Source of the DNA: Escherichia coli
GTDB taxonomy: Bacteria; Pseudomonadota; Gammaproteobacteria; Enterobacterales; Enterobacteriaceae
Length of the DNA stretch: 64,000 bases
Direction: 5' to 3' (one strand)
Assembly (NCBI RefSeq): GCF_044324785.1
Contig: NZ_CP172127.1
Shown: piece by piece, positions 1-64,000 of the stretch
Numbering within the stretch: position 1 is the stretch's first letter
Layout: the number at the start of each line of letters is the position of its first letter
The notes under the pieces: generated by a model
The model's input: only the letters and a program-made list of their open reading frames with translations
Database searches by the model: none
Told to the model about the DNA's origin: nothing
Translations under genes and position numbers: made by a program

Positions 1-813
1 TGATCGATAAGCCAACCTGCTGCCAGTTTTACTGAACCATCCACCTGGGGGTAATTTGGTGCTGTTGGAAATTGAGCCAGTAATGCTTTAGCCGTTTCGG
101 CAGATACAACAGGGTTTTTGAAGAAACTACCGGCATTGCCATTCACTTTTGGATCAGGGAGTTTGGTGGTACGCATATGACACACCGCATTAAATACTTG
201 CTGTGGCGTTACTGTTGTAGGATCCAGTCGAGTTAAGTCACCATACGTTAGTACAGGTTGCCACTCTTTTGGCAGACGCAGACCTACGGCTACAATGGCG
301 AAGCGGTCCTGGTATTCATGTTTAAAAATACTGTCGCGATAGCCAAAACGGCACTCTTTGGCAGTTAAGCGCACCTGCTTGCCTGTCGCCAGTTCAACAC
401 AGTCAACATAAGCGCAAACTCGCTGTAATTCTACGCCATAAGCACCAATATTCTGGATAGGTGATGAGCCGACACAACCAGGAATTAATGCCAGATTTTC
501 CAGACCAGGCATACCTTCCTGCAAAGTGTATTTTACCAGGCGATGCCAGTTTTCTCCGGCTCCTACATGTAAATACCACGCATCAGGTTCATCATGAATT
601 TCGATACCTTTGATCCGGTTGATGATCACCGTGCCGCGATAGTCTTCCAGAAAAAGTACATTACTTCCTTCACCCAGAATAAGAACGGGTTGCCCTTCTG
701 CGGTTGCATGCTGCCAGGCATTGAGTAATTGTTGTTCGTCTTCGGCACATACAATGTGCTGAGCATTATGATCAATGCCAAATGTGTTCCAGGGTTTTAA
801 GGAGTGGTTCATA
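1..813 (-). CDS. murB: UDP-N-acetylenolpyruvoylglucosamine reductase MurB, partial (N-terminal ~271 codons; 3' end lies beyond window start)
   Basis: Reverse-strand translation from ATG at 811-813 reads [28 protein letters not shown]..., matching MurB; not listed in ORF track because it runs off the window edge. Confidence 0.9.
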
Positions 814-896
814 GCTGCTTTCCTGATGCAAAAACGAGGCTAGTTTACCGTATCTGTGGGGGGATGGCTTGTAGTTATGACGACAGGGAAAGTTTG

Positions 897-945
897 TAGA
901 AACGCAAAAAGGCCCAGTCTTCCGACCGGGCCTTCTGCTTAATTT
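897..945 (-). terminator. rrnB T2-like rho-independent terminator
   Basis: GC-rich hairpin (aaaaaggcccagtcttccgaccgggccttct on + strand) in the position of the classical rrnB T2 downstream of 5S rRNA. Confidence 0.7.
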
Positions 946-1062
946 GATGCCTGGCAGTTTATGGCGGGCGTCCTGCCCGCCACCCTCCGGGCCGTTGCTT
1001 CGCAACGTTCAAATCCGCTCCCGGCGGATTTGTCCTGGTTGGGAGAGCGTTCACCGACAAAC

Positions 1063-1113
1063 AACAGATAAAACGAAAGGCCCAGTCTTTCGACTGAGCC
1101 TTTCGTTTTATTT
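1063..1113 (-). terminator. rrnB T1 rho-independent terminator
   Basis: Reverse complement reads caaataaaacgaaaggctcagtcgaaagactgggcctttcgttttatctgttg, the classical rrnB T1 hairpin, immediately 3' of 5S rRNA. Confidence 0.85.
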
Positions 1114-1114
1114 G

Positions 1115-1234
1115 ATGCCTGGCAGTTCCCTACTCTCGCATGGGGAGACCCCACACTACCATCGGCGCTACGGCGTTTCACTTCTGAGTTCGGCATGGGG
1201 TCAGGTGGGACCACCGCGCTACGGCCGCCAGGCA
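1115..1234 (-). rRNA. rrfB: 5S ribosomal RNA
   Basis: 120 nt; reverse complement begins TGCCTGGCGGCCGTAGCGCGGTGG and ends ...GGGAACTGCCAGGCAT. Confidence 0.97.
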
Positions 1235-1328
1235 AATTCTGTTTCATCAGACCGCTTCTGCGTTCTGATTTAATCTGTATCAGGCTGAAAATCTTCTCTC
1301 AATCCGCCAAAACAGCTTCGGCGTTGTA

Positions 1329-4232
<2,904 letters not shown>

Positions 4233-4425
4233 TCACAACCCGAAGATGTTTCTTTCGATTCATCATCGTGTTGCAAAAATTTGAGAGACTCACGAACAAC
4301 TTTCGTTGTTCAGTGTTTCAATTTTCAGCTTGATCCAGATTTTTAAAGAGCAAATATCTCAAACATCACCCGAAGATGAGTTTTGAGATATCAAGGCAGG
4401 TGACTTTCACTCACAAACCAGCAAG

Positions 4426-4501
4426 TGGCGTCCCCTAGGGGATTCGAACCCCTGTTACCGCCGTGAAAGGGCGGTGTCCTGGGCCTCTAGACGAAGGGGA
4501 C
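4426..4501 (-). tRNA. gltT: tRNA-Glu (16S-23S spacer tRNA)
   Basis: Reverse complement GTCCCCTTCGTCTAGAGGCCCAGGACACCGCCCTTTCACGGCGGTAACAGGGGTTCGAATCCCCTAGGGGACGCCA, 76 nt with CCA end. Confidence 0.95.
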
Positions 4502-4586
4502 GTATCAGTCTGCTTCGCAAGACGCCTTGCTTTTCACTTTCTATCAGACAATCTGTGTGAGCACTACAAAGAACGCTTCTTTAAGG

Positions 4587-6128
<1,542 letters not shown>

Positions 6129-6291
6129 AAAAGTTTGATGCTCAAAGAATTAAACTTCGTAATGAATTACGTGTTCACTCTTGAGACTTGGTATTCATTT
6201 TTCGTCTTGCGACGTTAAGAATCCGTATCTTCGAGTGCCCACACAGATTGTCTGATAAATTGTTAAAGAGCAGTGCCGCTTCGCTTTTTCT

Positions 6292-6500
6292 CAGCGGCGC
6301 GGGGTGTGCATAATACGCCTTCCCGCTACAGAGTCAAGCATTTTTTTGCTTTTCTCTGTTGAGATTCTCAGGAGAACCCCGCTGACCCGGCGGCGTGTTT
6401 GCCGTTGTTCCGTGTCAGTGGTGGCGCATTATAGGGAGTTATTCCGGCCTGACAAGAGGAAATTTAAAATAATTTTCCGACCGCGCAACATTCAACCAAA
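6292..6500 (-). promoter_or_regulatory. rrnB tandem promoters P2 (about 6292-6337) and P1 (about 6415-6454) with upstream A/T-rich UP/Fis region
   Basis: Reverse complement contains TTGTCAGGCCGGAATAACTCCCTATAATGCGCCACCACTG (P1) and TTGACTCTGTAGCGGGAAGGCGTATTATGCACACC (P2); A/T tract aaatttaaaataatttt upstream of P1. Confidence 0.85.
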
Positions 6501-7358
6501 TCAGTCTAAAACTGCCAGTTTTTCGAGCGTTTCGAAGCCGTAACGCTGTAAAACGGGCAATAATTGTTCAGCTTCTGGCGTCATTGCCATACAAAAGGCA
6601 ATATTCGCATCGGCAGATTTTGCATCCGGGGCTTCATGTTCTAACAGCCAGGCCGTTCGGCGAGCAATCGCTGCGCCAGAATCCACCAGCCGGGTTCCCT
6701 CTGGCAGCACCTGTAACAGTTCTTCTTGTAGTAGAGGGAAATGGGTACACCCCAGTACAACGGTATCTGGCGGCTCTTTCATTCTTAACCACGGGCGTAG
6801 GATACGTTTTAGCGCATCCAGAGAAACATCTTCGCCATGCAGCTTCGCTTCAGCCAACTCAACCATCTCTGCCGAGCCCAGCATTTCTATCTGGCATTCA
6901 TTAGCGAAACGCGCGATCAGCTCATGAGTATAAGAACGTTTAACTGTTCCGCGGGTTGCCAGTAATCCGACAATGCCATTTGCCGTCAGACGTGCAGCAG
7001 GTTTAATCGCCGGCACGACACCAACAACCGGGAAGTCGAACTTTTCGCGTAATGCAGGAAGTGAAACGGTACTGGCAGTGTTGCAAGCAACCACAGCCAG
7101 CGCAAGGGGATAACGTTTTTGCACTGCGGTGACAATTGCCACCACTCGCTCAACAATAAACGCTTCGCTTTTTTCGCCATACGGGAAAGCGACGTTATCG
7201 AAAGCATAAATGTAATGGAGATCCGGTAAGAGATGCCGGATCTCGTCATAGACCGACAACCCACCGACGCCGGAGTCAAACACCAGCACGGTGGGACGTG
7301 GTTCAGAAGGTGTAGCTGCCAGACAAGGTGTATTCCCGTCCTGCAGTTTGGTAGCCAT
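6501..7358 (-). CDS. murI: glutamate racemase MurI
   Basis: Translation [37 protein letters not shown]...; start taken at conserved MATKLQ rather than the upstream in-frame Met of the ORF track. Confidence 0.93.
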
Positions 7359-9147
7359 AGACTGTCTCATAATCTTTGTCGAACAGGTTGGCTATTTTAC
7401 CACGAACTGTCAGGTGAGAGGTGACCGGATACGCAACCGCAAGATCCCACAAGCTCACACCGCCCATTTTAACGGTTTGATAAGGATAAGATGAGTAATC
7501 CTTATCATAGCGAGTGCCTAAATACTGATAAGTAATACCCCAGTCGAAGTCATACAACTGCCAGTCGAGCTGGTATTTCACCTGCTGTTTAGCACGGCGT
7601 AACAACGGCGTGTCGGTAATTGCATTGCGCGCATCGACATAATCATAACTCACAGTATGCGTCAGTGGTCCGGTATCAAAATTGGCGGTCGCCTCGACGC
7701 CCTTAATCCGCGCTTTCCCTTCGTTGTAATATTTCAGGGTGTGATCATCATAATCGATCAAGTCACTGACATCGTTACGATATCCGGAAATACGCCAGTT
7801 CACCCCAGCGGTTAAACCTTCAAACGCGCCTTCCCACTGTTTGCTTTTCTCAGGGTCCAGATTCGGATTTCCGTAGAAACCATACAGTTGTCCAAGATTT
7901 GGTGCCTTATAAGATGTCCCGTAGGAAGCAATGAAGCGATAACCTTCGATTAATTCCCAACCGATGCTGGTTTGCCAGGTTCCATGACGACCAAACTGTG
8001 AGTTATCGTCGCTGCGTGCTGCGCCTTCAAAGGTAAAATCGCCGACTTGTTGCAGCCCGGTCAGATAGATGCCGGTATTACGTTGATCATATCCATCCTC
8101 AACATAACCTGTACCCGGCGTCGTAGTCTGTTTCTGCCAGTCGACACCCGCACCAATACTACCGTGACCAACGATGACATTGTTTGCCCACTGGACGGTG
8201 TACTGCTTCATCTCATCCAGCGTCGCGGACGAATCATAACGACCATAATGGGGATCGTAGTTGTAATCTTTGCTATGGCTATAGCTGGTAATGAGTTGTG
8301 ATTTAATCAGTTCGCCGTTATAGCGCAGCCCGGCGTCCCAACTTTGGCTATAGAGTTTACGGGTATCGAGCAACGGTGAGCCGGGAGAATAATACGCGTC
8401 ATAATTGGTACGGTTATCATAGCCATAGCCGCGCACAAAGCCGCTCCAGGCATCAGTAAAGTTATGCTCCAGCGCGCCATAAAGCGTTTTACTTAAAAAA
8501 CCATCGTTATCTGTCTGCGCTTGCGTTCCGGTATTACCATAGGCAACAACATCATAACCATGAGTATGGGCATAATCGCCCAACAACGTTACTCGTGTCT
8601 TATCCCCCAGTTGTTGCTGCGTAGAGACATCATAGTTCTGATAACTATTGCTTCCCCACCCTGCTGAAATTTCCGTTCCGGGTTCATCGCGCGTCGTGAT
8701 GATATTCACCACCCCGCCTATTGCATCGGAACCATAAACGGCGGAGCGCGGCCCACGGATATATTCAACACGCTGGACAAGCGCAATAGGGAACTGGCTA
8801 AGGTCGGCAGAACCACTCACCCCCGCCAGATTCAGGCGTACGCCATCAATTAACACCAACACATGACTGGCATTTGTACCGCGAATAAAAATAGATGATA
8901 GCTGACCTGAACCGCCGTTTTGGGTGATATCCACGCCCGGAAGACGGCGCAGCACATCATTGACCGAGGTCGACTGCCAGCGGTCGATATCCTGACGCGT
9001 CACAATGGTGGTTGGTGCAAGCACAGTGCTGCGCGGCTGTTCAAAACGGTTAGCAGTAACGACGAGAGTATCCGGGCTGGTATCCTGTGCCCAAGCAGAA
9101 AAGGCTGTGACAGAACACGCCGTCAGCAGCGAAGCTTTTTTAATCAT
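7303..9147 (-). CDS. btuB: TonB-dependent vitamin B12/cobalamin outer membrane transporter BtuB
   Basis: Translation [37 protein letters not shown]... ending ...SGSYTF (TonB-dependent receptor C-terminal Phe); 3' end overlaps murI start by 56 bp. Confidence 0.95.
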
Positions 9148-9199
9148 TGTAAAGCATCCACAATAGAAGAAGGATGCCGCAGGTTTCATCAATATTACG

Positions 9200-9395
9200 C
9201 GATGATGAGAACCAGATGCGACGTTGGCCGGCAGGTCTTCGGGCTTGGAGGGGTATCTAAGATACTAAGAGATGATGACTTCCCACCGGATGGCAGTGTC
9301 CGCATAACGCAATCATCGCACCTTTCCTTACCGCTGCGCGTCAGCTCCAGATTCGCACTGGATTCCCTATTAACTCACAGGACCGGCAAGTGGAT
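9200..9395 (-). promoter_or_regulatory. cobalamin (B12) riboswitch in btuB 5' leader
   Basis: Reverse complement reads GCCGGTCCTGTGAGTTAATAGGGAATCCAGTGCGAATCTGGAGCTGACGCGCAGCGGTAAGGAAAGGTGCGATGATTGCG..., the btuB leader carrying the B12 element; boundaries approximate. Confidence 0.75.
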
Positions 9396-9515
9396 GCTAC
9401 AGGTTGTAACAAGTTACTGTCCAGACGTAGCTCACAAATAGGAATTCATCAAGATCTGGACATCTGATGAGCAATCCCTACAATCGCCGCGTACTTTAAT
9501 TTTTCAGGATACATC

Positions 9516-10616
9516 ATGACCCCCGAACACCTTCCAACAGAACAGTATGAAGCGCAGTTAGCCGAAAAAGTGGTACGTTTGCAAAGTATGATGGCACCGT
9601 TTTCTGACCTGGTTCCGGAAGTGTTTCGCTCGCCGGTCAGTCATTACCGGATGCGTGCGGAGTTCCGCATCTGGCACGATGGCGATGACCTGTACCACAT
9701 CATTTTCGATCAACAAACCAAAAGCCGCATCCGCGTGGATAGCTTCCCCGCCGCCAGTGAACTTATCAACCAGTTGATGAGCGCGATGATTGCGGGTGTG
9801 CGTAATAATCCCGTTCTGCGCCACAAGCTGTTCCAGATTGATTACCTCACCACGCTGAGCAATCAGGCGGTCGTTTCTCTGCTGTACCATAAAAAGCTGG
9901 ATGATGAGTGGCGTCAGCAGGCGGAAGCCCTGCGCGATGCACTGCGCGCGCAGAATCTGAATGTGCATCTGATTGGTCGGGCAACGAAAACCAAAATCGA
10001 GCTGGATCAAGATTACATCGACGAACGTCTGCCGGTCGCAGGGAAAGAGATGATCTACCGTCAGGTAGAAAACAGCTTTACCCAGCCGAACGCGGCGATG
10101 AATATTCAGATGCTGGAATGGGCGCTGGACGTAACCAAAGGCTCAAAAGGCGATTTACTGGAGCTGTACTGCGGCAACGGTAACTTCTCATTAGCCCTGG
10201 CGCGCAATTTTGATCGGGTATTAGCCACCGAAATCGCCAAGCCTTCGGTCGCTGCCGCGCAATACAACATTGCCGCTAACCATATTGATAACGTCCAAAT
10301 TATTCGTATGGCGGCAGAAGAATTTACTCAGGCGATGAATGGTGTACGCGAGTTTAATCGCCTGCAAGGGATCGACTTGAAGAGTTATCAGTGCGAAACC
10401 ATTTTTGTCGACCCACCGCGCAGCGGTCTGGACAGTGAAACCGAGAAAATGGTGCAGGCGTATCCGCGTATTCTGTATATCTCCTGCAATCCGGAAACGT
10501 TATGCAAGAATCTGGAAACATTAAGCCAGACGCACAAGGTTGAACGTCTGGCTCTGTTTGATCAGTTCCCCTACACGCACCATATGGAGTGCGGCGTATT
10601 ACTGACCGCGAAGTAA
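9516..10616 (+). CDS. trmA: tRNA (uracil54-C5)-methyltransferase TrmA
   Basis: 366 aa; [19 protein letters not shown]..., SAM-dependent methyltransferase motifs, C-terminal ...[11 protein letters not shown]. Confidence 0.93.
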
Positions 10617-10620
10617 AATC

Positions 10621-10646
10621 TATGCCGGATGCGCCAGCATCCGGCA
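10621..10646. terminator. bidirectional hairpin terminator between convergent trmA and yijD
   Basis: Perfect palindrome gccggatgcGCCAGcatccggc between the two stop codons. Confidence 0.6.
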
Positions 10647-10655
10647 TGATACCGA

Positions 10656-11015
10656 TTACTCAGCAACTTCCTGCTTACGGTTACGCATCTTCGCGCCAAT
10701 CCAGAACACCATAATGACGGACAGTACTGCCGGGAAGAAGTTAGAGCCGATATCCGGATATTCCGCACGAACTACCGTGCTGTACAGCAGTACGCCGAGA
10801 ATAAAACAGGCAGCTGCCAGACCCGGCAAGCCTACCGGCATAGTGCGATTAAGATAACGTTGATGCAGGCAGTAAACCGTCAGCACCAGGGAAATAATCG
10901 GGAATACAGAAAATGGCACAATGGAGCTAAACAGCGCTGCGAAAGTACCATTAATCGATAAGCCAGCCACCAGCGCCAGCAGCAGCGTACCTCTATCTTG
11001 ATTTGCTTGTTTCAT
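10656..11015 (-). CDS. yijD: small inner membrane protein YijD
   Basis: 119 aa, hydrophobic, conserved position downstream of fabR. Confidence 0.85.
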
Positions 11016-11662
11016 TACTCGTCCTTCACATTTCCCGGAATAATTGCGGATTTCTCTTGTTCACGGCGATACCAGTAATAAGCCCCTTTCGAAATCATTC
11101 GCAGTTGCAGTACCAGTCGCTCTTCTAATTGCCGACGTTGTTCGACGCCGACGTCCAACGCCTCGGCACCCGCACTGAAGACAATCGTCACCATGGCTTC
11201 GGCTTGCGCTTCAGTAAACGCACGCGGCATATGGTTTTCGAGTTCCAGATAGTCCGCAAGTTCCGCAATGAAGTGCTGAATTTCACGCGCAACGGCGGCA
11301 CGAAACGCAGCGGAGGTGCCGGAGCGTTCCCGCAATAATAACCGGAAGGCGTTAGGATTATTACCGATGAACTCCATAAATGTGGAGACCGAGGTACGGA
11401 TCACACTCCCGCCTTTGGCGATACGCTGACGCGCCTGGCGCATGAGTTGGCGTAGCATTAAACCGCTCTCATCAACCATGGTCAGACCCAGTTCGTCTAC
11501 GTCGCGGAAATGCCGATAAAAAGAGGTGGGAGCAATGCCCGCTTCACGCGCCACTTCACGCAAACTCAGGCTGGCGAAGCTGCGTTCAGCACTTAATTGG
11601 CTAAATGCGGCTTCCACCAGCGAACGGCGGGTTTTTTCTTTTTGTTGCGCTCTTACGCCCAT
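11015..11662 (-). CDS. fabR: TetR-family repressor of unsaturated fatty acid biosynthesis FabR
   Basis: Translation from [29 protein letters not shown]... with TetR-type HTH; upstream in-frame extension in ORF track rejected. Confidence 0.88.
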
Positions 11663-11996
11663 CACGATGTCTGAATCCTTGCCAAAAGTACTGCTGGCAC
11701 TATACCAGAGAATGAACATACTGGATTGCTCCAGTGTTGTGAATGAACGGTAACGCAATAAAACATATTTACTGCAATTCTTTGGCCGGTTCTTTTACGT
11801 ACAACGGAAACCTGCCGCTTAAACGGAGAGTATCGTCGATAAAAATCCAATAAAACGTTCAGGTCAAAAGTAAGAAACAGACAAAGCAAAGGCCGCTCAC
11901 GCTATAGCCAGATAAATGACGGGGATCAATTGGCTTACCCGCGATAAAATGTTACCATTCTGTTGCTTTTATGTATAAGAACAGGTAAGCCCTACC

Positions 11997-13397
11997 ATGC
12001 CACATTCCTACGATTACGATGCCATAGTAATAGGTTCCGGCCCCGGCGGCGAAGGCGCTGCAATGGGCCTGGTTAAGCAAGGTGCGCGCGTCGCAGTTAT
12101 CGAGCGTTATCAAAATGTTGGCGGCGGTTGCACCCACTGGGGTACCATCCCGTCGAAAGCTCTCCGTCACGCCGTCAGCCGCATTATAGAATTTAATCAA
12201 AACCCACTTTACAGCGACCATTCGCGACTGCTCCGCTCTTCTTTTGCCGATATCCTTAACCATGCCGATAACGTGATTAATCAACAAACGCGCATGCGTC
12301 AGGGATTTTACGAACGTAATCACTGTGAAATATTGCAGGGAAACGCTCGCTTTGTTGACGAGCATACGCTGGCGCTGGATTGCCCGGACGGCAGCGTCGA
12401 AACACTAACCGCTGAAAAATTTGTTATTGCCTGTGGCTCTCGTCCATATCATCCAACAGATGTTGATTTCACCCATCCACGCATTTACGACAGCGACTCA
12501 ATTCTTAGCATGCACCACGAACCGCGCCATGTGCTGATTTACGGTGCTGGAGTGATCGGCTGTGAATATGCGTCGATCTTCCGCGGTATGGATGTAAAAG
12601 TGGATCTGATCAATACCCGCGATCGCCTGCTGGCATTTCTCGATCAAGAGATGTCAGATTCTCTCTCCTATCACTTCTGGAACAGTGGTGTAGTGATTCG
12701 TCACAACGAAGAGTACGAGAAGATCGAAGGCTGTGACGACGGTGTGATCATGCATCTGAAGTCGGGTAAAAAACTGAAAGCTGACTGCCTGCTCTATGCC
12801 AACGGTCGTACCGGTAATACCGATTCGCTGGCGTTACAGAACATTGGGCTGGAAACTGACAGTCGCGGACAGCTGAAGGTCAACAGCATGTATCAGACCG
12901 CACAGCCGCACGTTTACGCGGTGGGCGACGTGATTGGTTATCCGAGCCTGGCGTCGGCGGCCTATGACCAGGGGCGCATTGCCGCGCAGGCGCTGGTGAA
13001 AGGTGAAGCCACCGCTCATCTGATTGAAGATATCCCTACCGGCATTTACACCATCCCGGAAATCAGCTCTGTGGGCAAAACCGAACAGCAGCTGACCGCG
13101 ATGAAAGTGCCATATGAAGTGGGCCGCGCCCAGTTTAAACATCTGGCACGCGCACAAATCGTCGGCATGAACGTGGGCACGCTGAAAATTTTGTTCCATC
13201 GGGAAACGAAAGAGATTCTGGGTATTCACTGCTTTGGTGAGCGCGCTGCCGAAATTATTCATATCGGTCAGGCGATTATGGAACAGAAAGGTGGCGGCAA
13301 CACTATTGAGTACTTCGTCAACACCACCTTTAACTACCCGACGATGGCGGAAGCCTATCGGGTAGCTGCGTTAAACGGTTTAAACCGCCTTTTTTAA
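11997..13397 (+). CDS. sthA: soluble pyridine nucleotide transhydrogenase SthA (UdhA)
   Basis: 466 aa; [24 protein letters not shown] (FAD GxGxxG), pyridine nucleotide-disulfide oxidoreductase family. Confidence 0.93.
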
Positions 13398-14297
13398 CAC
13401 TTTATCGAAATGGCCATCCATTCTTGCGCGGATGGCCTCTGCCAGCTGCTCATAGCGGCTGCGCAGCGGTGAGCCAGGACGATAAACCAGCCCAATAGTG
13501 CGGCGTGGTTCCGGCTTAATGCACGGCAGATAAACAACCCCATCGCGTTTGCGCTCCGGCGGCACAGCCAGCGCTGGCAATAAAGTGATCCCGCTACCTG
13601 CCGCCACCATGTTGCGCAGCGTCTCCAGGCTGGTCGCGCGGAAGTGTGTATCTTCATCTGCCCCGGCTTCAAAGCAGAAACCCATTGCCTGATCGCGCAA
13701 ACAGTGACCGTCTTCCAGCATCAGCAGTTTTTCCCCTGCCAGATCGGCCATCGGTACGCATTCGCGGTTCGCCCACGGGTGATCTTCATAGATAGCCAGC
13801 AACATTGGCTCATCAAACAACGGCACTTCAATGAATGCTTCGCTCTCTTTCACCAGCGCGAGGATCACGCAATCGAGTTTGCCGCTGTCCAGTTGCGCCA
13901 GTAACTGGTGGGTCTGTGCTTCATGCAGATACATTTCCAGCTTTGGAAAGGTCTGGTGCAGCATCGGGATAATATGCGGTAGCAGGTACGGCCCGACCGT
14001 GGGAATCAAACCAATATGCAGCGGCCCGGACATGGTCTCACCCTGCTGGCTTGCCATCTCTTTAAGGACTTTCACCTCACGCAGCACGGTACGCGCCTGA
14101 TCCACCAGCAGCATTCCCGCCTGGGTGAACAACACTTTACGGCTGGTCCGCTCCAGCAACATCACGCCCAGCTCATCTTCCAGCTTACGAATTTGCCCGC
14201 TAAGCGTCGGCTGGCTAACGTGGCAGGAGTCTGCCGCACGCCGAAAATGGCGGTGTTCAGCCAATGCCACCAGGTACTCAAGATCACGAATATTCAT
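13380..14297 (-). CDS. oxyR: LysR-family hydrogen peroxide-responsive regulator OxyR
   Basis: Translation [44 protein letters not shown]...; start at conserved MNIRDL; 3' end overlaps convergent sthA by 18 bp. Confidence 0.95.
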
Positions 14298-14396
14298 TAT
14301 CCATCCTCCATCGCCACGATAGTTCATGGCGATAGGTAGCATAGCAATGAACGATTATCCCTATCAAGCATTCTGACTGATAATTGCTCACAGAAA

Positions 14397-14506
14397 CGGA
14401 GCGGCACCTCTTTTAACCCTTGAAGTCACTGCCCGTTTCGAGAGTTTCTCAACTCGAATAACTAAAGCCAACGTGAACTTTTGCGGATCTCCAGGATCCG
14501 CTTTTT
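14397..14506 (+). ncRNA. oxyS: OxyS small regulatory RNA, divergent from oxyR
   Basis: Sequence GAAACGGAGCGGCACCTCTTTTAACCCTTGAAGTCACTGCCCGTTTCGAGAGTTTCTCAACTCGAATAACTAAAGCCAACGTGAACTTTTGCGGATCTCCAGGATCCGCTTTTTTTT, including the terminator hairpin GCGGATC/GATCCGC and U tract. Confidence 0.93.
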
Positions 14507-14548
14507 TTTATTCTACAGGCCCACAGCAAGAGAGCCTGATAGTAACAG

Positions 14549-15832
14549 TTACTCAATCCGATCTTTGACAATAAAGAAGTAACACAGCGCCCCGGTGAAC
14601 GTCACACAGGCCGCGATAACCAGCGCCAGATTAAACGAGTGCGTGGTATCCACTACCCAACCGGTTACGATCGGAGCAAAGGAAGCAAAAACAAAACTGC
14701 CAAAGTTTTGAATCCCGGCGATGGAAGCCACTTTTGTTTCTGACACCATCACCTGCACCAGTCCCCATGCAGATGTTCCCGCGAAATGCACGCAGAACAG
14801 CGCCATTGAGATAAACGCTACCGCCTGGGCTGGCGAGGAGGATTGCACGACCAGCAACGTGCCTAATGCCGACATCATCAAACCGCAGACAATAGCCGTT
14901 TTACGCGTCTTCGCCAGGTCGTAGCCTTTTTTCGCCAGCCGATCGACAACAATACCGTTAACCCACATCCCAACCGCCGCCGCGAGGAAAGGAATCGCCG
15001 CCACCCAACCGGTTTTCGCCAGACTGAAACCTTGTTCGGCCTGCAAATAACCGGGCAACCACGCGATGTAGAGCCAGCCTGTATAGTTGACGCCAGAGAA
15101 ACCTAAAATCATCCCCCAGGTTGTCCGATGCTTAAACAGCGCCAGCCACTCGCTAAATTGTAATTGTGGACGCGGTTTAACCGGCGCGGAGAGATAGGTC
15201 CGTTCTTCGTCGGTCAGGACAAACTGCGCCCGGTTGCGATACCACGCGTACCAACAGATCCCAACCAGAATCCCCGCCACGCCGATGATGACGAACATTG
15301 CCCGCCAGCCCCATGCCAGCTGCATCAATACAAGAGCAGGAGGCGCAATAGCCTGACCGATAACGGTAGATGAGTTAAAAATCCCCAGCGCCGTGCCGCG
15401 TTCTTTTTGCGCATACCAGTCGGTGATCGACTTTACTCCCGCAGGCATAAATGGCGCTTCGCCAATACTCAAACCAATACGCATTAAAATAAAGTGGCTA
15501 AAAGAATTAACCATTCCTGTTAATGCCTGCATTAATGACCAGAATATTAAGCCTGCGCCTAAAACTATTCGTGGGCCAAAGCGGTCTAGCAAAATACCGG
15601 AAGGGAGTTGTGAAAAACCATAAGACAGAGAAAAGGCAGAAAGCAAAACGCCAAATTCTGTCGCCGATAATCCTAACTCGCCACGAATCGCTTCGCCTGC
15701 CACGCTCAATGACGAACGGTCGAGGAAATTAACGATCCCCGCCATAAATAATAAAACCAGGGTCACTGTCTGAATACGACGAATCCGTTGCGGTTTATTA
15801 CCCGCAACACTGGTTGACACATCAACGTCCAT
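14549..15832 (-). CDS. MFS transporter, anion:cation symporter type (aldonate/hexuronate transporter-like)
   Basis: 427 aa, 12 predicted TM segments, N-terminal motif GIVNFLDRSSLSVAG typical of DgoT/ExuT/GudP-like MFS sugar-acid permeases; immediately downstream of the dehydratase gene. Confidence 0.8.
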   Translation of the reverse strand: MDVDVSTSVAGNKPQRIRRIQTVTLVLLFMAGIVNFLDRSSLSVAGEAIRGELGLSATEFGVLLSAFSLSYGFSQLPSGILLDRFGPRIVLGAGLIFWSLMQALTGMVNSFSHFILMRIGLSIGEAPFMPAGVKSITDWYAQKERGTALGIFNSSTVIGQAIAPPALVLMQLAWGWRAMFVIIGVAGILVGICWYAWYRNRAQFVLTDEERTYLSAPVKPRPQLQFSEWLALFKHRTTWGMILGFSGVNYTGWLYIAWLPGYLQAEQGFSLAKTGWVAAIPFLAAAVGMWVNGIVVDRLAKKGYDLAKTRKTAIVCGLMMSALGTLLVVQSSSPAQAVAFISMALFCVHFAGTSAWGLVQVMVSETKVASIAGIQNFGSFVFASFAPIVTGWVVDTTHSFNLALVIAACVTFTGALCYFFIVKDRIE

Positions 15833-16952
15833 TTTTAGCTCCTTGAGCGGAATTAATCGATTTGATGACTATTCAGAAAATAATTAAGCGAACCGTTATT
15901 ACCAGTTCCACAATGTGCCATCTTCCAGTCGTGCGACGGGGAGATACGCCGGGTCATACGGATATTTCGCCGCCAGTTTCTCATCGAAAGAAATACCCAG
16001 CCCCGGTTCATCGCCTGGGTGCATATAACCTTCATCGAAGCGCCAGCTATGCGGGAAGACTTCAAGCATTTGTTCGGAATAGCCCATGTACTCCTGAACG
16101 CCAAAGTTTGGCACCCAGAGGTCAAAATGCAGCGCCGCCGCATGACAAACAGGCGATAAATCTGAAGGGCCATGCGAACCGGTACGTACCTGATAAAGCG
16201 ATGCAAAATCGGCAATCCGTCGCATCCCGGTAATGCCGCCTGCATGGGTAATCGTCGTGCGAATATAGTCAATCAGCTGCTCTTCGATTAACTGCTTGCA
16301 GTCCCAGATACTGTTAAACACTTCACCGACCGCAATCGGCGTCACAGTATGCTGGCGAATCAGACGAAAACATTCCTGGTTCTCGGCAGGCGTCGGATCT
16401 TCCATCCAGAACAGGCGGTAATCCTCAATGCTCTTCCCAAAGCGCGCCGCTTCGATAGGAGTCAGGCGATGGTGCATGTCATGCAACAGATGTTCGTTAA
16501 AACCGAACTTATTACGCACCGCTTCGAATAACTTCGGCGTAAAATCGAGATACTTTTCTGAAGACCACAACTGCTCTTCTGGCCACAGGCCTTTGGTTGC
16601 CGGTTCATACGCCAGTCCTTTGCCCTTCGCCAGGCCATAAGTGGTTTGCATACCCGGTACACCACACTGCACACGAATCGCCTTAAAGCCCATCTGCTGG
16701 TGCTTTGCATAGTCTTCAAGGACTTCATCAATCGTACGCCCGGTGGTGTGGCAATAAACCATCACGCCTTCACGAGAAGCACCACCAAGCAGTTGATACA
16801 ATGGCATATTTGCCGCTTTTGCTTTGATATCCCACAACGCCATATCAATGGCAGAAATGGCTGACATCGTGACGGGGCCACGTCGCCAGTAAGCACCGGT
16901 GATGCTGCCAACTTACTGATTTAGTGTATGATGGTGTTTTTGAGGTGCTCCA

Positions 16953-17228
16953 GTGGCTTCTGTTTCTATCAGCTGTCCCTCCTGTTCAGCTACTGACGGG
17001 GTGGTGCGTAACGGCAAAAGCACCGCCGGACATCAGCGCTATCTCTGCTCTCACTGCCGTAAAACATGGCAACTGCAGTTCACTTACACCGCTTCTCAAC
17101 CCGGTACGCACCAGAAAATCATTGATATGGCCATGAATGGCGTTGGATGCCGGGCAACTGCCCGCATTATGGGCGTTGGCCTCAACACGATTTTACGTCA
17201 CTTAAAAAACTCAGGCCGCAGTCGGTAA
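16953..17228 (+). CDS. insA: IS1 protein InsA (zinc-finger DNA-binding)
   Basis: 91 aa [43 protein letters not shown]... Confidence 0.95.
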
Positions 17229-17650
17229 CCTCGCGCATACAGCCGGGCAGTGACGTCATCGTCTGCGCGGAAATGGACGAACAGTGGGGCTATGTCGGGG
17301 CTAAATCGCGCCAGCGCTGGCTGTTTTACGCGTATGACAGTCTCCGGAAGACGGTTGTTGCGCACGTATTCGGTGAACGCACTATGGCGACGCTGGGGCG
17401 TCTTATGAGCCTGCTGTCACCCTTTGACGTGGTGATATGGATGACGGATGGCTGGCCGCTGTATGAATCCCGCCTGAAGGGAAAGCTGCACGTAATCAGC
17501 AAGCGATATACGCAGCGAATTGAGCGGCATAACCTGAATCTGAGGCAGCACCTGGCACGGCTGGGACGGAAGTCGCTGTCGTTTTCAAAATCGGTGGAGC
17601 TGCATGACAAAGTCATCGGGCATTATCTGAACATAAAACACTATCAATAA
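17147..17650 (+). CDS. insB: IS1 transposase InsB (expressed as InsAB' by -1 frameshift)
   Basis: 167 aa ...[41 protein letters not shown]... Confidence 0.93.
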
Positions 17651-18261
17651 GTTGGAGTCATTACCGTAAGCACCTTTATAAAAGAATTGCCAGATATCTT
17701 CGATACGGCTGGCATCGCGGCCAATTAATTGTGGACAAAGATGATCTTTCAGATAAGAAGCGACCGACAATTCGCGCCCATTTAACGTGGCATCTCCTAA
17801 TCCACAAAGTCCGCTTTCAGTGGTTATTTTAAGCGTAACGAAATTACGTCCTGGGCAAGTAACAAAAACATCTGCAGCAATAATTTTCATTATTGCAATC
17901 TCCTGTGTTGTAAATAGACGCTTCAAACTTAATTTTACGCCTACTACCATACAAGAGAGAAAGAGCGATTATTCAACCGTGATCACATTAAAAACAAAAA
18001 TTCCCACCGAGGAACAAGAATATCCTCAAATTTCATCCACACTATTAATTACTATTGTTAAAACAACACGTTAAATAATCACATAACAAATTCCTCTAAG
18101 GAAGAGAGTCATAACAATAACAAATGATAATCATATTTTACTTAATTCAATACGTATCGATATGTTTATTTTAAAAAGATTTTTCGGAATGAGAGATGAA
18201 AAGAAGATACACAAACAGGAAGAAATACGATTAATATTGGTCGCGGTAAGGGTAGCCGTTC

Positions 18262-18378
18262 CTCCCTTCCGCAACCCATTAACCCTTGAAGTCACAGTCT
18301 ATTTCAGGCATTTCTCAACTCAAAATAACGAAGGCCAATGTGAACTTTGTGGCTCTCCAGGATCCGCTTTGTTTTCCA
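18262..18378 (+). repeat. diverged partial copy of the oxyS 3' half including a terminator-like hairpin
   Basis: ttaacccttgaagtcac identical to oxyS; the following ~80 nt are about 80 percent identical (tttctcaactcaaaataacgaaggccaatgtgaactttgtggctctccaggatccgctttgtttt versus oxyS tttctcaactcgaataactaaagccaacgtgaacttttgcggatctccaggatccgctttttttt). Confidence 0.8.
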
Positions 18379-19857
18379 TCAAACAACGGAACTCAGCGCA
18401 CTGGCAACCTGTTTAAAGCGAGCAAACCGTCGCCTGAGCATGTGTGCTTTTTCTACATTCGGTTCAAGACGAATCACGTTGAGATGCGTGGCCTTCATGG
18501 CCTGTTTGAATCCAGAATAAGCCCCTCCTCCTACTGCCGCACACATTGCAGCCGCTCTACAACCTGACTGTTCAATATCGACAATTTCAAGAGGCATGTT
18601 GCTGGCATCACAAAACATCTGCATCCAGATTCTGGAATGCGTTGGCCCGCCAGAGAAACGAATCGTTTGCAATGACTTATCAATCTCAATAAGACGGTCC
18701 TGATGCAACAAATGAGAAAAGACAATGCCCTGATAAATCGCGTACACCAAATCTTCTCTTTTATGATGCCCACACAGCCCCAAAAATCCCCCGCTTAATG
18801 CCTCATGGTAATTCGAGCCAAACAACCACGGGAAAAAGAGAATATCATTCTGCTTCTCATACCCTCGTTCCACCCACTCATTAATCACCCGATAGCTGTC
18901 AGGAAGATCCGGTAAAAATTGCTGCAAGAACCATGTCAAATTACTGGCTGATGTAGGGCTTCCCTCATGGGCGAAAAATGTACCTGGAATGCTAAATTTC
19001 CCCCATACATAGGGATAATCAGAAGGAATAATGCGATCAAAGATACGCGTTGCAATTGACCAGGTGCCAGCAACCGCACTTAACGTTGTACTGTCATAGA
19101 TGCCAGAAGTGAGCGCCGCACCAACGACATCAAAAACACCACCAAAAACAGGCGTTCCGGCGAGAAGCCCACATTGGCTGGCTGCTTCAGATGTCACAAC
19201 CCCTGCTAAATCAGCGGAGCCAATAATATCGGGAACCTTACCCGCAACTTCCTTAATCTCAAATAGGCGAAAAAGTTCAGCATCATAAGCACTGGTATAT
19301 TGATTATAAAAATTACTGCCTGAAATATTGGTTTCTTCACAAGCCAGTTTGCCAGTAAGCCGTGAACGTATGTAATCATGAACCATCAAAATGGTTCCGA
19401 TGCGGCCATAATTGTCAGTCTCATGTTTTTTCAACCAATGCAATAGTGCTACAGGGTGCGATGGCCAGAGCTGTTGCAGACTACGGTGATAGCTTTCGCG
19501 GTCAATTCCTTGTTCTTTCCAGCTTGCAACCAGTTGTTGTGCGCGAGAATCAGAGGAAACAATGCCGTATCGTAAGGGCTTACCTTGCCGGTCGAGCAGG
19601 TACAAACCTTTACCATGAGCAGAAAAACTGATGCCATCAATCTGACTCGCAGTAATATTGTTCTCTGACATCGACAGTGAAATGACCTGGCACGTTACCT
19701 TCCATAACGCCTCCATGTCGCGTTCGCAAAAACCAGGACATGGGCTTAACAGAGGTAACACTTGCGAAGAGACACCTATTTCACGTCCTTCTGCCGTATA
19801 AATTCCCGCTTTGGTTTCTGTACCACCTAAATCGACACCAATAAAATACCGCTCCAT
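18379..19857 (-). CDS. FGGY-family carbohydrate kinase (xylulokinase/L-xylulokinase-like)
   Basis: 492 aa; MERYFIGVDLGGTETKAGIYTAEG N-terminal actin-fold kinase motif; last gene of the minus-strand operon. Confidence 0.82.
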   Translation of the reverse strand: MERYFIGVDLGGTETKAGIYTAEGREIGVSSQVLPLLSPCPGFCERDMEALWKVTCQVISLSMSENNITASQIDGISFSAHGKGLYLLDRQGKPLRYGIVSSDSRAQQLVASWKEQGIDRESYHRSLQQLWPSHPVALLHWLKKHETDNYGRIGTILMVHDYIRSRLTGKLACEETNISGSNFYNQYTSAYDAELFRLFEIKEVAGKVPDIIGSADLAGVVTSEAASQCGLLAGTPVFGGVFDVVGAALTSGIYDSTTLSAVAGTWSIATRIFDRIIPSDYPYVWGKFSIPGTFFAHEGSPTSASNLTWFLQQFLPDLPDSYRVINEWVERGYEKQNDILFFPWLFGSNYHEALSGGFLGLCGHHKREDLVYAIYQGIVFSHLLHQDRLIEIDKSLQTIRFSGGPTHSRIWMQMFCDASNMPLEIVDIEQSGCRAAAMCAAVGGGAYSGFKQAMKATHLNVIRLEPNVEKAHMLRRRFARFKQVASALSSVV

Positions 19858-19873
19858 GATCCCTCCTTAGTTT

Positions 19874-20737
19874 CTAAATATTATCCCAGCCGGCAAGGCG
19901 CATTTTCTCTTCAATCCATTGACGTGCATGAATAATTTCTAATAGAGGTTCCGTCGCTTTTTCTGTCCACATTTCTATCAGAAACGTTCCGCGATAATTA
20001 AGATTACGCAGAATCTTAAATAATTTAATAAAATCTACACACCCTTCACCAAAAGGAACGTCACGAAATTGCCCTGGAGAATCAGGCGTTACTGGGTACG
20101 TATCTTTAAGATGGATTGCGGCAATTCGATCAATCCCCTTTACCAGCTCACTTTCCAGTTCATTACCCCATGCGGTCAGATTGCCAACATCCGGATAAAC
20201 GGTAAACCAAGGGGAATTAATTTTTGTATCCAGGACTTTCCATTTACTAATAGAATTAATAAATGGCGTATCCATGATTTCTACAGCACACATAACTTGT
20301 GCCGCTGCGGCCTGTTCAGCTGTCCAGGCCATCGCATCTTCAAACCAGGCGATAGTTTCTTCATTCTGCGGCTCATAATAAACGTCATAGCCTGCCAGTT
20401 GGATTGTTCGAATCCCCAAATCCTGCGCCAGGCGTAACGCCTTCAACATAATCGTACGCGCCTGCTGACGAGTATCTCTATCATGGCTACCAAATGGAAA
20501 ACGCCGGTGAGCAGACAGGCACATTGTCGGAATACGGATCCCCGTTTGCTGAATGGCGCTAATAAGCTCCATACGCTCGGTGAGCGACCAGTCCAGGCGG
20601 GCGAGTCGTTCATCATTCTCATCTACCGACATCTCAACAAAATCAAAACCGCAAGATTTAGCCAGGGCTAGTTTCTCTACCCAACTGGTATTCCTGGGTA
20701 GCGCTTTTTCATAAATACCTAACGGGTGGCGTCGCAT
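19874..20737 (-). CDS. sugar-phosphate 3-epimerase, TIM-barrel (L-xylulose/L-ribulose-5-phosphate 3-epimerase UlaE/SgbU-like)
   Basis: 287 aa; LGIYEKALP...GFDFVEMSVDE.DERLARLDWS...CLSAHRRFPFGS...IQLAGYDVYYE...PDVGNL...FGEG.VDF motifs shared with UlaE/SgbU. Confidence 0.85.
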   Translation of the reverse strand: MRRHPLGIYEKALPRNTSWVEKLALAKSCGFDFVEMSVDENDERLARLDWSLTERMELISAIQQTGIRIPTMCLSAHRRFPFGSHDRDTRQQARTIMLKALRLAQDLGIRTIQLAGYDVYYEPQNEETIAWFEDAMAWTAEQAAAAQVMCAVEIMDTPFINSISKWKVLDTKINSPWFTVYPDVGNLTAWGNELESELVKGIDRIAAIHLKDTYPVTPDSPGQFRDVPFGEGCVDFIKLFKILRNLNYRGTFLIEMWTEKATEPLLEIIHARQWIEEKMRLAGWDNI

Positions 20738-21813
20738 TATTTTCCCTCACGAGTGATCAATTGTTGTTGAAAGATTTTCCGGCTCTTATTCATGTCACGC
20801 TGCAACTGCCATTTTTGTTTGATGAATTTAAATGCCAATGCGGCGATCAATGTGATCCCCCATACCGCCAGATTGAAATGCAAACTAATTCCCAACAGAC
20901 TAAGGCCGGTAGCAATAACCTGAAGCACAAGTAAGGCACAAAAAACATGACTGACTTTACCCGCCCCACCGAATGGATCTGTGCCTCCCAATACAATTGC
21001 AAGAACCGTCAAGAGCAAATAGGAATCGCCATAGCCCATACGCGCCGAATTAAATCGCGCGAGCATAATAAGACCTGCTAATACACACAACATGCTGGAT
21101 ATAGCATATATAGCAATTAATACGCGGTCGGTGCGAATACCGCTAAACCATGTGGCGTTAATATTACTGCCACACATATAAATCGTTTTTCCCGTACGGG
21201 TTTTGCCGAGGAACAGAGCTAAAGCAACGGTGGTGACGATAAAAATCATCATCGGTACTGGGATCCCCATGATAACTTCAGACCCAATACTGCGGACTAC
21301 TGGTGGCATACCACTTAAAGCTGCCCCCTTAGTCAGGTAAATACCGATACCACTAATAATGGTCATGCTACCCAATGTGACCAAAATAGGGTGAGCGCCT
21401 ATATGAGAAATAATTAACCCAGTAATAGCTCCAATGATGATGGCAATAAGCATCGCCCCGACAATAGCCAGGAAGAGCCAAAACAACTGGCTACCTGTAG
21501 ATGCATCTGCGGGTACATATTGAATCAACACCCAGGCCATAAACAGGCTGGTCAGATTCGCAGTACCGATGATTGCCAGATTAAGCCCCCCGCTCAACAT
21601 CGGTATAAACATCGCAAACGTGAGCAACCCAAGCTCTGGCAATTGAAATGCAATGCTCAGAAAAGTATTGTCGGTGAAAAAACGCCCCGGCATTGCCAGA
21701 CTAAATAACACCACCGCAATAAAACATATTGATAATAAGCCTGAACTGGTACCATCTAGTGGAAAAAATATCCGCTTGTTCATTTCGATCCTCCCGTTAG
21801 ACGAAACCAACAT
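20737..21813 (-). CDS. sugar ABC transporter permease (CUT2/RbsC-like)
   Basis: 358 aa, multi-pass membrane protein, in operon with the ATPase and binding protein. Confidence 0.8.
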   Translation of the reverse strand: MLVSSNGRIEMNKRIFFPLDGTSSGLLSICFIAVVLFSLAMPGRFFTDNTFLSIAFQLPELGLLTFAMFIPMLSGGLNLAIIGTANLTSLFMAWVLIQYVPADASTGSQLFWLFLAIVGAMLIAIIIGAITGLIISHIGAHPILVTLGSMTIISGIGIYLTKGAALSGMPPVVRSIGSEVIMGIPVPMMIFIVTTVALALFLGKTRTGKTIYMCGSNINATWFSGIRTDRVLIAIYAISSMLCVLAGLIMLARFNSARMGYGDSYLLLTVLAIVLGGTDPFGGAGKVSHVFCALLVLQVIATGLSLLGISLHFNLAVWGITLIAALAFKFIKQKWQLQRDMNKSRKIFQQQLITREGK

Positions 21814-22789
21814 CAGTTTCTTTACGCTTTTTGTAATGGGTCACACAAATCGCCGAGACAATAACCACCCCAATAACGATATTGACGAAATAACTCGAGA
21901 CACCAATCAAATTAAGGCCGTTTTTAAGAATACCGATAAGAAATACGCCCATAAGCGTACCAATGACCGTACCACGTCCGCCTGATAAACTGGCACCGCC
22001 CAATACCGCTGCAGCCAGCACATCCAACTCTCCGCCAACCAATGCATTCGGCACAACTTCACTCATACGGTAAGCTTGCAGCATTCCACCAATTGCTGCA
22101 GCGGCACCAAGATAACCGTAAGCAAACAGATAAATTAGCGACACCCGAATCCCAATACGTCTTGCTGATTCGGTATTCCCTCCCACGGCATAAAGCTGAC
22201 GCCCAATATGGGTTTTGTTCATTATCACCCACGTCAGAAATGCCATTCCCAGCATAACCACTAACGGTAATCCGATCTGGTAATCTTCTCCGCCAAATTC
22301 AAAACTCAGGAAAGAACGCTGCGTAATCCACCAATCCGGTAAATCGTAAATACTGTGACCATTAGTCAACCACATCAACATACCGAACAGTAACGACTGC
22401 ATACTAATCGTAATGATGATAGAAACGACATTAAGGTAATAAATAAGAATAGCGTTTATCAAACCAAAAATGATGCCAAAAAAAACAGCAAACACCAGGC
22501 AGAAAAATGGATTTGATAGCGTTTCATTAAGCAGTAACGACGCCACAACATATTGCACAACCGAAGCTACTGCTGCAAAAGAGATATCAATTCCGCCAGT
22601 AACCAATACGACAAATAATCCGAGGGCGAAAATACCCGTTACGGCATAACTCTCCGAGAGATCGAGCAAGTTCTGTATTGATAAAAACTCATCGCTCATG
22701 ATGGAAAAAAATACCAGCATGAGAACAATGACCCATCCTAACCAAGCTTCGACTGAACGAGGAAACCGCAGCCGCATAAAGCTAACCAT
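21797..22789 (-). CDS. sugar ABC transporter permease (CUT2/RbsC-like)
   Basis: 330 aa hydrophobic multi-pass protein; overlaps neighbouring genes by a few codons (translational coupling). Confidence 0.8.
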   Translation of the reverse strand: MVSFMRLRFPRSVEAWLGWVIVLMLVFFSIMSDEFLSIQNLLDLSESYAVTGIFALGLFVVLVTGGIDISFAAVASVVQYVVASLLLNETLSNPFFCLVFAVFFGIIFGLINAILIYYLNVVSIIITISMQSLLFGMLMWLTNGHSIYDLPDWWITQRSFLSFEFGGEDYQIGLPLVVMLGMAFLTWVIMNKTHIGRQLYAVGGNTESARRIGIRVSLIYLFAYGYLGAAAAIGGMLQAYRMSEVVPNALVGGELDVLAAAVLGGASLSGGRGTVIGTLMGVFLIGILKNGLNLIGVSSYFVNIVIGVVIVSAICVTHYKKRKETDVGFV

Positions 22790-24299
22790 TAATCACCTCC
22801 GCCAACTGCTGCTCGGTATAATTCGAAGGCAACAGCTCATGAATAATCTTTCCGCGCTTCATATGAAAAATACGATCGCAGTTATAATAAGCTTCTGGTG
22901 CTTCATCAGTAATTAATATCACTGAAATACCCACACCTGAAAGCCGATGAATAAGCTGGTAAATACTATCTTTTGCGCCAATATCTACACCTACCGTTGG
23001 CGCATCCAGAATTAAAACCTTAGGTCGTGTTAAAATCCATTTAGCCAGGACAACCTTTTGTTGATTGCCACCAGATAGCGTTGAAAGTGGATTATTTGGA
23101 TCGGTGACCTTAATATCCAAATCCTGGATCCACTCCTTGACTAAGGTTTCTTTTCGATTTTCATCAATAAACCCCGATGGCGTCTTTAAACGATCCAGAA
23201 TCGAGAGCACCATATTATCGCTGATAGATTGGGGTAATACGGCCCCCAGTGTCAGGCGATCTTCTGAAACATATGCTATTCCCAGTTTTACCGCATGCGT
23301 GTTGTCTTTAATTGTAACGGGCTTACCTTCAAGATAAATATCACCACTATCTGCTCGAGTAATACCGAAAAGACTCAATGCTAATTCGGTTCTCCCCGCA
23401 CCAAGTAAACCACACAATCCCAGAACCTCGCCTTGGTGTAGTTTTAGAGATACATCTTCAAATTGCCCTTTTCTGCATAATTTTTTTAGTTCAAGAACTA
23501 CTTTACCTTCAACGCTATTTGGTAGTTTTTTCTGGTGGACTATAGTTTTTCCGGTCATTAACTCAGTAATATCGCCTGGAGAAAGTTGATTGGCAGCCCA
23601 CGTTCCAATTATCTCTCCATCACGGATGACCGTAATTCGGTCTGAGATTTCCTTAACTTCATCAAGGCGGTGGCTAACAAAAACTACGGTAATATTTTTA
23701 TCGCGTAAGTAATTCACTGTGCGTAGTAATTGATTAACTTCAGTGCGCGTCAATGACGCCGTTGGCTCGTCCATGATGACTAACCGGGCATCGGCAATCA
23801 GAGCCCGGCAAATAGCGACCTGTTGGCGTTGTGCAATCGGCAAATGTTGTACTAACGCATCAGGATCGAGATTGAATTCCAGTTCCTGAATTATTTTCTG
23901 TGATACATCTCGAAGTTGTTTTTTTCTGTGCAGCCCTAAATATCCCTTCAGGTTGTATTCAAAAGCGATATTTTCAGCCACAGAAAGATTTGGGAATAAA
24001 GAAAGATCCTGATATATCACCTGAATACCCAGTTCCCGAGCTTTATCAGGAGAAAGACGAGTCCAGGACTTACCATCTATAATAATTTCACTTCCCGAAT
24101 CAGGAACATAAACACCACACAGCGTTTTGATCAGAGTACTTTTACCACACCCATTCGCACCAGCAAGACAATGAACCTCACCTTTATTTAAGGTAAGATT
24201 GATATTTTTTAGAGCCCTATGGCCACCGAAACTTTTCGTTAGTGACCTTAGCGTCACTAATGGTTGCTCCGCATTCTTCTCTATAATATGAGGCATCAT
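22782..24299 (-). CDS. sugar ABC transporter ATP-binding protein with two fused ABC domains (RbsA/MglA/AraG type)
   Basis: 505 aa; Walker A GANGCGKST in domain 1, second P-loop GLLGAGRTE, ABC signature LSGGNQQK. Confidence 0.88.
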   Translation of the reverse strand: MMPHIIEKNAEQPLVTLRSLTKSFGGHRALKNINLTLNKGEVHCLAGANGCGKSTLIKTLCGVYVPDSGSEIIIDGKSWTRLSPDKARELGIQVIYQDLSLFPNLSVAENIAFEYNLKGYLGLHRKKQLRDVSQKIIQELEFNLDPDALVQHLPIAQRQQVAICRALIADARLVIMDEPTASLTRTEVNQLLRTVNYLRDKNITVVFVSHRLDEVKEISDRITVIRDGEIIGTWAANQLSPGDITELMTGKTIVHQKKLPNSVEGKVVLELKKLCRKGQFEDVSLKLHQGEVLGLCGLLGAGRTELALSLFGITRADSGDIYLEGKPVTIKDNTHAVKLGIAYVSEDRLTLGAVLPQSISDNMVLSILDRLKTPSGFIDENRKETLVKEWIQDLDIKVTDPNNPLSTLSGGNQQKVVLAKWILTRPKVLILDAPTVGVDIGAKDSIYQLIHRLSGVGISVILITDEAPEAYYNCDRIFHMKRGKIIHELLPSNYTEQQLAEVING

Positions 24300-24362
24300 A
24301 ATATTCCTGAATACGACTAAAGGAATTCCGGGTCAAATTTGACCCGGTGATTTACGGTAAAA

Positions 24363-25367
24363 TTACAAGCCTAACTTCACTAAATGTCGTGTATTTTCAA
24401 GATCGAGCTTTTCTGGATTATCACTATAAATAGTGTTGTTATTAACCTTGATCTCGCCCATATCACCGATTTTTACACCGTCTTTAATAGGTTCACCGTT
24501 CATCATTGCCGTCGCAACCTGGACAAAAACCTTACCCGCAATCATAGGGTTTGAAATATATCCCCCATCAATGGCGCCTTTTTCGAGTAGCTTAATTCCC
24601 TGACCTGGAGTGAAGGTTCCAAAAACGCAAATTGCGTCATTTTTCTTCCGCTTATCAATAGCACGCCCCGCACCAATTGGTCCTTGTGAACCAAATGACA
24701 TAATGCCTTTAAGATCTTTATATTTAGACATTAAATCGTTCGTCGTGCGCATTGAATCATCCACCGATTCAGCAACACCAAAACGATCTTCAACCAACGT
24801 CATATTTGGATAATGTTCTTTTTGATAAGCAATCGCGGCATTGGCCCAGTCATTTACCAAAGGCACGGTCAGACTGCCGACAAACATGGCGTATTTACCT
24901 TCTTCGCCCATGCACTTCGCCATATCTTTCATATGATTGGCACCCATTGTCTGGGTATTTAACAACTCAAAATCCCAATCTGCATTTTTTTGATCTGGTG
25001 ATTCGTGGGTAATAACTTTAATACCGGCTTCTTGTGCACGCTTAAGTACAGGTTCAAGAACCTTTGCATCGTTAGGAACAACCCCAATAACATCCACTTT
25101 TCGTGCAATTAAATCTTCAATCGCCCGAACCTGTTCAGCTGGATCTGCCGTTGTAGGGCCGACCTGCCATGCATCAACCCCCAATAGTTTTCCTTCATCT
25201 TTAATGCCTTGTTCCATCACATTAAACCAGGGAATGCCACCGACTTTTACTACTACCCCCATCGTAAAAGGTTTATTCGCTTTTTGTGATGTTACAGTCT
25301 GATCAGCCCATGCAGCAGTGGAAGATAATACGGTAGCAATAAGGCAGGGTAAGATTAATTTTTTCAT
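24363..25367 (-). CDS. periplasmic sugar-binding protein of ABC transporter (RbsB/LsrB-like)
   Basis: 334 aa with N-terminal signal peptide MKKLILPCLIATVLSSTAAWA; first gene of operon. Confidence 0.82.
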   Translation of the reverse strand: MKKLILPCLIATVLSSTAAWADQTVTSQKANKPFTMGVVVKVGGIPWFNVMEQGIKDEGKLLGVDAWQVGPTTADPAEQVRAIEDLIARKVDVIGVVPNDAKVLEPVLKRAQEAGIKVITHESPDQKNADWDFELLNTQTMGANHMKDMAKCMGEEGKYAMFVGSLTVPLVNDWANAAIAYQKEHYPNMTLVEDRFGVAESVDDSMRTTNDLMSKYKDLKGIMSFGSQGPIGAGRAIDKRKKNDAICVFGTFTPGQGIKLLEKGAIDGGYISNPMIAGKVFVQVATAMMNGEPIKDGVKIGDMGEIKVNNNTIYSDNPEKLDLENTRHLVKLGL

Positions 25368-25489
25368 CGTAATTTCCTTAAGAAATAGTTCAGGTGTCAG
25401 GAAAACTCGATATAATATCGACCTGACTATTTATATAATTTATAATCCCTTAGGCATTGATTAATAATTTAGACAATAAATAATGCCTA

Positions 25490-26299
25490 TTATTTATCAA
25501 CCTCCACAATGTTTAATTGTGGAAATTGTGTTCGATACCGAGTATCTGTACAAACATTAGTCACCAGAATATCGATTTCATCCAGCGTGCATATTTTACT
25601 AAATGCATACTGTTCAAACTTACTGGAGTCGACCAGCAATATTTTTTGTCCTGACACCTGAAGCATCACCTGTTTAAGTCTGGCATTAATTTCACTGCCA
25701 TCGCGGACACCATTCCCCAGATTCAACCCCTGGCATGAAAAGAAAAAACTGTTGATTTGAAAATTTCGGATCGCCCCCTCTGCAACCGGGCCATGAAAAT
25801 CATCATGTCGCTCAGAATACTCACCACCGATACCAATAATTCGAACTCGATCACGGCAAGCCAACGCCTGAATTATCCGTAATGAATTTGTAACTACAGT
25901 AACATCTATATCGGGAATTTGACGAGCTAAAAACCAACAAGTACTACTGTTATCCATTAAAATACAATCACCAGGGTGAATAAATTGCAATGCGGCCTTC
26001 GCAATTCTGGCTTTTATATCAGGATTTTCTTCAGTCCGTTTACGGAATGATTCCGCACGATCGATACTATTATCTTGCCACGCATTATCGGCGAGCATAA
26101 CCGGAGCGCTATCAGATGAATCCAGAGCGACCGCGCCACCAAAGCTACGGATTAACTTTTTGTTGCGCTCCAGTACCGTTAAATCCCGACGAATTGTCTC
26201 AGGAGACGCTTTAAATAATCGTGATAATTCTGTTACCTGTACAGCACCTTGTTTTTGTACATGTGCGCATATCATTTTATGGCGCTCTGCCTGCAACAT
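25490..26299 (-). CDS. DeoR-family transcriptional regulator
   Basis: 269 aa; N-terminal HTH (VTELSRLFKASPETIRRDL) and C-terminal DeoR sugar-phosphate-binding domain; upstream of the ABC operon on the same strand. Confidence 0.85.
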   Translation of the reverse strand: MLQAERHKMICAHVQKQGAVQVTELSRLFKASPETIRRDLTVLERNKKLIRSFGGAVALDSSDSAPVMLADNAWQDNSIDRAESFRKRTEENPDIKARIAKAALQFIHPGDCILMDNSSTCWFLARQIPDIDVTVVTNSLRIIQALACRDRVRIIGIGGEYSERHDDFHGPVAEGAIRNFQINSFFFSCQGLNLGNGVRDGSEINARLKQVMLQVSGQKILLVDSSKFEQYAFSKICTLDEIDILVTNVCTDTRYRTQFPQLNIVEVDK

Positions 26300-26752
26300 A
26301 GTATCGGTCCGTTATTATCAAATTAGCATGCTTATATAATTAACTGTTCCCTCATAAAATAAAGTGATAGGAATCAAGATTCATTTTATAAATATAATCG
26401 CAAACAGAAATGGTGATCTTTACCACAAATTAAATTGAGAATATTCTACTATTGGACATTTTTTTGAGATATACGTCACTAAATAAGCTTTATTCTGTCA
26501 CCTGACGAAAAATTTAAATGCAAAAACAAAAATAATCGGGCATAGCAATCTCTTCCATTCATGACCGAATACGCCCGAATAAAACCGTTTACGCCCACTT
26601 ACCCTCTTTCATTGCCTTCTTACATGCCTTGAATATTTTACATTTCTTATATTCAGCGTAATTTAGGCAACATAATTTACGAGCAAAAATAGCCAAAACC
26701 CAAAAGTTAAAGTTTATTTATATAATACATACAGATTATCGTGGAGTTAAAA

Positions 26753-27435
26753 ATGGATACGCTAAAGGAAAAAGTTCTTGCTGCGAATTTATCACTACCC
26801 CTTCATCAGTTAGTGACGTTTACCTGGGGAAATGTTAGCGGTATTGATCGCGAAAAAGGTGTCATGGTTATTAAACCTTCTGGGGTCGAATACAGCCAAA
26901 TGGGCAGGTGGTAGTGGATTTACAAAGTGGTGAAGTTATTGATGGACACAGGAAACCCTCTTCAGACACAGATACTCATCTGGCGCTATACCGTGCTTTC
27001 CCGGATATTGGAGGTATCGTTCATACCCATTCCCGACACGCCACAATATGGGCTCAGGCCGGAAAAGATCTCACGGCCTTTGGGACAACCCATGCAGATT
27101 ATTTCTACGGCACTATCCCCTGTACACGCCCCATGAAGGATGACGAAATTAATGGACAATATGAATATGAAACGGGGCGAGTGATTATTGAAACGTTCAG
27201 GCAACGAGAAATATCTCCCGCTGACATTCCGGCTGTTTTAGTAAACAGTCATGGCCCCTTTGCCTGGGGAACTGATCCCGCGAACGCCGTGCATAACGCC
27301 GTTGTACTTGAAGAAATCGCCTATATGAATCTCTTTACACAACAGCTACACCCCCATCTTACGGCTATTCAACAGCCTCTACTGGATAAGCATTTTTTAC
27401 GCAAGCATGGTGCCAATGCTTATTACGGGCAGTAA
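26753..27435 (+). pseudogene. L-ribulose-5-phosphate 4-epimerase (AraD/SgbE/UlaF-like), frameshifted near codon 50
   Basis: ATG at 26753 with GGAG RBS gives [53 protein letters not shown] then stop at 26912; +1 frame continues [52 protein letters not shown]...HGANAYYGQ, strongly AraD-like. Confidence 0.8.
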
Positions 27436-27484
27436 CCCTCTAAGCATGGCCTGGCGTTTTGCCAGGCCACGAATCGCCCAGGAC

Positions 27485-28858
27485 TTACCCCAACCGCGCC
27501 CTTGCAAAAGCAATCGCCTGCGCCACCTGCTGCGGTGAGACGCCGCCTTTTGCAGCACGCTTGTCGAGGCACGATTGCAGCGACAGAATCGGATAGACAT
27601 CTTCGCCAATCACCTGGCTGAATTTCTGCAACTCACTGAGCGGCAGATCTTCCAGCGGTTTGCCCTGACGAATGGCTTCCACCACCGCTTCACCAACAAT
27701 ATGGTGCGCCTCGCGGAACGGTACGCCTTTCGCCACCAGGTAATCCGCCAGTTCAGTGGCGTTCGCATACCCCTGCTGCGCCGCTTCCTGGCAACGTGGA
27801 CATTTCACCTGAATGCCGTCCAGCACCAGCGCCGCCATATGCAAGCAGTCCAGCCAGGTATCGAGCGCGTCGAACAGACCTTCTTTGTCTTCCTGCATAT
27901 CTTTGTTGTAAGCCAGCGGCAAACCTTTCAGCGTCATCATCATGCCGGTTAACGCCCCCTGCACCCGACCGCATTTACCGCGAATCAGCTCCAGCGCATC
28001 CGGGTTTTTCTTCTGCGGCATTAATGATGAACCTGAAGTCACGCGGTCAGAAAGCTCCACAAATCCCGCTTCGCCGGTGTTAAAGAAAATCAGATCTTCA
28101 GCAAAACGCGACAGATGCACCATGCCGATAGCGGCAGCAGAAAGCAGTTCCAGCACATGATCACGGTCAGAAACGCTGTCGAGACTGTTACGGGTCGCCG
28201 AAGCAAAGCCCAGCCAGCCTGCTAACTGTTCACGGTCGATTTCATAGGCCGTTCCCGCCAGTGCGCCACAGCCTAACGGGCTGACATCCAGACGCTTAAG
28301 CGCGTCCTGCAAACGGCTTTCATCACGCGCCAGCATCTCAACGTAGGCCAGGCACCAGTGCGCGAAAGTCACCGGTTGAGCGCGTTGCAGGTGGGTGTAA
28401 CCTGGCATTACCGCGTCCTGATTGTTTTGTGCGGTTTCCACCAGCGCCGATTGCAGCTGCCGGTTAGCCGTCAGTAACTCGCTAACGGTATCTTTGCACC
28501 ACAGTTTCAGGTCAGTCGCGACCTGGTCATTACGGCTACGCCCGGTGTGCAGTTTTTTGCCTAACTGACCCACTTTGTCGATCAATTTGCCTTCCACCCA
28601 GCTATGGATATCTTCGGCGTCGCTTTCAAGGATTTGTTGTGGCCTGGCGCGAACATCTTCCAGCAGCACGTTCAGCGCCTCTTCCAGTTGCGCCTGTTCT
28701 TCTGCGGTCAACACACCGACCGTTACCAGGGCTTTGGACCAGGCCACAGAGCCAACAATATCCTGCTCCGCCAGACGGTAATCAAAGCGCAGTGAGTCGT
28801 TGAATTGTTTGAACCGTTGATCTGCTGCCTGGGTAAAACGCCCGCCCCAAAGTGCCAT
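27485..28858 (-). CDS. argH: argininosuccinate lyase ArgH
   Basis: 457 aa; [37 protein letters not shown]..., fumarate lyase signature [10 protein letters not shown]. Confidence 0.95.
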
Positions 28859-28918
28859 AACTCTGTTTCCTTATTTTGAAATTCAATGCCGGAAAGCTGC
28901 GCCTCCGGCCAACAAAAC

Positions 28919-29695
28919 TTAAGCTAAAATCCGCGTACCCATCGGCATACCGTTAAACAGTGCCGGAAGCTGTTCCGCATGACGCCAGGAGGCGATATCC
29001 ACCGGGCGGCCCAGCGTGCGTGCAGCATCCAGCGCCGCGTTCACTTTCACTATCATGCCGTCAGTAATAATGCCCTGCTCAATCAGTTGTTCTGCTTTCG
29101 CGGCGGTCATTTCGGCAATGCGTTGCCCTTTGCCGTCGAGAATGCCACTGACGTCGGAGAGCAAAATCAGATCCGCGCCCAGCGTTGCCGCCAGCGCCGT
29201 TGCCGCCTGATCGGCATTGACGTTCATCAGTTGCCCTTCGTCTGTTACGCCAATGGAGCTGACCACCGGTAGATAACCGTTCTCCAGCAAGGAGTTGATA
29301 AGCTTAGGCGAACCTGGCTGCGCCAGTCCAACATGGCCTAACTCTTCATCAAGCTGGGTCACTTTGACGCTGTCGCCGTCACCGAGAAACAAACCTACGG
29401 CCGCAATCTGATGTTTCTTCGCCCATGCCAGCAGGGTTTTATTTGCCGTTCCCGCCAGTGCTCCGGTGATAATGTCAATCTGATCAGCAGGCGTCACCCG
29501 CAGGCCGTTTTTCTTTTTCACCGGCAGATTCAGCCCTTTCATCAGCTCATCCACCACGCAACCGCCGCCGTGCACAATCACCAGCGGACGCTGATGTGAC
29601 ACACGATAATTCACCAGTGCACTAAACAGACGTTCCAGCGCCTCTTCACTATCCAGCAGTACGCCGCCCAGTTTGATAATTAATGGATTCATCAT
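28919..29695 (-). CDS. argB: acetylglutamate kinase ArgB
   Basis: Translation from [24 protein letters not shown]...; start chosen at the conserved N-terminus, not the upstream Met in the ORF track. Confidence 0.93.
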
Positions 29696-29702
29696 TGCAC
29701 CC

Positions 29703-30707
29703 TTAAATAAGAGACTGCGTTTCCGCATAGCCGAAACGAATATTGGCGCACTGTACCGCTTGTGCCGCCGCGCCTTTCAGTAAGTTGTCTTCGGTCGCCA
29801 CAATAATCAGATGCTCGCCCTGAACGGCAAACCCGATATCGCAAAATGGCAGCCCAACGACATTTTTCAGCGCCGGAACGCCTTTGTCATACAGTCGCAC
29901 CAGCGGTTTATGGGCATACGCCTGCTGTAACACTTGCGCGACTTGCGCCTGGGTCACACCCGGTTTCAGGCGGCAGGTAATGGTTTCGAGAATGCCGCGC
30001 GGGAAATTGCCCAGATGCGGGGTGAAGATAACGTCAGCACCGAGGTGTGTGGCGATCTCTGGTTGATGGCGATGGGTAAAGACGCCATACGGTTGCAGGC
30101 TAACTTCACAAAAACTATTTGAAATCGCTGCCTTACGTCCTGCACCGCTCACGCCGCTGGTGGCGTTGATTACCGGCCACTGATTGAGGTCAAGAAGATC
30201 GGCATCAATCAACGGTTTCAGCGCCAGCTGTGCCGCCGTCGGATAACAGCCTGGCACGGCAATCAAGTTCGCTTCTTTTAATTTATTACCGCACCACTCC
30301 GCCAGACCGTAGGCTGCCTGTTCCAGCAGTTCCGGATACTGATGGGTAAAGCCGTAATATTTTTCATAGAAGGTGGCGTCGTTAACACGAAACGCGCCGG
30401 AAAGGTCGAACACCACGCAGCCCGCTTCAAGAAATTGCGGCGCTAAATCGTGGCTAACTTCATGGGCGGTGGCGAGAAACACCACGTCCACCCCTGGGCT
30501 AAACTCGCTGATATCCGACATCGGCTGCAACGGCAGATCAACGATGCCTTTGAGCTGCGGATGCAAATCGGAGATTAACTTTCCCGCATCATTGCTTTGC
30601 GCTGAAACAGTCAAAGCGGTTATGTTCATATGCGGATGGCGATTTACATAGGTCACTAGCTCTGCGCCAGCGTAGCCGCTGGCACCCACAATCAGCGTAT
30701 TCAACAT
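29703..30707 (-). CDS. argC: N-acetyl-gamma-glutamyl-phosphate reductase ArgC
   Basis: 334 aa; [35 protein letters not shown]... Confidence 0.95.
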
Positions 30708-30794
30708 CGGGGCTATTCACCTTCTTATGTCTGGTTGCCAGGTTAAACGTAAAACATTCACCTTACGGCTGGTGGGTTTTATTACGCTCAACGT

Positions 30795-30840
30795 TAGTGT
30801 ATTTTTATTCATAAATACTGCATGAATATTGATACTATCA
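30795..30840. promoter_or_regulatory. ArgR operator (ARG boxes) in the divergent argE / argCBH control region
   Basis: A/T-rich imperfect palindromes tgtatttttattcataaatactgcatgaatattgatact resembling the ARG box TNTGAATWWWWATTCANW, between divergent argC and argE. Confidence 0.6.
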
Positions 30841-30860
30841 TGACCAGAGGTGTGTCAACA

Positions 30861-32012
30861 ATGAAAAACAAATTACCGCCATTTATCGAGATTTACCGTG
30901 CTCTGATTGCCACACCTTCAATAAGCGCCACGGAAGAGGCACTCGATCAAAGCAATGCAGATTTAATCACTCTGCTGGCGGACTGGTTTAAAGATTTAGG
31001 CTTCAATGTGGAAGTGCAGCCTGTGCCAGGAACTCGCAACAAATTTAATATGCTGGCAAGTATCGGACAGGGGGCTGGCGGTTTGTTGCTGGCGGGGCAT
31101 ACCGATACGGTGCCATTTGATGACGGACGCTGGACGCGCGATCCGTTTACACTGACGGAGCATGACGGCAAGCTTTACGGCTTAGGCACCGCCGACATGA
31201 AAGGCTTTTTTGCGTTTATCCTTGATGCGCTACGCGATGTCGACGTCACGAAACTGAAAAAACCGCTCTACATTCTGGCGACTGCCGATGAAGAAACCAG
31301 TATGGCCGGAGCGCGTTATTTTGCCGAAACTACCGCCCTGCGCCCGGATTGCGCCATCATTGGCGAACCGACGTCACTACAACCGGTACGTGCACATAAA
31401 GGTCATATCTCTAACGCCATCCGTATTCAGGGCCAGTCGGGCCACTCCAGCGATCCAGCACGCGGAGTTAACGCTATCGAACTGATGCACGACGCCATCG
31501 GGCATATTTTGCAATTGCGCGATAACCTGAAAGAACGCTATCACTACGACGCGTTTACCGTGCCATACCCTACGCTCAACCTCGGGCATATCCACGGTGG
31601 CGATGCATCTAACCGTATTTGCGCTTGTTGTGAGTTGCATATGGATATTCGTCCGCTGCCAGGCATGACACTCAATGAACTTAATGGCCTACTCAACGAT
31701 GCGCTGGCTCCGGTGAGCGAACGCTGGCCGGGTCGTCTGACGGTCGACGAGCTGCATCCGCCGATCCCTGGCTATGAATGCCCGCCAAATCATCAACTGG
31801 TTGAAGTAGTTGAGAAATTGCTCGGAGCAAAGACCGAAGTGGTGAATTACTGTACCGAAGCGCCGTTTATTCAAACGTTATGCCCGACGCTGGTTCTGGG
31901 CCCTGGCTCAATTAATCAGGCTCATCAGCCTGATGAATATCTGGAGACGCGGTTTATCAAGCCCACCCGCGAACTGATAACCCAGGTAATTCACCATTTT
32001 TGCTGGCATTAA
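30861..32012 (+). CDS. argE: acetylornithine deacetylase ArgE
   Basis: Translation from [35 protein letters not shown]...; M20 peptidase family; start 13 codons inside the ORF-track start. Confidence 0.93.
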
Positions 32013-32039
32013 AAAAGCAAATCAGGCTGATGACAAAGC

Positions 32040-32105
32040 CATGCAAGCGCACGGACAGTCCCCTCGCCCCTTCGGGGAGAGGGTTAGGGTGAGGGGAAAA
32101 CCGTG
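32040..32105. repeat. intergenic palindromic repeat containing motif ggggagagggttagggtgagggg
   Basis: gtcccctcgccccttcggggagagggttagggtgagggg; the same motif occurs in inverse orientation at 47672-47694. Confidence 0.6.
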
Positions 32106-32423
32106 CCCATACTGACCCGTAAGCGAGTTTGTCAGCAATCTCAAATGATGCCCAAATGGTAACTACAACTCATAACTCTTTGGTGTTAATTGAGGCGATT
32201 TTTTAACATTCCCATAAGTTACGCTTATTTAAAGCGTCGTGAATTTAATGGCGTAAATTCCTGCTATTTATTCGTTTGCTGAAGCGATTTCGCAGCATTT
32301 GACGTCATCGCTTTTACGTGGCTTTATAAAAGACGACGAAAAGCAAAGCCCGAGCATATTCGCGCCAATGCGACGTGAAGGATACAGGGCTATCAAACGA
32401 TAAGATGGGGTGTCTGGGGTAAT

Positions 32424-35075
32424 ATGAACGAACAATATTCCGCATTGCGTAGTAATGTCAGTATGCTCGGCAAAGTGCTGGGAGAAACCATCAAGGATGC
32501 GTTGGGAGAACACATTCTTGAACGCGTAGAAACTATCCGTAAGTTGTCGAAATCTTCACGCGCTGGCAATGATGCTAACCGCCAGGAGTTGCTCACCACC
32601 TTACAAAATTTGTCGAACGACGAGCTGCTGCCCGTTGCGCGTGCGTTTAGTCAGTTCCTGAACCTGGCCAACACCGCTGAGCAATACCACAGCATTTCGC
32701 CGAAAGGCGAAGCTGCCAGCAACCCGGAAGTGATCGCCCGCACCCTGCGTAAACTGAAAAACCAGCCGGAACTGAGCGAAGACACCATCAAAAAAGCAGT
32801 GGAATCGCTGTCGCTGGAACTGGTCCTCACGGCTCACCCAACCGAAATTACCCGTCGTACACTGATCCACAAAATGGTGGAAGTGAACGCCTGTTTAAAA
32901 CAGCTCGATAACAAAGATATCGCCGACTACGAACACAACCAGCTGATGCGCCGCCTGCGCCAGTTGATCGCCCAGTCATGGCATACCGATGAAATCCGTA
33001 AACTGCGTCCAAGCCCGGTAGATGAAGCCAAATGGGGCTTTGCCGTAGTAGAAAACAGCCTGTGGCAAGGCGTACCGAATTACCTGCGCGAACTGAACGA
33101 ACAACTGGAAGAGAATCTCGGCTACAAACTGCCCGTCGAATTTGTTCCAGTCCGTTTTACCTCGTGGATGGGCGGTGACCGCGACGGCAACCCGAACGTC
33201 ACTGCCGATATCACCCGCCACGTCCTGCTGCTCAGTCGCTGGAAAGCCACCGATCTGTTCCTGAAAGATATTCAGGTGCTGGTTTCTGAACTGTCGATGG
33301 TTGAAGCGACCCCTGAACTGCTGGCGCTGGTTGGCGAAGAAGGTGCCGCAGAACCGTATCGCTATCTGATGAAAAACCTGCGTTCTCGCCTGATGGCGAC
33401 ACAGGCATGGCTGGAAGCGCGCCTGAAAGGCGAAGAACTGCCAAAACCAGAAGGCCTGCTGACACAAAACGAAGAACTGTGGGAACCGCTCTACGCTTGC
33501 TACCAGTCACTTCAGGCGTGTGGCATGGGTATTATCGCCAACGGCGATCTGCTCGACACCCTGCGCCGCGTGAAATGTTTCGGCGTACCGCTGGTCCGTA
33601 TTGATATCCGTCAGGAGAGCACCCGCCATACCGAAGCGCTGGGCGAGCTGACCCGCTACCTCGGTATCGGCGACTACGAAAGCTGGTCAGAGGCCGACAA
33701 ACAGGCGTTCCTGATCCGCGAACTGAACTCCAAACGTCCGCTGCTACCGCGCAACTGGCAACCAAGCGCCGAAACGCGCGAAGTGCTCGATACCTGCCAG
33801 GTGATTGCCGAAGCACCGCAAGGCTCCATTGCCGCCTACGTGATCTCGATGGCGAAAACGCCGTCCGACGTGCTTGCTGTCCACCTGCTGCTGAAAGAAG
33901 CGGGTATCGGCTTTGCGATGCCGGTTGCTCCGCTGTTTGAAACTCTCGATGACCTGAACAACGCCAACGATGTCATGACTCAGTTGCTGAATATCGACTG
34001 GTATCGCGGCCTGATTCAGGGCAAACAGATGGTGATGATTGGCTATTCCGACTCAGCAAAAGATGCGGGCGTGATGGCAGCGTCCTGGGCGCAATATCAG
34101 GCACAGGATGCATTAATCAAAACCTGCGAAAAAGCGGGTATTGAGCTGACGTTGTTCCACGGTCGCGGCGGTTCCATTGGTCGCGGCGGCGCACCTGCTC
34201 ATGCGGCGCTGCTGTCACAACCGCCAGGAAGCCTGAAAGGTGGCCTGCGCGTGACTGAACAGGGCGAGATGATCCGCTTTAAATATGGTCTGCCAGAAAT
34301 CACCGTCAGCAGCCTGTCGCTTTACACCGGGGCGATTCTGGAAGCCAACCTGCTGCCACCACCTGAGCCGAAAGAGAGCTGGCGTCGCATTATGGATGAA
34401 CTATCAGTCATCTCCTGCGATCTCTACCGTGGCTACGTACGTGAAAACAAAGATTTTGTGCCTTACTTCCGCTCCGCTACGCCGGAACAGGAACTGGGCA
34501 AACTGCCGTTGGGTTCACGTCCGGCGAAACGTCGCCCAACCGGCGGCGTCGAGTCACTACGCGCCATTCCGTGGATCTTCGCCTGGACGCAAAACCGTCT
34601 GATGCTCCCCGCCTGGCTGGGTGCAGGTACGGCGCTGCAAAAAGTGGTCGAAGATGGCAAACAGAGCGAGCTGGAGGCTATGTGCCGCGATTGGCCATTC
34701 TTCTCGACGCGTCTCGGCATGCTGGAGATGGTCTTCGCCAAAGCAGACCTGTGGCTGGCGGAATACTATGATCAACGTCTGGTAGACAAAGCACTGTGGC
34801 CGTTAGGTAAAGAGTTACGCAATCTGCAAGAAGAAGACATCAAAGTGGTGCTGGCGATTGCCAACGATTCCCATCTGATGGCCGATCTGCCGTGGATTGC
34901 AGAGTCTATTCAGCTACGGAATATTTACACCGACCCGCTGAACGTATTGCAGGCCGAGTTGCTGCACCGCTCCCGCCAGGCAGAAAAAGAAGGCCATGAG
35001 CCGGATCCTCGCGTCGAGCAGGCGTTAATGGTCACTATTGCCGGGATTGCGGCAGGTATGCGTAATACCGGCTAA
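32424..35075 (+). CDS. ppc: phosphoenolpyruvate carboxylase
   Basis: 883 aa; [30 protein letters not shown]..., C-terminal ...MRNTG. Confidence 0.96.
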
Positions 35076-35257
35076 TCTTCCTCTCCTGCAAACCCTCGCG
35101 CTTTTGCGCGAGGGTTTTCTGAAATACTTCTGTTCTAACACCCTCGTTTTCAATATATTTCTGTCTGCATTTTATTCAAATTCTGGATATCCCTTCAGAT
35201 ATCCTTAAGGAATTGTCGGTACATTCGGCGATATTTTTTTCAAGACAGGTTCTTACT

Positions 35258-36991
35258 ATGCATTCCACAGAAGTCCAGGCTAAACCTCTTTTTAGCTGGA
35301 AAGCCCTGGGTTGGGCACTGCTCTACTTTTGGTTTTTCTCTACTCTGCTACAGGCCATTATTTACATCAGTGGTTATAGTGGTACTAACGGCATTCGCGA
35401 CTCGCTGTTATTCAGTTCGCTGTGGTTGATCCCGGTATTCCTCTTTCCGAAGCGGATTAAAATTATTGCCGCAGTGATCGGCGTGGTGCTATGGGCGGCC
35501 TCTCTGGCGGCGCTGTGCTATTACGTCATCTACGGTCAGGAGTTCTCGCAGAGCGTTCTGTTTGTGATGTTCGAAACCAACACCAACGAAGCCAGCGAGT
35601 ATTTAAGCCAGTATTTCAGCCTGAAAATTGTGCTTATCGCGCTGGCCTATACGGCGGTGGCAGTTCTGCTGTGGACACGCCTGCGCCCGGTCTATATTCC
35701 AAAGCCGTGGCGTTATGTTGTCTCTTTTGCCCTGCTTTATGGCTTGATTCTGCATCCGATCGCCATGAATACGTTTATCAAGAACAAGCCGTTTGAGAAA
35801 ACGTTGGATAACCTGGCATCGCGTATGGAGCCTGCCGCACCGTGGCAATTCCTGACCGGCTATTATCAGTATCGTCAGCAACTAAACTCGCTAACAAAGC
35901 TACTGAATGAAAATAATGCCTTGCCGCCGCTGGCTAATTTCAAAGATGAATCGGGTAACGAACCGCGCACCTTAGTGCTGGTAATTGGCGAGTCGACCCA
36001 GCGTGGACGCATGAGTCTGTACGGTTATCCGCGTGAAACCACGCCGGAGCTGGATGCGCTGCATAAAACCGATCCTAATCTGACCGTGTTTAATAACGTA
36101 GTTACGTCTCGTCCGTACACCATTGAAATCCTGCAACAGGCGCTGACCTTTGCCAATGAAAAGAACCCGGACCTGTACCTGACACAGCCGTCGCTGATGA
36201 ACATGATGAAACAGGCGGGTTATAAAACCTTCTGGATCACCAACCAGCAGACAATGACCGCCCGCAATACCATGCTGACGGTATTTTCGCGCCAGACCGA
36301 CAAGCAGTACTACATGAACCAGCAACGTACGCAGAGTGCGCGTGAATACGACACCAACGTGCTGAAGCCGTTCCAGGAAGTGTTGAAGGACCCTGCACCG
36401 AAGAAACTGATCATCGTTCATCTGCTGGGTACGCATATCAAATACAAATACCGCTACCCGGAAAATCAGGGCAAGTTTGATGACAATACCGATCATGTTC
36501 CACCGGGATTAAGCGCAGAAGAGCTGGAGTCATATAACGATTATGACAACGCTAACCTGTATAACGATCATGTGGTTGCCAGCCTGATTAAAGACTTTAA
36601 AGCAGCAGACCCGAACGGTTTCCTGGTTTACTTCTCTGACCACGGTGAAGAGGTTTACGACACGCCGCCGCACAAAACTCAGGGGCGTAATGAAGACAAC
36701 CCGACGCGTCATATGTACACCATTCCGTTCCTGCTGTGGACGTCAGAAAAATGGCAAGCGACTCATCCGCGTGATTTCTCACAGGATGTTGATCGTAAAT
36801 ACAGCCTGGCGGAATTGATCCACACCTGGTCAGATTTAGCGGGCTTATCTTACGACGGTTACGACCCAACCCGTTCAGTGGTGAATCCGCAGTTCAAAGA
36901 AACTACCCGCTGGATTGGTAACCCGTACAAGAAAAACGCGCTGATCGATTACGACACGCTGCCGTATGGCGACCAGGTAGGTAATCAGTAA
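35258..36991 (+). CDS. eptC: phosphoethanolamine transferase EptC (YijP), inner-membrane sulfatase-family protein
   Basis: Translation from MHSTEVQAKPLFSWKALGWALLYFWFF...; N-terminal TM segments plus C-terminal sulfatase-like domain. Confidence 0.9.
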   Translation: MHSTEVQAKPLFSWKALGWALLYFWFFSTLLQAIIYISGYSGTNGIRDSLLFSSLWLIPVFLFPKRIKIIAAVIGVVLWAASLAALCYYVIYGQEFSQSVLFVMFETNTNEASEYLSQYFSLKIVLIALAYTAVAVLLWTRLRPVYIPKPWRYVVSFALLYGLILHPIAMNTFIKNKPFEKTLDNLASRMEPAAPWQFLTGYYQYRQQLNSLTKLLNENNALPPLANFKDESGNEPRTLVLVIGESTQRGRMSLYGYPRETTPELDALHKTDPNLTVFNNVVTSRPYTIEILQQALTFANEKNPDLYLTQPSLMNMMKQAGYKTFWITNQQTMTARNTMLTVFSRQTDKQYYMNQQRTQSAREYDTNVLKPFQEVLKDPAPKKLIIVHLLGTHIKYKYRYPENQGKFDDNTDHVPPGLSAEELESYNDYDNANLYNDHVVASLIKDFKAADPNGFLVYFSDHGEEVYDTPPHKTQGRNEDNPTRHMYTIPFLLWTSEKWQATHPRDFSQDVDRKYSLAELIHTWSDLAGLSYDGYDPTRSVVNPQFKETTRWIGNPYKKNALIDYDTLPYGDQVGNQ

Positions 36992-37061
36992 ATGACCTTT
37001 GTATCGCGTCTGGCGCTATTTGCCGGATGCGATACTGTCACAATGTTTACATCGAACTCCC

Positions 37062-37092
37062 CTCAGGCCACACTTTTCAGGTGGCCTTTTTT
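37062..37092 (+). terminator. rho-independent terminator downstream of eptC
   Basis: Hairpin ggccacacttttcaggtggcc followed by ttttttaat. Confidence 0.6.
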
Positions 37093-37139
37093 AATAATGC
37101 CAGTTACTGTTTTCCCGTCTACATACCTAAGGGAATAAC

Positions 37140-37991
37140 ATGTATCACGACGTCAGCTATCTGCTCTCCCGCCTGATCAACGGCCCGCTGTCCCTGCGCC
37201 AGATTTACTTTGCCAGCAGTAACGGCCCGGTGCCCGATCTTGCGTATCAGGTCGATTTTCCACGACTGGAAATTGTGCTGGAAGGTGAGTTTGTTGATAC
37301 CGGCGCTGGAGCAACGTTAGTTCCCGGCGATGTGCTGTACGTTCCCGCTGGTGGCTGGAATTTTCCACAATGGCAAGCCCCCGCCACTACCTTTAGCGTG
37401 CTGTTTGGCAAACAGCAACTCGGCTTCAGCGTCGTGCAATGGGATGGCAAACAATATCAAAATCTGGCGAAGCAACACGTCGCCCGACGCGGCCCACGCA
37501 TAGGCTCTTTTCTGCTACAAACGCTCAATGAAATGCAAATGCAGTCGCAGGAGCAGCAAACGGCAAGGCTTATCGTCGCCAGCCTGCTTAGCCACTGCCG
37601 CGATTTGCTTGGCAGCCAAATCCAGACCGCCTCACGCAGCCAGGCACTGTTCGAAGCTATTCGTGATTATATCGACGAACGCTATGCCTCCGCGCTTACC
37701 CGCGAATCTGTCGCACAGGCATTCTATATTTCGCCAAATTACCTCTCGCACCTGTTTCAAAAAACGGGGGCCATTGGTTTTAACGAATACCTGAATCACA
37801 CGCGACTGGAGCACGCTAAGACGTTGTTGAAAGGCTATGACCTGAAGGTAAAAGAAGTGGCGCACGCCTGCGGCTTTGTCGACAGCAACTACTTCTGCCG
37901 TCTGTTTCGTAAAAATACCGAACGCTCACCGTCGGAATATCGTCGGCAGTACCACAGCCAACTGACAGAAAAACCGACTACTCCAGAATGA
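37140..37991 (+). CDS. yijO: AraC-family transcriptional regulator YijO
   Basis: 283 aa; C-terminal AraC-type HTH (...FNEYLNHTRLEHAKTLL...SPSEYRRQY). Confidence 0.88.
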   Translation: MYHDVSYLLSRLINGPLSLRQIYFASSNGPVPDLAYQVDFPRLEIVLEGEFVDTGAGATLVPGDVLYVPAGGWNFPQWQAPATTFSVLFGKQQLGFSVVQWDGKQYQNLAKQHVARRGPRIGSFLLQTLNEMQMQSQEQQTARLIVASLLSHCRDLLGSQIQTASRSQALFEAIRDYIDERYASALTRESVAQAFYISPNYLSHLFQKTGAIGFNEYLNHTRLEHAKTLLKGYDLKVKEVAHACGFVDSNYFCRLFRKNTERSPSEYRRQYHSQLTEKPTTPE

Positions 37992-38319
37992 GATGGGTTT
38001 GCTGCGGCGCAGAAAGCACTTTGCGTACCGCGCTCATCACCCGCTGCGGCTCACGCAGGAAAGCGTAGATGCTGCATTGCACATAGCGGCAATGTTCAAA
38101 TCGCTCGGCACCGGCAAGCTCGATATCCGTAATCAACAGAGCAACATCCGCGCGACGGATATCCTCGTCCGCTAAACGATTCTCCGTTCCCAACGCGCCC
38201 TGAGTTTCAATGCTGACGCCCCACTTCTCTAACAGGCACAACTTTTCCAGCCGTTCCGCCGCCATATAAGTATGCGCCACGCCGCTTACGCAGGCGGTTA
38301 CTGCCACCAGGTATGCCAT
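37978..38319 (-). CDS. frwD: PTS fructose-like EIIB component FrwD
   Basis: 113 aa; MAYLVAVTACVSGVAHTYMAAERLEKL... PTS EIIB active-site Cys context. Confidence 0.88.
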   Translation of the reverse strand: MAYLVAVTACVSGVAHTYMAAERLEKLCLLEKWGVSIETQGALGTENRLADEDIRRADVALLITDIELAGAERFEHCRYVQCSIYAFLREPQRVMSAVRKVLSAPQQTHLILE

Positions 38320-38320
38320 T

Positions 38321-39199
38321 TTAACCTCCCACGGTAACCTGAAATCCGGCCCGTTCTGCCATTTCGCGCATCGTTGCTACATCAGCTGACGACGGCGCAG
38401 GCACCTCTTTCATCGACCATGTTTTCCCCAGCAGGCGGTATTTTGGTTCGCCGTACTGATGAAACGGTAAAAGATGGATCTGCCTGATATTCAGCGGGAT
38501 CAGCACGTCCAGCGCCTGCTGCATATTCTCCCGGCTGAGCGTAAAACCAGGGATCAGCGGTAAACGCGGGATCACGTTGACGCCCTCACTCACCAGCAAA
38601 CGCAGATTCTCCAGCACGCGTGGCAGGTTCATCTTCACCACATCCCGCGCCTGAGTCACGTCCATAATTTTTAAATCGAACAACACTTCATCGCACAATT
38701 TCGCCAGCGGTAACAGCTTGCTGGCTGGCGCGTCTCCGGCAGTTTCAATGGCACATGACACACCCCACAGCCGCAGTCGCTGTAAAAAACGGGTAGCAAA
38801 TTCCGCCTGCATTAACACTTCGCCGCCAGAAAGCGTGACGCCGCCGCCGGACGTGCGAAAGAAAATGTCATCTTTCATCACTTCCCGTTCCAGCGCGTCA
38901 AGGCTGATATCGCGACCAATCCGTTCAAACGCCCCGGAGGGGCATTCATCCGCATCACGCAAACATTTCGCACAGTGCAGACATTTCGCCTCTCTGCGTA
39001 CCGTCTGGATTTTGCCTGAGATCGACTCCGGATTAGCACACCACGGGCAAAGATGCGGACAGCCTTTAAAAAAGACCACCGTACGAATGCCCTCGCCGTC
39101 ATTCAGTGAATAACGCTGAATGTTGAAAATGCGCGCCACATCATCGCGGCGCGTTTCCACAACGTTACAGCTGATGCGCTGTCCGGCGGATGATGTCAT
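38321..39199 (-). CDS. pflC: pyruvate formate-lyase 2 activating enzyme PflC (radical SAM)
   Basis: Translation from MTSSAGQRISCNVVETRRD... with radical-SAM cluster CPHLCPWC and an additional Cys-rich ferredoxin-like insert. Confidence 0.88.
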   Translation of the reverse strand: MTSSAGQRISCNVVETRRDDVARIFNIQRYSLNDGEGIRTVVFFKGCPHLCPWCANPESISGKIQTVRREAKCLHCAKCLRDADECPSGAFERIGRDISLDALEREVMKDDIFFRTSGGGVTLSGGEVLMQAEFATRFLQRLRLWGVSCAIETAGDAPASKLLPLAKLCDEVLFDLKIMDVTQARDVVKMNLPRVLENLRLLVSEGVNVIPRLPLIPGFTLSRENMQQALDVLIPLNIRQIHLLPFHQYGEPKYRLLGKTWSMKEVPAPSSADVATMREMAERAGFQVTVGG

Positions 39200-41462
39200 C
39201 CTGGATCTCCTTCGACAGTTCGACAAAGAAGGCGCTGTATCCGGCAACGCGCACCACCAGCCCGGCATAATCTTGTGGGCGCTGTTGCGCTTCCCGCAAC
39301 GTGTCGGCGTTCACCACGTTAAACTGAATGTGTTGTAACTTAAGCTGGGTAAATGCCCGTAAGAAGTCGGCCAGTTTGCGTAATCCCGCTTCACCTTCCA
39401 GGGTCGCCGGAGTGAATTTCACGTTCAGCAACGTACCGTTAGACAGCAGCGTATTATCGAGCTTACTGACTGACTTCAGTACCGCCGTTGGCCCTTGTGC
39501 GTCCTGACCCAGCATAGGTGACAAGCCGCCGTCTGCCAGTTGTTCCCCGGCAAAACGACCGTCTGGCGTCGCGCCAACCACCGATCCCAACGGGACGTGA
39601 GCAGAAACGGTATACGATCCCGGCGTGAAGTAGCCGCCGCGCGGGTTTTGGTATTTTTCCACTTCTTTGCAGTAGTGGCGTAACAGTTCGGCGCTAATGT
39701 TATCCACCTCGTCGATATCGTTACCGTATTTCTCGAAGCGGTTAATTAAGCGAGCGCGGACTTTTTCGCCTTCTGGCGTTGCGAAGTTGGCTTTTAATAC
39801 CGACAGCAATTCGTCAAAACTTAAACGCTGTTGATCAAAAACCATCCCTTTCAACGCATGGAGAGAATCGCTCAGGTTGGCGATACCAATTCCCTGTACG
39901 CCGGAGAAGTTATAACGCGCGCCGCCATCGGTAATATCGCGACCTTTTTCCAGACAATCGCTGATAAAAGACGAGAGCAGCGGTACAGGTGCCCAGTCGC
40001 GATGGCCGATATCACAAATATTGCTGCCCTCTACCATCAGGGTGATGTAGTGGCTGATCTTGGCGCGGATCTGCTCCAGTAAACCTTCATAAGTCAGCGC
40101 AGCATTGCCTTCATTTTCATGCAGGCAGATTTCCATCACTTTCAGCAGATTAAACATCGCGATGTCATGCAAGCCGTAGGTTCTGCCGGGAATAGATAAT
40201 TCCACACAGCCCACTACGGAATAGTCGCGCGCATCTTCCAGCGAAACGCCACGGTTGAGGAACGCTGGTACCACCACTTCATCGTTAAAGATTTGCGGAA
40301 TGCCGGTGCCGAGGCGAATGGTTTCTGCGGTTTTCATCAGGAACGGCGTGTCGATCAAGGCGTTAGTTCGCACACCGAGGTTCGGTTGCGGTAATTGCAC
40401 GCTTTGATAAGCGTCAAGGCAGAGGAACGAAAGCACGTTCACCGCGCTACGTCCGTTTTCGGTTAACCCGCCGAGCAGTGCGGTATAGCCGGTCGGGAAA
40501 CCTGCGAAATAACGCGCACTGCTGGTGGAGCGCAACAGCACGATGTCGTTGCATTTCACCCATAAAGATTCGAGCAGTTCTTTCAGGAACGCCGGATCTT
40601 CGCCCTGGGTTAATGATGCCTGATAGAACGGCAACATATACTGGTCGAAGCGCCCCAACGATAGCGAACTGGCGTTGGATTCGTATTGCAGAATGATGTT
40701 CATGTACCAGAATAACTGGCACGCCTGCCAGAACGTCTGCGGCTTATGTTCGGCGTTATGGCGAGAGATCTCCGCAATAGTCAGCAGTTCTTCGCGACGC
40801 TGGGCATCTGTGCAGTTTGCCGCCATCGTTTCCGCCAGTTCGGCGTAACGCAAAATGTGTTTCTGCGAGGCTTCGAGCAGTAACAGCGCTGCCTGATAAA
40901 AGTGATTCTCCGGCTGTTGCTGACAATGTTGCTGCATTTGCGCTACCAGCTCACCCAGCCCGTGATTCAGCAGGCGCGGGTAATCAATAATAATGTGCCC
41001 CTGGCCTTTATCCGTCTGGTTGATGCTGAAAATCTGCGTGCTGGTCGCGGCTTTTACTTCATCCGTCATCTGCCCGTTAATGAAATCTTTCATCGAACGT
41101 TTTTCCCAGTACGGGAACAACTCTTCGCGGTAGATACGTTTATCTTCTTCGCTGATAGCAAAGCGGTCCTGCGGACGCGTCGGGAATTGATCCAGCTCTT
41201 TCAGCAGCCAGTAAGGGTCCATTTCCGGCGACATAATCCCGGCGCGTGGTTTTACGGTGCGGTTACCGGCAATCAGTTCTTCATCACGAATCGAAATTTC
41301 AACATGTTCAAGGATATACGCTGTTGCTTTCGCCCGGCGCAATATCACCGGTTCGCCTTCGGTTTGCCGATGGCTGGCGGTATAAAGCAGCGCCCGCTCC
41401 AGCGAGATTTCACGGGTATTGGCAAACAGTGCAGTTTTGAGGCGAGAGATACGATTCGTCAT
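39165..41462 (-). CDS. pflD: glycyl-radical enzyme PflD (pyruvate formate-lyase 2 homologue)
   Basis: 765 aa; C-terminal glycyl radical motif ...VRVAGYSAFFVELS... Confidence 0.93.
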   Translation of the reverse strand: MTNRISRLKTALFANTREISLERALLYTASHRQTEGEPVILRRAKATAYILEHVEISIRDEELIAGNRTVKPRAGIMSPEMDPYWLLKELDQFPTRPQDRFAISEEDKRIYREELFPYWEKRSMKDFINGQMTDEVKAATSTQIFSINQTDKGQGHIIIDYPRLLNHGLGELVAQMQQHCQQQPENHFYQAALLLLEASQKHILRYAELAETMAANCTDAQRREELLTIAEISRHNAEHKPQTFWQACQLFWYMNIILQYESNASSLSLGRFDQYMLPFYQASLTQGEDPAFLKELLESLWVKCNDIVLLRSTSSARYFAGFPTGYTALLGGLTENGRSAVNVLSFLCLDAYQSVQLPQPNLGVRTNALIDTPFLMKTAETIRLGTGIPQIFNDEVVVPAFLNRGVSLEDARDYSVVGCVELSIPGRTYGLHDIAMFNLLKVMEICLHENEGNAALTYEGLLEQIRAKISHYITLMVEGSNICDIGHRDWAPVPLLSSFISDCLEKGRDITDGGARYNFSGVQGIGIANLSDSLHALKGMVFDQQRLSFDELLSVLKANFATPEGEKVRARLINRFEKYGNDIDEVDNISAELLRHYCKEVEKYQNPRGGYFTPGSYTVSAHVPLGSVVGATPDGRFAGEQLADGGLSPMLGQDAQGPTAVLKSVSKLDNTLLSNGTLLNVKFTPATLEGEAGLRKLADFLRAFTQLKLQHIQFNVVNADTLREAQQRPQDYAGLVVRVAGYSAFFVELSKEIQDDIIRRTAHQL

Positions 41463-41512
41463 GAGGAACTCCTGTGGGAAAGCGAACCCGCCCTTGCGAG
41501 CGGGAGAAGAAC

Positions 41513-41833
41513 TTAAGCGGTTTGTGCCAGGTGAGCTTCAATTTTGCTCATAATGGCATCAGCGCGTTTTACCGCGTCGCTGATGTTGACGCGCACGATG
41601 GTCTTGCCAGCAAAACGCTCTTCAAACTTGATGCCGATATCTTTGGTCAGAATCACCATATCGGCGCTCGCCACGTCTTCCGCAGTCAGTTCATTTTCCA
41701 GACCAATTGAGCCCTGGGTTTCTACTTTCACTTCCCAGCCTTTCGCTTTCGCGGCACTTTCCAGCGCCTCTGCCGCCATATAGGTATGGGCAACACCAGA
41801 TGGACACGCGGTTACTGCAATAATTTTCGTCAT
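41513..41833 (-). CDS. frwB: PTS fructose-like EIIB component FrwB
   Basis: 106 aa; MTKIIAVTACPSGVAHTYMAAEALESAAKAKGW... Confidence 0.9.
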   Translation of the reverse strand: MTKIIAVTACPSGVAHTYMAAEALESAAKAKGWEVKVETQGSIGLENELTAEDVASADMVILTKDIGIKFEERFAGKTIVRVNISDAVKRADAIMSKIEAHLAQTA

Positions 41834-41847
41834 GGCTCGTTCCTCAA

Positions 41848-42927
41848 TTAATTAATTTCAAAATCCAAATCCAGGTCGTCTTCCTTCTCATCAGTCGAAG
41901 ACCCATTTTTACGCGCCAGACTTTTCAGCACGTTCACGCAGACTGCTGTCACAACCGCCCCGACAGCCACTGCTGCGATATAACCCAGCTTGCCTTCAAC
42001 CACCGGCAGCACAATCAGACCACCCCAGCCTGCATAGCACTGCGCACCGACCAGCGCCGCAGTTACCGCACCACAAACTGAACCGACCATGATGGAAGGA
42101 ATGACACGCAGCGGATCGGCAGCGGCGAAAGGAATCGCCCCTTCAGTAACGCCAACACAGCCCATCACCAGTGCCGCCTTGCCGGTTTCGCGCTCTTCTG
42201 CGGAGAAATTTTTACGACCAATCAGCGTCGCCAGCCCCATCCCCAGCGGCGGGATACAAATACCCACGGCAGCAATGGCCACCACGGTATAAACACCCTG
42301 AGCAACGCAAATCAGCATGAAGGCATAGGCCACTTTGTTAACCGGGCCGCCCATATCGAACGCCAGCATCAGACCCATGATCACCGCCAGCATAACAATG
42401 CTGCCCTGCTGCATCCCCTGAAGCCACTGAGTCAGGCTGTTGGTCAATGCCCCCACAGGCTCGCCCAGCCCCCACATCATGACGCCAGCGGTAATCAGTG
42501 TGCCGACGATAGGAATAATGAAGATTGGCATCACCGAGCGCAGAACTTTATGCACCGGAATTTTCTTCAGGTAATGCACCACGATGCCGCCGATAATCCC
42601 GGCGATCAGCGCACCAAAAAAACCCGCACCAAAGCTGTTACCGACCCAGGCACCGATAGCGCACGGGGCCAGCGCAGAGCGTTCTGCAATGGAATAACCG
42701 ATGTAAGCGGCGAGGAAAGGCACCATCAGCGTCAACCCCGCAACGCCGATATCAAACAGTTTTTTCAGATTCGGATCGGCTACGGCATCCGGCACTGCGC
42801 CTTTGCCATACAACATGACGGAAACCGCCAGCAAAATACCGCCCGATACCACGAAGGGAATCATGTGTGAAACGCCCGTCATTAAATGCTGACGGGTATT
42901 TTTCAGGATCTGCACCAACTCATTCAT
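41848..42927 (-). CDS. frwC: PTS fructose-like EIIC permease FrwC
   Basis: 359 aa polytopic membrane protein. Confidence 0.9.
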   Translation of the reverse strand: MNELVQILKNTRQHLMTGVSHMIPFVVSGGILLAVSVMLYGKGAVPDAVADPNLKKLFDIGVAGLTLMVPFLAAYIGYSIAERSALAPCAIGAWVGNSFGAGFFGALIAGIIGGIVVHYLKKIPVHKVLRSVMPIFIIPIVGTLITAGVMMWGLGEPVGALTNSLTQWLQGMQQGSIVMLAVIMGLMLAFDMGGPVNKVAYAFMLICVAQGVYTVVAIAAVGICIPPLGMGLATLIGRKNFSAEERETGKAALVMGCVGVTEGAIPFAAADPLRVIPSIMVGSVCGAVTAALVGAQCYAGWGGLIVLPVVEGKLGYIAAVAVGAVVTAVCVNVLKSLARKNGSSTDEKEDDLDLDFEIN

Positions 42928-43235
42928 AAGCTGCTCCCGGGCTTGCGAAAGCCCATGTCCATATTTTTGATGGAAGAAACAATAGGCAATCGCAGGCGGA
43001 GCAAACAGTGGATAAAAAGGCCATTTACTGGACTTTTGTAATATCAGTACAAAAATGCGATCCGCCTCATAACTTGCGATAATCCGGAAGTACGCCGCAA
43101 AACGGCGTCTTGTGAGACGCGTCGCAAATTGACGGTTACATTACATTTGTCCAGCTTTTGGCAGATTTGTCACATGGCAGGCCGTTGTCGTGCGCTCTTA
43201 TCCTGTAAACAGAAAACCGTACCGGGAGAAAGGCA

Positions 43236-45737
43236 ATGGCCCTGATTGTGGAATTTATTTGTGAGCTACCTAACGGCGTCCATGCGCGTCCGGCAAGCCA
43301 CGTTGAAACGCTGTGTAATACTTTTTCATCACAAATTGAGTGGCATAACCTGCGCACTGACCGCAAGGGCAACGCCAAAAGCGCCCTTGCGCTGATTGGC
43401 ACCGATACGCTGGTGGGCGATAACTGCCAGTTGCTGATTTCCGGGGCCGACGAACAGGAAGCGTACCAGCGTTTAAGCCAATGGCTGCGCGATGAATTCC
43501 CCCACTGCGACGCACCGCTGGCGGAAGTTAAATCTGACGAGCTGGAGCCGCTGCCGGTTTCACTGACCAACCTGAATCCGCGAATTATCCGCGCCCGCAC
43601 CGTGTGCAGCGGTAGCGCAGGCGGCATTCTGACGCCGATCTCTTCTTTAGATCTCAATGCGCTGGGTAATCTTCCCGCTGCCAAAGGCGTTGACGCCGAG
43701 CAATCCGCGCTGGAAAACGGCCTGACGCTGGTACTGAAAAACATTGAGTTTCGTCTGCTGGATAGTGACGGTGCCACCAGCGCGATTCTGGAAGCGCACC
43801 GCTCCCTGGCTGGCGATACTTCCCTGCGCGAACATTTACTGGCAGGCGTCAGCGCCGGATTAAGCTGCGCCGAAGCAATTGTTGCCAGCGCGAATCACTT
43901 TTGTGAAGAGTTCACCCGTTCCAGCAGCAGCTACCTGCAAGAACGTGCCCTGGACGTACGCGACGTCTGCTTCCAGTTACTCCAGCAAATCTACGGTGAG
44001 CAACGCTTCCCGGCACCGGGCAAACTGACGCAGCCCGCCATTTGTATGGCTGATGAACTGACCCCCAGCCAGTTCCTCGAACTGGATAAAAATCACCTCA
44101 AAGGATTGTTGCTCAAAAGCGGCGGCACCACCTCACATACGGTGATCCTTGCCCGTTCGTTCAACATTCCGACGCTGGTTGGTGTGGATATTGATGCCCT
44201 TACCCCGTGGCAACATCAAACGATTTATATCGACGGCAACGCCGGAGCGATTGTGGTTGAGCCAGGGGAAGCCGTAGCCCGTTATTATCAGCAAGAAGCC
44301 CGCGTACAGGATGCCCTGCGTGAGCAACAGCGTGTCTGGCTGACCCAACAAGCCCGTACCGCTGACGGTATCCGCATTGAAATTGCTGCTAACATCGCTC
44401 ACTCCGTGGAAGCGCAGGCCGCATTCGGCAATGGTGCGGAAGGCGTTGGTTTGTTCCGCACTGAAATGCTCTATATGGATCGCACCAGCGCACCGGGCGA
44501 AAGCGAGTTGTATAACATTTTTTGTCAGGCGCTGGAGTCCGCCAACGGGCGCAGCATTATTGTGCGCACTATGGACATTGGCGGTGACAAACCCGTTGAT
44601 TATCTGAACATTCCCGCAGAGGCAAACCCGTTCCTCGGTTATCGCGCCGTGCGTATTTATGAAGAGTACGCGTCGTTATTTACCACACAACTACGGTCGA
44701 TTCTCCGTGCCTCCGCTCACGGCAGCCTGAAAATCATGATCCCGATGATCTCTTCAATGGAAGAGATCTTATGGGTGAAAGAAAAACTGGCGGAAGCCAA
44801 ACAGCAACTGCGTAACGAACACATTCCGTTTGATGAGAAGATCCAGCTCGGCATCATGCTGGAAGTGCCGTCGGTGATGTTCATCATCGATCAATGCTGT
44901 GAAGAGATTGATTTCTTTAGTATTGGTAGTAATGACCTGACGCAATATCTGCTGGCAGTGGATCGCGATAACGCTAAGGTTACTCGTCACTATAACAGCC
45001 TGAATCCAGCATTCTTGCGGGCGCTCGATTACGCCGTGCAGGCGGTGCATCGCCAGGGCAAATGGATTGGTCTGTGCGGTGAACTGGGAGCGAAAGGTTC
45101 CGTGCTGCCATTGCTGGTCGGTTTAGGGCTGGATGAACTCAGCATGAGCGCACCATCAATTCCGGCGGCGAAAGCGCGAATGGCGCAACTTGATAGCCGT
45201 GAGTGCCGCCAGTTGCTCAACCAGGCAATGGCCTGCCGTACTTCGCTGGAAGTGGAACACCTGCTGGCACAATTCCGCATGACCCAACAGGACGCACCAC
45301 TGGTCACCGCCGAGTGCATCACGCTGGAAAGCGACTGGCGCAGCAAAGAAGAAGTGCTCAAAGGCATGACCGATAACCTGCTGCTGGCAGGGCGCTGCCG
45401 CTATCCGCGTAAACTGGAAGCCGACTTGTGGGCGCGCGAGGCCGTTTTCTCTACCGGTCTGGGCTTTAGTTTTGCCATTCCACACAGCAAATCAGAACAC
45501 ATTGAGCAATCCACCATCAGCGTAGCGCGTCTGCAAGCGCCGGTGCGCTGGGGCGATGATGAAGCGCAATTCATCATTATGTTAACCCTGAACAAACACG
45601 CTGCGGGCGATCAGCATATGCGCATTTTCTCGCGCCTCGCTCGCCGCATCATGCACGAAGAATTCCGTAACGCGCTGGTTAACGCCGCCTCTGCCGACGC
45701 TATCGCCAGCCTGCTGCAACATGAACTGGAACTGTAA
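43236..45737 (+). CDS. ptsA: multidomain PTS protein PtsA/FrwA (HPr-like - Enzyme I - EIIA)
   Basis: 833 aa; N-terminal HPr-like domain (NGVHARPAS), central Enzyme I PEP-utilising domain, C-terminal EIIA-Fru-like domain. Confidence 0.93.
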
Positions 45738-45748
45738 AAGGAAACATC

Positions 45749-46411
45749 ATGGAACTGTATCTGGACACCGCTAACGTCGCAGAAGTCGAACGTCTGGCAC
45801 GCATATTCCCGATTGCCGGGGTGACAACTAACCCGAGCATTATCGCTGCCAGCAAGGAGTCCATCTGGGAAGTGCTGCCGCGTCTGCAAAAAGCGATTGG
45901 TGATGAAGGCATTCTGTTTGCACAGACCATGAGTCGTGATGCGCAGGGAATGGTGGAAGAAGCGAAGCGCCTGCGCGACACCATTCCGGGCATTGTGGTG
46001 AAAATCCCGGTGACTTCCGAAGGTCTGGCCGCCATTAAGATGCTGAAAAAAGAGGGTATTACTACACTTGGCACCGCAGTGTACAGTGCTGCACAAGGGT
46101 TACTGGCCGCGCTGGCAGGGGCAAAATACGTTGCTCCGTATGTTAATCGCGTAGATGCCCAGGGCGGAGACGGCATTCGTACGGTTCAGGAGCTGCAAGC
46201 ACTGTTAGAAATGCACGCGCCAGAAAGCATGGTGCTGGCAGCCAGCTTTAAAACGCCGCGTCAGGCGCTGGACTGTTTACTAGCAGGATGTGAATCCATC
46301 ACCCTGCCCTTAGATGTAGCGCAACAAATGCTCAACACCCCTGCGGTAGAGTCAGCTATAGAGAAGTTCGAACACGACTGGAATGCCGCATTTGGCACTA
46401 CTCATCTCTAA
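45749..46411 (+). CDS. fsaB: fructose-6-phosphate aldolase 2 FsaB (TalC)
   Basis: 220 aa; [33 protein letters not shown]... transaldolase-fold. Confidence 0.93.
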
Positions 46412-46421
46412 AGGAGCAATT

Positions 46422-47525
46422 ATGGACCGCATTATTCAATCACCGGGTAAATACATCCAGGGCGCTGATGTGATTAATCGTCTGGGAGAATACCTGAAGC
46501 CACTGGCAGAACGCTGGTTAGTGGTGGGTGACAAATTTGTTTTAGGTTTTGCTCAATCCACTGTCGAGAAAAGCTTTAAAGATGCTGGACTGGTAGTAGA
46601 AATTGCGCCGTTTGGCGGTGAATGTTCGCAAAATGAGATCGACCGTCTGCGTGGCATCGCGGAGACTGCGCAGTGTGGCGCAATTCTCGGTATCGGTGGC
46701 GGAAAAACCCTCGATACTGCCAAAGCACTGGCACATTTCATGGGTGTTCCGGTAGCGATCGCACCGACTATCGCCTCTACCGATGCACCGTGCAGCGCAT
46801 TGTCTGTTATCTACACCGATGATGGTGAATTTGACCGCTATCTGATGTTGCCAAATAACCCGAATATGGTCATTGTCGACACCAAAATCGTCGCTGGCGC
46901 ACCTGCACGTCTGTTAGCGGCGGGTATCGGCGATGCGCTGGCAACCTGGTTTGAAGCGCGTGCTTGCTCTCGTAGCGGCGCGACCACCATGGCGGGCGGC
47001 AAGTGCACCCAGGCGGCGCTGGCACTGGCTGAACTGTGCTACAACACCCTGCTGGAAGAAGGCGAAAAAGCGATGCTTGCCGCCGAACAGCATGTAGTGA
47101 CTCCGGCGCTGGAGCGCGTGATTGAAGCGAACACCTATTTGAGCGGCGTGGGTTTTGAAAGCGGAGGTCTGGCTGCGGCGCACGCAGTACATAACGGCCT
47201 GACCGCTATTCCAGATGCGCATCACTATTATCACGGTGAAAAAGTGGCATTCGGTACGCTGACGCAGCTGGTTCTGGAAAACGCGCCGGTGGAGGAAATC
47301 GAAACCGTAGCTGCACTTAGCCATGCGGTAGGTTTGCCAATAACTCTCGCTCAACTGGATATTAAAGAAGATGTCCCGGCGAAAATGCGAATTGTGGCAG
47401 AAGCGGCATGTGCAGAAGGTGAAACCATTCACAACATGCCTGGCGGCGCGACGCCAGATCAGGTTTACGCCGCACTGCTGGTAGCTGACCAGTATGGACA
47501 ACGTTTCCTGCAAGAGTGGGAATAA
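46422..47525 (+). CDS. gldA: glycerol dehydrogenase GldA
   Basis: Translation from [32 protein letters not shown]...; iron-containing alcohol dehydrogenase family; start 13 codons inside ORF-track start. Confidence 0.93.
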
Positions 47526-47529
47526 CCTA

Positions 47530-47710
47530 CTCCAAACTCCCGGCTTGTCCGGGAGTTTGAGAGTGCAGGCAAAGTGGCTCACTCGTCACTGCGGGCATGT
47601 TTTTCCCCCTCGCCCTTTCAGGGAGAGGTGCGGGGTGAGGGTAAATATTCGCCCCGGAGCTGGCCTGTTCCCCTCACCCTAACCCTCTCCCCAAAGGGGA
47701 GAGGGGACTG
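47530..47710. repeat. cluster of intergenic palindromic repeat units (REP-like)
   Basis: Nested palindromes ctccaaactcccggcttgtccgggagtttgag and cccctcaccctaaccctctccccaaaggggagagggg; the latter is the inverse of the motif at 32072-32094. Confidence 0.65.
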
Positions 47711-47855
47711 TTCGAGCACTTTTTATACGTTATCACCCGTCTGAAACTCCCACGTTGTTCAGGAATTTTTTATCCGCTTCTGGACATTTTCTCTACAGAA
47801 CAATCGTTAGCCCGGTAGGTCGAATCTGTGACTCTTATTTTCACGGACGAACCAG

Positions 47856-48473
47856 ATGAAAGCTTCACTGGCGCTGGTCAGCCTGCTAACGGCATTTACC
47901 AGCCACTCCTTAAAATCTCCCGCCATTCCACCAACCGTGGTACAAATTCAGGCCAACACCAACCTTGCCATCGCAGACGGTGCCAGACAGCAAATTGGCA
48001 GCACTCTATTTTACGATCCGGCGTATGTGCAGCTTACCTATCCTGGCGGTGATGTCCCACAAGAACGCGGTGTATGTTCCGATGTGGTGATCCGTGCATT
48101 GCGCAGCCAGAAGGTTGATTTGCAGAAACTGGTTCACGAAGATATGGCGAAGAATTTTGCCGATTATCCGCAAAAGTGGAAGTTAAAGCGCCCGGACAGC
48201 AACATCGATCACCGTCGGGTGCCTAATCTGGAAACCTGGTTTACCCGCCACGATAAAACACGCCCCACCAGCAAGAACCCCAGTGACTATCAAGCGGGCG
48301 ATATTGTCTCCTGGCGACTGGATAACGGGCTGGCGCATATTGGGGTGGTGTCAGATGGCTGTGCCCGCGACGGTACGCCGCTGGTGATACATAACATTGG
48401 CGCAGGCGCGCAGGAAGAAGACGTGCTGTTTAGCTGGCGGATGGTGGGGCACTATCGGTATTTTGTTCAATAA
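47856..48473 (+). CDS. yijF: conserved secreted protein YijF (DUF1287)
   Basis: 205 aa with N-terminal signal peptide MKASLALVSLLTAFTSHS. Confidence 0.85.
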   Translation: MKASLALVSLLTAFTSHSLKSPAIPPTVVQIQANTNLAIADGARQQIGSTLFYDPAYVQLTYPGGDVPQERGVCSDVVIRALRSQKVDLQKLVHEDMAKNFADYPQKWKLKRPDSNIDHRRVPNLETWFTRHDKTRPTSKNPSDYQAGDIVSWRLDNGLAHIGVVSDGCARDGTPLVIHNIGAGAQEEDVLFSWRMVGHYRYFVQ

Positions 48474-48499
48474 GCGATCGCCCCACATGAAGAAAAAAT

Positions 48500-49405
48500 T
48501 CAGATGCTTTTTACACTGACAGCTTCTTTTTTCTTACGGCTCACCAGCGCCAGTGCCAGCACAATCAGCACAATACCGCTACCTTCAACGGCCCCCGGAT
48601 TCTCACCGAGCAGCCACCAGGAAAAGAGTACGCCGCAAACGGGAACGGCCAGTGTGCTTAAACTGGCAATACTGGCAGGCAAGTTTTTCAATACAAACAA
48701 CCATAAGCTCCACGCCAGCGCCGTCGCCAGAATCGCACTGTAGGCCAGCGCCCAGAACACGGTAGGCTGCCAGTCAATTTCACGTTGCGGCACCAGTAAA
48801 GCGACCACACTCATCACCAGCGCCGCATACAGCATCTGCCAGGATGTTAACGACAATAAATCCACGCGCGGATGACGGGCATACAGACGTTTAGCAACAA
48901 TCGCGCTCGCCCCCCAACTAACACCGGAGAGGATTGCCAGCATGGCACTTTTCATCGAAGAGAAATCGAGTTGCCACGGCTGCAACACCAAAAATAAGCC
49001 GAAAGCGGCAATCAGTATCGCGAAATATTGCCCACGTCGCAGGCGTTCACCGAGAAACAACGCGGCGAAAATCACCACCCAGAACGGCATGGTATAGCTC
49101 AGGATCGCCACCTTCCCCGCTCCTCCGCTGACCAGCGCCCACTGCGCCAGGCCAACCATCCCACAGGTTTGTAACAGGGCAATGGCTAAGGTGTATTTAA
49201 ACGGTGTCGGGCGCATTCCGCGACCACGTAATAAAAGGACAATGAATAAAACGAGAGCGCCGAAAATGCAGCGTAAGGCGGTAAAGTCGAAGGCACCGAT
49301 GTAGCTGGTGACTTGCTTCATGAAAATCCAGCTATAACTCCAGATAAGTGTGAGCACAACCAGGCCACTGATTGCCAGTGGGTTGCTCTTTCCTGCGGCA
49401 GACAT
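48500..49405 (-). CDS. yijE: EamA/DMT-family inner membrane transporter YijE
   Basis: Translation from [28 protein letters not shown]...; 10-TM DMT permease. Confidence 0.85.
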
Positions 49406-49497
49406 GAGAGATCCAGTGTGTAGTTTTCCTGTGGACACTATACGCCGGTAAAGAAACTTCAGCGACTGCCATCAGGCAGTCGCTGAAGAAGGTCAGA

Positions 49498-51732
<2,235 letters not shown>

Positions 51733-52006
51733 TTATAATTGAATTAATCCACGGATGCGATAGTTGAGATCTTACATATTGTTGGTTAAAGAGATGTAGA
51801 TCAAATTGATCGTAATTAAGACTTTTTGATTATGTCCGATTTAGGACAAATGCTTTATAAAAAAGGGTTTTAGATTTGTATCCTTCAAGTAATGAGGGAG
51901 AAAACAAGGCTGATAACCTTATTTTCCCGCCCTCATTTCGAGGCAGCATTTTGTGCTCTGTTTAAAATTTGTGATCACTGTGTGATTTTCACAAAAGGCA
52001 CAATAC

Positions 52007-52900
<894 letters not shown>

Positions 52901-52949
52901 TTACCTCATCAATCGCTTGTCGTTATATGTTGTGTTGTGCACATCTATC

Positions 52950-52980
52950 CGTTTAGACGTCCAGATGTAAAGATGAAGGA
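52950..52980. promoter_or_regulatory. MetJ operator (tandem met boxes) upstream of metF
   Basis: tagacgtc cagatgta aagatgaa: tandem 8-bp repeats resembling the met box AGACGTCT, about 55 bp upstream of the metF start. Confidence 0.65.
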
Positions 52981-53279
52981 AAAGCTAAAGGGCGTCAACC
53001 GAAAAATGACCAATGATAGTGAGGAAAAATCAGGGAAGATGAAAAAAACTCATCTTAATTAGAGGCGATAAGAGATTTCTCTATAGCGCAATCCATCTCG
53101 CACGTTTTGACTAATATTCTGACAACACAGCGACACCTGGGCTAATTCGAAAAACAACCTCCTGCCACCGGATGGTGATGCTAAGGCATCTGATTCGGCC
53201 TGCGCTCTCACGTAGGCCGAATAATGGATCTGCAAAATCAACTGGTAGCAAACAGATGAATCAACTTAATACATACTTT

Positions 53280-54833
53280 TTACTTGATATCCTTCACACG
53301 CATACCGTTGATCTGTTCATCCGTGATGGTATTGCCCGCTTTGAAGTAATCAACCACGGCGTGATAAACGTAATAACCGCCCGTTGTGTTACGCGCTCTC
53401 CCTTCGGTGAAGGCGCTAAAACCATCGCCACCATCAGCAAGGAAACTCTGAGTAGCAATGTGGTAAACCGTCGCATCTTCAATGGGTTTGCCATTCAGAG
53501 TCAGCGAGATAACCCGCTGACCAACCGGCTTACTGCTGTCGTACTTCATTTCCAGGCCTTTCGATACCTGTAAAACGCCATTACTTAAACTTGCGCCGTG
53601 TTCCATCAAACTGCGTAATTGTTTACCCGTGAGATCCATCGTCACCAGTTCGTTGGGGAACGGGAAGGTACTGATGACGCCGCCCATCGTAATCGCCCCT
53701 GCGGGGATCTCATTGCGAATACCGCCAGAGTTGGTTAAAGCCAATTGAGTGTTTTTACCCGCCGCTACCAGTAAAGCGTCCGCCGCCAGGTTCCCCAGGG
53801 ATGCCGATTCACCATAGGCACGTTTTAATTCAACCGGCGATTTCGCGACCGTTTGTTGCACCACTTCATCAAGCTTTTTATTCCAGCCGTCGATCACCTG
53901 TTTCGTTTGCGGATCGGGCTTCCACTCGTCGGCGTAAATGGTTTTAAGCTCGAAGTTTTTCACCGTAAAATCATGCGGCTTCTCTTTGTAGTCGAGAACC
54001 AGTTTGCCCACATCAATCCCGCCACTGTCAGTGGAAAGGATGAGCGTATTGCCGACTTTAATCGGTTCCGGCGTACCCACATGTGCATGTCCGGTGATCA
54101 AAATATCCAGCCCTTTCACCTGACTTGCCGTCTGAATATCTTTATCCAGTGCGCGACGCACATCAGTCCCTCCCATACTGGACTGGCGGGCCGGAACACC
54201 TTCGTGGATCAGGGCGACGGTCAAATCAACCTTGCCTTTGAGTTCATCGATATAACGTTGTAGCCATTTAATTTCATCACGCGCTTCAATACCCACTCGC
54301 GTGGCAGCAGATACTGTGTCATTAAAGGCAAATACACCGTGCAAACCTATAACGCCTATTTTCACACCGTCTTTTTCGATGATGGTATAGGGCTTATCCC
54401 AGAATGATTTACTGCTGTTCTGATAAAAAACATTGCCCTGCACAATCGGGAATTTTGCCTGACTCAACTGTAATAATGTGTTGTCCCAGCCGTGGTCAAA
54501 TTCATGGTTACCCATCGTGACAGCATCGAATGGCATGGTATTCATAATATCGATAATAGCCTTGCCTTTGGTCAGGCTGCTGATATATGGCCCGGTAAAA
54601 TAGTCGCCCGCATCAAAAAACCATGTCGCCTTATTTTTTGCTTTTTCTTGCTTAACCAGCGTAGTGATATTTGCCCAGCCGCCAATATCCCGTTTACCGT
54701 CCGCAATCCACGGCACTTTATAAGGCTCTACATGTGCATGGAGGTCGTTGGTATAAATAATGGTGACATCTTTAGCGCAAGCCCAGAATGGCAGTGTTAA
54801 TGCGATACCCGCAGCAAGTATTTTAATTTTCAT
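53280..54833 (-). CDS. secreted bifunctional metallophosphatase / 5'-nucleotidase family protein (UshA/CpdB-like)
   Basis: 517 aa; signal peptide [20 protein letters not shown]; calcineurin-like phosphoesterase motifs (TNDLHAH, GDYFTG, MGNHEFD, GHAH) plus a C-terminal 5'-nucleotidase substrate-binding domain. Confidence 0.85.
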
Positions 54834-54892
54834 AAACAGTCCCTTTCAGTGAGATAAAGGATTGCTACATTACGTTCTGAAAGAGTTATTTA

Positions 54893-54908
54893 TGTGAGAG
54901 TAATCACA
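54893..54908. promoter_or_regulatory. perfect consensus CRP (cAMP receptor protein) binding site in divergent promoter region
   Basis: TGTGAgagtaaTCACA: both consensus half-sites with 6-bp spacer, roughly 60 bp from each of the two divergent start codons. Confidence 0.7.
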
Positions 54909-54965
54909 TCCACAGGGGAGCGTTGCCGGACAAAATCAACGACCATGTGAAATCGTTGGTGATAT

Positions 54966-56096
54966 ATGTCGACTCTGTTTACGATTAATGCCTGCAAGTC
55001 GTTTGGTTGCCGTAATTTAGGGCAGCCAACATCGACAGATTATAGCTGGCCCGACTATCGACTGGGTTATCCGGCACTGCACTGTCGGGCATGTGGCAGT
55101 TACCCGCCGTTGTTTGACGAGCAACAATTTCGTGACTGGTTGACAGTTCACTTATCTACTTTTGCAACAGAGAAAGGCCATTTTTGCCCGGTATGTTATG
55201 GTACAGATACGATTTGTTATGGTCACAATCCACAGGGTTCGCAACGCATTCAATGCCGTAACTGCAAAAAAGTATGGACACCCAAACAATATCAGAAAGA
55301 AATAACGACTCCCGAAATAATCGAAACGGTTGCTTTTCTCGTGCCATTTCAGGGAGTCAGCAGCGGGCAGAAACTGTATGTTTTAATCAGTTTTGATGCT
55401 CTTCGCGGTAATATTCTTCATCTTTCTACTAATTACACGCAGCATCAGGCTGGAGAAAGTCTGCATTATCGATACAGAGGGAATGCAGAACCAGAGTTAC
55501 ACGAGAGTAATATTGTACAACGCGTTGATATGCGGGAAGCACAATTTCTACGCCGCAGTCAGTTTGATGAAATTCAGTATGGCAGCGCAGCGCTCAAACG
55601 CAATGCTAAAGGTGTTATTCTGCGTCCGGTTATCACTGCACACGGGCATTTCAGAGTACTGAATATTTTATTCCCTACAGTAAAAACACATGTAATTTCA
55701 CACGAGTGTTTTTTAAGAGGTGCCATTATTACGGCATGGGCTGATCTGTTTCGCCAACAGCAAGGTGAGATTTGGTTTATTGAAGAGGAAATAGCTGACG
55801 ATACCGATAATATGCCCTGGAGTTTTCAGGGAACAACTTATCACGGCTGGTGGAAAAATCAGTGGCAACTTTGGGGTCAGGGCAAAAATCGTAAAATGGT
55901 ATGTGCATTAACGGGCGGAAAGAGTAGCAAAGCAGAAATGCTCTCTTTAGCAACCAGCAGACATTTTATCGACTGGCTACATAAACAAGCAGTATTTACT
56001 CACAGCACCCCGCTTTCCGCAGGGCGCGTTACGCAAATACTGCTTTCTCTGGCTCAGGATTACAACAACTGCGCCAGGCGGTTAATATCCGACTGA
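54966..56096 (+). CDS. hypothetical Cys-rich protein (N-terminal paired C-x4-C / C-x2-C zinc-ribbon-like motifs)
   Basis: 376 aa ORF; N-terminus contains C..x4..C, C..x2..C, C..x2..C, C..x2..C pairs (ACKSFGC, CRAC, CPVC, CRNC); no signal peptide; 3' end overlaps convergent metL stop by 37 bp; function not recognisable. Confidence 0.6.
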   Translation: MSTLFTINACKSFGCRNLGQPTSTDYSWPDYRLGYPALHCRACGSYPPLFDEQQFRDWLTVHLSTFATEKGHFCPVCYGTDTICYGHNPQGSQRIQCRNCKKVWTPKQYQKEITTPEIIETVAFLVPFQGVSSGQKLYVLISFDALRGNILHLSTNYTQHQAGESLHYRYRGNAEPELHESNIVQRVDMREAQFLRRSQFDEIQYGSAALKRNAKGVILRPVITAHGHFRVLNILFPTVKTHVISHECFLRGAIITAWADLFRQQQGEIWFIEEEIADDTDNMPWSFQGTTYHGWWKNQWQLWGQGKNRKMVCALTGGKSSKAEMLSLATSRHFIDWLHKQAVFTHSTPLSAGRVTQILLSLAQDYNNCARRLISD

Positions 56097-58492
56097 ATCG
56101 CCCCTGCGGTGACGTCGCGCCCCGCGCCAGGCCCACGGATCACCAGAGGGTTATCGCGATACCAGCGGCTTTCGATGGCAAAGACGTTATCGCACGGCAG
56201 CAGTGATGCCAGCGGATGGTCTTCACGCACCGCTTCCACGCCCACACGCGCTTTGCCATTGGCATCGAAACGCGCCACGTAGCGCAGCACCAGCCCCATT
56301 TCGCGGGCCGCTTCCAGCCGTTGCAACATCTGCTCGTTGAGTTCATCGCCGTTTTCAAAGAAATGGTCGATGCTACCGCCTTCGCAATGGGCAGGCACCA
56401 GCGATTCCACGCGCACCTGATCTGGTTCGATGTCGTAACCCGCTTCACGCGCCAGAATCACCAGCTTGCGCATCACGTCTTTGCCGGAAAGGTCATCACG
56501 CGGGTCAGGCTCGGTTAAGCCCTGCTGCCACGCCTGATCCACCAGTTCGGTAAACGGCACGCTACCGTCGAATTGCAGGAACAGCCAGGAGAGCGTGCCG
56601 GAGAAGATCCCGCTGATCGACAAAATAGTATCGCCGCTGTCGATCAGATCGCGCACGGTATGGTTGATCGGCAATCCCGCACCGACGGTGGCGTTGTACA
56701 GCCAGTGACGCCCGGTTTTTTCGAAGGCGTCGTGGATCTGGCGATATTTATTGCTGTCGCTCGCTCCTGCCAGTTTGTTGGCACTGATGACGTGGAAACC
56801 GTGGCTGGCGAAATCAAGATACTGGTCAGCGAGCTGCTGGCTGGCGGTAACGTCCAGCACCACTAAATCATCATACGGATGGGCGCGCATCCACAGGAAC
56901 AGCGACTCTTCATCCTGCTCGACCGCTTCATCGTTGAAGAAGGCTAGCGCGCGGCTGGCATCCAGCCCGCCATAACTCAACAGGCTGCGGCGGCTGTCCA
57001 CCACGCCTGCCAGCACAAATTCAAAGCCGGTACGTGCCGAAAGCGTGCTCTGCTCACGGGCGAACAGTTCCAGCCAGCGGGAACCGATATTGCCCTTGCC
57101 GAACAATACCAGGCCGATGCGTTTTTCTGCGCGGAAGACGGACTGATGCAGCCCCTGAATCAGGCTTTCGGTTGGTCCGGTGCGCAGTACTGCCACCAGG
57201 CTGATGCCGTCATCGGACTGCCAGGTAAATTCGACCGGCTGGCCTTTCAGTTGCTGCCAGAAGCGGTGGCAATGCAGCGGGTTACGGGTGACGCCTGCAC
57301 CGACCATCGCCACCAGCGCCAGCCCCTGACGCAGGCGCAGTTCGCCAGGTAATCCCGCTTCGTCGAGGATTTTCAGCGCACTGTCAGCGACTTCTGAGGT
57401 GTAGCAAAATTGCAGCAACTGGCGATCGTTATGCACGCCAACCGCCAGTGGACGCACCTGGGCACGTTTCAGGATCTGGTCGATCTCTTTATGTGCCAGT
57501 TTGAAATCCTGACTGGCGGGCACCTGAAACTCAATCAAACAGACATCATCGTGGCTGGTGACAATACGCGCACCAGTACCAGAGGCCAGCACGCGTTCAA
57601 TGCGCGTGGAGCCTTGATCCGGCGTGTAGCTACAGCGCAGTTGCAGGTCGATTTCGCTACCGGATACCGGCTGTAAAGTACGGGCGTGAAGAACGGGAGC
57701 CGCCAGACGCGCCAGTTCGCTGGCCTCATCCAGACGCAGCAACGGCAGCAGGCAGGCATCTTTCACTTTACGCGGGTCGGCACTGTATACCCCGGCGACG
57801 TCGCTCCAGATGGTTACACGAGAAACACCCGCCAGCGCACCGATTTGTGTCGCGGAATAGTCGGAACCGTTACGCCCCAGCAGCACCGTTTCACCGGCGT
57901 TGTTACGGCTGATAAACCCGGTCACCACCAGACGTTTGCCCGGATGTTGTACCAGTAGCTGTTGCAGCAACGGGTAAGAAAGTCCTTCATCAACCTGCGG
58001 TTGCGCAGCGCGTTCAGCGCGTAAAAACTCGCGGGCATCAAGCCAGGCCGCTGGCAGCCCTTGTTGATTAAGTACCGCAGACATCAGGCGTGCCGACCAT
58101 ACTTCCCCGTGGCCCACCACTTCCGCATACACCGCATCGTTAATACCACTGTCGAGCAACGCCGCCAGGCGCTCAAGATCGCTGACAAAAGCGCTAATGA
58201 GGCTATCGGCTTCTTCGGCGGGTAACAGGCCGCTAATCAGATCGCACTGATAGCGACGCAGCGTTTGTTGAACCTGATGCGCAGAGAGACGATCGGTCTG
58301 GCTTAGTTTCAACCAGTTAATCAACTGGTTAGTGGTGCTACCGGCGGCGGAAACCACCATCATATCGTCAGGCAGAGAGTACTCCGCCATAATGCCCGCG
58401 ACACGCAAATAACACTTCACATCAGCCAGACTACTGCCACCAAATTTATGCAGTTGACGACCTTTCGCCCCTGCCTGCGCAATCACACTCAT
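56060..58492 (-). CDS. metL: bifunctional aspartokinase II / homoserine dehydrogenase II MetL
   Basis: 810 aa; MSVIAQAGAKGRQLHKFGGSSLADVKCYLRVAGIMAEYS... Confidence 0.95.
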   Translation of the reverse strand: MSVIAQAGAKGRQLHKFGGSSLADVKCYLRVAGIMAEYSLPDDMMVVSAAGSTTNQLINWLKLSQTDRLSAHQVQQTLRRYQCDLISGLLPAEEADSLISAFVSDLERLAALLDSGINDAVYAEVVGHGEVWSARLMSAVLNQQGLPAAWLDAREFLRAERAAQPQVDEGLSYPLLQQLLVQHPGKRLVVTGFISRNNAGETVLLGRNGSDYSATQIGALAGVSRVTIWSDVAGVYSADPRKVKDACLLPLLRLDEASELARLAAPVLHARTLQPVSGSEIDLQLRCSYTPDQGSTRIERVLASGTGARIVTSHDDVCLIEFQVPASQDFKLAHKEIDQILKRAQVRPLAVGVHNDRQLLQFCYTSEVADSALKILDEAGLPGELRLRQGLALVAMVGAGVTRNPLHCHRFWQQLKGQPVEFTWQSDDGISLVAVLRTGPTESLIQGLHQSVFRAEKRIGLVLFGKGNIGSRWLELFAREQSTLSARTGFEFVLAGVVDSRRSLLSYGGLDASRALAFFNDEAVEQDEESLFLWMRAHPYDDLVVLDVTASQQLADQYLDFASHGFHVISANKLAGASDSNKYRQIHDAFEKTGRHWLYNATVGAGLPINHTVRDLIDSGDTILSISGIFSGTLSWLFLQFDGSVPFTELVDQAWQQGLTEPDPRDDLSGKDVMRKLVILAREAGYDIEPDQVRVESLVPAHCEGGSIDHFFENGDELNEQMLQRLEAAREMGLVLRYVARFDANGKARVGVEAVREDHPLASLLPCDNVFAIESRWYRDNPLVIRGPGAGRDVTAGAIQSDINRLAQLL

Positions 58493-58494
58493 TT

Positions 58495-59655
58495 TTACCC
58501 CTTGTTTGCAGCCCGGAAGCCATTTTCCAGGTCGGCAATTAAATCTTCGCCATCTTCAATACCGGTGGAGATACGCAGCAGCGTCTCGGAGATCCCGGCG
58601 GCAGCACGCGCTTCTGGTGCCATGCCTGCATGTGTCATGGTTGCGGCGTGAGAGATTAAACTTTCCACTCCCCCTAATGATTCCGCCAGCGTAAACAACG
58701 ACAGCCCGCCCAAGAAACGACGCAGCGTCTGCTCATCGCCATCCAGTTCAAAACTCAACATTGCGCCAAAGCCTTTTTGCTGGCGCGCGGCAATTTCATG
58801 CCCCTGATTTTCCGGCAGCGACGGGTGATACAGTTTTTTCACCAACGGCTGGGTTTGCAGATATTTCACAATCGCCTGCGCGTTGCGCTGGGCCAGCTCC
58901 ATACGCGGCACCAGAGTTCGCAACCCGCGTAGCAGCAGATAGCTGTCAAACGCGCCGCCCGTCACGCCAATATTGTTTGCCCACCAGGCAAGTTCAGTGA
59001 CAACGTCCGGATCTTTAGCAATCACCACGCCGGCCACCACGTCTGAGTGACCGTTCAGATATTTCGTGCATGAATGCAACACCAGATCGGCACCTAATGC
59101 CAGCGGATTTTGTAATGCCGGGCTTAAGAAGGTGTTATCCACCACGCTCACCGCCCCGACTTCCCTTGCCAGATGGCAGATTTTCGCAATATCCACGACG
59201 CGTAACAATGGATTACTTGGGCTTTCTACCAGTACCAGTTTGGGGTTTTCTGCCAGCGCTGCCCGTAATGCCTGTTCATCGCCTTGATCAACAAACAACA
59301 CGCGATAGCAACCGCGTTTCGCCAGGCTGTCGAACAGGCGATAGCTGCCTCCGTAGCAGTCGTGCGGCGCAACCAGCAGATCGCCTGGTTTCAAAAAGAC
59401 GGTCGTTACCAGGTGAATCGCGGACATGCCGGTATTAGTAAGTACGGCACCAGCACCGCCTTCCAGTTCTGCCAGCGCACGCTGAACCACATCGCGCGTT
59501 GGGTTGCCGCGCCGCGAGTAATCATGCGCGCGCGGTTCATTAAATCCGGTAAAGTTATAGGTGCTGGAAAGATGGATGGGAGGGACAACGCAACCATACT
59601 GTTCGTCGTCATTTAACCCGCTACGCACTGCGATGGTGGCCTGTTTACGCGTCAT
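58495..59655 (-). CDS. metB: cystathionine gamma-synthase MetB
   Basis: Translation from MTRKQATIAVRSGLNDDEQYGCVVPPIHLSSTYNF...; PLP-dependent; the ORF-track 445-aa version is an upstream in-frame extension without stop. Confidence 0.94.
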   Translation of the reverse strand: MTRKQATIAVRSGLNDDEQYGCVVPPIHLSSTYNFTGFNEPRAHDYSRRGNPTRDVVQRALAELEGGAGAVLTNTGMSAIHLVTTVFLKPGDLLVAPHDCYGGSYRLFDSLAKRGCYRVLFVDQGDEQALRAALAENPKLVLVESPSNPLLRVVDIAKICHLAREVGAVSVVDNTFLSPALQNPLALGADLVLHSCTKYLNGHSDVVAGVVIAKDPDVVTELAWWANNIGVTGGAFDSYLLLRGLRTLVPRMELAQRNAQAIVKYLQTQPLVKKLYHPSLPENQGHEIAARQQKGFGAMLSFELDGDEQTLRRFLGGLSLFTLAESLGGVESLISHAATMTHAGMAPEARAAAGISETLLRISTGIEDGEDLIADLENGFRAANKG

Positions 59656-59714
59656 GTGATGAAGTTCCCTGGGCTTTGTCGGTGAAATGTCAGGCACCAG
59701 AGTAAACATTGTGT

Positions 59715-59750
59715 TAATGGACGTCAATACATCTGGACATCTAAACTTCT
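59715..59750. promoter_or_regulatory. MetJ operator (tandem met boxes) in metB / metJ divergent control region
   Basis: Reverse complement reads tagatgtc cagatgta ttgacgtc, three tandem 8-bp met-box-like repeats upstream of metB. Confidence 0.65.
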
Positions 59751-59931
59751 TTGCGTATAGATTGAGCAAATCCCAAATAGCCGTTAAAATTATATGCATT
59801 ATCACGCCGACAGGTGCATTACACGATGTCACGGTAGCGCCTGTACGGTAAACTATGCGGGTTTACGGTCAGTACCCACATAAATTGTGTGGTCTGGTCT
59901 CAATTTATTGACGAAGAGGATTAAGTATCTC

Positions 59932-60249
59932 ATGGCTGAATGGAGCGGCGAATATATCAGCCCATACGCTGAGCACGGCAAGAAGAGTGAACAAGTCAAA
60001 AAGATTACGGTTTCCATTCCTCTTAAGGTGTTAAAAATCCTCACCGATGAACGCACGCGTCGTCAGGTGAACAACCTGCGTCACGCTACCAACAGCGAGC
60101 TGCTGTGCGAAGCGTTTCTGCATGCCTTTACCGGGCAACCTTTGCCGGATGATGCCGATCTGCGTAAAGAGCGCAGCGACGAAATCCCGGAAGCGGCAAA
60201 AGAGATCATGCGTGAGATGGGGATTAACCCGGAGACGTGGGAATACTAA
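59932..60249 (+). CDS. metJ: methionine repressor MetJ
   Basis: Translation [66 protein letters not shown]...; 105 aa. Confidence 0.95.
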
Positions 60250-60257
60250 AGCGGAAA

Positions 60258-60290
60258 AGAGCGGCGCGGAGTTAACCAGCCGCTTTTTTC
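60258..60290 (+). terminator. rho-independent terminator downstream of metJ
   Basis: Hairpin agcggcgcggagttaaccagccgct followed by tttttc. Confidence 0.55.
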
Positions 60291-60308
60291 ATACATGGAC
60301 GTTTAACG

Positions 60309-60917
60309 ATGAAAATCAGGCTACTGATCCTCAGCCTGCTGGTTTCTGTGCCTGCATTTGCCTGGCAACCACAAACCGGCGACATCATCTTTCAGATCTC
60401 TCGCTCATCGCAAAGTAAAGCGATCCAACTGGCGACCCATTCCGATTACAGCCACACCGGTATGCTGGTGATACGCAACAAAAAGCCCTACGTTTTTGAA
60501 GCGGTCGGCCCGGTGAAATACACCCCGCTCAAGCAGTGGATTGCCCATGGTGAAAAGGGCAAATACGTTGTTCGCCGCGTTGAAGGCGGACTGAGTGTTA
60601 AACAACAGCAAAAACTGGCGCAAACGGCAAAACGTTATCTCGGCAAACCGTATGATTTCAGCTTCTCATGGAGCGACGATCGCCAGTACTGTTCGGAAGT
60701 GGTGTGGAAGGTTTACCAGAATGCGCTGGGAATGCGCGTGGGCGAACAGCAAAAGTTGAAAGAGTTCGATCTGAGTAACCCGCTGGTTCAGGCAAAGCTC
60801 AAAGAACGTTACGGCAAGAATATTCCGCTTGAGGAAACGGTGGTCTCGCCACAAGCCGTTTTCGACGCGCCACAACTCACCACGGTTGCCAAAGAGTGGC
60901 CGCTGTTTTCGTGGTAA
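60309..60917 (+). CDS. yiiX: conserved secreted protein YiiX (permuted papain-like/DUF830 family)
   Basis: 202 aa with signal peptide MKIRLLILSLLVSVPAFA; conserved position next to metJ. Confidence 0.88.
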   Translation: MKIRLLILSLLVSVPAFAWQPQTGDIIFQISRSSQSKAIQLATHSDYSHTGMLVIRNKKPYVFEAVGPVKYTPLKQWIAHGEKGKYVVRRVEGGLSVKQQQKLAQTAKRYLGKPYDFSFSWSDDRQYCSEVVWKVYQNALGMRVGEQQKLKEFDLSNPLVQAKLKERYGKNIPLEETVVSPQAVFDAPQLTTVAKEWPLFSW

Positions 60918-61003
60918 TGGATGATAAAAAAATAATTCCCGCCGTAGTCTGTTTGTTGCTTTGTAGTTGCACGACCTTTCCGCAAGCTGTCGCTCCGGTA
61001 AAC

Positions 61004-61766
61004 GGTGATGCCTCCAATTAGTTGAATTAAGGATATAATACTCGCTTCTAAGGTTGTTTCATGGTCACAGTTAACCTTCATTGTCCCCGTTGCCAGTCCG
61101 TTTAGGTTTACCGTCACGGGCAGAACCCCAAAAGACATGATCGATTCCGCGGCCGTGACTGTCACCGGGTATTTCAGCTCAGTTACTGTTACGAGCCCCG
61201 TAAACCGGGAGTTAAAGACCAAATCGCTGAAATGGCTTTCAACGGTGCCGGGGTTCGCTATACTGCCCGTACGCTGAAAATCGGCATTAATACAGTCATC
61301 CGAACTTTAAAAAACTCTCGCCACGAAGAATAACGTCATCCCCGGTCGCTCATGCTGATGTGGCACTCAACTGCGAACTTAGTCAGCAATGGAGCTTTGT
61401 CGGCAGTAAAGCGCGACAGCACTGGCTCTGGTACGTGTACAACACGAAAACTGGTGGTGTTCTGGCCTACACTTTTGGCCCCCGGACTGATGAAACCTGT
61501 CGTGAATTGCTGGCGCTGCTTACCCTTTTACCATCGGCATGTTGACCACTGACGAATGGGGTAGTTACACCAGAGAGTTACCAAAGGAGAAGCATCTGAC
61601 TGGTAAGATTTTTACTCAGCACATTGAGCGTAACAATCTGACCCTGAGAACCCGAATCAAACGTCTGGCCCGCAGAACCATCTATTTCTCGCGTTCTGTA
61701 GAACTTCATGAAAAAGTCATCGGTGCTTTTATCGAAAATATATGTTCTACTGATTGGAGTCATCAC
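61004..61766 (+). mobile_element. degenerate IS1-family element (frameshifted insA and insB, no target duplication)
   Basis: IS1-like terminal repeats ggtgatgcctccaattagttgaatt (left) and ...ctactgattggagtcatcac (right); InsA-like reading MVTVNLHCPRCQSV*, then in another frame ...AEMAFNGAGVRYTARTLKIGINTVIRTLKNS; InsB-like segments ...QQWSFVGSKARQHWLWYVYNTKTGGVLAYTFGPRTDETC... and ...TDEWGSYTRELPKEKHLTGKIFTQHIERNNLTLRTRIKRLARRTIYFSRSVELHEKVIG in different frames. Confidence 0.8.
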
Positions 61767-61866
61767 TCTTCTGATGAGCTTTCCTTGGATGATTACCAGA
61801 CTGAATACACAGCCAAAGATTTTTACCTCATTCTGCTCTTTTTTCTCAAATGACATATATTATATT

Positions 61867-62145
61867 TTACATCATATTCATAGGCATATGACATTCCCCC
61901 GCCCCCATTATGTCATTGTGGGTTGATGTTGGGCTTTCATAAAAAAATACATCTTTTTTTGAACTAGCATTAATTATATTTACTTTATACATTAAAATAT
62001 TTTCTCCATCTGGAAATATTTTAGCCACACAATATAAAGCAGCTAAATCCGAATTACTTAAAAATATATTGTCATCACTCATAACTCCAGCCATTAAATG
62101 ACTGGAGACTAAAGCAAGGAAATAACAACATTGTATTGCCTTCAT
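61867..62145 (-). CDS. small secreted protein, candidate immunity protein for the adjacent Rhs C-terminal toxin
   Basis: ATG for MKAIQCCYFLALVSSHLMAG... preceded by a GGGAG RBS; hydrophobic N-terminus; AT-rich; starts 60 bp downstream of the Rhs fragment stop on the same strand. Confidence 0.6.
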   Translation of the reverse strand: MKAIQCCYFLALVSSHLMAGVMSDDNIFLSNSDLAALYCVAKIFPDGENILMYKVNIINASSKKDVFFYESPTSTHNDIMGAGECHMPMNMM

Positions 62146-62205
62146 TTTAATTACTCCCTTGCCTGATAATTGTAACTCCATTCCCTTTAGCTTTGGGATT
62201 ATATT

Positions 62206-63564
62206 TTAGATAGGTGTTATTTGGTGTTCCCAAGTAACTACTGTATTCTTTTTTTCCATTCCATTCATATAAGAATTCGTTAAATCTTTGCTTGAAAAAT
62301 TTAGACTATCATAAACATCATTTTCTTTTGTTACTTTATTTCCTTTATCGTCAGAGTAAAAACCGTGAGTGTGATAATCGCCTACTCTCTCTGAACCTTC
62401 AGGGCGTTTTATATTTCGCAAGTCTACACTATCATTATCATTTGAACTTATCGGATTCATGGGGGAATATTCACCTTGCTTCTTACATATTAGTCCACCA
62501 TATTCTTTATTCTCGTTAATTGATTCTCCATTACACATTGCCAATGCAAATATTCCAATATCATCTATATTTTTTGATTTAAATTCATATAATCCTAATG
62601 GATCCATGCCATTCACCGGGCTCAGCGGATATGTATACAGGTTCCATCCCCCCTTCAGCCCAATCGGATCCTGAGTGATATACCGCCCCTGCAGCGGGTC
62701 ATAATAGCGGTGGCGGTTGTAATACAGGCCGGACTCCTCATCATACTGCTGCCCCGGCAGGCGGATGAGCTGCTGCAGTTGATGCGGGTTCTCTTCATTC
62801 AGCAGATTGCCCCACTCATCGTATTCTGCGCACCATTCTGTTGCCCCTTCCGTGCTGACAAGCGCCAGCGGCAGGCCGCGATGGTCGCAGTGGTACAGGT
62901 GGATTTTTCGCGCCGGCGTGTACACCGGGTCCATCTGGTTTTGCATCTGCTCCACCGTCAGGCCGCACGATGCCAGCCAGCGGCGGCTTTCCTCACTCAC
63001 CCGGTCAGCCAGGATTTCACTTTCCAGCCGGTCGAGCATCTGCACCAGCACCGGCGGGAACACCACACTGCCACCGTCTTCACCGCCGGACTGCTGAAGC
63101 GCATCCGCCAGGCTGCGGCGCTGCGTTTTCGCCAGCTCACCGGTGGCGGTTTCGACCCTGATGAGTGGCGTGAAGCTCCCCGGCTGATAAACCGTCTGGA
63201 TGCGGGTTCTGTCGTTCTGTATCGTGGTCAGCCGGTCGCCGTCCCAGCCGTACCAGGTCACTTCCGGTTTCCGTGACAGCGACATCCAGCCCGTCAGGTC
63301 CCGTTCACGCCGCCACACCCGTTTTGCCACCCTGCGGCCCAGCGGGTCGTAAAGATAGCGACTTTCGACCAGCGGCTCTGCATATTGTGTCCGCGTGTAG
63401 TGCACCAGCCGGTGCTGACTGTCGTAATGGTACCGGTGAGTCCGCTCATCATCCGTGCGGATAACCCCTTCCGGGATGAGGTCGGTTTTCTCTGTCAGCC
63501 TGCCGTGACGGTCATACCGGTAAAGATAGTGCGCGTCACGGGCGATACGGTTATCCGGCCACAT
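62206..63564 (-). CDS. orphan Rhs-family C-terminal fragment: conserved Rhs core end (to DPLGL) fused to a 127-aa variable C-terminal toxin domain
   Basis: Translation ...[14 protein letters not shown]...[15 protein letters not shown]...[17 protein letters not shown]...[45 protein letters not shown] then the AT-rich divergent tail [14 protein letters not shown]...[12 protein letters not shown]...; Rhs-like reading frame extends upstream to about 63650 without an obvious start, and the long N-terminal Rhs body is absent. Confidence 0.82.
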
Positions 63565-63678
63565 GCTGAGGGTGCTGTCCGGGTGCAGCTCCGGGTCGGG
63601 CAGGCGGTTGCCTGCCGGGTCCGTGGCATACGGGATATCAATGCCCAGGTTACATATAATAAGAGCAATTAACTTAAT

Positions 63679-63936
63679 TTATTTGTTTATAATGCGCTTA
63701 CTTAATACAAACCATTGAATATACCCTCCTGACAGAAAATAAAGCCATGTTATTATCGCCATAATATACTTACTATCAATCCTTACGCCAATAATGTCTG
63801 AAACAGTCCCTATAAATATTAGAGCAATAAAGAATACTATGCCTGTTGGAAAACATATTACCATCATTCCATAAGACATGAGACTAATTAACTCGCTCAC
63901 ATCACGAGTGGAGTCTAATAGTGAAAGTCTATGCAT
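63679..63936 (-). CDS. small hydrophobic protein (two predicted TM helices), possible immunity protein of an upstream toxin module
   Basis: 85-aa ORF MHRLSLLDSTRDVSELISLMSYGMMVICFPTGIVFFIALIFIGTVSDIIGV...; AT-rich; directly upstream of the Rhs fragment on the same strand; close to window edge. Confidence 0.4.
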   Translation of the reverse strand: MHRLSLLDSTRDVSELISLMSYGMMVICFPTGIVFFIALIFIGTVSDIIGVRIDSKYIMAIITWLYFLSGGYIQWFVLSKRIINK

Positions 63937-64000
63937 GGAAAAGAATAGTATTAAAAGCGATAAAGCCAGCCATGTAGCTCTGAATAAAAAAATAATACAT

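What the first reader, a model, noticed from the sequence alone, without database searches (positions are those of the whole stretch)
47575..47710. The same palindromic motif appears in opposite orientation in two intergenic regions 15 kb apart
ggggagagggttagggtgagggg at 32072-32094 (argE-ppc spacer) and its reverse complement cccctcaccctaaccctctcccc at 47672-47694 (gldA-yijF spacer), both within larger nested palindromes. This is consistent with a dispersed REP/BIME-type element family rather than a gene-specific signal.
Basis: seen in the sequence. Interest (0 to 1): 0.2.

Follow-up and report, generated by a model that had tools for sequence, protein, structure and literature searches.

The report
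BoxC repeats, not REP elements
The motif is a copy of BoxC, a G/C-rich dispersed repeat of E. coli described since the 1990s (also published as PIT, TMECO and HPG1/HPG2); it is a known, non-gene-specific repeat with no demonstrated function, so the finding is ordinary.

Summary
The 23-mer GGGGAGAGGGTTAGGGTGAGGGG occurs exactly twice in the window, at 32074-32096 (+) and 47670-47692 (-), with none expected by chance.

It is not REP/BIME. It is BoxC, a three-block element, CCCTCNCCC-loop-GGGAGAGGG-TTA-GGGTGAGGG. The literature also calls it PIT, TMECO (Holder 2015) and HPG1 (Kaplan 2016, same 21-mer).

The flagged stretch 47575-47710 holds two BoxC units in inverted orientation. One is a degenerate type-B arm (47606-47644, +) and the other a perfect type-A arm (47668-47706, -). 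Together they form a known "A+B pair" inside a ~180-nt cassette. The argE-ppc copy is a solo type-A unit, and its cassette aligns with the composite over both tails.

A 49-nt BoxC query finds 85,237 places in 5,408 of 5,426 complete E. coli genomes (median 18 per genome). They are almost all chromosomal and essentially absent from phages.

Both sites are polymorphic. K-12 and most strains carry REP/BIME in exactly these slots. The BoxC alleles occur in 640 genomes (gldA-yijF) and 284 genomes (argE-ppc) of 5,425.

No function is established. The best reading is a structure-prone repeat (hairpin, triplex or G-quadruplex) that marks unstable intergenic spacers. Already known; low interest.

The parts
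47561..47739 (.). Composite BoxC cassette, the variable segment of the gldA-yijF spacer. K-12 has a REP-containing segment here instead.
   Evidence: Window-versus-K-12 blastn stops at 47560 and resumes at 47740; alignment. The cassette is paralogous to the K-12 ygfF-gcvP, fepB-entC, alx-sstT and hrpB-mrcB composites.
47606..47644 (+). Degenerate type-B BoxC arm. C block CCCTCGCCC 47607-47615, loop TTTCA, block 2 GGGAGAGGT 47621-47629 (1 mismatch), loop GCG, block 3 GGGTGAGGG 47633-47641.
   Evidence: (I1). Nearly identical to K-12 TMECO no. 10 (CCCTCGCCCTTTCAGGGAGAGGGCCGGGGTGAGGGT).
47645..47667 (.). 23-nt spacer between the two inverted arms (AATATTCGCCCCGGAGCTGGCCTG), conserved in the paralogous composites.
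47668..47706 (-). Perfect type-A BoxC arm. On the - strand it reads CCCTCTCCC (47705-47697), CTTTG, GGGAGAGGG (47691-47683), TTA, GGGTGAGGG (47679-47671).
   Evidence: The hairpin folds at -11.4 kcal/mol as DNA.
32015..32177 (+). Variable segment of the argE-ppc spacer, carrying a solo BoxC cassette (about 32026-32145). It replaces the 1-4 REP copies present in other E. coli.
   Evidence: It aligns with the reverse strand of the gldA-yijF composite over both tails, with a 65-nt internal gap equal to the spacer plus the B arm.
32061..32095 (+). Type-A BoxC core, 'mm' variant, with a G opposite an A in the hairpin: CCCTCGCCC CTTCG GGGAGAGGG TTA GGGTGAGGG.
47533..47559 (+). Perfect 11-bp hairpin directly after the gldA stop codon. 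It is not part of BoxC; it is the conserved left border of the variable slot.
   Evidence: I2. Present in K-12 and in Salmonella, where the stem differs by compensatory changes.
47744..47768 (+). Degenerate second copy of that hairpin, followed by a T run. It is the right border of the variable slot and a plausible terminator.
   Evidence: D1, 76% identity to 47534-47558. Present in both the BoxC and the REP alleles.

Best explanation
Both sites are copies of BoxC, a chromosomal, non-coding dispersed repeat of E. coli and its relatives. It has also been published as PIT, TMECO and HPG1/HPG2. Each unit is a C-rich block followed by two G-rich blocks. On a single strand the C block pairs with a G block to form a hairpin. 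The remaining G block can then lie in the groove as a purine-motif intrastrand triplex, or the G-rich half can fold as a G-quadruplex. The gldA-yijF interval holds a known composite of two units in inverted orientation (type B and type A). The argE-ppc site holds a solo type-A unit whose flanks are homologous to the composite's flanks. The element is not a gene-specific signal. It sits in the variable 3' spacer after argE and after gldA, where other strains carry REP/BIME. Shown here: the identity, the copy number, the anatomy and the allelic polymorphism. Taken from the literature: triplex, hairpin and G4 formation by oligonucleotides in vitro, and the association with variable loci. Inferred: BoxC has no dedicated cellular function. 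Its main effect is probably that its structure-prone DNA makes the host spacer liable to polymerase stalling, slippage and recombination. That would produce solo/composite conversions and allele replacement.
For: - **Pattern match.** Two sites fit the published TMECO definition exactly, with 0 expected by chance (definition).
- **HPG1 identity.** Both carry the exact 21-mer that Kaplan 2016 named HPG1.
- **Paired arrangement.** The inverted type A + type B pair has the same arm sequences and the same spacer as four K-12 pairs.
- **Copy number.** 85,237 places in 5,408 of 5,426 genomes, median 18, range 1-31, with only 52 on plasmids. Only 4 phage records match.
- **Solo versus composite.** The solo and composite cassettes align over both tails. 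The 65-nt difference is bounded by the direct repeats GGGTGAGGGG and GGGCGAGGGGG.
- **Polymorphism.** The BoxC allele is present in 640 of 5,425 genomes at gldA-yijF and in 284 of 5,425 at argE-ppc, with REP alleles elsewhere. At ygfF-gcvP the BoxC composite likewise alternates with a REP-bearing allele.
- **Folding.** The composite folds as a long hairpin, -28.7 kcal/mol as DNA, z = -4.2.
- **Literature.** Triplex formation shown by CD and NMR, with Tm 70-82 C. A K+/Mg2+-dependent G4/hairpin switch. TMECO loci are more variable than control loci. MutL-bound replication-error regions are enriched for the Kaplan G4 set, Z = 10.6.
Against: - In vivo DMS footprinting did not show triplex protection.
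- Oligonucleotides revert to duplex when the complementary strand is present.
- The instability link is correlative. Variable spacers could simply be where such repeats are tolerated.
- The three-block pattern is also abundant in very distant bacteria: 145 copies in the scanned part of Mitsuaria chitosanitabida and 13 in a Methylomirabilota MAG. That abundance could point to selection for a function.
- I did not test transcription or RNA effects.
Confidence: 0.82

Rival explanations
1. It is a REP/BIME (or RIB/RIP) element.
For: It is intergenic, palindromic and dispersed. It occupies exactly the slots that hold REP/BIME in K-12.
Against: The window has no match to REP consensus sequences at up to 3 mismatches, whereas the homologous K-12 50 kb has 10. 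The sequence instead fits the three-block BoxC pattern. BoxC and PU-BIME are catalogued as separate families.
Confidence: 0.01
2. BoxC is a MITE-like non-autonomous mobile element. In the composite, the two inverted arms act as terminal inverted repeats and are moved by a transposase supplied in trans. This concerns how BoxC spreads, so it is compatible with the best explanation.
For: A cassette of about 180 nt recurs at unrelated loci, with conserved spacer and tails beyond the cores. The arms are 39-nt inverted repeats. Presence differs between strains at sharply defined borders. Copy number per genome ranges from 1 to 31.
Against: No empty site was found at either locus, so target-site duplications cannot be read; the alternative allele always carries REP. 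The 25-nt direct repeat flanking the gldA-yijF slot is also present in the REP allele, so it is not an insertion scar. No transposase is known. BoxC is essentially absent from phages and true plasmids, and Holder reported the same.
Confidence: 0.2
3. BoxC is a functional cis-element of the neighbouring genes. It could be a 3'-UTR hairpin that stabilises argE and gldA mRNA as REP does, or a G-quadruplex/hairpin switch that modulates ppc or yijF transcription.
For: Both cassettes start within about 50 nt of a stop codon and would be transcribed in the sense orientation. They are predicted to fold into very stable RNA hairpins. They replace REP, which is known (my own knowledge) to stabilise upstream mRNA. 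Kaplan 2016 proposed a regulatory switch.
Against: There is no U-tract, so they are not intrinsic terminators. Hoyne and Maher found no promoter or terminator activity and no in vivo effect (as summarised). Neighbouring gene classes, distances and orientations show no pattern. Most E. coli lack BoxC at these two sites. The conserved ppc promoter region begins only at 32178, downstream of the cassette.
Confidence: 0.1
4. The two 23-mers are a chance or local coincidence.
For: None.
Against: No matches occurred in 100 shuffles, and the element is found at 85,237 places in E. coli genomes.
Confidence: 0

Closest known systems
BoxC repeat of E. coli (Bachellier et al., 1990s; listed at 56 bp and 32 copies in Petrillo et al. 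2008, PMC2267715)
   Same: Same sequence family, intergenic location and copy-number range. The conserved unit seen here, about AAAGnGCnCGGACAGT plus the three blocks plus GAA, is about 56 nt long.
   Different: Nothing essential. These two loci do not carry BoxC in K-12: Holder's Table 1 lists none between 4.07 and 4.31 Mb. They are therefore strain-variable BoxC loci.
TMECO / PIT intrastrand-triplex motif (Hoyne and Maher 2000, 2002; Holder et al. 2015, PMC4666352)
   Same: Two copies match the defining pattern exactly and are type A (TTA in loop 2). They include one inverted A+B pair of the kind found at 5 K-12 sites. The loci are variable between strains, as that paper reported.
   Different: The B arm at 47606-47644 breaks the pattern by one base (GGGAGAGGT) and has loop GCG instead of CCG. 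In Holder's terms it is a 'mutated TMECO'.
[quoted passage not shown] 2016, PMC5100583)
   Same: Both full copies contain the exact HPG1 21-mer GGGAGAGGGTTAGGGTGAGGG. They are the only canonical G4 motifs in the 64-kb window.
   Different: None. This is the same element described from the G4 viewpoint.
REP/BIME (PU) elements
   Same: Both are dispersed, palindromic and intergenic, often lie just after stop codons, and are polymorphic between strains. They occupy the very same slots in other strains.
   Different: The sequence is unrelated, there is no REP consensus, and the three-block G/C architecture replaces a single imperfect palindrome. No associated RAYT transposase is known for BoxC.

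Membership tests
BoxC / TMECO | Sequence pattern CCCTCNCCC N3-6 GGGNGAGGG N3 GGGNGAGGG (Holder 2015) | tested here: met
   Exact matches at 32061-32095 (+) and 47671-47705 (-), with 0 expected. The third unit, 47607-47641, misses by one base in block 2.
BoxC / TMECO | Many dispersed copies per E. coli genome, on the chromosome | tested here: met
   Median 18 places per genome (range 1-31) in 5,408 of 5,426 genomes; 85,185 of 85,237 places are on chromosomes.
BoxC / TMECO | Always intergenic | tested here: met
   All three units lie between annotated or predicted genes: argE/ppc and gldA/yijF.
BoxC / TMECO | Type A (loop 2 TTA) or type B (loop 2 CCG); inverted pairs always combine one A with one B | tested here: met
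   Two type-A units, plus a paired arm that is a B-type derivative, nearly identical to K-12 no. 10 apart from GGGCC to GGTGC.
BoxC / TMECO | The isolated strand folds as a purine-motif intrastrand triplex | not testable with these tools
   Only Watson-Crick folding can be computed here. CD and NMR evidence exists for near-identical oligonucleotides.
HPG1 G-quadruplex motif | The 21-mer GGGAGAGGGTTAGGGTGAGGG with at most 1 mismatch; four G-runs of at least 3 | tested here: met
REP/BIME | REP consensus palindrome (GCCGGATGCGGCG...CGCCTTATCCGGCCTAC and its variants) | tested here: not met
   0 matches in the window at up to 3 mismatches. The same probe finds 10 in the homologous K-12 50 kb.
Intrinsic (Rho-independent) terminator | G+C-rich hairpin followed directly by a U/T run | tested here: not met
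   No terminator-like site at any BoxC unit. The hairpins are followed by TTAGGG or AAAACC.
MITE | Terminal inverted repeats plus a target-site duplication, shown by an empty site | tested here: inconclusive
   Inverted arms are present. No empty allele was found at either locus, and the flanking direct repeat is shared with the REP allele.
Rfam RNA families | Match to a curated covariance model | tested here: not met
   The only hit at the gldA-yijF site (47619-47693) is mir-744, at 24 bits against a gathering score of 87, E = 0.94; none at the argE-ppc site.

The most novel reading that the evidence does not exclude
BoxC cassettes and REP/BIMEs may be alternative occupants of the same intergenic 'landing pads'. 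At all three loci examined (argE-ppc, gldA-yijF, ygfF/bglA-gcvP) one set of strains has BoxC and the other has REP, with identical borders. The window lineage carries no intact REP at any of the five sites that hold REPs in the homologous 50 kb of K-12. This could mean that BoxC is moved or exchanged by a REP-directed mechanism, or that some lineages are systematically replacing REPs. From memory, Bachellier et al. (Genetics 1997) already reported boxC insertions at BIME loci, so even this may be only an extension of known work.
Probability: 0.12. Interest if true: 0.45.

Novelty: already known. Interest (0 to 1): 0.1.

Why it matters
It matters little. The element has been catalogued under four names, and its structure has been studied in vitro. 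This check adds three things:

- It corrects the family label from REP/BIME to BoxC.
- It shows that the flagged interval is a two-unit composite, homologous over about 120 nt to the argE-ppc cassette.
- It provides a population-scale census over 5,426 complete genomes. The census shows both loci are minority alleles that alternate with REP/BIME.

The open question remains why a triplex/G4-prone repeat is kept at about 18 copies per genome, and how it spreads. This window does not make that question newly testable.

Tried and rejected
- **Rfam scan of 31-49 kb.** It found no meaningful family.
- **Genome-contig scan with the TMECO pattern.** It shows a wide taxonomic range but not a species census.
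- **Terminator and promoter scans.** Nothing was found at the BoxC units.
- **ORF listing in the spacer.** It returned only short mechanical ORFs (20-62 aa), which I did not analyse further.
- **Bachellier et al. 1997 (Genetics).** The paper is not held in the library, so the claim that boxC inserts at BIME loci rests on my memory.
- **Island abutting a truncated BoxC in GCA_053151395.1.** I tried to find its far end, but the CbtA look-up returned other loci only.
- **Outgroup look-ups through YijF homologues.** One was a gldA-deleted E. coli variant and one was a non-syntenic Escherichia alba locus. Only Salmonella was informative.
- **Empty alleles.** I looked for them at both loci to read target-site duplications, but none turned up in the spread samples.

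Full report
**Observation**

Reading the two sites and searching the window confirms the 23-mer GGGGAGAGGGTTAGGGTGAGGGG. It lies at 32074-32096 on the + strand and at 47670-47692 on the - strand. There is no third site within 3 mismatches, and none appeared in 100 dinucleotide-preserving shuffles. Both sites are intergenic. One lies between a 396-aa ORF ending at 32012 (argE) and an 883-aa ORF starting at 32424 (ppc). The other lies between gldA, ending at 47525, and yijF, starting at 47856. Gene names come from the RefSeq annotation of the matching E. coli records.

**Anatomy**

Each copy is more than a 23-mer. It has a C-rich block followed by two G-rich blocks: CCCTC(G/T)CCC - loop - GGGAGAGGG - TTA - GGGTGAGGG. 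The C block can pair with either G block.

The flagged interval 47575-47710 contains two units:
- a degenerate unit on the + strand (47606-47644; block 2 reads GGGAGAGGT);
- a perfect unit on the - strand (47668-47706).

Together they form a 39-nt inverted repeat, 77% complementary, with a 23-nt spacer. As single-stranded DNA the pair folds into one long hairpin of -28.7 kcal/mol, z = -4.2. The same hairpin appears in the RNA fold of the gldA 3' region. No unit is followed by a T run, so none looks like an intrinsic terminator. The two perfect units are the only canonical G-quadruplex motifs in the whole window.

**Identity**

A literature search led to Holder et al. 2015 (PMC4666352). They define 'TMECO' as CCCTCNCCC N3-6 GGGNGAGGG N3 GGGNGAGGG. 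They state that it is the element earlier called BoxC (1990s) and PIT (Hoyne and Maher 2000).

- Two window copies fit that pattern exactly, with none expected by chance.
- Both have TTA in loop 2, which makes them 'type A'.
- Holder et al. list 23 copies in K-12. At five sites a type-A and a type-B unit lie in inverted orientation.
- The gldA-yijF pair is such a composite. Its B arm is nearly identical to K-12 unit no. 10, and its A arm to no. 11.
- Kaplan et al. 2016 (PMC5100583) described the same sequence from the G-quadruplex side. Their HPG1 consensus is exactly GGGAGAGGGTTAGGGTGAGGG.
- Petrillo et al. 2008 list BoxC (56 bp, 32 copies) and PU-BIME as separate E. coli families.

So the element is already known under four names.

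**It is not REP/BIME**

Probes for REP consensus sequences find nothing in the 64-kb window at up to 3 mismatches. The same probe finds 10 matches, at five intergenic sites, in the homologous 50 kb of K-12. The REP/BIME label is therefore wrong. The broader idea of a dispersed repeat rather than a gene-specific signal is right.

A 49-nt BoxC query against 5,426 complete E. coli genomes gives the following:
- 85,237 places in 5,408 genomes;
- median 18 per genome, range 1-31;
- only 52 places on plasmids.

Only 4 of 50,697 phage records match. At least four of the top plasmid hits are 4.8-5.4-Mb records, the size of a whole chromosome, and other hits are on plasmids of several hundred kb; weaker matches occur on replicons of Klebsiella, Rhizobium, Sinorhizobium and Azospirillum.

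It nevertheless showed 145 copies in the scanned part of Mitsuaria chitosanitabida, 13 in a Methylomirabilota MAG, and a few in two other MAGs. Loops are lineage-specific. In Mitsuaria the third block is overwhelmingly GGGTGAGGG, although that position was free in the pattern.

**The repeated unit is larger than the core**

Aligning the window composite with the four head-to-head K-12 composites shows a conserved spacer and a conserved tail of about 45 nt beyond the type-A arm. The ygfF-gcvP composite also shares a left tail of about 50 nt.

The argE-ppc cassette (about 32026-32145) aligns with the reverse strand of the gldA-yijF cassette over both tails. There is a single 65-nt internal gap, which equals the spacer plus the B arm. 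That gap is bounded by the direct repeats GGGTGAGGGG and GGGCGAGGGGG. The solo and composite forms therefore look interconvertible by deletion or duplication between these repeats; this step is inference. K-12 solo units share about 15 nt upstream of the C block, giving a basic unit of about 56 nt.

**Both loci are strain-variable, and the alternative occupant is REP**

K-12 has no BoxC between 4.07 and 4.31 Mb.

- **gldA-yijF.** The K-12 sequence is identical to the window up to 47560 and from 47740 onward. In between it carries a REP-containing segment instead of the BoxC composite.
- **argE-ppc.** K-12, O157:H7, Nissle 1917 and BS-04 carry from one to about four REP copies in the slot where the window has the BoxC cassette, that is 32015-32177. 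The slot starts just after the argE stop codon. It ends where the conserved ppc upstream region begins.
- **Census.** The BoxC allele is present in 640 of 5,425 genomes at gldA-yijF and in 284 of 5,425 at argE-ppc. Some genomes have both, about 15.6 kb apart as in the window.
- **Third locus.** The K-12 ygfF-gcvP composite is present in 3,026 genomes. In the two genomes I read that lack it, ygfF is also absent and the bglA-gcvP spacer contains a REP-like palindrome.
- **Outgroup.** Salmonella has no BoxC in its gldA-yijF spacer. It has a degenerate REP-like sequence there, which suggests the REP-type occupant is the older state.

This fits Holder's finding that TMECO loci are unusually variable. 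It also fits my recollection that Bachellier et al. 1997 saw boxC insertions at BIME loci; that paper could not be retrieved.

**How it most likely works**

No function has been demonstrated.
- Hoyne and Maher found polymerase blockage in vitro. They found no promoter or terminator activity and no other effect in vivo (summarised).
- Holder et al. showed stable triplexes for isolated strands by CD and NMR. They saw no in vivo DMS protection, and the strands reverted to duplex when the complement was added.
- Kaplan et al. showed an ion-dependent G4/hairpin transition, again for isolated strands only.
- A 2024 study found that MutL-bound replication-error regions are enriched for the Kaplan G4 set, Z = 10.6.

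Putting this together, I commit to the following reading. BoxC is a non-coding repeat without a gene-specific role. Its single strands fold into very stable alternative structures. The likely consequence is local stalling, slippage and recombination. That in turn produces the observed solo/composite variants and allele turnover in spacers that tolerate such inserts.

How new copies arise is unresolved. A MITE-like mechanism is possible, but I found no empty sites from which to read target duplications. An mRNA-stabilising role like that of REP is conceivable, given the position just after stop codons. It is untested, and it is not required at these loci, since most strains lack BoxC there.

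**Verdict**

The element is already known, and interest is low.

Noticed in passing
whole window, versus L138 (NC_000913.3 4121500-4171499): The window has no match to the REP consensus at up to 3 mismatches, while the homologous K-12 50 kb has 10 matches at five spacers. In the window those five spacers hold a BoxC solo cassette (32015-32177), a half-REP vestige (about 37000-37034), a BoxC composite (47561-47739), a 3-kb insertion (53047-56059) and an empty site (about 60272). I did not test whether the lineage is REP-poor genome-wide.
   Followed up: partly
window 28000-52000: The best match among 5,426 complete RefSeq E. coli genomes is only 98.0% identical, though colinear in one piece. 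An exact 3.6-kb match exists in ENA assembly ERZ21883334, and near-exact matches in GCA_028598205.1 and GCA_044697405.1. Across this region the window is thus at least 2% diverged from every complete genome in the collection.
   Followed up: partly
L142 1100-1340 / L153 about 9834 (GCA_053151395.1), equivalent to window 47686|47687: In one public assembly a CP4-like island abuts yijF. It carries an IS-disrupted P4-type integrase, a YeeP-like GTPase, DUF932, an antirestriction protein, RadC and CbeA/CbtA. Its junction lies inside block 2 of the type-A BoxC arm, leaving only half of the element. The other end of the island was not found, so site-specific integration into BoxC cannot be told apart from a secondary rearrangement.
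   Followed up: partly
L155 18827-19807 (NZ_CP027390.1, strain 2015C-4944): An IS621 (IS110-family) transposase gene sits directly upstream of yijF, and the sequence beyond it is dppA rather than gldA. This is a large rearrangement with its breakpoint in this spacer. From my own knowledge, IS621 targets REP sequences.
   Followed up: no
window 47533-47559 and 47744-47768: A perfect 11-bp hairpin sits right after the gldA stop codon. A degenerate direct copy of it (76% identity), followed by a T run, lies at the other side of the variable slot. Both are present in BoxC and REP alleles. In Salmonella the first hairpin is kept through compensatory base changes. This, rather than BoxC, looks like the conserved gene-linked signal of the spacer.
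   Followed up: partly
window 14509-27484: A 13-kb segment is absent from K-12 between the oxyS/oxyR side and argH. It encodes a DeoR-family regulator, a sugar-type ABC transporter (binding protein, ATPase, two permeases), a xylose-isomerase-like TIM-barrel protein, an FGGY kinase, an enolase-superfamily protein and an MFS transporter. It looks like an ordinary accessory catabolic island.
   Followed up: partly
window 53047-56059 and 60918-64000: Two further segments have no K-12 counterpart in the compared region. The 3-kb insert between metF and metL encodes a 5'-nucleotidase/metallophosphoesterase (517 aa) and a 376-aa ORF. The stretch after yiiX (60918 onward) does not match K-12 rpmE/priA and was not examined.
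   Followed up: no
L006-L013 (Methylomirabilota MAG JACPAT01) and L014-L120 (Mitsuaria chitosanitabida): The same three-block motif is highly repeated in very distant bacteria, with lineage-specific loops and flanks. There are at least 145 copies in the scanned part of Mitsuaria, nearly all with loop 1 GCTTGC. In the Methylomirabilota MAG, inverted pairs have 29-31-nt gaps, the same geometry as the E. coli A+B pairs. Common descent, horizontal spread and convergence were not distinguished.
   Followed up: partly
L135 (frlR-yhfS) and L136 (pstB-pstA) of K-12: Two of the ten K-12 BoxC loci examined have a REP within 100 nt of the BoxC core. The two repeat families therefore also occur side by side, not only as alternatives.
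   Followed up: partly

Follow-up and report, generated by a model that had tools for sequence, protein, structure and literature searches.

A 5'-nucleotidase gene paired with a putative IS1-transposase-derived regulator gene at the metF-metL junction of Escherichia coli

The window analysed here, a stretch of 64,000 nucleotides of Escherichia coli DNA, contains between metF and metL two head-to-head genes that encode a 517-aa 5'-nucleotidase (NT5) and a Cys-rich protein of 376 aa (ORF376). In the reading that we prefer, to which we give a probability of about 0.5, these genes form an ancestral two-gene module for nucleotide scavenging that has been lost from K-12-type strains, and ORF376 would be an exapted IS1-type transposase that works as a local regulator.

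The ORF listing of the window places metF at 52007-52897 and metL at 56060-58492, both on the minus strand, and between them NT5 at 53280-54833 (minus strand) and ORF376, whose product is predicted to be cytoplasmic, at 54966-56096 (plus strand), leaving a gap of 132 bp between the two genes. In a BLAST comparison with an empty-site E. coli locus (L002), the homology stops at 53052 and restarts at 56059, which delimits a segment of 3,006 bp (53053-56058) that is absent from K-12-type E. coli; the K-12-type genomes carry at the same site 194 unrelated bp that contain REP-like sequence. The original prediction of about 3 kb of extra DNA with two divergently transcribed genes is thus borne out. 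The convergent ORF376 and metL genes overlap by 37 bp at their 3' ends (56060-56096), as had also been noticed, and the final 12 codons of ORF376 consist of DNA that is present in the empty-site genomes as well. Beyond Y366-N367, the tail of the protein shows no conservation in the alignment of 48 family members. An imperfect 27-nt inverted repeat (55987-56045, minus strand), located inside ORF376 and immediately 3' of the metL stop codon, is a possible metL terminator. Upstream of metF, three tandem met-box-like octamers (AGACGTCC, AGATGTAA and AGATGAAG; 52955-52978) were located by reading the sequence; they lie within a stretch 98% identical to the empty-site genome and common to K-12-type genomes, so that the met boxes of metF are indeed retained.

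With a presence criterion of at least 80% of the query covered, the pair was found in 1,837 of 5,426 complete E. coli genomes (~34%). It occupies the identical metF-metL site in Salmonella enterica, Citrobacter, Klebsiella pneumoniae, K. oxytoca and Kosakonia, and the same placement was found in Phytobacter, Superficieibacter and other Escherichia species. Therefore, the pair is most likely an old, ancestral component of the metF-metL junction of Enterobacteriaceae that K-12-type strains have lost, and the idea that the genes had been inserted probably had the direction wrong. It had also been proposed that the genes would be ordinary backbone if most E. coli genomes carried them here and the 376-aa protein belonged to a well-characterised family; they are indeed common backbone in many strains, while the protein is of no such family. 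A role of the pair in anti-phage defence was discarded, PADLOC giving no match for either NT5 or ORF376.

NT5 belongs to the 5'-nucleotidase/UshA superfamily, since it combines an N-terminal Metallophos domain (Pfam, 1e-12) that carries the metal-binding motifs, i.e., NDLHAH (29), GD (76), GNHE (108), H (210) and GHAH (248), with a 5_nucleotid_C domain (7e-39). Its residues 19-517 match PDB chain 3ivd_A (E=0, 1109 bits) and, according to this alignment, NT5 is the protein already crystallised as 3IVD/3IVE, an E. coli 5'-nucleotidase. A Sec signal peptide is predicted at aa 1-20 (54774-54833, minus strand), with the cut before KD according to the A-x-A rule, and the crystallised chain begins at residue 19. 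The description of this protein as a secreted phosphoesterase therefore holds, whereas the label "UshA-like" was loose: NT5 scored 151 bits against the NCBIfam UshA model (NF007109), whose equivalog cut-off is 600, and it was rejected as an UshA orthologue. Our literature search found no published biochemistry for the 3IVD/3IVE protein; the PDB entries contain uridine and cytidine. The dN/dS values of NT5 are 0.02-0.05.

The original prediction had called ORF376 a zinc-ribbon-like, Cys-rich protein with no characterised family. Eight of the 12 Cys of the protein form two ribbons of the CxxC...CxxC type, and no Pfam model covers the C-terminal part of this small family, nor did we find any relevant literature on it. 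A search of PDB sequences with the family profile returned spurious C2H2 zinc-finger matches only. The ribbons were thus rightly seen, and the "unknown" now resolves into an IS1 InsA-type ribbon and an RNase H-like transposase fold. The first ribbon (C10, C15, C40 and C43; 54993-55094, plus strand) has its Cys at least 90% conserved among the 48 family members. The second one (C74, C77, C97 and C100; 55185-55265, plus strand) is of the InsA/IS1 type according to profile matches and hhalign. ORF376 itself scored below the cut-off of the NCBIfam IS1_IS1595_Zn model (E 1.8e-4, 22 bits, cut-off 28), which is passed by the members P0141 and P0143, and matched Pfam Zn_ribbon_InsA with E 0.02, a model matched by 8/48 family members at E<=1e-3. 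The hhalign comparison of the family with residues 4-88 of IS1 InsAB', which comprise the zinc ribbon and the HTH, gave a probability of 96.7% (E 4.5e-10). Longer members of the family, which carry an HTH of ~70 residues right after the second ribbon, match positions 1-81 of the NCBIfam IS1 transposase model (E down to 1e-9), and the matches to this model of 199 positions end at 81-85. The AlphaFold2 model of one of these long members, P0160 (pLDDT 93), places three HTH helices at 124-178. Judging from these profile comparisons, IS1 InsA is a homologue of the second ribbon and, in the longer members, also of the HTH. The HTH corresponds to a gap in the alignment columns of ORF376 and is absent in the clade of E. 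coli, Citrobacter, Klebsiella and Enterobacter; therefore, any DNA binding by these proteins would be left to the zinc ribbons alone, which speaks against a DNA-binding regulator.

The C-terminal region (55317-56093, plus strand) was modelled by AlphaFold2 (pLDDT 94.1 for ORF376) as an RNase H-like fold of the DDE transposase/integrase kind, to which an inserted subdomain of beta-sheet and helices at the C-terminus are added. It has a five-stranded mixed sheet in the order b1-b2-b3-a1-b4-a2-b5-a3 and structurally matches members of the RNase H-like superfamily. At the sequence level, no similarity to the InsB core was detected by hhalign (probability 0.4%), and the look-alike motifs (…YAYDSLRK… and …ISFDALRG…, with HVIS in both) were dismissed as a sign of homology to InsB. 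When the DDE positions were mapped by the order of secondary structures, the beta1 columns were at most 19% acidic, R220/P221 were found after beta4, and E247 was 100% acidic; on this mapping, the core has probably lost the canonical DDE acidic residues. The conserved acidic residues D144, D201 and E247 might form a non-canonical site.

These residues are relevant for another explanation, in which the targets of ORF376 would be nucleic acids or nucleotides but its role would not be that of a transcription factor; it would work either as an RNA-binding post-transcriptional regulator or as a non-canonical nuclease that feeds or senses the nucleotide pool. The RNase H-like fold, the invariance or near invariance of E247, H228, H246, R197, D201 and D144 in the family, and the ability of zinc ribbons to bind RNA speak for it. 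Nevertheless, the canonical catalytic positions appear to be non-acidic, the InsA homology suggests recognition of double-stranded DNA, and Rfam reveals no RNA family in the region, so that we consider this explanation unlikely.

An IS1-type N-terminus joined to a transposase fold could also mean that ORF376 is still a transposase or recombinase and that the 3-kb segment is a cargo-carrying mobile element inserted at metF-metL. The module occurs in more than one genomic context, the GC content of the segment is 45-48% versus 53-58% in its flanks, and the island is closer to its Pseudocitrobacter counterpart than the flanks are, although homologous recombination through metL and metF accounts for such an exchange of the island. 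However, the repeat search found neither terminal inverted nor direct repeats at the segment boundaries, many genera carry the segment at this very site, and the catalytic positions appear degenerate. Moreover, genomes hold one ORF376 copy or two diverged paralogues (58-70% identity), no identical multi-copy insertions were seen, and the tblastn matches in plasmid and phage collections turned out to be whole chromosomes or misfiled chromosomal contigs. We have thus rejected the identity of the segment as a mobile element, an explanation that is very improbable, and consider that ORF376, as far as its sequence tells, is an exapted IS1-type transposase rather than part of a working transposon.

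The loss of the pair from two thirds of the E. coli genomes, the truncation of ORF376 in Salmonella arizonae and Kluyvera genomosp. 3, and the shorter variants carried by some E. coli might instead picture a decaying relic that has no current function. This is the least credible of the alternatives: full-length homologues exist in many Enterobacteriaceae, covering dozens of species, the predicted fold is confident and has invariant residues, and the dN/dS values of 0.09-0.16, obtained with saturated dS, indicate purifying selection.

The function can be approached from the genes that surround the family. The search for related loci used a closer alignment of 10 sequences, and 36 genome loci representing more than 12 genera were compared. 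In 35 of them an ORF376 homologue stands head-to-head with an NT5 homologue, 132-145 bp apart, and the 36th is cut by a contig end; these close loci share ancestry, and the 35 adjacencies are non-independent observations. At least two unrelated contexts harbour such pairs: one is metF-metL, and the other is a locus that also encodes Tsx and additional nucleotidases. Distant members (21-40% identity) were chosen blind to their context, and all nine that had a readable neighbourhood adjoin nucleotide or nucleoside genes. L008, L012 and L051 adjoin a 5'-nucleotidase, and L009 adjoins a class B acid phosphatase and a class II cNMP phosphodiesterase together with a porin. NupC is found with a nucleoside phosphorylase at L049, and with a phosphorylase and a DeoB-like gene at L053, where Tsx and adenosine deaminase are encoded nearby as well. 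At L054 the neighbour is a phosphorylase alone, and at L055 a phosphorylase is accompanied by DeoB-like and NupG-like genes. The partner enzymes vary and the pathway remains constant, and thus a regulator fits better than an enzyme-specific partner. Since the family sits beside nucleotide or nucleoside scavenging genes wherever it was examined, it is probably their regulator.

This diversity of neighbours also bears on the proposal that ORF376 is a cytoplasmic inhibitor or escort of NT5, which would capture the precursor while it is still unexported and thereby spare the nucleotide pools of the cell. A parallel is provided by the intracellular protein that inhibits E. coli UshA, a classical description of the 1960s. 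The two genes, strictly paired head-to-head around one CRP site, would be co-expressed, the HTH is missing in the ORF376 clade, and ORF376 evolves faster than its partner (58-95% identity, versus 87-98% for NT5), all of which would suit an inhibitor. Against it, family members lie beside loci that have no secreted phosphoesterase, with NupC/NupG and cytoplasmic nucleoside phosphorylases instead, others adjoin unrelated enzyme folds (class B acid phosphatase, PDEase II), and the domains of ORF376 are of nucleic-acid-binding types. We regard the inhibitor as improbable, slightly more so than a nuclease or an RNA-binding protein.

The conservation of the divergent control region (54834-54965; 132 bp) speaks for a transcriptional regulator. 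When 27 distinct versions of this region, which represent more than 10 genera, were aligned, they revealed blocks at least 95% conserved, even though the flanking genes are saturated at their synonymous sites (dS >1). Central to both genes there is a perfect CRP core, TGTGA-N6-TCACA (TGTGAgagtaaTCACA; 54893-54908), the sole perfect match in the window, where 0.02 are expected. In each of the 31 other loci compared, the core keeps this position, with 0-2 mismatches, even where the ORF376 homologue is only 37-40% identical. Hence, the shared catabolite-controlled promoter that had been predicted holds at the sequence level. A candidate -10 element of ORF376 (CAAAAT; 54931-54936, plus strand) lies in a block at least 95% conserved (CAAAATCA) and would put the CRP centre near -42. 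The consensus promoter scanner made no call at this element, as expected for a class II CRP promoter devoid of a -35 element. For NT5, the candidate -10 element (TAATGT; 54868-54873, minus strand), in the conserved block GCTACnTTACGTTCTGAAAG, would put the CRP centre near -40. The CRP distances would therefore be about -40 to -43 at both promoters, counted from these putative -10 elements.

Two inverted repeats flank the CRP site. The repeat CAACGA-N10-TCGTTG (54937-54958), over the predicted start/5'UTR of the ORF376 gene, is a candidate operator; it is present in 22 loci with constant arms and a variable spacer, and its right arm (AATCGTTGG) keeps its location in all close loci but L046, which is truncated. 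Its reading as an RNA hairpin was rejected because no compensatory changes were seen, the left-arm variants CACCGA and CAGCGA being uncompensated in the right arm. The repeat CTTTCAG-N27-CTGAAAG (54843-54883), which brackets the -10/5'UTR of NT5, is present in 30 loci with both arms at least 95% conserved and may be a second operator. The conserved repeats overlap promoter and SD elements, which would be conserved in any case. The single Rfam match in the region is at chance level (E 0.78), and a known RNA element was discarded.

The conserved linkage, the InsA homology and the conserved non-coding blocks point indirectly to ORF376 as a candidate local transcription factor, and we propose the following mechanism. 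When glucose is scarce, cAMP-CRP would bind the single central site and activate both divergent promoters from about -41, in a class II geometry. NT5 would be exported by Sec to the periplasm, where it would dephosphorylate nucleoside monophosphates, making nucleosides and phosphate available for uptake. The ORF376 protein would remain in the cytoplasm, keeping the InsA-homologous zinc-ribbon module for DNA binding and an RNase H-like core that appears to lack the canonical catalytic acidic residues. It may then control both its own gene and the neighbouring nucleotidase gene, as a pathway-specific regulator that acts at the conserved repeats flanking the CRP site, with the presumably dead catalytic core reused for dimerisation or for sensing a ligand, plausibly a nucleoside or a nucleotide. 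More tentatively, and at somewhat less than even odds, the whole gammaproteobacterial family (Enterobacterales, Vibrionales and relatives) may consist of domesticated IS1-type DDE transposases turned into transcription factors for nucleotide and nucleoside scavenging, possibly sensing nucleosides or nucleotides through the presumably dead core as a sensor or oligomerisation domain.

Both genes belong to the ordinary accessory backbone that a third of E. coli genomes share with Salmonella, Klebsiella and Citrobacter, and the structure of the enzyme was already solved. The novelty lies in what its partner is, a conserved and selected protein built like an IS1-type transposase that lies beside nucleotide or nucleoside scavenging genes in every lineage examined. 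If the family is regulatory, it would represent a new fold among bacterial transcription factors and a clear bacterial case of DDE-transposase exaptation, and it would explain how gut and urinary pathogens control a branch of nucleotide scavenging that does not depend on CytR. We know of no bacterial transcription factor derived from a DDE transposase, and thus, if the domesticated-transposase reading is true, this family would be the first to our knowledge.

Concerning known systems, NT5 shares the two-domain architecture of metallophosphatase and 5_nucleotid_C with 3IVD/3IVE and, more distantly, with UshA, the Thermus 5'-nucleotidase (2Z1A) and CD73, and the metal-binding motifs are common to this family; it differs from UshA in not being its orthologue. 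The ORF376 family mirrors the order zinc ribbon, HTH and RNase H-like core of IS1 InsAB', with the HTH in the long members. InsA itself is a DNA-binding repressor, from which ORF376 differs by an additional N-terminal zinc ribbon and by the loss of the HTH in the clade of the window. Compared with the InsB core, the C-terminal domain is about twice as large, has the inserted beta subdomain, and appears to have non-acidic residues at the canonical D/D positions. Unlike IS1, the gene is syntenic and devoid of inverted repeats, occurs once per genome or as two diverged paralogues, and evolves under purifying selection.

The closest functional parallel in E. coli is CytR/DeoR with cAMP-CRP, since the same class of targets adjoins the ORF376 family (tsx, nupC, nupG and deo-type phosphorylase and mutase genes) and CRP is a likely co-factor at the ORF376/NT5 promoter too. 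However, CytR and DeoR have LacI and DeoR family folds, unrelated to that of ORF376, and CytR works between tandem CRP sites, whereas the ORF376/NT5 region has one central CRP site at which regulation by ORF376 is our proposal. Exapted transposase-derived regulators are represented by FHY3/FAR1 and CENP-B in eukaryotes and by TldR, derived from TnpB, in bacteria. Their ancestors were Mutator, pogo and TnpB, while that of ORF376 would be IS1-like, and TldR is RNA-guided, which differs from the mode proposed for ORF376. The concept would nevertheless be the same in all of them, i.e., a DNA-binding protein of a transposon, with an inactivated nuclease core, that has become a regulator of its host.

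The window carries katG (49498-51717), metF (52007-52897) and metL (56060-58492), all on the minus strand, followed by metB and metJ. As originally predicted, two extra divergent genes lie between metF and metL: a 517-aa ORF (NT5; 53280-54833, minus strand) and a 376-aa ORF (ORF376; 54966-56096, plus strand), arranged head-to-head with a spacing of 132 bp. Both the ORF listing and the alignment with an empty-site E. coli locus (L002) confirm them. This alignment stops at 53052 and restarts at 56059, so that 3,006 bp in the window correspond to 194 unrelated bp in L002, which include REP-like sequence. The met-box-like octamers of metF (52955-52978) are within the DNA common to both. The GC content is 45% for the ORF376 gene, 48% for the hydrolase gene and 53-58% for metF and metL. 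ORF376 shares 37 bp with the metL 3' end; its final 12 codons are antisense metL DNA, and its tail beyond Y366-N367 shows no conservation. An imperfect 27-nt inverted repeat (55987-56045), directly 3' of the metL stop codon and within the ORF376 3' end, may be the metL terminator, and a perfect-stem 12-bp hairpin (ATTCGGCCTGCG...CGTAGGCCGAAT; 53193-53222), about 60 nt 3' of the NT5 stop, could represent either a terminator or the remnant of a REP-like element. In K-12-type genomes, a 45-aa 'hypothetical protein' is annotated in the spacer beside the REP-like sequence (L002 1674-1808); its first 80 bases fall in window-shared DNA and the remainder in the 194-bp replacement.

A megablast search of 5,426 complete E. 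coli genomes, in which a carrier had to cover at least 80% of the query, found the flanks in 5,425 and the carrier form in 1,837 (34%); the site is empty in K-12 derivatives and in O157:H7. We also scanned one genome per species, followed by tblastn mapping, and located the pair at metF-metL in Citrobacter (many species), Klebsiella pneumoniae, K. oxytoca, K. spallanzanii, Kosakonia, Phytobacter, Superficieibacter, Pseudocitrobacter, Escherichia whittamii, Kluyvera and Salmonella arizonae. The order in Salmonella enterica is katG-metF-NT5-ORF(374 aa)-hyp-mscS-metL, and in Citrobacter two additional genes (LysR and CMD) separate the hydrolase from metF. The pair is common at this junction in the Enterobacteriaceae, but it is not carried by most E. 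coli, and a recent insertion is disfavoured. On the simplest history, this location is ancestral to enterobacteria and part of E. coli has lost the pair. Against Pseudocitrobacter vendiensis, the genes of the island (53053-56058) have a dS of 0.27-0.34 and metF and metL of 0.75-1.13, a difference suggesting that the island has been laterally exchanged by recombination via the conserved flanks. The best island match among complete E. coli genomes reaches at most 97.8% identity, and some alleles about 91%. Several records filed among plasmids and phages (H31-H46) proved to be mislabelled chromosomal sequences, i.e., 4.9-Mb 'plasmids', 80-194-kb Salmonella contigs, Salmonella WGS contigs and short 'Escherichia phage ECO95' fragments, and give no evidence of mobility.

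NT5 contains the Metallophos and 5_nucleotid_C domains with the full set of metallophosphatase motifs, and its first 20 residues, preceding KD, form a predicted Sec signal peptide. It had been called UshA-like, a loose label, since NT5 falls far below the equivalog cut-offs of UshA, CpdB, NadN and SoxB. Residues 19-517 match the PDB 'Nucleotidase' 3IVD/3IVE (E=0), which we take to be structural-genomics depositions of the CFT073 protein c4898 in complex with uridine and cytidine; a literature search found no paper on them. The dN/dS of NT5 is 0.02-0.05. The NT5 gene is known and ordinary, and both locus and enzyme are already known at the sequence level.

ORF376 is less easily placed. It is annotated at source as 'cytoplasmic protein', and an exhaustive HMMER search, run over 1.84 billion representatives, gave only 119 relatives; by AFDB matches they belong to Enterobacterales, Vibrionales and relatives, and are often mislabelled 'IS1 family transposase'. 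HMM searches yielded weak IS1/IS1595/InsA zinc ribbon matches at residues 74-105 (Pfam, NCBIfam, PHROGs) but no well-characterised family, and PADLOC gave no match. The Cys-rich, zinc-ribbon-like character first noticed is borne out in a 48-sequence alignment by two 4-Cys ribbons (C10/C15/C40/C43 and C74/C77/C97/C100). In the C-terminal region R197 and H228 are invariant, and N156, Y168, Y205, P221, H246, W296, W300 and N367 near-invariant. Long members (400-520 aa) have an extra segment of about 70 residues after the second ribbon, which the E. coli/Citrobacter/Klebsiella/Enterobacter clade does not have. In hhalign of the family, the second ribbon plus this segment align with the complete DNA-binding module of InsA (IS1 InsAB' residues 4-88; 96.7% probability, E 4.5e-10), and the NCBIfam IS1 transposase model is matched at positions 1-81 by long members, E falling as low as 1e-9. 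Sequence similarity between the C-terminal domain and the IS1 InsB core is undetectable.

The AlphaFold2 models are confident (pLDDT 94.1 for the window protein, 92.8 for a long member), and the long-member model places three helices (124-178) at the expected HTH position. In the family alignment, mapped by secondary structure, each beta1 column is at most 19% D/E, beta4 is followed by R/K and then P, and E247 after beta5 is the only always-acidic position; on this mapping the canonical catalytic positions appear non-acidic, a probable 'dead triad'. A non-transcriptional nucleic-acid-binding or nuclease role is an unlikely alternative. The gene occurs in one copy or as two diverged paralogues, no flanking repeats were found, and an active transposon is very improbable despite the IS1 likeness; with purifying selection at omega 0.09-0.16, a relic is hardly credible. 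On our reading, ORF376 is an IS1-like protein that has been exapted and has degenerated catalytically.

Among 36 mutually related genome loci, representing at least two unrelated contexts, 35 have the ORF376 homologue head-to-head with an NT5 homologue, and the 36th ends at the contig end. Besides the metF-metL site there is a locus, found in Enterobacter, Klebsiella sp. and some Escherichia, that additionally encodes a Tsx channel and one or two extra nucleotidases. Some genomes have elsewhere a second, paralogous module (L022 and L042 of Escherichia; L005, L007, L020, L043), with an ORF376 homologue of 65-78% identity head-to-head with NT5, then one or two nucleotidases and the Tsx nucleoside channel; some strains possess both modules. 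Across genera, identity is 87-98% for the nucleotidase and 58-95% for its partner, and E. coli ORF376 is nearer to the Tsx-type paralogues of Enterobacter/Klebsiella sp. (70-78%) than to the syntenic Citrobacter/Klebsiella copies (58-63%). In Salmonella arizonae (L046) and Kluyvera genomosp. 3 (L045) the ORF376 homologue matched partially beside an intact or nearly intact nucleotidase gene; these may be pseudogenes, in which case the nucleotidase gene can outlast ORF376.

We also sampled ten distant members (21-40% identity), chosen blind to their neighbours, one of them without a record. Nucleotide/nucleoside genes adjoin all nine readable members: a 5'-nucleotidase in L008, L012 and L051; a porin, a class B acid phosphatase and a class II cyclic-nucleotide phosphodiesterase in L009; NupC and a nucleoside phosphorylase in L049; a phosphorylase, transaldolase, DeoB-like mutase and NupC on one side and Tsx plus adenosine deaminase on the other in L053; a phosphorylase alone in L054; and a DeoB-like mutase, phosphorylase and NupG-like symporter in L055. 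These partners differ in fold and location yet belong to one pathway, as befits a pathway-level regulator and not a partner specific to one enzyme. That ORF376 is a cytoplasmic inhibitor or escort of NT5, however constant their pairing, is quite unlikely, because some members adjoin only transporters and cytoplasmic phosphorylases. A distant paralogue (L056; 25% identity, 414 aa, 'cytoplasmic protein') in the mokC/nhaA interval of E. coli CP099174.1 lies directly 3' of a sulfatase-like (alkaline-phosphatase superfamily) hydrolase, and pairing within the family may extend to other secreted hydrolases.

The 132-bp intergenic region (54834-54965) contains TGTGAgagtaaTCACA (54893-54908), the sole perfect CRP core within the 64-kb window, where 0.02 are expected. 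Its position is constant, with 0-2 mismatches, in all 31 other aligned loci, including three whose ORF376 homologue is only 37-40% identical, so that the proposed shared catabolite-controlled promoter finds support at the sequence level. Among 27 distinct versions of the region, blocks at least 95% conserved are GCTACnTTACGTTCTGAAAG on the NT5 side and CAAAATCAACGACC and AAATCGTTGGT on the ORF376 side, yet synonymous sites are saturated. Plausible candidate -10 elements in conserved blocks, TAATGT (54868-54873, minus strand) and CAAAAT (54931-54936, plus strand), would position the CRP site, in either promoter, with its centre around -40 to -43. We propose that the two inverted repeats within the conserved blocks, CTTTCAG-N27-CTGAAAG and CAACGA-N10-TCGTTG, are candidate operators; since promoter and SD elements overlap them, their conservation alone is no proof of this function.

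Taken jointly, we give a probability of about 0.5 to a CRP-activated pair of an exported nucleotidase and a local regulator. cAMP-CRP would activate both genes, the nucleotidase would free nucleosides and phosphate in the periplasm, and ORF376 would regulate locally through InsA-derived DNA recognition, its probably dead RNase H core now serving in dimerisation or ligand sensing. What most weakens the regulator reading is the absence of the HTH from the window's clade. Our literature search, of incomplete coverage, found no exapted IS1-like partner tied to nucleotide/nucleoside scavenging, and prior work is possible. We rate the proposed arrangement, a divergent local regulator beside a CRP-controlled scavenging gene, as a known one, and the fold of the putative regulator as unprecedented.

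What the first reader, a model, noticed from the sequence alone, without database searches (positions are those of the whole stretch)
54893..54908. Perfect CRP consensus palindrome centred in the divergent promoter of the two inserted genes
TGTGA-gagtaa-TCACA matches both CRP half-sites exactly, about 60 bp from each start codon. This predicts strong cAMP-CRP control of one or both genes, consistent with a nucleotide-scavenging role for the phosphoesterase.
Basis: seen in the sequence. Interest (0 to 1): 0.45.

Follow-up and report, generated by a model that had tools for sequence, protein, structure and literature searches.

The report
Conserved CRP site between nucleotidase and transposase-like genes
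The palindrome is almost certainly a real binding site for the sugar-starvation regulator CRP that switches on a periplasmic nucleotide-scavenging enzyme, ordinary in kind, but it lies at a fixed distance from a second conserved DNA motif next to a transposase-derived gene of unknown role.

Summary
TGTGAgagtaaTCACA is at 54893-54908. It is the only exact match in the 64 kb window (0.02 expected). It sits in the middle of the 132-bp gap between a periplasmic 5'-nucleotidase gene (53280-54833, minus strand) and a 376-aa zinc-ribbon gene I call hyp (54966-56096, plus strand).

In 26 related loci from about ten enterobacterial genera, the two half-sites sit at the same position and are about 97% conserved. 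The 6-bp spacer varies freely, and no change is compensatory. That is the footprint of a dimeric protein site, not of a hairpin. Conserved -10-like hexamers lie 28.5 and 30.5 bp either side of the centre, which fits one CRP dimer serving two back-to-back class II promoters.

The gene context supports nucleotide scavenging. Larger versions of the locus add Tsx channels and further nucleotidases. Regulation itself is untested, and the only CRP ChIP-seq strain I could check lacks the locus.

First, hyp is homologous to IS1 InsA and has a transposase/integrase-like fold. Its distant relatives in Proteus, Vibrio, Psychromonas and Salmonella almost always sit beside nucleoside or nucleotide scavenging genes. 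Second, the motif GTTG(G/A)T starts exactly 54.5 bp from the CRP centre in nearly all of these loci.

Verdict: a new member of a known kind, with an unexplained composite element attached.

The parts
54893..54908 (.). CRP-binding site, TGTGA-N6-TCACA, centre 54900.5
   Evidence: Read directly. Unique in the window. Scores 15.7 bits on a matrix built from ChIP-seq sites. Half-sites conserved and spacer free in 26 loci.
54867..54872 (-). Proposed -10 hexamer of the nucleotidase promoter (TAATGT on the minus strand). It predicts a transcription start near 54860 and CRP at about -40.5.
   Evidence: TAAnGT, TAACTT or TAAAAT is present in 25 of 26 loci at the same alignment columns. The spacing to the CRP site has no gaps. 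The start site is inferred, not measured.
54931..54936 (+). Proposed -10 hexamer of the hyp promoter (CAAAAT). It predicts a transcription start near 54943 and CRP at about -42.5.
   Evidence: CAAAAT in 22 of 26 loci and CAGAAT in 2. The start site is inferred.
54870..54883 (.). Conserved block TTACGTTCTGAAAG between the CRP site and the nucleotidase -10; role unknown
   Evidence: Invariant or nearly invariant columns in alignment A1.
54935..54960 (.). Imperfect inverted repeat ATCAACGA-N10-TCGTTGGT. Its right arm holds the GTTGGT motif, which starts 54.5 bp from the CRP centre.
   Evidence: The right arm is the most conserved stretch of A1. Changes in the left arm are one-sided only. GTTG lies at +54.5 in 15 of 16 anchored loci, including distant ones.
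53280..54833 (-). Gene for a 517-aa secreted metallophosphatase/5'-nucleotidase with an N-terminal signal peptide
   Evidence: Pfam Metallophos plus 5_nucleotid_C. Below the cut-off of every named NCBIfam equivalog. Matches PDB 3IVD/3IVE 'Nucleotidase' over residues 19-517 with E = 0.
54966..56096 (+). Gene hyp: a 376-aa cytoplasmic protein with two Cys4 zinc ribbons and a C-terminal RNase-H-like transposase/integrase fold
53048..56058 (.). Variable 3011-bp segment that replaces 197 bp of K-12 between metF and metL
   Evidence: blastn against K-12. Present in full in 1837 of 5426 complete E. coli genomes. G+C is 0.43-0.51 against 0.55-0.60 in metL. No terminal inverted repeats.

Best explanation
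The palindrome is a high-affinity binding site for the cAMP-CRP dimer in the shared control region of two divergently transcribed genes. When glucose is scarce and cAMP rises, CRP binds at 54893-54908. The site lies where a -35 element would be for two back-to-back promoters. One reads leftward into the periplasmic 5'-nucleotidase (proposed -10 TAATGT at 54872-54867, start near 54860, CRP at about -40.5). The other reads rightward into hyp (proposed -10 CAAAAT at 54931-54936, start near 54943, CRP at about -42.5). CRP would therefore activate by the class II mechanism, making direct contact with RNA polymerase bound next to it. The physiological sense is carbon, phosphate and nucleoside scavenging. 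The secreted enzyme removes phosphate from external nucleotides so that the nucleosides can be taken up. In larger versions of the locus, a Tsx-type nucleoside channel and further nucleotidases belong to the same transcription units. Shown here: the site itself, its conservation pattern, its fixed spacing to the conserved hexamers, and the gene context. Inferred: CRP binding, the start sites, activation rather than repression, and whether both promoters or only one respond.
For: The core is exact, unique in 64 kb, and the top matrix score in the window. All 8 sites with this exact core in the H10407 ChIP-seq table are bound in vivo. In 26 loci chosen through the hyp protein, not through the site, the half-site columns have a mean majority frequency of 0.965, against 0.60 for the spacer and 0.79 for the rest of the intergenic region. 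The two G's that CRP reads most strictly (from established CRP-DNA structures; my knowledge) are invariant, and TCAC of the right half is invariant. Variants such as TGCGA and TGTGC are one-sided and never compensated. There are no gaps between alignment columns 29 and 130, so spacing is fixed. The -10-like hexamers are conserved at 28.5 and 30.5 bp from the centre; class II needs about 29.5. In related loci the same site is the best or second-best CRP match in about 11 kb. In B2 E. coli, the extra nucleotidase-nucleotidase-tsx unit has its own 14.5-bit CRP-like site. Distant hyp homologues next to nupC-, deoB/deoD/nupG- and nucleotidase-type genes again have the locus-top CRP site in the control region, at 16.9, 16.5, 15.4, 17.7 and 13.1 bits. 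K-12-type nucleoside genes tsx, nupC, nupG, cdd, udp and deoC are all CRP ChIP-seq targets (PMC4287617 Table 1). A single CRP site serving divergent promoters has precedents (PMC3105977).
Against: There are no binding, start-site or expression data for this locus; H10407 lacks it, and no paper in the library treats it. By matrix score alone, 10.5% of shuffled 64-kb windows reach 15.7 bits. Both -10 candidates are weak: 3/6 and 4/6 matches to TATAAT. The generic promoter scan did not pick them. In distant homologues the -10-like element on the hyp side lies about 13-16 bp further from the CRP site, which would put CRP near -55, not a classical activating position. So CRP may act mainly on the scavenging gene. 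Two polymerases cannot both use one CRP dimer in class II mode at the same time.
Confidence: 0.78

Rival explanations
1. The CRP site is one half of a composite control element. A second factor, most plausibly the hyp protein itself, binds the conserved GTTG(G/A)T motif 55 bp away. It would autoregulate hyp and modulate CRP-dependent activation of the scavenging genes, in the way CytR modulates CRP at nucleoside genes. This extends the best explanation rather than excluding it.
For: GTTG starts exactly 54.5 bp from the CRP centre in the window, in all 25 related loci, and in 8 of 9 loci of distant homologues; the ninth is off by 1 bp. The binomial probability is 1.7e-18 at the local GTTG frequency. 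The element keeps its place even where hyp lies downstream of the nucleotidase (L045, L049). In the window it is half of an inverted repeat. The hyp family is homologous to IS1 InsA, covering the zinc ribbon and, in the longer members, the helix-turn-helix region. InsA is known to bind IS1 ends and repress its own promoter (my knowledge). hyp homologues sit beside scavenging genes in 9 of 10 informative cases.
Against: There is no evidence that hyp binds DNA. The 376-aa form in this window lacks the segment that aligns with the InsA helix-turn-helix, yet its GTTGGT motif is still invariant. The motif could instead be a feature of the start site or leader. Its resemblance to IS1 ends is only a few bases.
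Confidence: 0.3
2. CRP binds, but it controls only one of the two genes, or it represses one of them. The other promoter would be independent of CRP.
For: One dimer cannot serve two class II polymerases at once. In distant loci the hyp-side -10-like hexamer sits at 43.5-48.5 bp from the centre, which is poor phasing for CRP. A survey of K-12 calls it rare for a single regulator to control both of two divergently aligned promoters, while listing 11 cases with a single CRP site (PMC3105977).
Against: In the window group both sides have conserved hexamers at near-ideal class II distance. Single-site divergent activation is documented.
Confidence: 0.25
3. The palindrome is a chance match, or a fossil with no present function.
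For: The matrix score is reached in 10.5% of shuffled windows.
Against: The exact core is expected 0.02 times per window. The half-sites are conserved across genera while the spacer drifts. Position and spacing are fixed.
Confidence: 0.03
4. The inverted repeat works as an RNA or DNA hairpin, or is read by a protein other than CRP.
For: It can form a 6-bp stem of -5.7 kcal/mol.
Against: The fold is not better than shuffles (z = -1.6). There are no compensatory changes and 7 unpaired cells. No Rfam family matches. The conserved letters are exactly those of the CRP consensus.
Confidence: 0.03

Closest known systems
Class II CRP-dependent promoters (galP1, melAB type; CRP centred near -41.5)
   Same: Consensus half-sites with a 6-bp spacer. 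The site occupies the -35 position. -10-like hexamers lie about 29.5 bp from the centre.
   Different: Start sites are not mapped. Both hexamers are weak. One site appears to serve two opposed promoters symmetrically.
Divergent promoter pairs that share one CRP site (11 K-12 cases listed by Shimada et al. 2011, PMC3105977; the model study of El-Robh and Busby 2002 is cited there)
   Same: A single CRP site lies in a short spacer between divergently transcribed genes.
   Different: This pair is in an accessory locus absent from K-12. The predicted geometry is class II on both sides, with starts only about 83 bp apart.
CRP/CytR-controlled nucleoside uptake and catabolism genes (tsx, nupG, nupC, cdd, udp, deo)
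   Same: The physiological theme is the same, and so is CRP dependence: these genes are ChIP-seq targets. A second conserved element lies at a fixed distance from the CRP site.
   Different: There is no second CRP site about 52-53 bp away and no conserved CytR octamer. The associated protein is not a LacI-family repressor.
IS1 InsA, the zinc-ribbon plus helix-turn-helix protein that binds the IS1 ends
   Same: The hyp family aligns with InsA residues 4-85 (probability 96.9%, E 2e-10). A conserved DNA motif lies just upstream of the gene, as the IS1 end lies upstream of insA.
   Different: hyp appears to be a resident chromosomal gene at conserved loci; copy number was not counted formally. There are no terminal inverted repeats. 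It shows no sequence similarity to InsB. The form in this window lacks the helix-turn-helix segment. No canonical DDE triad is evident.

Membership tests
CRP-binding site | Two half-sites, TGTGA and TCACA, separated by 6 bp | tested here: met
   10 of 10 core positions match. Scores 15.7 bits on a matrix from 107 ChIP-seq sites.
CRP-binding site | Conservation of the half-sites, especially the two G's, but not of the spacer, in orthologous regions | tested here: met
   Majority frequency is 0.965 for half-sites against 0.60 for the spacer. G64, G66 and T74-C77 are invariant in 26 loci.
CRP-binding site | Occupancy by cAMP-CRP in vitro or in vivo | not testable with these tools
   The only ChIP-seq data set read (H10407) comes from a strain without the locus.
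Class II CRP-dependent promoter | Site centred near -41.5 relative to the transcription start | tested here: inconclusive
   Conserved -10-like hexamers predict -40.5 and -42.5, but no start site has been measured.
Class II CRP-dependent promoter | Expression depends on crp and cya | not testable with these tools
   No expression data were found.
CytR-CRP co-regulated promoter | Tandem CRP sites about 52-53 bp apart (feature recalled from the literature) | tested here: not met
   The next best sites in the locus score 11 bits or less and lie elsewhere. The 16-mer centred 53 bp away (TGTGAAATCGTTGGTG) has no second half-site, and its TGTGA is not conserved.
CytR-CRP co-regulated promoter | Repeats of the CytR octamer GTTGCATT (consensus recalled) | tested here: not met
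   No match with 1 mismatch or fewer in the window. There are isolated single matches in 4 of 26 loci, at different positions.
IS1-type insertion sequence | Terminal inverted repeats and multiple mobile copies | tested here: not met
   There is no inverted repeat of 8 bp or more at the ends of the segment. The gene sits at the same chromosomal site across genera.
IS1-type insertion sequence | InsA-like N-terminal zinc ribbon | tested here: met
   hhalign E 2e-10. Pfam Zn_ribbon_InsA in 14 of 18 members; one member (L031) is above the gathering score, at 27.9 against 26.1 bits.
IS1-type insertion sequence | InsB-type DDE catalytic domain | tested here: inconclusive

The most novel reading that the evidence does not exclude
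hyp and its relatives are a family of domesticated IS1-like transposase proteins. They have become dedicated partners, probably DNA-binding regulators, of nucleotide and nucleoside scavenging genes in Enterobacterales, Vibrionales and relatives. They would act through a composite control element in which a GTTG(G/A)T motif is held exactly 54.5 bp from a CRP site. That would be a previously undescribed counterpart of the CytR-CRP system, built from a transposase.
Probability: 0.3. Interest if true: 0.65.

Novelty: new member of a known kind. Interest (0 to 1): 0.42.

Why it matters
The CRP site itself adds one well-supported accessory-genome target to the CRP regulon. It links a structurally solved but functionally unstudied periplasmic nucleotidase (PDB 3IVD/3IVE) to carbon-starvation control. 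About a third of complete E. coli genomes carry the locus, including ExPEC strains, where it is expanded with a Tsx-like channel.

The larger point is the neighbour. A transposase-derived protein family is persistently coupled to nucleoside-scavenging genes. A DNA motif is locked at one distance from the CRP site across orders of Gammaproteobacteria. If the protein binds that motif, this would be a clear bacterial case of a transposase recruited as a metabolic regulator, and it is easy to test.

Tried and rejected
- **CytR co-regulation:** no conserved GTTGCATT octamer and no tandem CRP site.
- **Hairpin or known RNA:** no covariation, folding no better than shuffles, no Rfam family.
- **Published CRP ChIP-seq:** the H10407 table was read, but that strain has metL and metF adjacent, without the locus.
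- **Literature:** searches for the locus, for c4898, for 3IVD, and for CRP regulon plus nucleotidase found only an annotation-level mention of the metL..metF region in APEC BEN2908 (PMC12928451).
- **Mobile element:** no terminal inverted repeats.
- **Anti-phage defence:** no PADLOC hits.
- **First AlphaFold run:** 18 close sequences gave pLDDT 46 and was discarded. Only the 40-sequence alignment worked.
- **Blocked searches:** afdb50 was unavailable.
- **Class I reading of the hyp promoter:** the hexamer TGAAAT at 54948-54953 would put CRP near -60. I rejected it for this window because many E. coli-type loci have G at the key -11 position and no usable -35.
- **Generic promoter scan:** it found only a site inside the nucleotidase coding region.
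- **Leader ORF at the conserved TTG:** it is in frame with hyp in some loci and not in others, so I did not adopt it.

Full report
**The observation**

Window 54893-54908 reads TGTGA GAGTAA TCACA. It is the only exact match to TGTGA-N6-TCACA in the 64 kb, where dinucleotide-preserving shuffles give 0.02 on average. Looser matches show no excess: 25 found against 26 expected with up to 2 mismatches.

I built a weight matrix from the 107 sixteen-mers in Table 1 of the CRP ChIP-seq study of ETEC H10407 (PMC4287617). The site scores 15.7 bits. That is the best score in the window and would rank 21st of the 107 bound sites. However, 10.5% of shuffled 64-kb sequences reach this score, because the spacer is not the preferred one. 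Eight sites in that table have the same perfect core, and all are bound in vivo.

The site is centred at 54900.5 in the 132-bp gap between two divergent ORFs.

**The two genes and their setting**

The leftward gene (53280-54833, minus strand) encodes a 517-aa protein. It has a signal peptide and the Metallophos and 5_nucleotid_C domains. It falls below the cut-off of every named NCBIfam equivalog, including UshA, CpdB and NadN. It matches PDB 3IVD/3IVE, deposited as 'Nucleotidase', over residues 19-517 with E = 0. I recall these as a structural-genomics entry for CFT073 c4898 with bound uridine or cytidine, but I could not verify this.

The rightward gene (54966-56096), which I call hyp, encodes a 376-aa protein. 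Public records name it only 'cytoplasmic protein'.

The pair lies between metF and metL. Compared with K-12, window 53048-56058 (3011 bp) replaces 197 bp. The full segment is present in 1837 of 5426 complete E. coli genomes, and its G+C is lower than that of metL. It has no terminal inverted repeats.

The same position is occupied in Citrobacter, Klebsiella, Pseudocitrobacter and Salmonella enterica subsp. arizonae. In those genera the nucleotidase is 88-91% identical to the one here, while MetL and MetF are 91-97% identical. The segment therefore looks old and repeatedly lost, rather than freshly inserted. Other genomes carry a second copy of the pair at other sites, for example near kdsA.

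**Conservation test for the site**

A scan of one genome per species with the hyp protein returned 30 loci. Wherever the upstream DNA was present, the nucleotidase and hyp genes were divergent, about 132 bp apart.

I aligned 26 of these intergenic regions.
- The ten half-site columns have a mean majority frequency of 0.965.
- The six spacer columns have 0.60.
- The rest of the region has 0.79.

Both G's of TGTGA, and TCAC of the other half, are invariant. The variants are TGCGA in Enterobacter and TGTGC in three loci. They are one-sided, with no compensatory change in any sequence. Folding of the palindrome is no better than shuffles, and no Rfam family matches.

This is the signature of a symmetric dimeric protein reading two half-sites. 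The letters kept are those of the CRP consensus. There is no gap between alignment columns 29 and 130, so all spacings are fixed. In nearly every related locus, this site is the best or second-best CRP match in about 11 kb.

**Likely mechanism**

Two hexamers are conserved at symmetric distances from the site.
- On the minus strand, TAATGT (54872-54867) takes the form TAAnGT, TAACTT or TAAAAT in 25 of 26 loci.
- On the plus strand, CAAAAT (54931-54936) is present in 22 of 26 loci.

They begin 28.5 and 30.5 bp from the centre of the site. From established knowledge of CRP promoters, class II activation places the site near -41.5, which is 29.5 bp from the first base of the -10. The hexamers therefore predict starts near 54860 and 54943, with CRP at about -40.5 and -42.5.

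Downstream of the predicted starts lie plausible ribosome-binding sequences: AAGGGA (54845-54840, minus strand) and GGTGAT (54958-54963).

One CRP dimer serving divergent promoters is documented. Shimada et al. list 11 such K-12 pairs and cite the model study of El-Robh and Busby (PMC3105977). The start sites, activation, and the response of both promoters are inferences.

**Gene context and the scavenging idea**

In B2 E. coli (UM146), the locus reads metF, nucleotidase, then divergently hyp, nucleotidase, nucleotidase, Tsx-like channel, then metL. The same region is described by annotation only for APEC BEN2908 (PMC12928451). The extra unit has its own 14.5-bit CRP-like site.

In Enterobacter and others, a second nucleotidase and a Tsx-family channel follow the first nucleotidase on the same strand, separated by short gaps.

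The K-12 nucleoside genes tsx, nupC, nupG, cdd, udp and deoC are all in the CRP ChIP-seq table.

Direct evidence is lacking. H10407 has metL and metF adjacent, as in K-12, and I found no paper on regulation of this locus.

**What hyp is**

The protein has eight invariant cysteines, which form two Cys4 ribbons. The second ribbon gives weak hits to the IS1/IS1595 and InsA zinc-ribbon models.

A profile search of 1.84 billion representative proteins found 181 relatives, many of them 400-530 aa long and only 17-40% identical. With these in the alignment, AlphaFold gave a confident model (pLDDT 93.8, pTM 0.93).

Profile comparison shows homology to IS1 InsA over residues 4-85 (probability 96.9%, E 2e-10). 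The segment that matches the InsA helix-turn-helix is present in the long homologues and absent from the 376-aa form in this window. There is no sequence similarity to InsB. Only E247 among the candidate acidic residues is kept across the wider family.

The protein evolves fast. It is 58-63% identical between E. coli and Citrobacter or Klebsiella. It is only 77% identical between this window and UM146, where the nucleotidase is 97.9% identical. That comparison also shows a recombination break inside the gene near 55300. It matches no known defence-system model.

**Distant relatives keep the same company**

I looked up where twelve distant homologues are encoded. Two contigs were too short to judge, and one homologue sits next to a ferritin gene. 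The other nine neighbour scavenging genes:

| Neighbouring genes | Homologues |
|---|---|
| NupC-type transporter plus nucleoside phosphorylase | 1 |
| DeoB-like, nucleoside phosphorylase and NupG-like genes | 1 |
| 5'-nucleotidase | 4 |
| Porin, class B acid phosphatase and class II cyclic-nucleotide phosphodiesterase | 1 |
| Tsx plus a sulfatase/phosphodiesterase-type enzyme | 2 |

Source names place them in Proteus, Vibrio, Psychromonas, Atlantibacter and Salmonella. Some are auto-annotated as 'IS1 family transposase'.

In these loci, the best CRP match again lies in the control region. Scores are 16.9, 16.5 (a perfect core), 15.4, 17.7 (a perfect core), 13.1 and 12.2 bits.

**An unexpected composite element**

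When all loci are anchored on the CRP site, GTTG begins exactly 54.5 bp from the centre. This holds in the window, in all 25 related loci, and in 8 of 9 loci of distant homologues; the ninth is off by one base. At the local GTTG frequency of 0.0046, this has a binomial probability of 1.7e-18. That figure assumes independence, and common descent weakens it, although the surrounding sequence can no longer be aligned.

In the two loci where hyp lies downstream of the nucleotidase, the motif is still present, on the side of the CRP site that faces away from the nucleotidase. So it belongs to the control region and not merely to the hyp leader.

In the window it forms the right arm of ATCAACGA-N10-TCGTTGGT (54935-54960). 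The left arm varies without compensation.

IS1 ends contain CCAACTT and begin GGT(G/A)AT. The resemblance is short and may be chance.

A second block, TTACGTTCTGAAAG (54870-54883), is invariant in the nucleotidase-linked loci and is also unexplained.

**Judgement**

In kind it is an ordinary, previously undescribed member of the CRP regulon with a neat double class II geometry.

The interest lies next door. A transposase-derived protein family is persistently coupled to nucleoside and nucleotide scavenging genes, and a motif is locked at one distance from the CRP site. I put about 0.3 on the reading that this is a new regulatory partnership with CRP.

Noticed in passing
window 14510-27483: A segment of about 13 kb is absent from ETEC H10407 between argH and oxyR. 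It encodes an MFS transporter, an enolase-superfamily enzyme, an FGGY sugar kinase, a xylose-isomerase-like TIM-barrel protein, an ABC sugar transporter, a DeoR regulator and a class II aldolase. Three CRP-like sites of 10.7-11.8 bits lie at 26363, 26412 and 26465, upstream of the DeoR gene.
   Followed up: partly
window 43056-43275: TGCGATCCGCCTCATA at 43056 is identical to the CRP site reported by ChIP-seq for ptsA/frwC in H10407 (PMC4287617 Table 1). Two further CRP-like sites lie at 43111 (12.9 bits) and 43260 (11.9 bits).
   Followed up: no
window 54950-54960 and 54743-54752: The conserved hyp-leader block AAATCGTTGGT is complementary over 8 nt to the nucleotidase mRNA where it encodes the catalytic motif T-N-D. 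In L009 and L011 the full 10-mer AAATCGTTGG recurs inside the second nucleotidase gene at the same motif. This could be chance, or a hint of RNA pairing.
   Followed up: no
window about 55300, compared with L034 (E. coli UM146): DNA identity between this window and a B2 strain is about 95% through the nucleotidase, the intergenic region and the first 110 codons of hyp. It then falls to 70-75% for the rest of hyp. This suggests a recombination break after the zinc-ribbon part, linked to the extra nucleotidase/Tsx genes downstream.
   Followed up: partly
window 56060-56096: The last 12 codons of hyp overlap the 3' end of metL on the opposite strand by 37 bp. Homology to K-12 resumes at 56059, so the C-terminal tail of hyp is encoded by the complement of the metL coding sequence.
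   Followed up: no
L034:9561-9576 (E. coli UM146): A second CRP-like site, TGTTACTAAGATCACA (14.5 bits), lies in the 233-bp gap upstream of the nucleotidase-nucleotidase-tsx unit. It is followed by TTCTGAA at about the same distance as the TTCTGAA in the window's conserved block.
   Followed up: partly
window 54834-54872, minus strand: The predicted nucleotidase leader can pair CCUUU with AAAGG across its ribosome-binding site (-8.7 kcal/mol, z = -1.7, not significant).
   Followed up: no

What the first reader, a model, noticed from the sequence alone, without database searches (positions are those of the whole stretch)
54966..56096. 376-aa protein with four N-terminal Cys pairs and no recognisable catalytic domain
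Residues 9-110 contain C-x4-C, C-x2-C, C-x2-C and C-x2-C pairs suggestive of two zinc ribbons, followed by about 260 residues without motifs I can assign. Zinc-ribbon N-termini occur in some transposases and nucleic-acid-binding proteins, but I see no inverted repeats or DDE signature nearby. This is a candidate for an undescribed function.
Basis: inference. Interest (0 to 1): 0.5.

Follow-up and report, generated by a model that had tools for sequence, protein, structure and literature searches.

The report
Tamed IS1-like transposase beside nucleotidase gene
This real, conserved 376-aa gene is a relic of an IS1-type transposase that has lost its DNA-cutting residues and its mobility, and it is kept as a single-copy partner of a periplasmic 5'-nucleotidase gene, most likely as that gene's local regulator, which would be an unusual origin for a bacterial regulator.

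Summary
The ORF (54966-56096, +) and its four Cys pairs are real. The gene is under purifying selection (dN/dS 0.09-0.21) and gives a confident AlphaFold model (pLDDT 93.9).

It fails as a transposase:
- No Asp column is conserved anywhere in the family; only E247 is uniformly acidic.
- There are no terminal inverted repeats.
- It is single-copy and sits at the same metF-metL position across many enterobacterial genera. E. coli K-12 lacks the segment.
- The window protein also lacks the helix-turn-helix (HTH) module that longer relatives keep.

In all 34 enterobacterial loci with enough flank, a UshA-like 5'-nucleotidase gene lies divergently about 135 bp away. The shared spacer holds the window's only perfect CRP box and a conserved palindrome, CAACGA-N10-TCGTTG, just before the ORF start. 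Relatives at 20-30% identity flank deo/nupC/tsx, phosphatase or sulfatase operons.

Best reading: a domesticated IS1-like protein acting as a local DNA-binding regulator. The ancestry is well supported. The regulatory role is inferred from gene context only. No Pfam or NCBIfam model covers the core, and I found no paper on the family.

The parts
54966..56096 (+). Target gene: 376-aa, single-ORF, IS1-like transposase-derived protein, labelled 'cytoplasmic protein' or 'hypothetical protein' in RefSeq
   Evidence: ORF and translation; RefSeq labels; homologues; dN/dS 0.09-0.21; AF2 pLDDT 93.9
54993..55094 (+). Zn ribbon 1 (C10-x4-C15 ... C40-x2-C43)
   Evidence: All four Cys are >=90% conserved in the family; short beta strands in the model
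55185..55265 (+). Zn ribbon 2 (C74-x2-C77 ... C97-x2-C100), InsA/IS1-type
   Evidence: BLASTP to IS1 InsA: 41% identity over 32 aa, E 1e-5. hhalign of the family against InsAB': 96.4% probability. NCBIfam IS1_IS1595_Zn E 1.8e-4, below cutoff. Pfam InsA ribbon significant in 7 of 46 relatives.
55311..56066 (+). RNase-H-like (transposase/integrase-type) core, aa ~116-367, without the two catalytic Asp. Conserved residues: R197, H228, H246, E247, R251, W296, W300, N367.
56067..56096 (+). Lineage-specific C-terminal tail (aa 368-376) plus stop codon. Its last 37 nt overlap the 3' end of metL on the opposite strand.
   Evidence: metL ORF is 56060-58492 on the - strand. Tails differ between genera after the conserved YN motif. 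pLDDT is low in the last block.
54893..54908 (.). Perfect CRP-box consensus TGTGA-N6-TCACA in the divergent spacer, ~65-67 bp from both start codons
   Evidence: The only perfect match in 64 kb, 0.02 expected. Conserved in all aligned enterobacterial spacers.
54937..54958 (.). Conserved palindrome CAACGA-N10-TCGTTG abutting the target gene's ribosome-binding site; candidate operator
   Evidence: Present with at most one mismatch at this fixed position in 29 of the 35 enterobacterial loci, and more degenerate in the rest. Arms are conserved while the 10-nt spacer is only partly conserved. RNA folding is not better than shuffled sequence, z +0.66.
54870..54883 (.). Conserved block TTACGTTCTGAAAG between the CRP box and the nucleotidase start; overlaps the inferred -10 region of the nucleotidase promoter
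   Evidence: Spacer alignment. Promoter placement is inference.
53280..54833 (-). Divergent partner gene: 517-aa UshA-like metallophosphatase/5'-nucleotidase with an N-terminal signal-peptide-like sequence
   Evidence: NCBIfam UshA/NadN/CpdB-type matches at 1e-44 to 1e-55, all below equivalog cutoffs. Adjacent in 34 of 34 enterobacterial loci with enough flank. dN/dS 0.02-0.05.
53048..56058 (.). 3.0-kb lower-GC segment carrying both genes, between metF and metL. Absent from K-12, where 197 bp of unrelated spacer sits instead.
   Evidence: BLASTN against MG1655; GC 0.42-0.50 against 0.56-0.62 in the flanks; present in 1837 of 5426 complete E. coli genomes; same position in many genera

Best explanation
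The gene encodes a host-domesticated, catalytically disabled derivative of an IS1-type transposase. It has two N-terminal Zn ribbons, the second InsA-type, fused to an RNase-H-like core that has lost the two catalytic aspartates. This enterobacterial clade has also lost the HTH module. The gene no longer moves: it is a single-copy chromosomal gene inherited at the metF-metL position together with a divergent periplasmic UshA-like 5'-nucleotidase gene.

Most likely it works as a sequence-specific DNA-binding local regulator of this two-gene unit. A single CRP site centred between the genes would drive both divergent promoters under carbon limitation. The protein, through its Zn ribbons, would bind the conserved palindrome CAACGA-N10-TCGTTG over its own promoter or 5' end and modulate expression of itself and the nucleotidase. 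The dead transposase core would serve as an oligomerisation and/or effector-sensing domain.

Shown: the anatomy, the IS1-like ancestry, the loss of the DDE residues and of mobility, purifying selection, the conserved gene pairing, and the conserved spacer motifs. Inferred: DNA binding, the operator, the role of CRP, promoter positions, and any effector.
For: Ancestry and inactivation:
- InsA-type Zn ribbon.
- Long relatives match the NCBIfam IS1 model over its Zn-ribbon + HTH part, and one relative as far as position 140 of 199.
- No conserved Asp in 64 sequences. Beta1 carries Thr/Ser at positions 121/123, P221 follows beta4, and only E247 is 100% acidic.

Not mobile:
- No terminal repeats.
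- The 3.3-kb query spanning the segment and its metL/metF flanks has a median of one place per E. coli genome.
- Same metF-metL position in Escherichia, Citrobacter, Klebsiella, Kosakonia, Phytobacter, Kluyvera, Superficieibacter, Pseudocitrobacter and S. arizonae.
- dN/dS 0.09-0.21.

Regulator-like behaviour:
- The nucleotidase gene is divergent in 34 of 34 enterobacterial loci with enough flank.
- Relatives at 20-30% identity sit beside a nucleotidase (L004, L047), deoD/deoB/nupC/tsx/add (L008), talB-nupC-deoC-deoA + tsx (L045, L046), deoB-deoD-nupG-like (L053), deoD (L052), porin + acid phosphatase + phosphodiesterase (L005), or sulfatase + maturase (L044, L049-51, L054). Paralogues tied to different catabolic operons is the usual pattern for local transcription factors.
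- The spacer holds the window's only perfect CRP box and a fixed-position palindrome that does not behave as an RNA structure.
- The Zn-ribbon region is the most conserved part: 50 of 107 positions invariant against 65 of 269 in the rest.
- The gene has decayed in S. arizonae and Kluyvera genomosp. 3 while the nucleotidase there stays ~90% identical to the window's. This fits a dispensable regulator rather than an obligate partner.
Against: No experiment or paper supports DNA binding or regulation. The window protein lacks the HTH that IS1 InsA and the long relatives have, so its DNA-binding capacity rests on Zn ribbons alone. The palindrome's half-sites are 16 bp apart centre to centre, which is unusual for a simple dimer, and it could instead be a promoter or UTR element. 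The invariant His/His/Glu/Arg residues near the old active site could mean a retained, non-canonical catalytic or metal site rather than a sensor. The catalytic-position mapping comes from secondary-structure topology and alignment, not from a 3D superposition. The core is not detectably similar in sequence to IS1 InsB, so IS1 ancestry of the core is inferred from domain order and fold.
Confidence: 0.5

Rival explanations
1. It is an enzyme, not a regulator. The RNase-H-like core keeps a remodelled active site (H228, H246, E247, R197, R251) and acts as a cytoplasmic nuclease or phosphoesterase on nucleic acids or nucleotides, functionally coupled to nucleotide and nucleoside salvage.
For: The best-conserved core residues lie right after beta4 and beta5, where RNase-H-fold active sites sit. 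They include a His-His-Glu set typical of metal sites. Most relatives neighbour nucleotide or nucleoside catabolic genes.
Against: A whole subfamily sits beside sulfatase + maturase genes, not nucleotide genes. The protein is cytoplasmic while the partner nucleotidase appears to be exported. The N-terminal Zn ribbons are more conserved than the core. The gene is lost in some lineages that keep the nucleotidase. The two canonical Asp are absent.
Confidence: 0.17
2. It is still a working, non-canonical transposase or recombinase that mobilises the nucleotidase cassette. This would explain why the 3-kb segment is present in only a third of E. coli genomes and why paralogous pairs occur at other loci.
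For: Lower-GC segment with presence/absence polymorphism. A second pair sits at a different locus in some strains. IS1-like domain order.
Against: No terminal inverted repeats at the segment ends. The catalytic Asp are missing family-wide. The metF-metL position is the same across many genera, which implies vertical inheritance with loss in K-12. Paralogues are only 65-75% identical, not recent copies. The ORF runs across the right boundary into metL.
Confidence: 0.06
3. It has some other accessory role tied to exported hydrolases, for example an assembly, metallation or quality-control factor, or an RNA-binding post-transcriptional regulator, rather than being a transcription factor.
For: Many neighbours are exported metallo-hydrolases: nucleotidases, acid phosphatase, phosphodiesterase, sulfatases. 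Zn ribbons can bind RNA. The palindrome lies at the 5' end of the gene.
Against: The deo-type contexts encode cytoplasmic enzymes and transporters. The 5' hairpin is no more stable than shuffled sequence and shows no covariation. The nucleotidase persists without the gene.
Confidence: 0.12
4. It is a slowly decaying transposase relic with no current function.
For: It evolves about three times faster than its neighbour. Truncated or frameshifted copies exist, the HTH is lost, and the tail has been replaced.
Against: dN/dS is 0.09-0.21 out to synonymous saturation. The ORF is intact in dozens of species, about 115 positions are invariant among genera, and the fold is confidently predicted.
Confidence: 0.05

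Closest known systems
IS1 transposase InsAB' and its InsA repressor (IS1 family; NCBIfam NF033558; Pfam PF03811 InsA Zn ribbon)
   Same: The second Zn ribbon is homologous: 41% identity over 32 aa with E 1e-5, and hhalign 96.4% over Zn ribbon + HTH for the family. Long relatives share the order Zn ribbon - HTH - RNase-H-like core. By established knowledge, InsA is itself a DNA-binding repressor of its own promoter, which parallels the role proposed here.
   Different: An extra N-terminal Zn ribbon. No HTH in the window protein. A core about twice as long, with a beta-rich insertion and no sequence similarity to InsB. No DDE. A single ORF without a frameshift. No terminal repeats, single copy, syntenic. 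Scores 19.5 bits against a 100-bit cutoff.
DDE transposases and retroviral integrases of the RNase-H-like superfamily (ISCth4/IS256-Mutator 6xg8, TnsB, MuA, Tn5, Mos1, HIV/PFV integrase)
   Different: Sequence identity is 4-14%. Foldseek finds nothing at E<=1e-3. The acidic triad is not conserved.
Domesticated transposase-derived regulators (eukaryotic FHY3/FAR1 and PGBD-type genes; bacterial TnpB-derived TldR repressors), from general knowledge
   Same: The concept is the same: a transposon nuclease/transposase scaffold that has lost catalysis, is fixed in the host genome under purifying selection, and is reused for DNA recognition and gene control.
   Different: A different transposase family (IS1-like DDE) and a different host group (gamma-proteobacteria). 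No guide RNA is involved. The regulatory role here is not demonstrated.
CytR/DeoR-CRP control of nucleoside catabolism genes in E. coli (deo, tsx, nupC, nupG, cdd, udp), from established knowledge
   Same: The same kind of target genes in relatives (deo, nupC, tsx, nucleotidases), and a CRP box in the promoter region.
   Different: No LacI- or DeoR-type domain. No CytR-like octamer repeats are evident. The protein fold and origin are entirely different.

Membership tests
IS1 family transposase (InsAB') | N-terminal InsA-type CxxC...CxxC Zn ribbon | tested here: met
   BLASTP E 1e-5 over aa 74-104; hhalign 96.4%. NCBIfam and Pfam give weak matches at the same residues.
IS1 family transposase (InsAB') | HTH module following the Zn ribbon | tested here: not met
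   The window protein has a gap over InsA residues ~45-87 in hhalign and no helices between aa 100 and 118 in the model. Long relatives do have three helices there.
IS1 family transposase (InsAB') | Conserved DDE catalytic residues | tested here: not met
   No Asp column is conserved in 64 sequences. Beta1 positions are Thr/Ser, P221 follows beta4, and only E247 is uniformly acidic. Mapping to the triad positions is by topology, not by superposition.
IS1 family transposase (InsAB') | Passes the curated family model (NF033558, 100 bits) | tested here: not met
   19.5 bits, matching profile positions 1-47 only. Relatives score 19-38 bits.
IS1 family transposase (InsAB') | Terminal inverted repeats, multiple copies, variable insertion sites | tested here: not met
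   No flanking inverted repeats. The 3.3-kb query has a median of one place per genome. Same metF-metL site across genera.
RNase-H-like DDE transposase/integrase superfamily | RNase-H-like core fold | tested here: met
RNase-H-like DDE transposase/integrase superfamily | Metal-binding acidic triad | tested here: not met
   as above.
Local bacterial transcription regulator (functional class) | Conserved adjacency to a candidate target operon, with paralogues at different operons | tested here: met
   34 of 34 enterobacterial loci with enough flank. Distant relatives sit beside deo/nupC/tsx, phosphatase or sulfatase operons.
Local bacterial transcription regulator (functional class) | Recognisable DNA-binding domain | tested here: inconclusive
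   Two Zn ribbons, one of them InsA-type, but the HTH is absent in this clade.
Local bacterial transcription regulator (functional class) | Conserved operator in the regulated promoter region | tested here: inconclusive
   The palindrome CAACGA-N10-TCGTTG is conserved at a fixed position, but binding is untested.
Local bacterial transcription regulator (functional class) | Demonstrated DNA binding and effect on transcription | not testable with these tools
   Needs EMSA or footprinting and reporter or knockout experiments.
CRP-dependent promoter | CRP consensus box at an activating distance | tested here: inconclusive
   A perfect, conserved box is present. Transcription start sites are unknown, so the -41.5 placement for both promoters is inference.

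The most novel reading that the evidence does not exclude
A family of gamma-proteobacterial proteins descended from an IS1-type DDE transposase has been exapted as transcription factors. The dead RNase-H-like core would be repurposed as a small-molecule or metal sensor, and the proteins would control scavenging of extracellular nucleotides, nucleosides and sulfated compounds. The window gene would be the CRP-coupled regulator of a periplasmic 5'-nucleotidase. To my knowledge this would be the first bacterial transcription-factor family derived from a DDE transposase.
Probability: 0.4. Interest if true: 0.75.

Novelty: new variant of a known kind. Interest (0 to 1): 0.55.

Why it matters
Exaptation of transposases into host regulators is well documented in eukaryotes. 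In bacteria it has been shown only recently, for TnpB-derived repressors. A DDE (IS1-type) transposase turned into a stable chromosomal partner of catabolic operons would extend that theme.

It would also define a new protein family: no Pfam or NCBIfam model covers the core. It would correct misleading 'IS1 family transposase' and 'cytoplasmic protein' labels in Vibrio, Photobacterium, Salmonella, Klebsiella, Citrobacter and E. coli. And it would point to an unstudied, CRP-linked periplasmic 5'-nucleotidase module, present in about a third of complete E. coli genomes and in many clinical Enterobacteriaceae.

The proposal is directly testable with a knockout, a reporter fusion and a gel shift.

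Tried and rejected
- Pfam on the protein and on 46 relatives gave only weak or partial Zn-ribbon matches and nothing for the core.
- PDB sequence searches found only generic C2H2-type zinc-finger noise.
- PADLOC found no defence-system match. PHROGs matched only the Zn ribbon to a 'transposase' phrog.
- Rfam found nothing in 52700-56300.
- hhalign of the core alone against IS1 InsB gave no signal. A greedy hhalign of the sulfatase subfamily against InsAB' extended into beta1-beta3 only at low confidence.
- An attempt to build a diverse IS1 profile from plasmid tblastn hits failed, because all listed hits were above 93% identical.
- A core-only profile search returned 285 proteins. The 120 listed were all family members, so no bridge to a live IS family was seen.
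- The full-family alignment was too diverse for the search for related loci, so a closer alignment was used instead.
- The palindrome read as an RNA hairpin or terminator was rejected: z +0.66, no covariation, and no gene upstream on the - strand.
- The sigma-70 scan hit on the - strand lies inside the nucleotidase ORF and was disregarded.
- Four literature searches found nothing on the family.

Full report
**Observation.** The four Cys pairs are real: C10-x4-C15, C40-x2-C43, C74-x2-C77 and C97-x2-C100. Seven of the eight Cys are at least 90% conserved in a 64-sequence alignment that reaches ~20% identity; C74 falls below that level. The frame is a real gene:
- 253 homologues at E<=1e-3 and 119 clusters at 50% identity.
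- dN/dS of 0.09-0.21 against orthologues, out to synonymous saturation.
- An AlphaFold2 model with mean pLDDT 93.9 and pTM 0.93.

**Setting.** The window is Escherichia DNA with the order katG-metF | segment | metL-metB-metJ. Window positions 53048-56058 (3011 bp, GC 0.42-0.50 against 0.56-0.62 in the flanks) replace 197 bp of unrelated, REP-containing spacer in K-12. The segment holds two divergent genes:
- a 517-aa UshA-like metallophosphatase/5'-nucleotidase with a signal-peptide-like N-terminus (53280-54833, - strand);
- the target ORF.

The segment is present in 1837 of 5426 complete E. coli genomes. The last 37 nt of the ORF overlap the 3' end of metL. The resulting tail (aa 368-376) is specific to the Escherichia-type copies (Escherichia and Pseudocitrobacter vendiensis) and poorly modelled.

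**What the protein is.** Sequence libraries say almost nothing. No Pfam family is significant. NCBIfam gives a sub-threshold IS1/IS1595 Zn-domain hit at aa 74-105. PDB sequence search, PADLOC and Rfam give nothing.

Closer comparison places Zn ribbon 2 as InsA-type:
- 41% identity over 32 aa to IS1 InsA, E 1e-5.
- The family profile aligns to InsA's Zn ribbon plus HTH with 96.4% probability.
- 7 of 46 relatives hit the Pfam InsA ribbon.
- Long relatives match the NCBIfam IS1 transposase model over positions 1-81, and in one case 1-140, of 199. All are far below the cutoff.

The window protein has a gap exactly over the HTH. Its model has no helix between residue 100 and the first core strand at 118. 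The model of a 460-aa relative has three helices there.

**Why it is not a transposase.**
- No Asp column is conserved anywhere in the family. The first core strand carries Thr/Ser (positions 121/123), the residue after the fourth strand is Pro221 (97%), and only Glu247 is uniformly acidic. I assigned these to the D, D and E positions from fold topology, so that step is inference.
- No inverted repeats flank the gene or the segment.
- The 3.3-kb query has a median of one place per E. coli genome.
- The pair sits between metF and metL in Escherichia, Pseudocitrobacter, several Citrobacter species, Kosakonia, Phytobacter, Klebsiella, Superficieibacter, Kluyvera and Salmonella arizonae. The locus is therefore ancestral and K-12 has lost it.
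- Second copies in some genomes are paralogues at 65-75% identity, each with its own nucleotidase gene, not recent transposition products.
- A profile of the core alone retrieves only 285 proteins from 5.8 billion.

**Function from context.** In all 34 enterobacterial loci with enough upstream sequence, the nucleotidase gene lies divergently ~133-145 bp away (~210 bp in the most divergent, 37%-identity clade). It is far more conserved than the target: 74-98% identity and dN/dS 0.02-0.05, against 37-95% for the target.

Relatives at 20-30% identity are also next to scavenging genes:
- Enterovibrio: a 5'-nucleotidase immediately upstream (L004, L047).
- Motilimonas: a divergent deoD-like/transaldolase/phosphopentomutase/nupC operon, plus tsx and adenosine deaminase (L008).
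- Aliagarivorans: talB-nupC-deoC-deoA plus tsx (L045, L046).
- A metagenomic contig: deoB-deoD-nupG-like (L053).
- Thaumasiovibrio: deoD (L052).
- Salmonella Give: porin, class-B acid phosphatase and class-II phosphodiesterase (L005).
- A 400-420-aa subfamily: sulfatase plus radical-SAM maturase (L044, L049-51, L054).

Paralogues attached to different catabolic operons is the signature of local transcription factors. It fits poorly with a mobile element or with a pathway-specific enzyme.

The gene is truncated or frameshifted in S. arizonae and Kluyvera genomosp. 3, and one Escherichia paralogue is decayed. The nucleotidase coding sequence alongside stays ~90% identical to the window's in each case. 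This suits a dispensable regulator.

**The spacer.** The 132-bp divergent region contains the only perfect CRP box in the 64-kb window (54893-54908, 0.02 expected). It is conserved in every aligned locus and sits ~65-67 bp from both start codons. Placing it near -41.5 for both promoters is my inference.

A palindrome, CAACGA-N10-TCGTTG (54937-54958), abuts the ribosome-binding site of the target gene. It occurs with at most one mismatch at that fixed position in 29 of the 35 enterobacterial loci, and its arms are conserved while the 10-nt spacer is only partly so. As RNA it folds no better than shuffled sequence, z +0.66. I take it as a candidate operator.

The Zn-ribbon region is the most conserved part of the enterobacterial proteins: 50 of 107 positions invariant against 65 of 269 elsewhere.

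**Best explanation and rivals.**

| Explanation | Confidence |
|---|---|
| Domesticated, catalytically dead IS1-like protein acting as a local DNA-binding regulator of the CRP-dependent nucleotidase unit, probably autoregulating through the palindrome, with the old transposase core used for oligomerisation or effector sensing | 0.5 |
| Remodelled His/His/Glu enzyme site | 0.17 |
| Other accessory or RNA-binding role | 0.12 |
| Still-active non-canonical transposase | 0.06 |
| Functionless relic | 0.05 |

I put the ancestry and the loss of mobility at about 0.85. The main weaknesses of the regulator reading:
- The HTH is missing in this clade.
- The half-site spacing is odd (16 bp centre to centre).
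- There are no experimental data.
- I could not inspect the model in 3D.

**Comparison with what is known, and novelty.** The protein works most like IS1 InsA, a Zn-ribbon repressor of its own promoter. It also resembles domesticated transposase-derived regulators generally. It fails membership of the IS1 transposase family on HTH, DDE, model score, terminal repeats and mobility.

No Pfam or NCBIfam model covers the core, and four literature searches found nothing on the family. Relatives are labelled 'cytoplasmic protein', 'IS1 family transposase' or even 'lactate dehydrogenase'.

I rate it a new variant of a known kind (a transposase-derived host gene), of moderate-to-good interest and readily testable.

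Noticed in passing
window 53280-54833 (-): An uncharacterised third UshA/CpdB-type periplasmic 5'-nucleotidase paralogue. It is highly conserved across Enterobacteriaceae (87-98% identity outside one divergent clade, dN/dS 0.02-0.05), absent from K-12, and below every NCBIfam equivalog cutoff.
   Followed up: partly
window 53048-56058: Presence/absence polymorphism of the 3-kb metF-metL segment: present in 1837 of 5426 complete E. coli genomes. K-12 carries a 197-bp REP-containing spacer instead. The best E. coli match to the 3.3-kb query spanning the segment is only 97.7% identical, although the flanking genes are ~99% identical at the protein level.
   Followed up: partly
window 55987-56045: An imperfect 27-nt-arm hairpin inside the 3' end of the target ORF, immediately downstream of the metL stop codon on the - strand. 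It may be the metL terminator embedded in the ORF. The terminator scan did not call it.
   Followed up: no
window 53193-53222: A REP-like 12-nt-arm hairpin (ATTCGGCCTGCG / CGTAGGCCGAAT) near the left end of the variable segment, downstream of the nucleotidase gene.
   Followed up: no
L018 (E. coli SCPM-O-B-8794) 1-7131; also L037, L038, L016, L019: A second paralogous module at another chromosomal site, next to kdsA-prfA-hemA in L018. It has up to three tandem nucleotidase genes and a Tsx-like porin gene upstream of a 69%-identical copy of the target, with the same CRP box and palindrome.
   Followed up: partly
L044 5968-7236; L049-L051; L054: A 400-420-aa subfamily of the same protein family is consistently adjacent to sulfatase and radical-SAM (anaerobic sulfatase maturase-like) genes rather than nucleotide genes.
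   Followed up: partly
L008 5624-5794 and L052 5026-5196: A small 56-aa ORF with no Pfam hit sits next to the deoD-like (PNP_UDP_1) gene beside the family member in two distant genera, Motilimonas and Thaumasiovibrio.
   Followed up: no
window 40656-40677: A one-mismatch copy of the CAACGA-N10-TCGTTG pattern elsewhere in the window. This is probably chance (expected 0.15 per window at one mismatch or fewer).
   Followed up: no

What the first reader, a model, noticed from the sequence alone, without database searches (positions are those of the whole stretch)
61004..61766. Degenerate second IS1-family copy with multiple frameshifts marks the yiiX-proximal boundary of a toxin locus
Unlike the intact IS1 at 16899-17665, this element has diverged inverted repeats, a stop in insA after 14 codons, a frameshift in insB and no target duplication. 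It is an old, inactive relic, and it separates the conserved yiiX gene from the Rhs fragment, so it may mark a past rearrangement endpoint.
Basis: seen in the sequence. Interest (0 to 1): 0.35.

Follow-up and report, generated by a model that had tools for sequence, protein, structure and literature searches.

The report
Dead IS1H copy beside Rhs island
This is a dead copy of a known jumping gene (insertion sequence IS1H) that sits at the same spot next to an Rhs toxin island in about 40% of complete E. coli genomes; it is an ordinary relic that annotation pipelines already label, and its left end marks where a neighbouring gene was cut off.

Summary
Window 61004-61767 is a 764-bp IS1-family element, one base longer than reported. 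It has imperfect 23-bp terminal repeats, insA and insB in 0/-1 frames, and the A6C slippery motif.

Its repaired protein is about 40% identical to canonical IS1 InsAB'. Orthologues 98-99% identical are labelled by NCBI's PGAP as 'IS1-like element IS1H family transposase', frameshifted.

Intact 766-bp relatives (about 94% identical) lie on an E. marmotae and a Salmonella plasmid. Against them this copy carries:
- a TAG at insA codon 15;
- a lost zinc-finger Cys;
- DE->SQ in the conserved DEQW motif;
- two 1-bp deletions in insB;
- a mutated terminal base.

A single -1 slip therefore does not yield a transposase. Both deletions are in all eight sampled orthologues. The TAG is confined to this window and strain N3.

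The yiiX-side junction occurs in 2174 of 5426 complete E. coli genomes, one copy each. There is no target duplication. Comparison with BL21 shows that a DUF2459/TIGR02117 gene downstream of yiiX is cut exactly at the IS left end, and its remaining 550 bp are replaced by IS1H plus the Rhs element.

The feature is ordinary and already known.

The parts
60917..61003 (+). Remnant of a TIGR02117/DUF2459 gene with a signal-peptide-like N-terminus (MDDKKIIPAVVCLLLCSCTTFPQAVAPVN). Its ATG overlaps the yiiX stop codon. It is cut off exactly at the IS left end.
   Evidence: It is 97% identical to the 5' end of the BL21 gene for WP_000720774.1, and homology ends at 61003. The full protein matches Pfam DUF2459 at E=5e-46. 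The segment is absent from K-12.
61004..61767 (+). IS1H-type IS1-family insertion sequence, a 764-bp non-functional relic.
   Evidence: PGAP labels orthologues 'IS1-like element IS1H family transposase', frameshifted.
61004..61026 (+). Left terminal inverted repeat, GGTGATGCCTCCAATTAGTTGAA.
   Evidence: It differs at 1 of 23 positions from the left repeat of intact relatives.
61061..61333 (+). insA pseudogene of 91 codons. It has a TAG nonsense codon at 61103-61105 and the zinc-finger Cys31 replaced by Gly (GGC, 61151-61153).
   Evidence: The TAG is found only in this window and strain N3. The Cys->Gly change is in all yiiX-locus copies.
61309..61315 (+). A6C (AAAAAAC) programmed -1 frameshift motif, intact.
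   Evidence: The role of the motif is described in PMC12428005.
61315..61753 (+). insB' reading frame (-1 relative to insA), now broken. Lesions: AGT CAG at 61381-61386 replaces GAT GAG (DEQW -> SQQW); 1-bp deletion in the C-run 61523-61525, giving a premature TGA at 61543-61545; 1-bp deletion in the A-run 61735-61738. The original stop is at 61751-61753.
   Evidence: Alignment to intact elements L004 and L005, translations and the protein alignment.
61745..61767 (-). Right terminal inverted repeat (reverse complement AGTGATGACTCCAATCAGTAGAA). The terminal base is mutated C->T in this lineage.
61867..62181 (-). dsORF-f3, the small ORF downstream of the Rhs tip. It is the presumed immunity gene and is always linked to the right end of the relic.
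   Evidence: PGAP label 'RHS element protein dsORF-f3' in orthologous loci. The right junction is present in 2163 genomes. It has no Pfam hit.
62206..63636 (-). 5'-truncated Rhs C-terminal fragment. The ORF is 62206-63564 and carries the RHS core end plus a DUF4329 tip. Homology to full-length Rhs cores ends at 63636.
   Evidence: Pfam PF03527 and PF14220. Colinearity with L001 and L013.

Best explanation
The element is a dead, vertically inherited copy of IS1H, a divergent member of the IS1 family. It lies at the yiiX end of the Rhs island that occupies the yiiX-rpmE interval in many E. coli.

When it was alive it worked like IS1. InsA (zinc finger plus helix-turn-helix) bound the 23-bp terminal repeats. 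A rare -1 ribosomal slip at AAAAAAC fused insA to insB to make the DDE transposase InsAB'.

This copy can no longer make either protein. The ancestor of all copies at this locus had already acquired two 1-bp deletions in insB, loss of a zinc-finger cysteine, and loss of the conserved Asp-Glu of the DEQW motif. The lineage of this window later added a TAG at insA codon 15 and mutated the terminal base of the right repeat.

The element has no target-site duplication. Its left end abuts codon 27 of a DUF2459/TIGR02117 gene whose remainder is missing, so one of its flanks is not the original one.

The most likely history is inferred, not shown. While still active, the IS caused a one-ended adjacent deletion by intramolecular transposition between the DUF2459 gene and the DNA downstream of the Rhs immunity ORF. 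Recombination with a second copy is the alternative. This fused yiiX, a 29-codon remnant, the IS and the Rhs element. Since then it has been inert DNA carried along with the island.
For: IS1-family identity:
- Pfam and NCBIfam hits on the repaired protein.
- Anatomy and the A6C motif.
- The alignment to canonical IS1 is homologous along its whole length.
- The repaired protein is 40% identical to canonical IS1 InsAB'; the intact relatives are 43% identical.

IS1H label:
- PGAP annotation of orthologues 98-99% identical.

Inactivation:
- Intact relatives L004 and L005 give a 231-aa InsAB' with one -1 slip. L005 has an 8-bp duplication, TGGTAAGT.
- The window copy gives premature stops under the same operation.
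- The lesions are mapped.

Age and orthology:
- The left junction is in 2174 genomes and the right junction in 2163, out of 5426.
- Records whose best copy is at least 95% identical number 2175. That matches the junction count, so there is one copy per genome, always at this site.
- The lesions are shared across 8 diverse strains, with pairwise divergence up to 2.1%.

Breakpoint:
- BL21 and IZSBS22 have the intact gene between yiiX and rpmE.
- Homology ends exactly at the left repeat and resumes only at the rpmE terminator.
- There is no duplication.

Literature:
- Missing duplications are usually attributed to adjacent deletions or to recombination between IS copies (PMC11708052).
- IS1 anatomy and frameshift control are described in PMC12428005.
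Against: - The deletion mechanism is inferred. No intermediate genome (intact DUF2459 gene plus Rhs island) appeared among the 45 spread-sampled rows. It therefore cannot be decided which flank is original, nor whether recombination between two copies was the cause instead.
- The relic copies are somewhat less diverged from each other (mean 1.1%) than the flanking metB-yiiX DNA (2.1%). That is unexpected for neutral DNA of the same age. With 764 bp and 8 sequences it is within sampling noise, or it reflects later spread of the island by recombination.
- The ISfinder reference for IS1H could not be consulted. The isoform name rests on PGAP labels.
- Assigning the lost Asp to the catalytic DDE triad rests on my memory of Ohta et al. 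2002, not on a test here.
Confidence: 0.9

Rival explanations
1. The element is still mobile. It might encode a working transposase through recoding, or it might be moved in trans by the transposase of an intact IS1H-like or canonical IS1 element, because its ends are nearly intact.
For: - The left repeat differs at only 1 of 23 positions from that of intact relatives, and the A6C motif is intact.
- An intact canonical IS1 is present in the same window at 16898-17665.
- Intact IS1H-like elements exist on Escherichia and Salmonella plasmids.
Against: - Self-encoded activity would need readthrough of a TAG and two extra frameshifts. It would also have to tolerate a lost zinc-finger Cys and a lost conserved Asp.
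- All 2175 records with a copy at least 95% identical correspond to the 2174 genomes with the yiiX junction. The variant has never been caught elsewhere.
- Its left repeat matches the canonical IS1 left repeat at only 16 of 23 positions, and the proteins are about 40% identical. Cross-mobilisation by canonical IS1 is therefore unlikely.
- The terminal base of the right repeat is mutated here.
- No intact IS1H-like copy appeared among the 25 best full-length hits to the intact element in complete E. coli genomes.
Confidence: 0.03
2. It is a simple insertion into the DUF2459 gene or into intergenic DNA, and its target duplication has decayed by point mutation. No rearrangement is involved.
For: - The element is old enough to have accumulated about 6% divergence from intact relatives.
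Against: - The 9 bp on each side share no resemblance (CCGGTAAAC against CTTCTGATG).
- The flanks evolve slowly. The left junction is identical in all 8 sampled loci.
- The DNA to the right of the IS has no similarity to the rest of the DUF2459 gene in a sensitive blastn (word size 7). The two flanks were therefore not contiguous before insertion.
Confidence: 0.03
3. The relic has been retained for a host function. It might supply an InsA-like repressor, a terminator or insulator between the convergent yiiX and Rhs immunity transcripts, or a recombination target for swapping Rhs tips.
For: - It is retained at one site in about 40% of genomes.
- The insA ORF is still open in most lineages.
- Mean divergence is lower than in the flanks.
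Against: - The zinc-finger Cys needed for repeat binding is lost in all copies, and insA carries a nonsense codon here and in N3.
- Among the 8 copies, variable sites are as dense in insA (9 of 276) as in insB (11 of 417); I counted these.
- Some strains tolerate an IS1F insertion inside it.
- There is no Rfam hit and no excess of promoter- or terminator-like sites.
- Retention is explained by linkage to the Rhs island.
Confidence: 0.04

Closest known systems
IS1H (the ISfinder isoform name used by NCBI PGAP: 'IS1-like element IS1H family transposase')
   Same: Orthologous copies at the same yiiX/dsORF-f3 site, 98.4-99.1% identical to this one, carry exactly this label. IS1H is routinely listed among the mobile elements of E. 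coli isolates (PMC10383658) and was counted once in E. coli W (PMC3032704).
   Different: This lineage has extra private lesions: the TAG at codon 15, the terminal C->T change and three other substitutions. PGAP therefore downgrades it and strain N3 to generic 'IS1 family transposase; frameshifted; internal stop'. The ISfinder reference itself could not be aligned here. Note that 'IS1H' in K-12 literature such as EcoGene is a different thing: a canonical IS1 copy named by position.
Canonical IS1 (IS1A/IS1E type; the intact copy in this window at 16898-17665)
   Same: It has the same architecture: about 766-768 bp, 23-bp imperfect repeats beginning GGT, a 91-codon insA, an A6C slip site at the same position (306-307), insB in the -1 frame, and 8-9-bp duplications in intact members (PMC12428005).
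   Different: The intact IS1H-like relatives have only about 43% InsAB' identity to it, and the repaired window copy has 40%. The nucleotide sequences are strongly diverged. The left repeats match at 16 of 23 positions. The canonical copy is intact with a 9-bp duplication, whereas this one is dead and has none.
Intact IS1H-like elements on E. marmotae pEM148 (WP_103194758.1) and Salmonella pSA20083530.1 (WP_114047604.1)
   Same: They are about 94% identical in nucleotides over the full length, with the same repeats, insA start and slip site.
   Different: They are 766 bp. They encode an uninterrupted 231-aa InsAB' after one -1 slip, and the pEM148 copy has an 8-bp duplication. Thirty fixed differences separate them from the yiiX-locus clade.
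The Rhs element at the yiiX-priA locus (rhs locus 11 of Jackson et al. 2009; its 'dsORF-f3' label points to Hill's RhsF)
   Same: The relic is the yiiX-side terminal component of this island in every genome sampled. Jackson et al. list an rhs locus between yiiX and priA (PMC2935791).
   Different: In this window the Rhs core is 5'-truncated at 63636 and followed by a ybfB-like ORF, as in an ST38 genome. Other strains have a full 4.2-kb core.

Membership tests
IS1 family of insertion sequences | Length of about 0.77 kb, bounded by imperfect terminal inverted repeats of about 23 bp beginning GGT | tested here: met
   The element is 764 bp. The left repeat is 61004-61026 and the right repeat 61745-61767, matching at 19 of 23 positions. 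Canonical IS1 in the same window matches at 18 of 23.
IS1 family of insertion sequences | insA followed by insB in the -1 frame, joined by an AAAAAAC slippery motif near the end of insA | tested here: met
   The A6C motif is at 61309-61315, at the same element position (306) as in intact relatives and one base from canonical IS1 (307). insB homology lies in the -1 frame.
IS1 family of insertion sequences | Protein domains: InsA zinc ribbon, InsA helix-turn-helix and the IS1 DDE transposase domain | tested here: met
   On the conceptually repaired translation, PF03811 scores E=2e-17, PF12759 scores 1e-25 and PF03400 scores 1e-66. NCBIfam NF033558 scores 242 bits against a cut-off of 100.
IS1 family of insertion sequences | Direct target duplication of 8-9 bp flanking a simple insertion | tested here: not met
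   The flanks are CCGGTAAAC and CTTCTGATG. The feature is met by the canonical IS1 at 16898-17665 (GTAAGCACC) and by the intact relative L005 (TGGTAAGT). Its absence bears on the history of this copy, not on family membership.
Functional (autonomous) IS1-type element | A single -1 frameshift yields full-length InsA and InsAB' | tested here: not met
   There is a TAG at codon 15. After the slip, the frame ends prematurely at 61543-61545. A second 1-bp deletion lies at 61735-61738.
Functional (autonomous) IS1-type element | Conserved zinc-finger cysteines and conserved acidic residues of the transposase | tested here: not met
   Cys31 is replaced by Gly, and DEQW is replaced by SQQW, at positions invariant between canonical IS1 and the intact IS1H-like proteins. 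That the Asp belongs to the DDE triad is from memory and was not tested.
Functional (autonomous) IS1-type element | Demonstrated transposition | not testable with these tools
   Indirect evidence only: the variant is found at a single site in 2174 genomes and nowhere else.
IS1H isoform | Near-identity to the ISfinder IS1H reference sequence | tested here: inconclusive
Indirectly, PGAP names orthologues 98-99% identical 'IS1-like element IS1H family transposase'.
Rhs element at the yiiX-priA locus | An Rhs core or tip with a downstream small ORF, located between yiiX and rpmE/priA | tested here: met
   PF03527 RHS and a DUF4329 tip occur in ORF 62206-63564. Orthologous loci carry the dsORF-f3 label. 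The locus is listed in PMC2935791.

The most novel reading that the evidence does not exclude
The relic's left end may record the event that destroyed the second gene of a two-gene yiiX-DUF2459 unit, in which the stop and start codons overlap as TAATG.

Only 289 of 5426 complete E. coli genomes keep that gene. About 40% lost it through the IS1H/Rhs replacement. Most of the rest appear to have lost it through a separate K-12-type deletion that starts at the same base after the yiiX stop codon.

If these really are two independent losses, they would suggest selection against the DUF2459 signal-peptide-bearing (possibly lipoprotein) product. Alternatively they would indicate a recombination-prone hotspot at this site. 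In that case the IS relic would be a dated marker of one of the two events.
Probability: 0.15. Interest if true: 0.25.

Novelty: already known. Interest (0 to 1): 0.1.

Why it matters
It matters little beyond annotation hygiene.

The element should be annotated as a non-functional IS1H pseudogene spanning 61004-61767. It should not be counted as a potentially active IS1.

Because it is fixed at one site with shared lesions, it is a convenient haplotype marker for the yiiX-rpmE Rhs island. It also explains why the 5' stub of a DUF2459/TIGR02117 gene sits after yiiX.

Genome surveys that report 'IS1H' as a mobile element in E. coli isolates are, at this locus, reporting this immobile relic.

Tried and rejected
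1. I first misread the frames and thought insA itself was frameshifted. Recomputing showed the ATG is at 61061, not 61062, and insA is one frame with a single nonsense codon.

2. I considered that the stub ORF left of the IS might continue in frame across the IS into 61767-61853. I rejected this once the true right end proved to be 61767 and the BL21 gene showed no similarity to the right flank.

3. I scanned one genome per GTDB species for the left junction, to see whether other Escherichia species share the insertion. The only hit was a 2.2-kb contig of a 'Lachnospiraceae' metagenome-assembled genome (MAG) that is plainly E. coli DNA. There is thus no evidence for the junction outside E. coli, but the sample is one genome per species.

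4. I tried to read the original Rhs papers of the Hill laboratory by PubMed and PMC id. They are not held. Searches for RhsF with IS1 and for iso-IS1 with Rhs gave nothing relevant.

5. I looked for an intermediate haplotype with an intact DUF2459 gene plus the Rhs island. None appeared among the sampled rows.

6. Rfam and promoter/terminator scans of the region gave nothing above background.

7. I looked for intact IS1H-like copies in complete E. coli genomes. The best full-length hits are another 763-bp element next to a transketolase pseudogene, which is a pseudogene in the one copy I inspected.

Full report
**What is there.** Window 61004-61767 is an IS1-family insertion sequence.
- Its two ends are 23-bp imperfect inverted repeats: GGTGATGCCTCCAATTAGTTGAA on the left, and AGTGATGACTCCAATCAGTAGAA for the reverse complement of the right end.
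- A 91-codon insA starts at 61061.
- The AAAAAAC slip motif lies at 61309-61315, and insB homology follows in the -1 frame.
- Conceptually repaired, the protein hits Pfam Zn_ribbon_InsA (2e-17), HTH_Tnp_IS1 (1e-25) and DDE_Tnp_IS1 (1e-66). It hits the NCBIfam IS1 equivalog at 242 bits against a cut-off of 100.
- The repaired protein is only 40% identical to InsAB' of the canonical IS1 in the same window. That copy lies at 16898-17665, is intact, and has a 9-bp duplication, GTAAGCACC.

**Which IS1.** A megablast against 5426 complete E. coli genomes finds full-length copies in about 2400 of them.
- The copies 98-99% identical to this one are annotated by PGAP as 'IS1-like element IS1H family transposase', flagged frameshifted.
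- The nearest genome, strain N3 (99.9%), is annotated 'IS1 family transposase; frameshifted; internal stop'.
- IS1H is a named isoform that appears routinely in E. coli mobile-element inventories (PMC10383658; PMC3032704).
- I could not consult ISfinder itself, so the name rests on PGAP labels.

**How dead it is.** Two intact relatives about 94% identical were found, on Salmonella plasmid pSA20083530.1 and E. marmotae plasmid pEM148.
- They are 766 bp and annotated with real protein accessions.
- A single -1 slip gives them an uninterrupted 231-aa InsAB'. The pEM148 copy has an 8-bp target duplication.

Against them, the window copy has six lesions:
- CAG->TAG at insA codon 15 (61103-61105);
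- Cys31->Gly in the zinc finger (61151-61153);
- GAT GAG -> AGT CAG in the conserved DEQW motif (61381-61386);
- loss of one C at 61523-61525, giving a premature TGA at 61543-61545;
- loss of one A at 61735-61738;
- the terminal base of the right repeat changed C->T (61767).

One -1 slip does not give an intact product.

**How old it is.** Eight copies from this locus were aligned: this window, N3, Res13, 50579417, O157:H7 SS17, O111:H8, an ST38 strain and EC200461.
- All share both deletions, the Cys->Gly change and the DE->SQ change.
- The TAG and the terminal C->T change are restricted to this window and N3.
- Pairwise divergence among the copies averages 1.1% and reaches 2.1%. The adjacent metB-yiiX DNA averages 2.1%.
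- The yiiX-side junction is present in 2174 genomes and the dsORF-f3-side junction in 2163.
- Records whose best copy is at least 95% identical number 2175. This variant therefore occurs once per genome and only here.
- A scan of one genome per GTDB species for the left junction found only a mis-binned E. coli contig.
- Some strains carry an IS1F inserted inside the relic.

**The breakpoint.** K-12 has yiiX and rpmE about 60 bp apart, with no island.
- BL21, IZSBS22 and 287 other genomes have a 207-aa TIGR02117/DUF2459 gene between them. Its start overlaps the yiiX stop codon.
- In this window the first 27 codons of that gene survive at 60917-61003.
- Homology stops exactly at the IS left end. 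The remaining 550 bp are absent.
- In the colinear N3 locus, homology resumes only at the rpmE terminator, beyond the Rhs core.
- The flanks share no duplication.

One flank of the IS is therefore secondary. The usual causes are an IS-mediated adjacent deletion or recombination between two IS copies (PMC11708052). I favour a one-ended deletion made while the element was still active. This step is inferred, and no intermediate haplotype was seen.

**Surroundings.** To the right lie three features:
- dsORF-f3 at 61867-62181 on the minus strand;
- a 5'-truncated Rhs C-terminal fragment at 62206-63564, carrying the RHS core end and a DUF4329 tip;
- a ybfB-like ORF at 63679-63936.

The window is colinear with an ST38 genome up to 63997, where an ISAs1 (H-rpt) element follows. 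Jackson et al. list an rhs locus between yiiX and priA (PMC2935791).

**Function.** There is no sign of co-option.
- There is no Rfam match and no excess of promoter- or terminator-like sites.
- Variable sites among the eight copies are equally dense in insA and insB; I counted these.
- insA carries a nonsense mutation in this lineage.

**Verdict.** The interpretation (old, inactive, marks a rearrangement endpoint) is supported. The element is a known isoform that standard annotation already flags as a pseudogene in thousands of genomes. It is ordinary and of low interest.

Noticed in passing
window 60917-61003; compare L009 9065-9688: This is the stub of a TIGR02117/DUF2459 gene whose ATG overlaps the yiiX stop codon (TAATG). 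The full 207-aa gene survives between yiiX and rpmE in only 289 of 5426 complete E. coli genomes, BL21 among them. K-12 has lost it entirely by a deletion starting at the same base after the yiiX stop, leaving 12 bp (TACGACCAAAAT) of unknown origin.
   Followed up: partly
window 16898-17665: This canonical IS1 is intact: 768 bp, open insA and insB, and an A6C motif. It is flanked by a perfect 9-bp target duplication, GTAAGCACC, so it is a simple and probably recent insertion.
   Followed up: partly
window 63636-64000: Homology to full-length Rhs cores (N3, O157:H7 and others) stops at 63636. Beyond it lies a ybfB-like ORF (63679-63936, minus strand), as in an ST38 genome where an ISAs1/H-rpt transposase pseudogene follows. 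The Rhs here is therefore an orphan C-terminal fragment with a DUF4329 tip.
   Followed up: partly
L015 4176-4941 (E. coli P24_WM1_05.20; also H80, H81, H176-H178): In some strains an IS1F element has inserted inside the IS1H relic, at the position corresponding to window ~61669-61678. About 10 bp of relic sequence is duplicated on both sides.
   Followed up: no
L016 (SFGN01000258.1): A 2240-bp contig binned as 'MAG: Lachnospiraceae bacterium W0P5.016' is 98% identical to window 60504-62740 (yiiX, the IS1H relic and dsORF-f3). It is E. coli DNA mis-binned into that MAG.
   Followed up: yes
L006 1501-2262 (E. coli RM10410) and hits H186-H210: A second, independent IS1H-like element of 762-763 bp sits next to a truncated transketolase-family gene in many avian and extraintestinal E. 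coli. It is 97.4% identical to the intact pEM148 element. In RM10410, the one copy inspected, it is a pseudogene (frameshifted, internal stop). Shorter fragments of the same isoform occur on pO157-type plasmids (query positions 1-555) and in B2 strains such as CFT073 and Nissle (112 bp).
   Followed up: no
window 55004-63636 against L001 and L013: The window haplotype looks mosaic. The relic and the Rhs-tip side are 0.1% from strain N3. The metB-yiiX side is 0.83% from N3 and equally close to the ST38 strain, which suggests recombination near yiiX.
   Followed up: no
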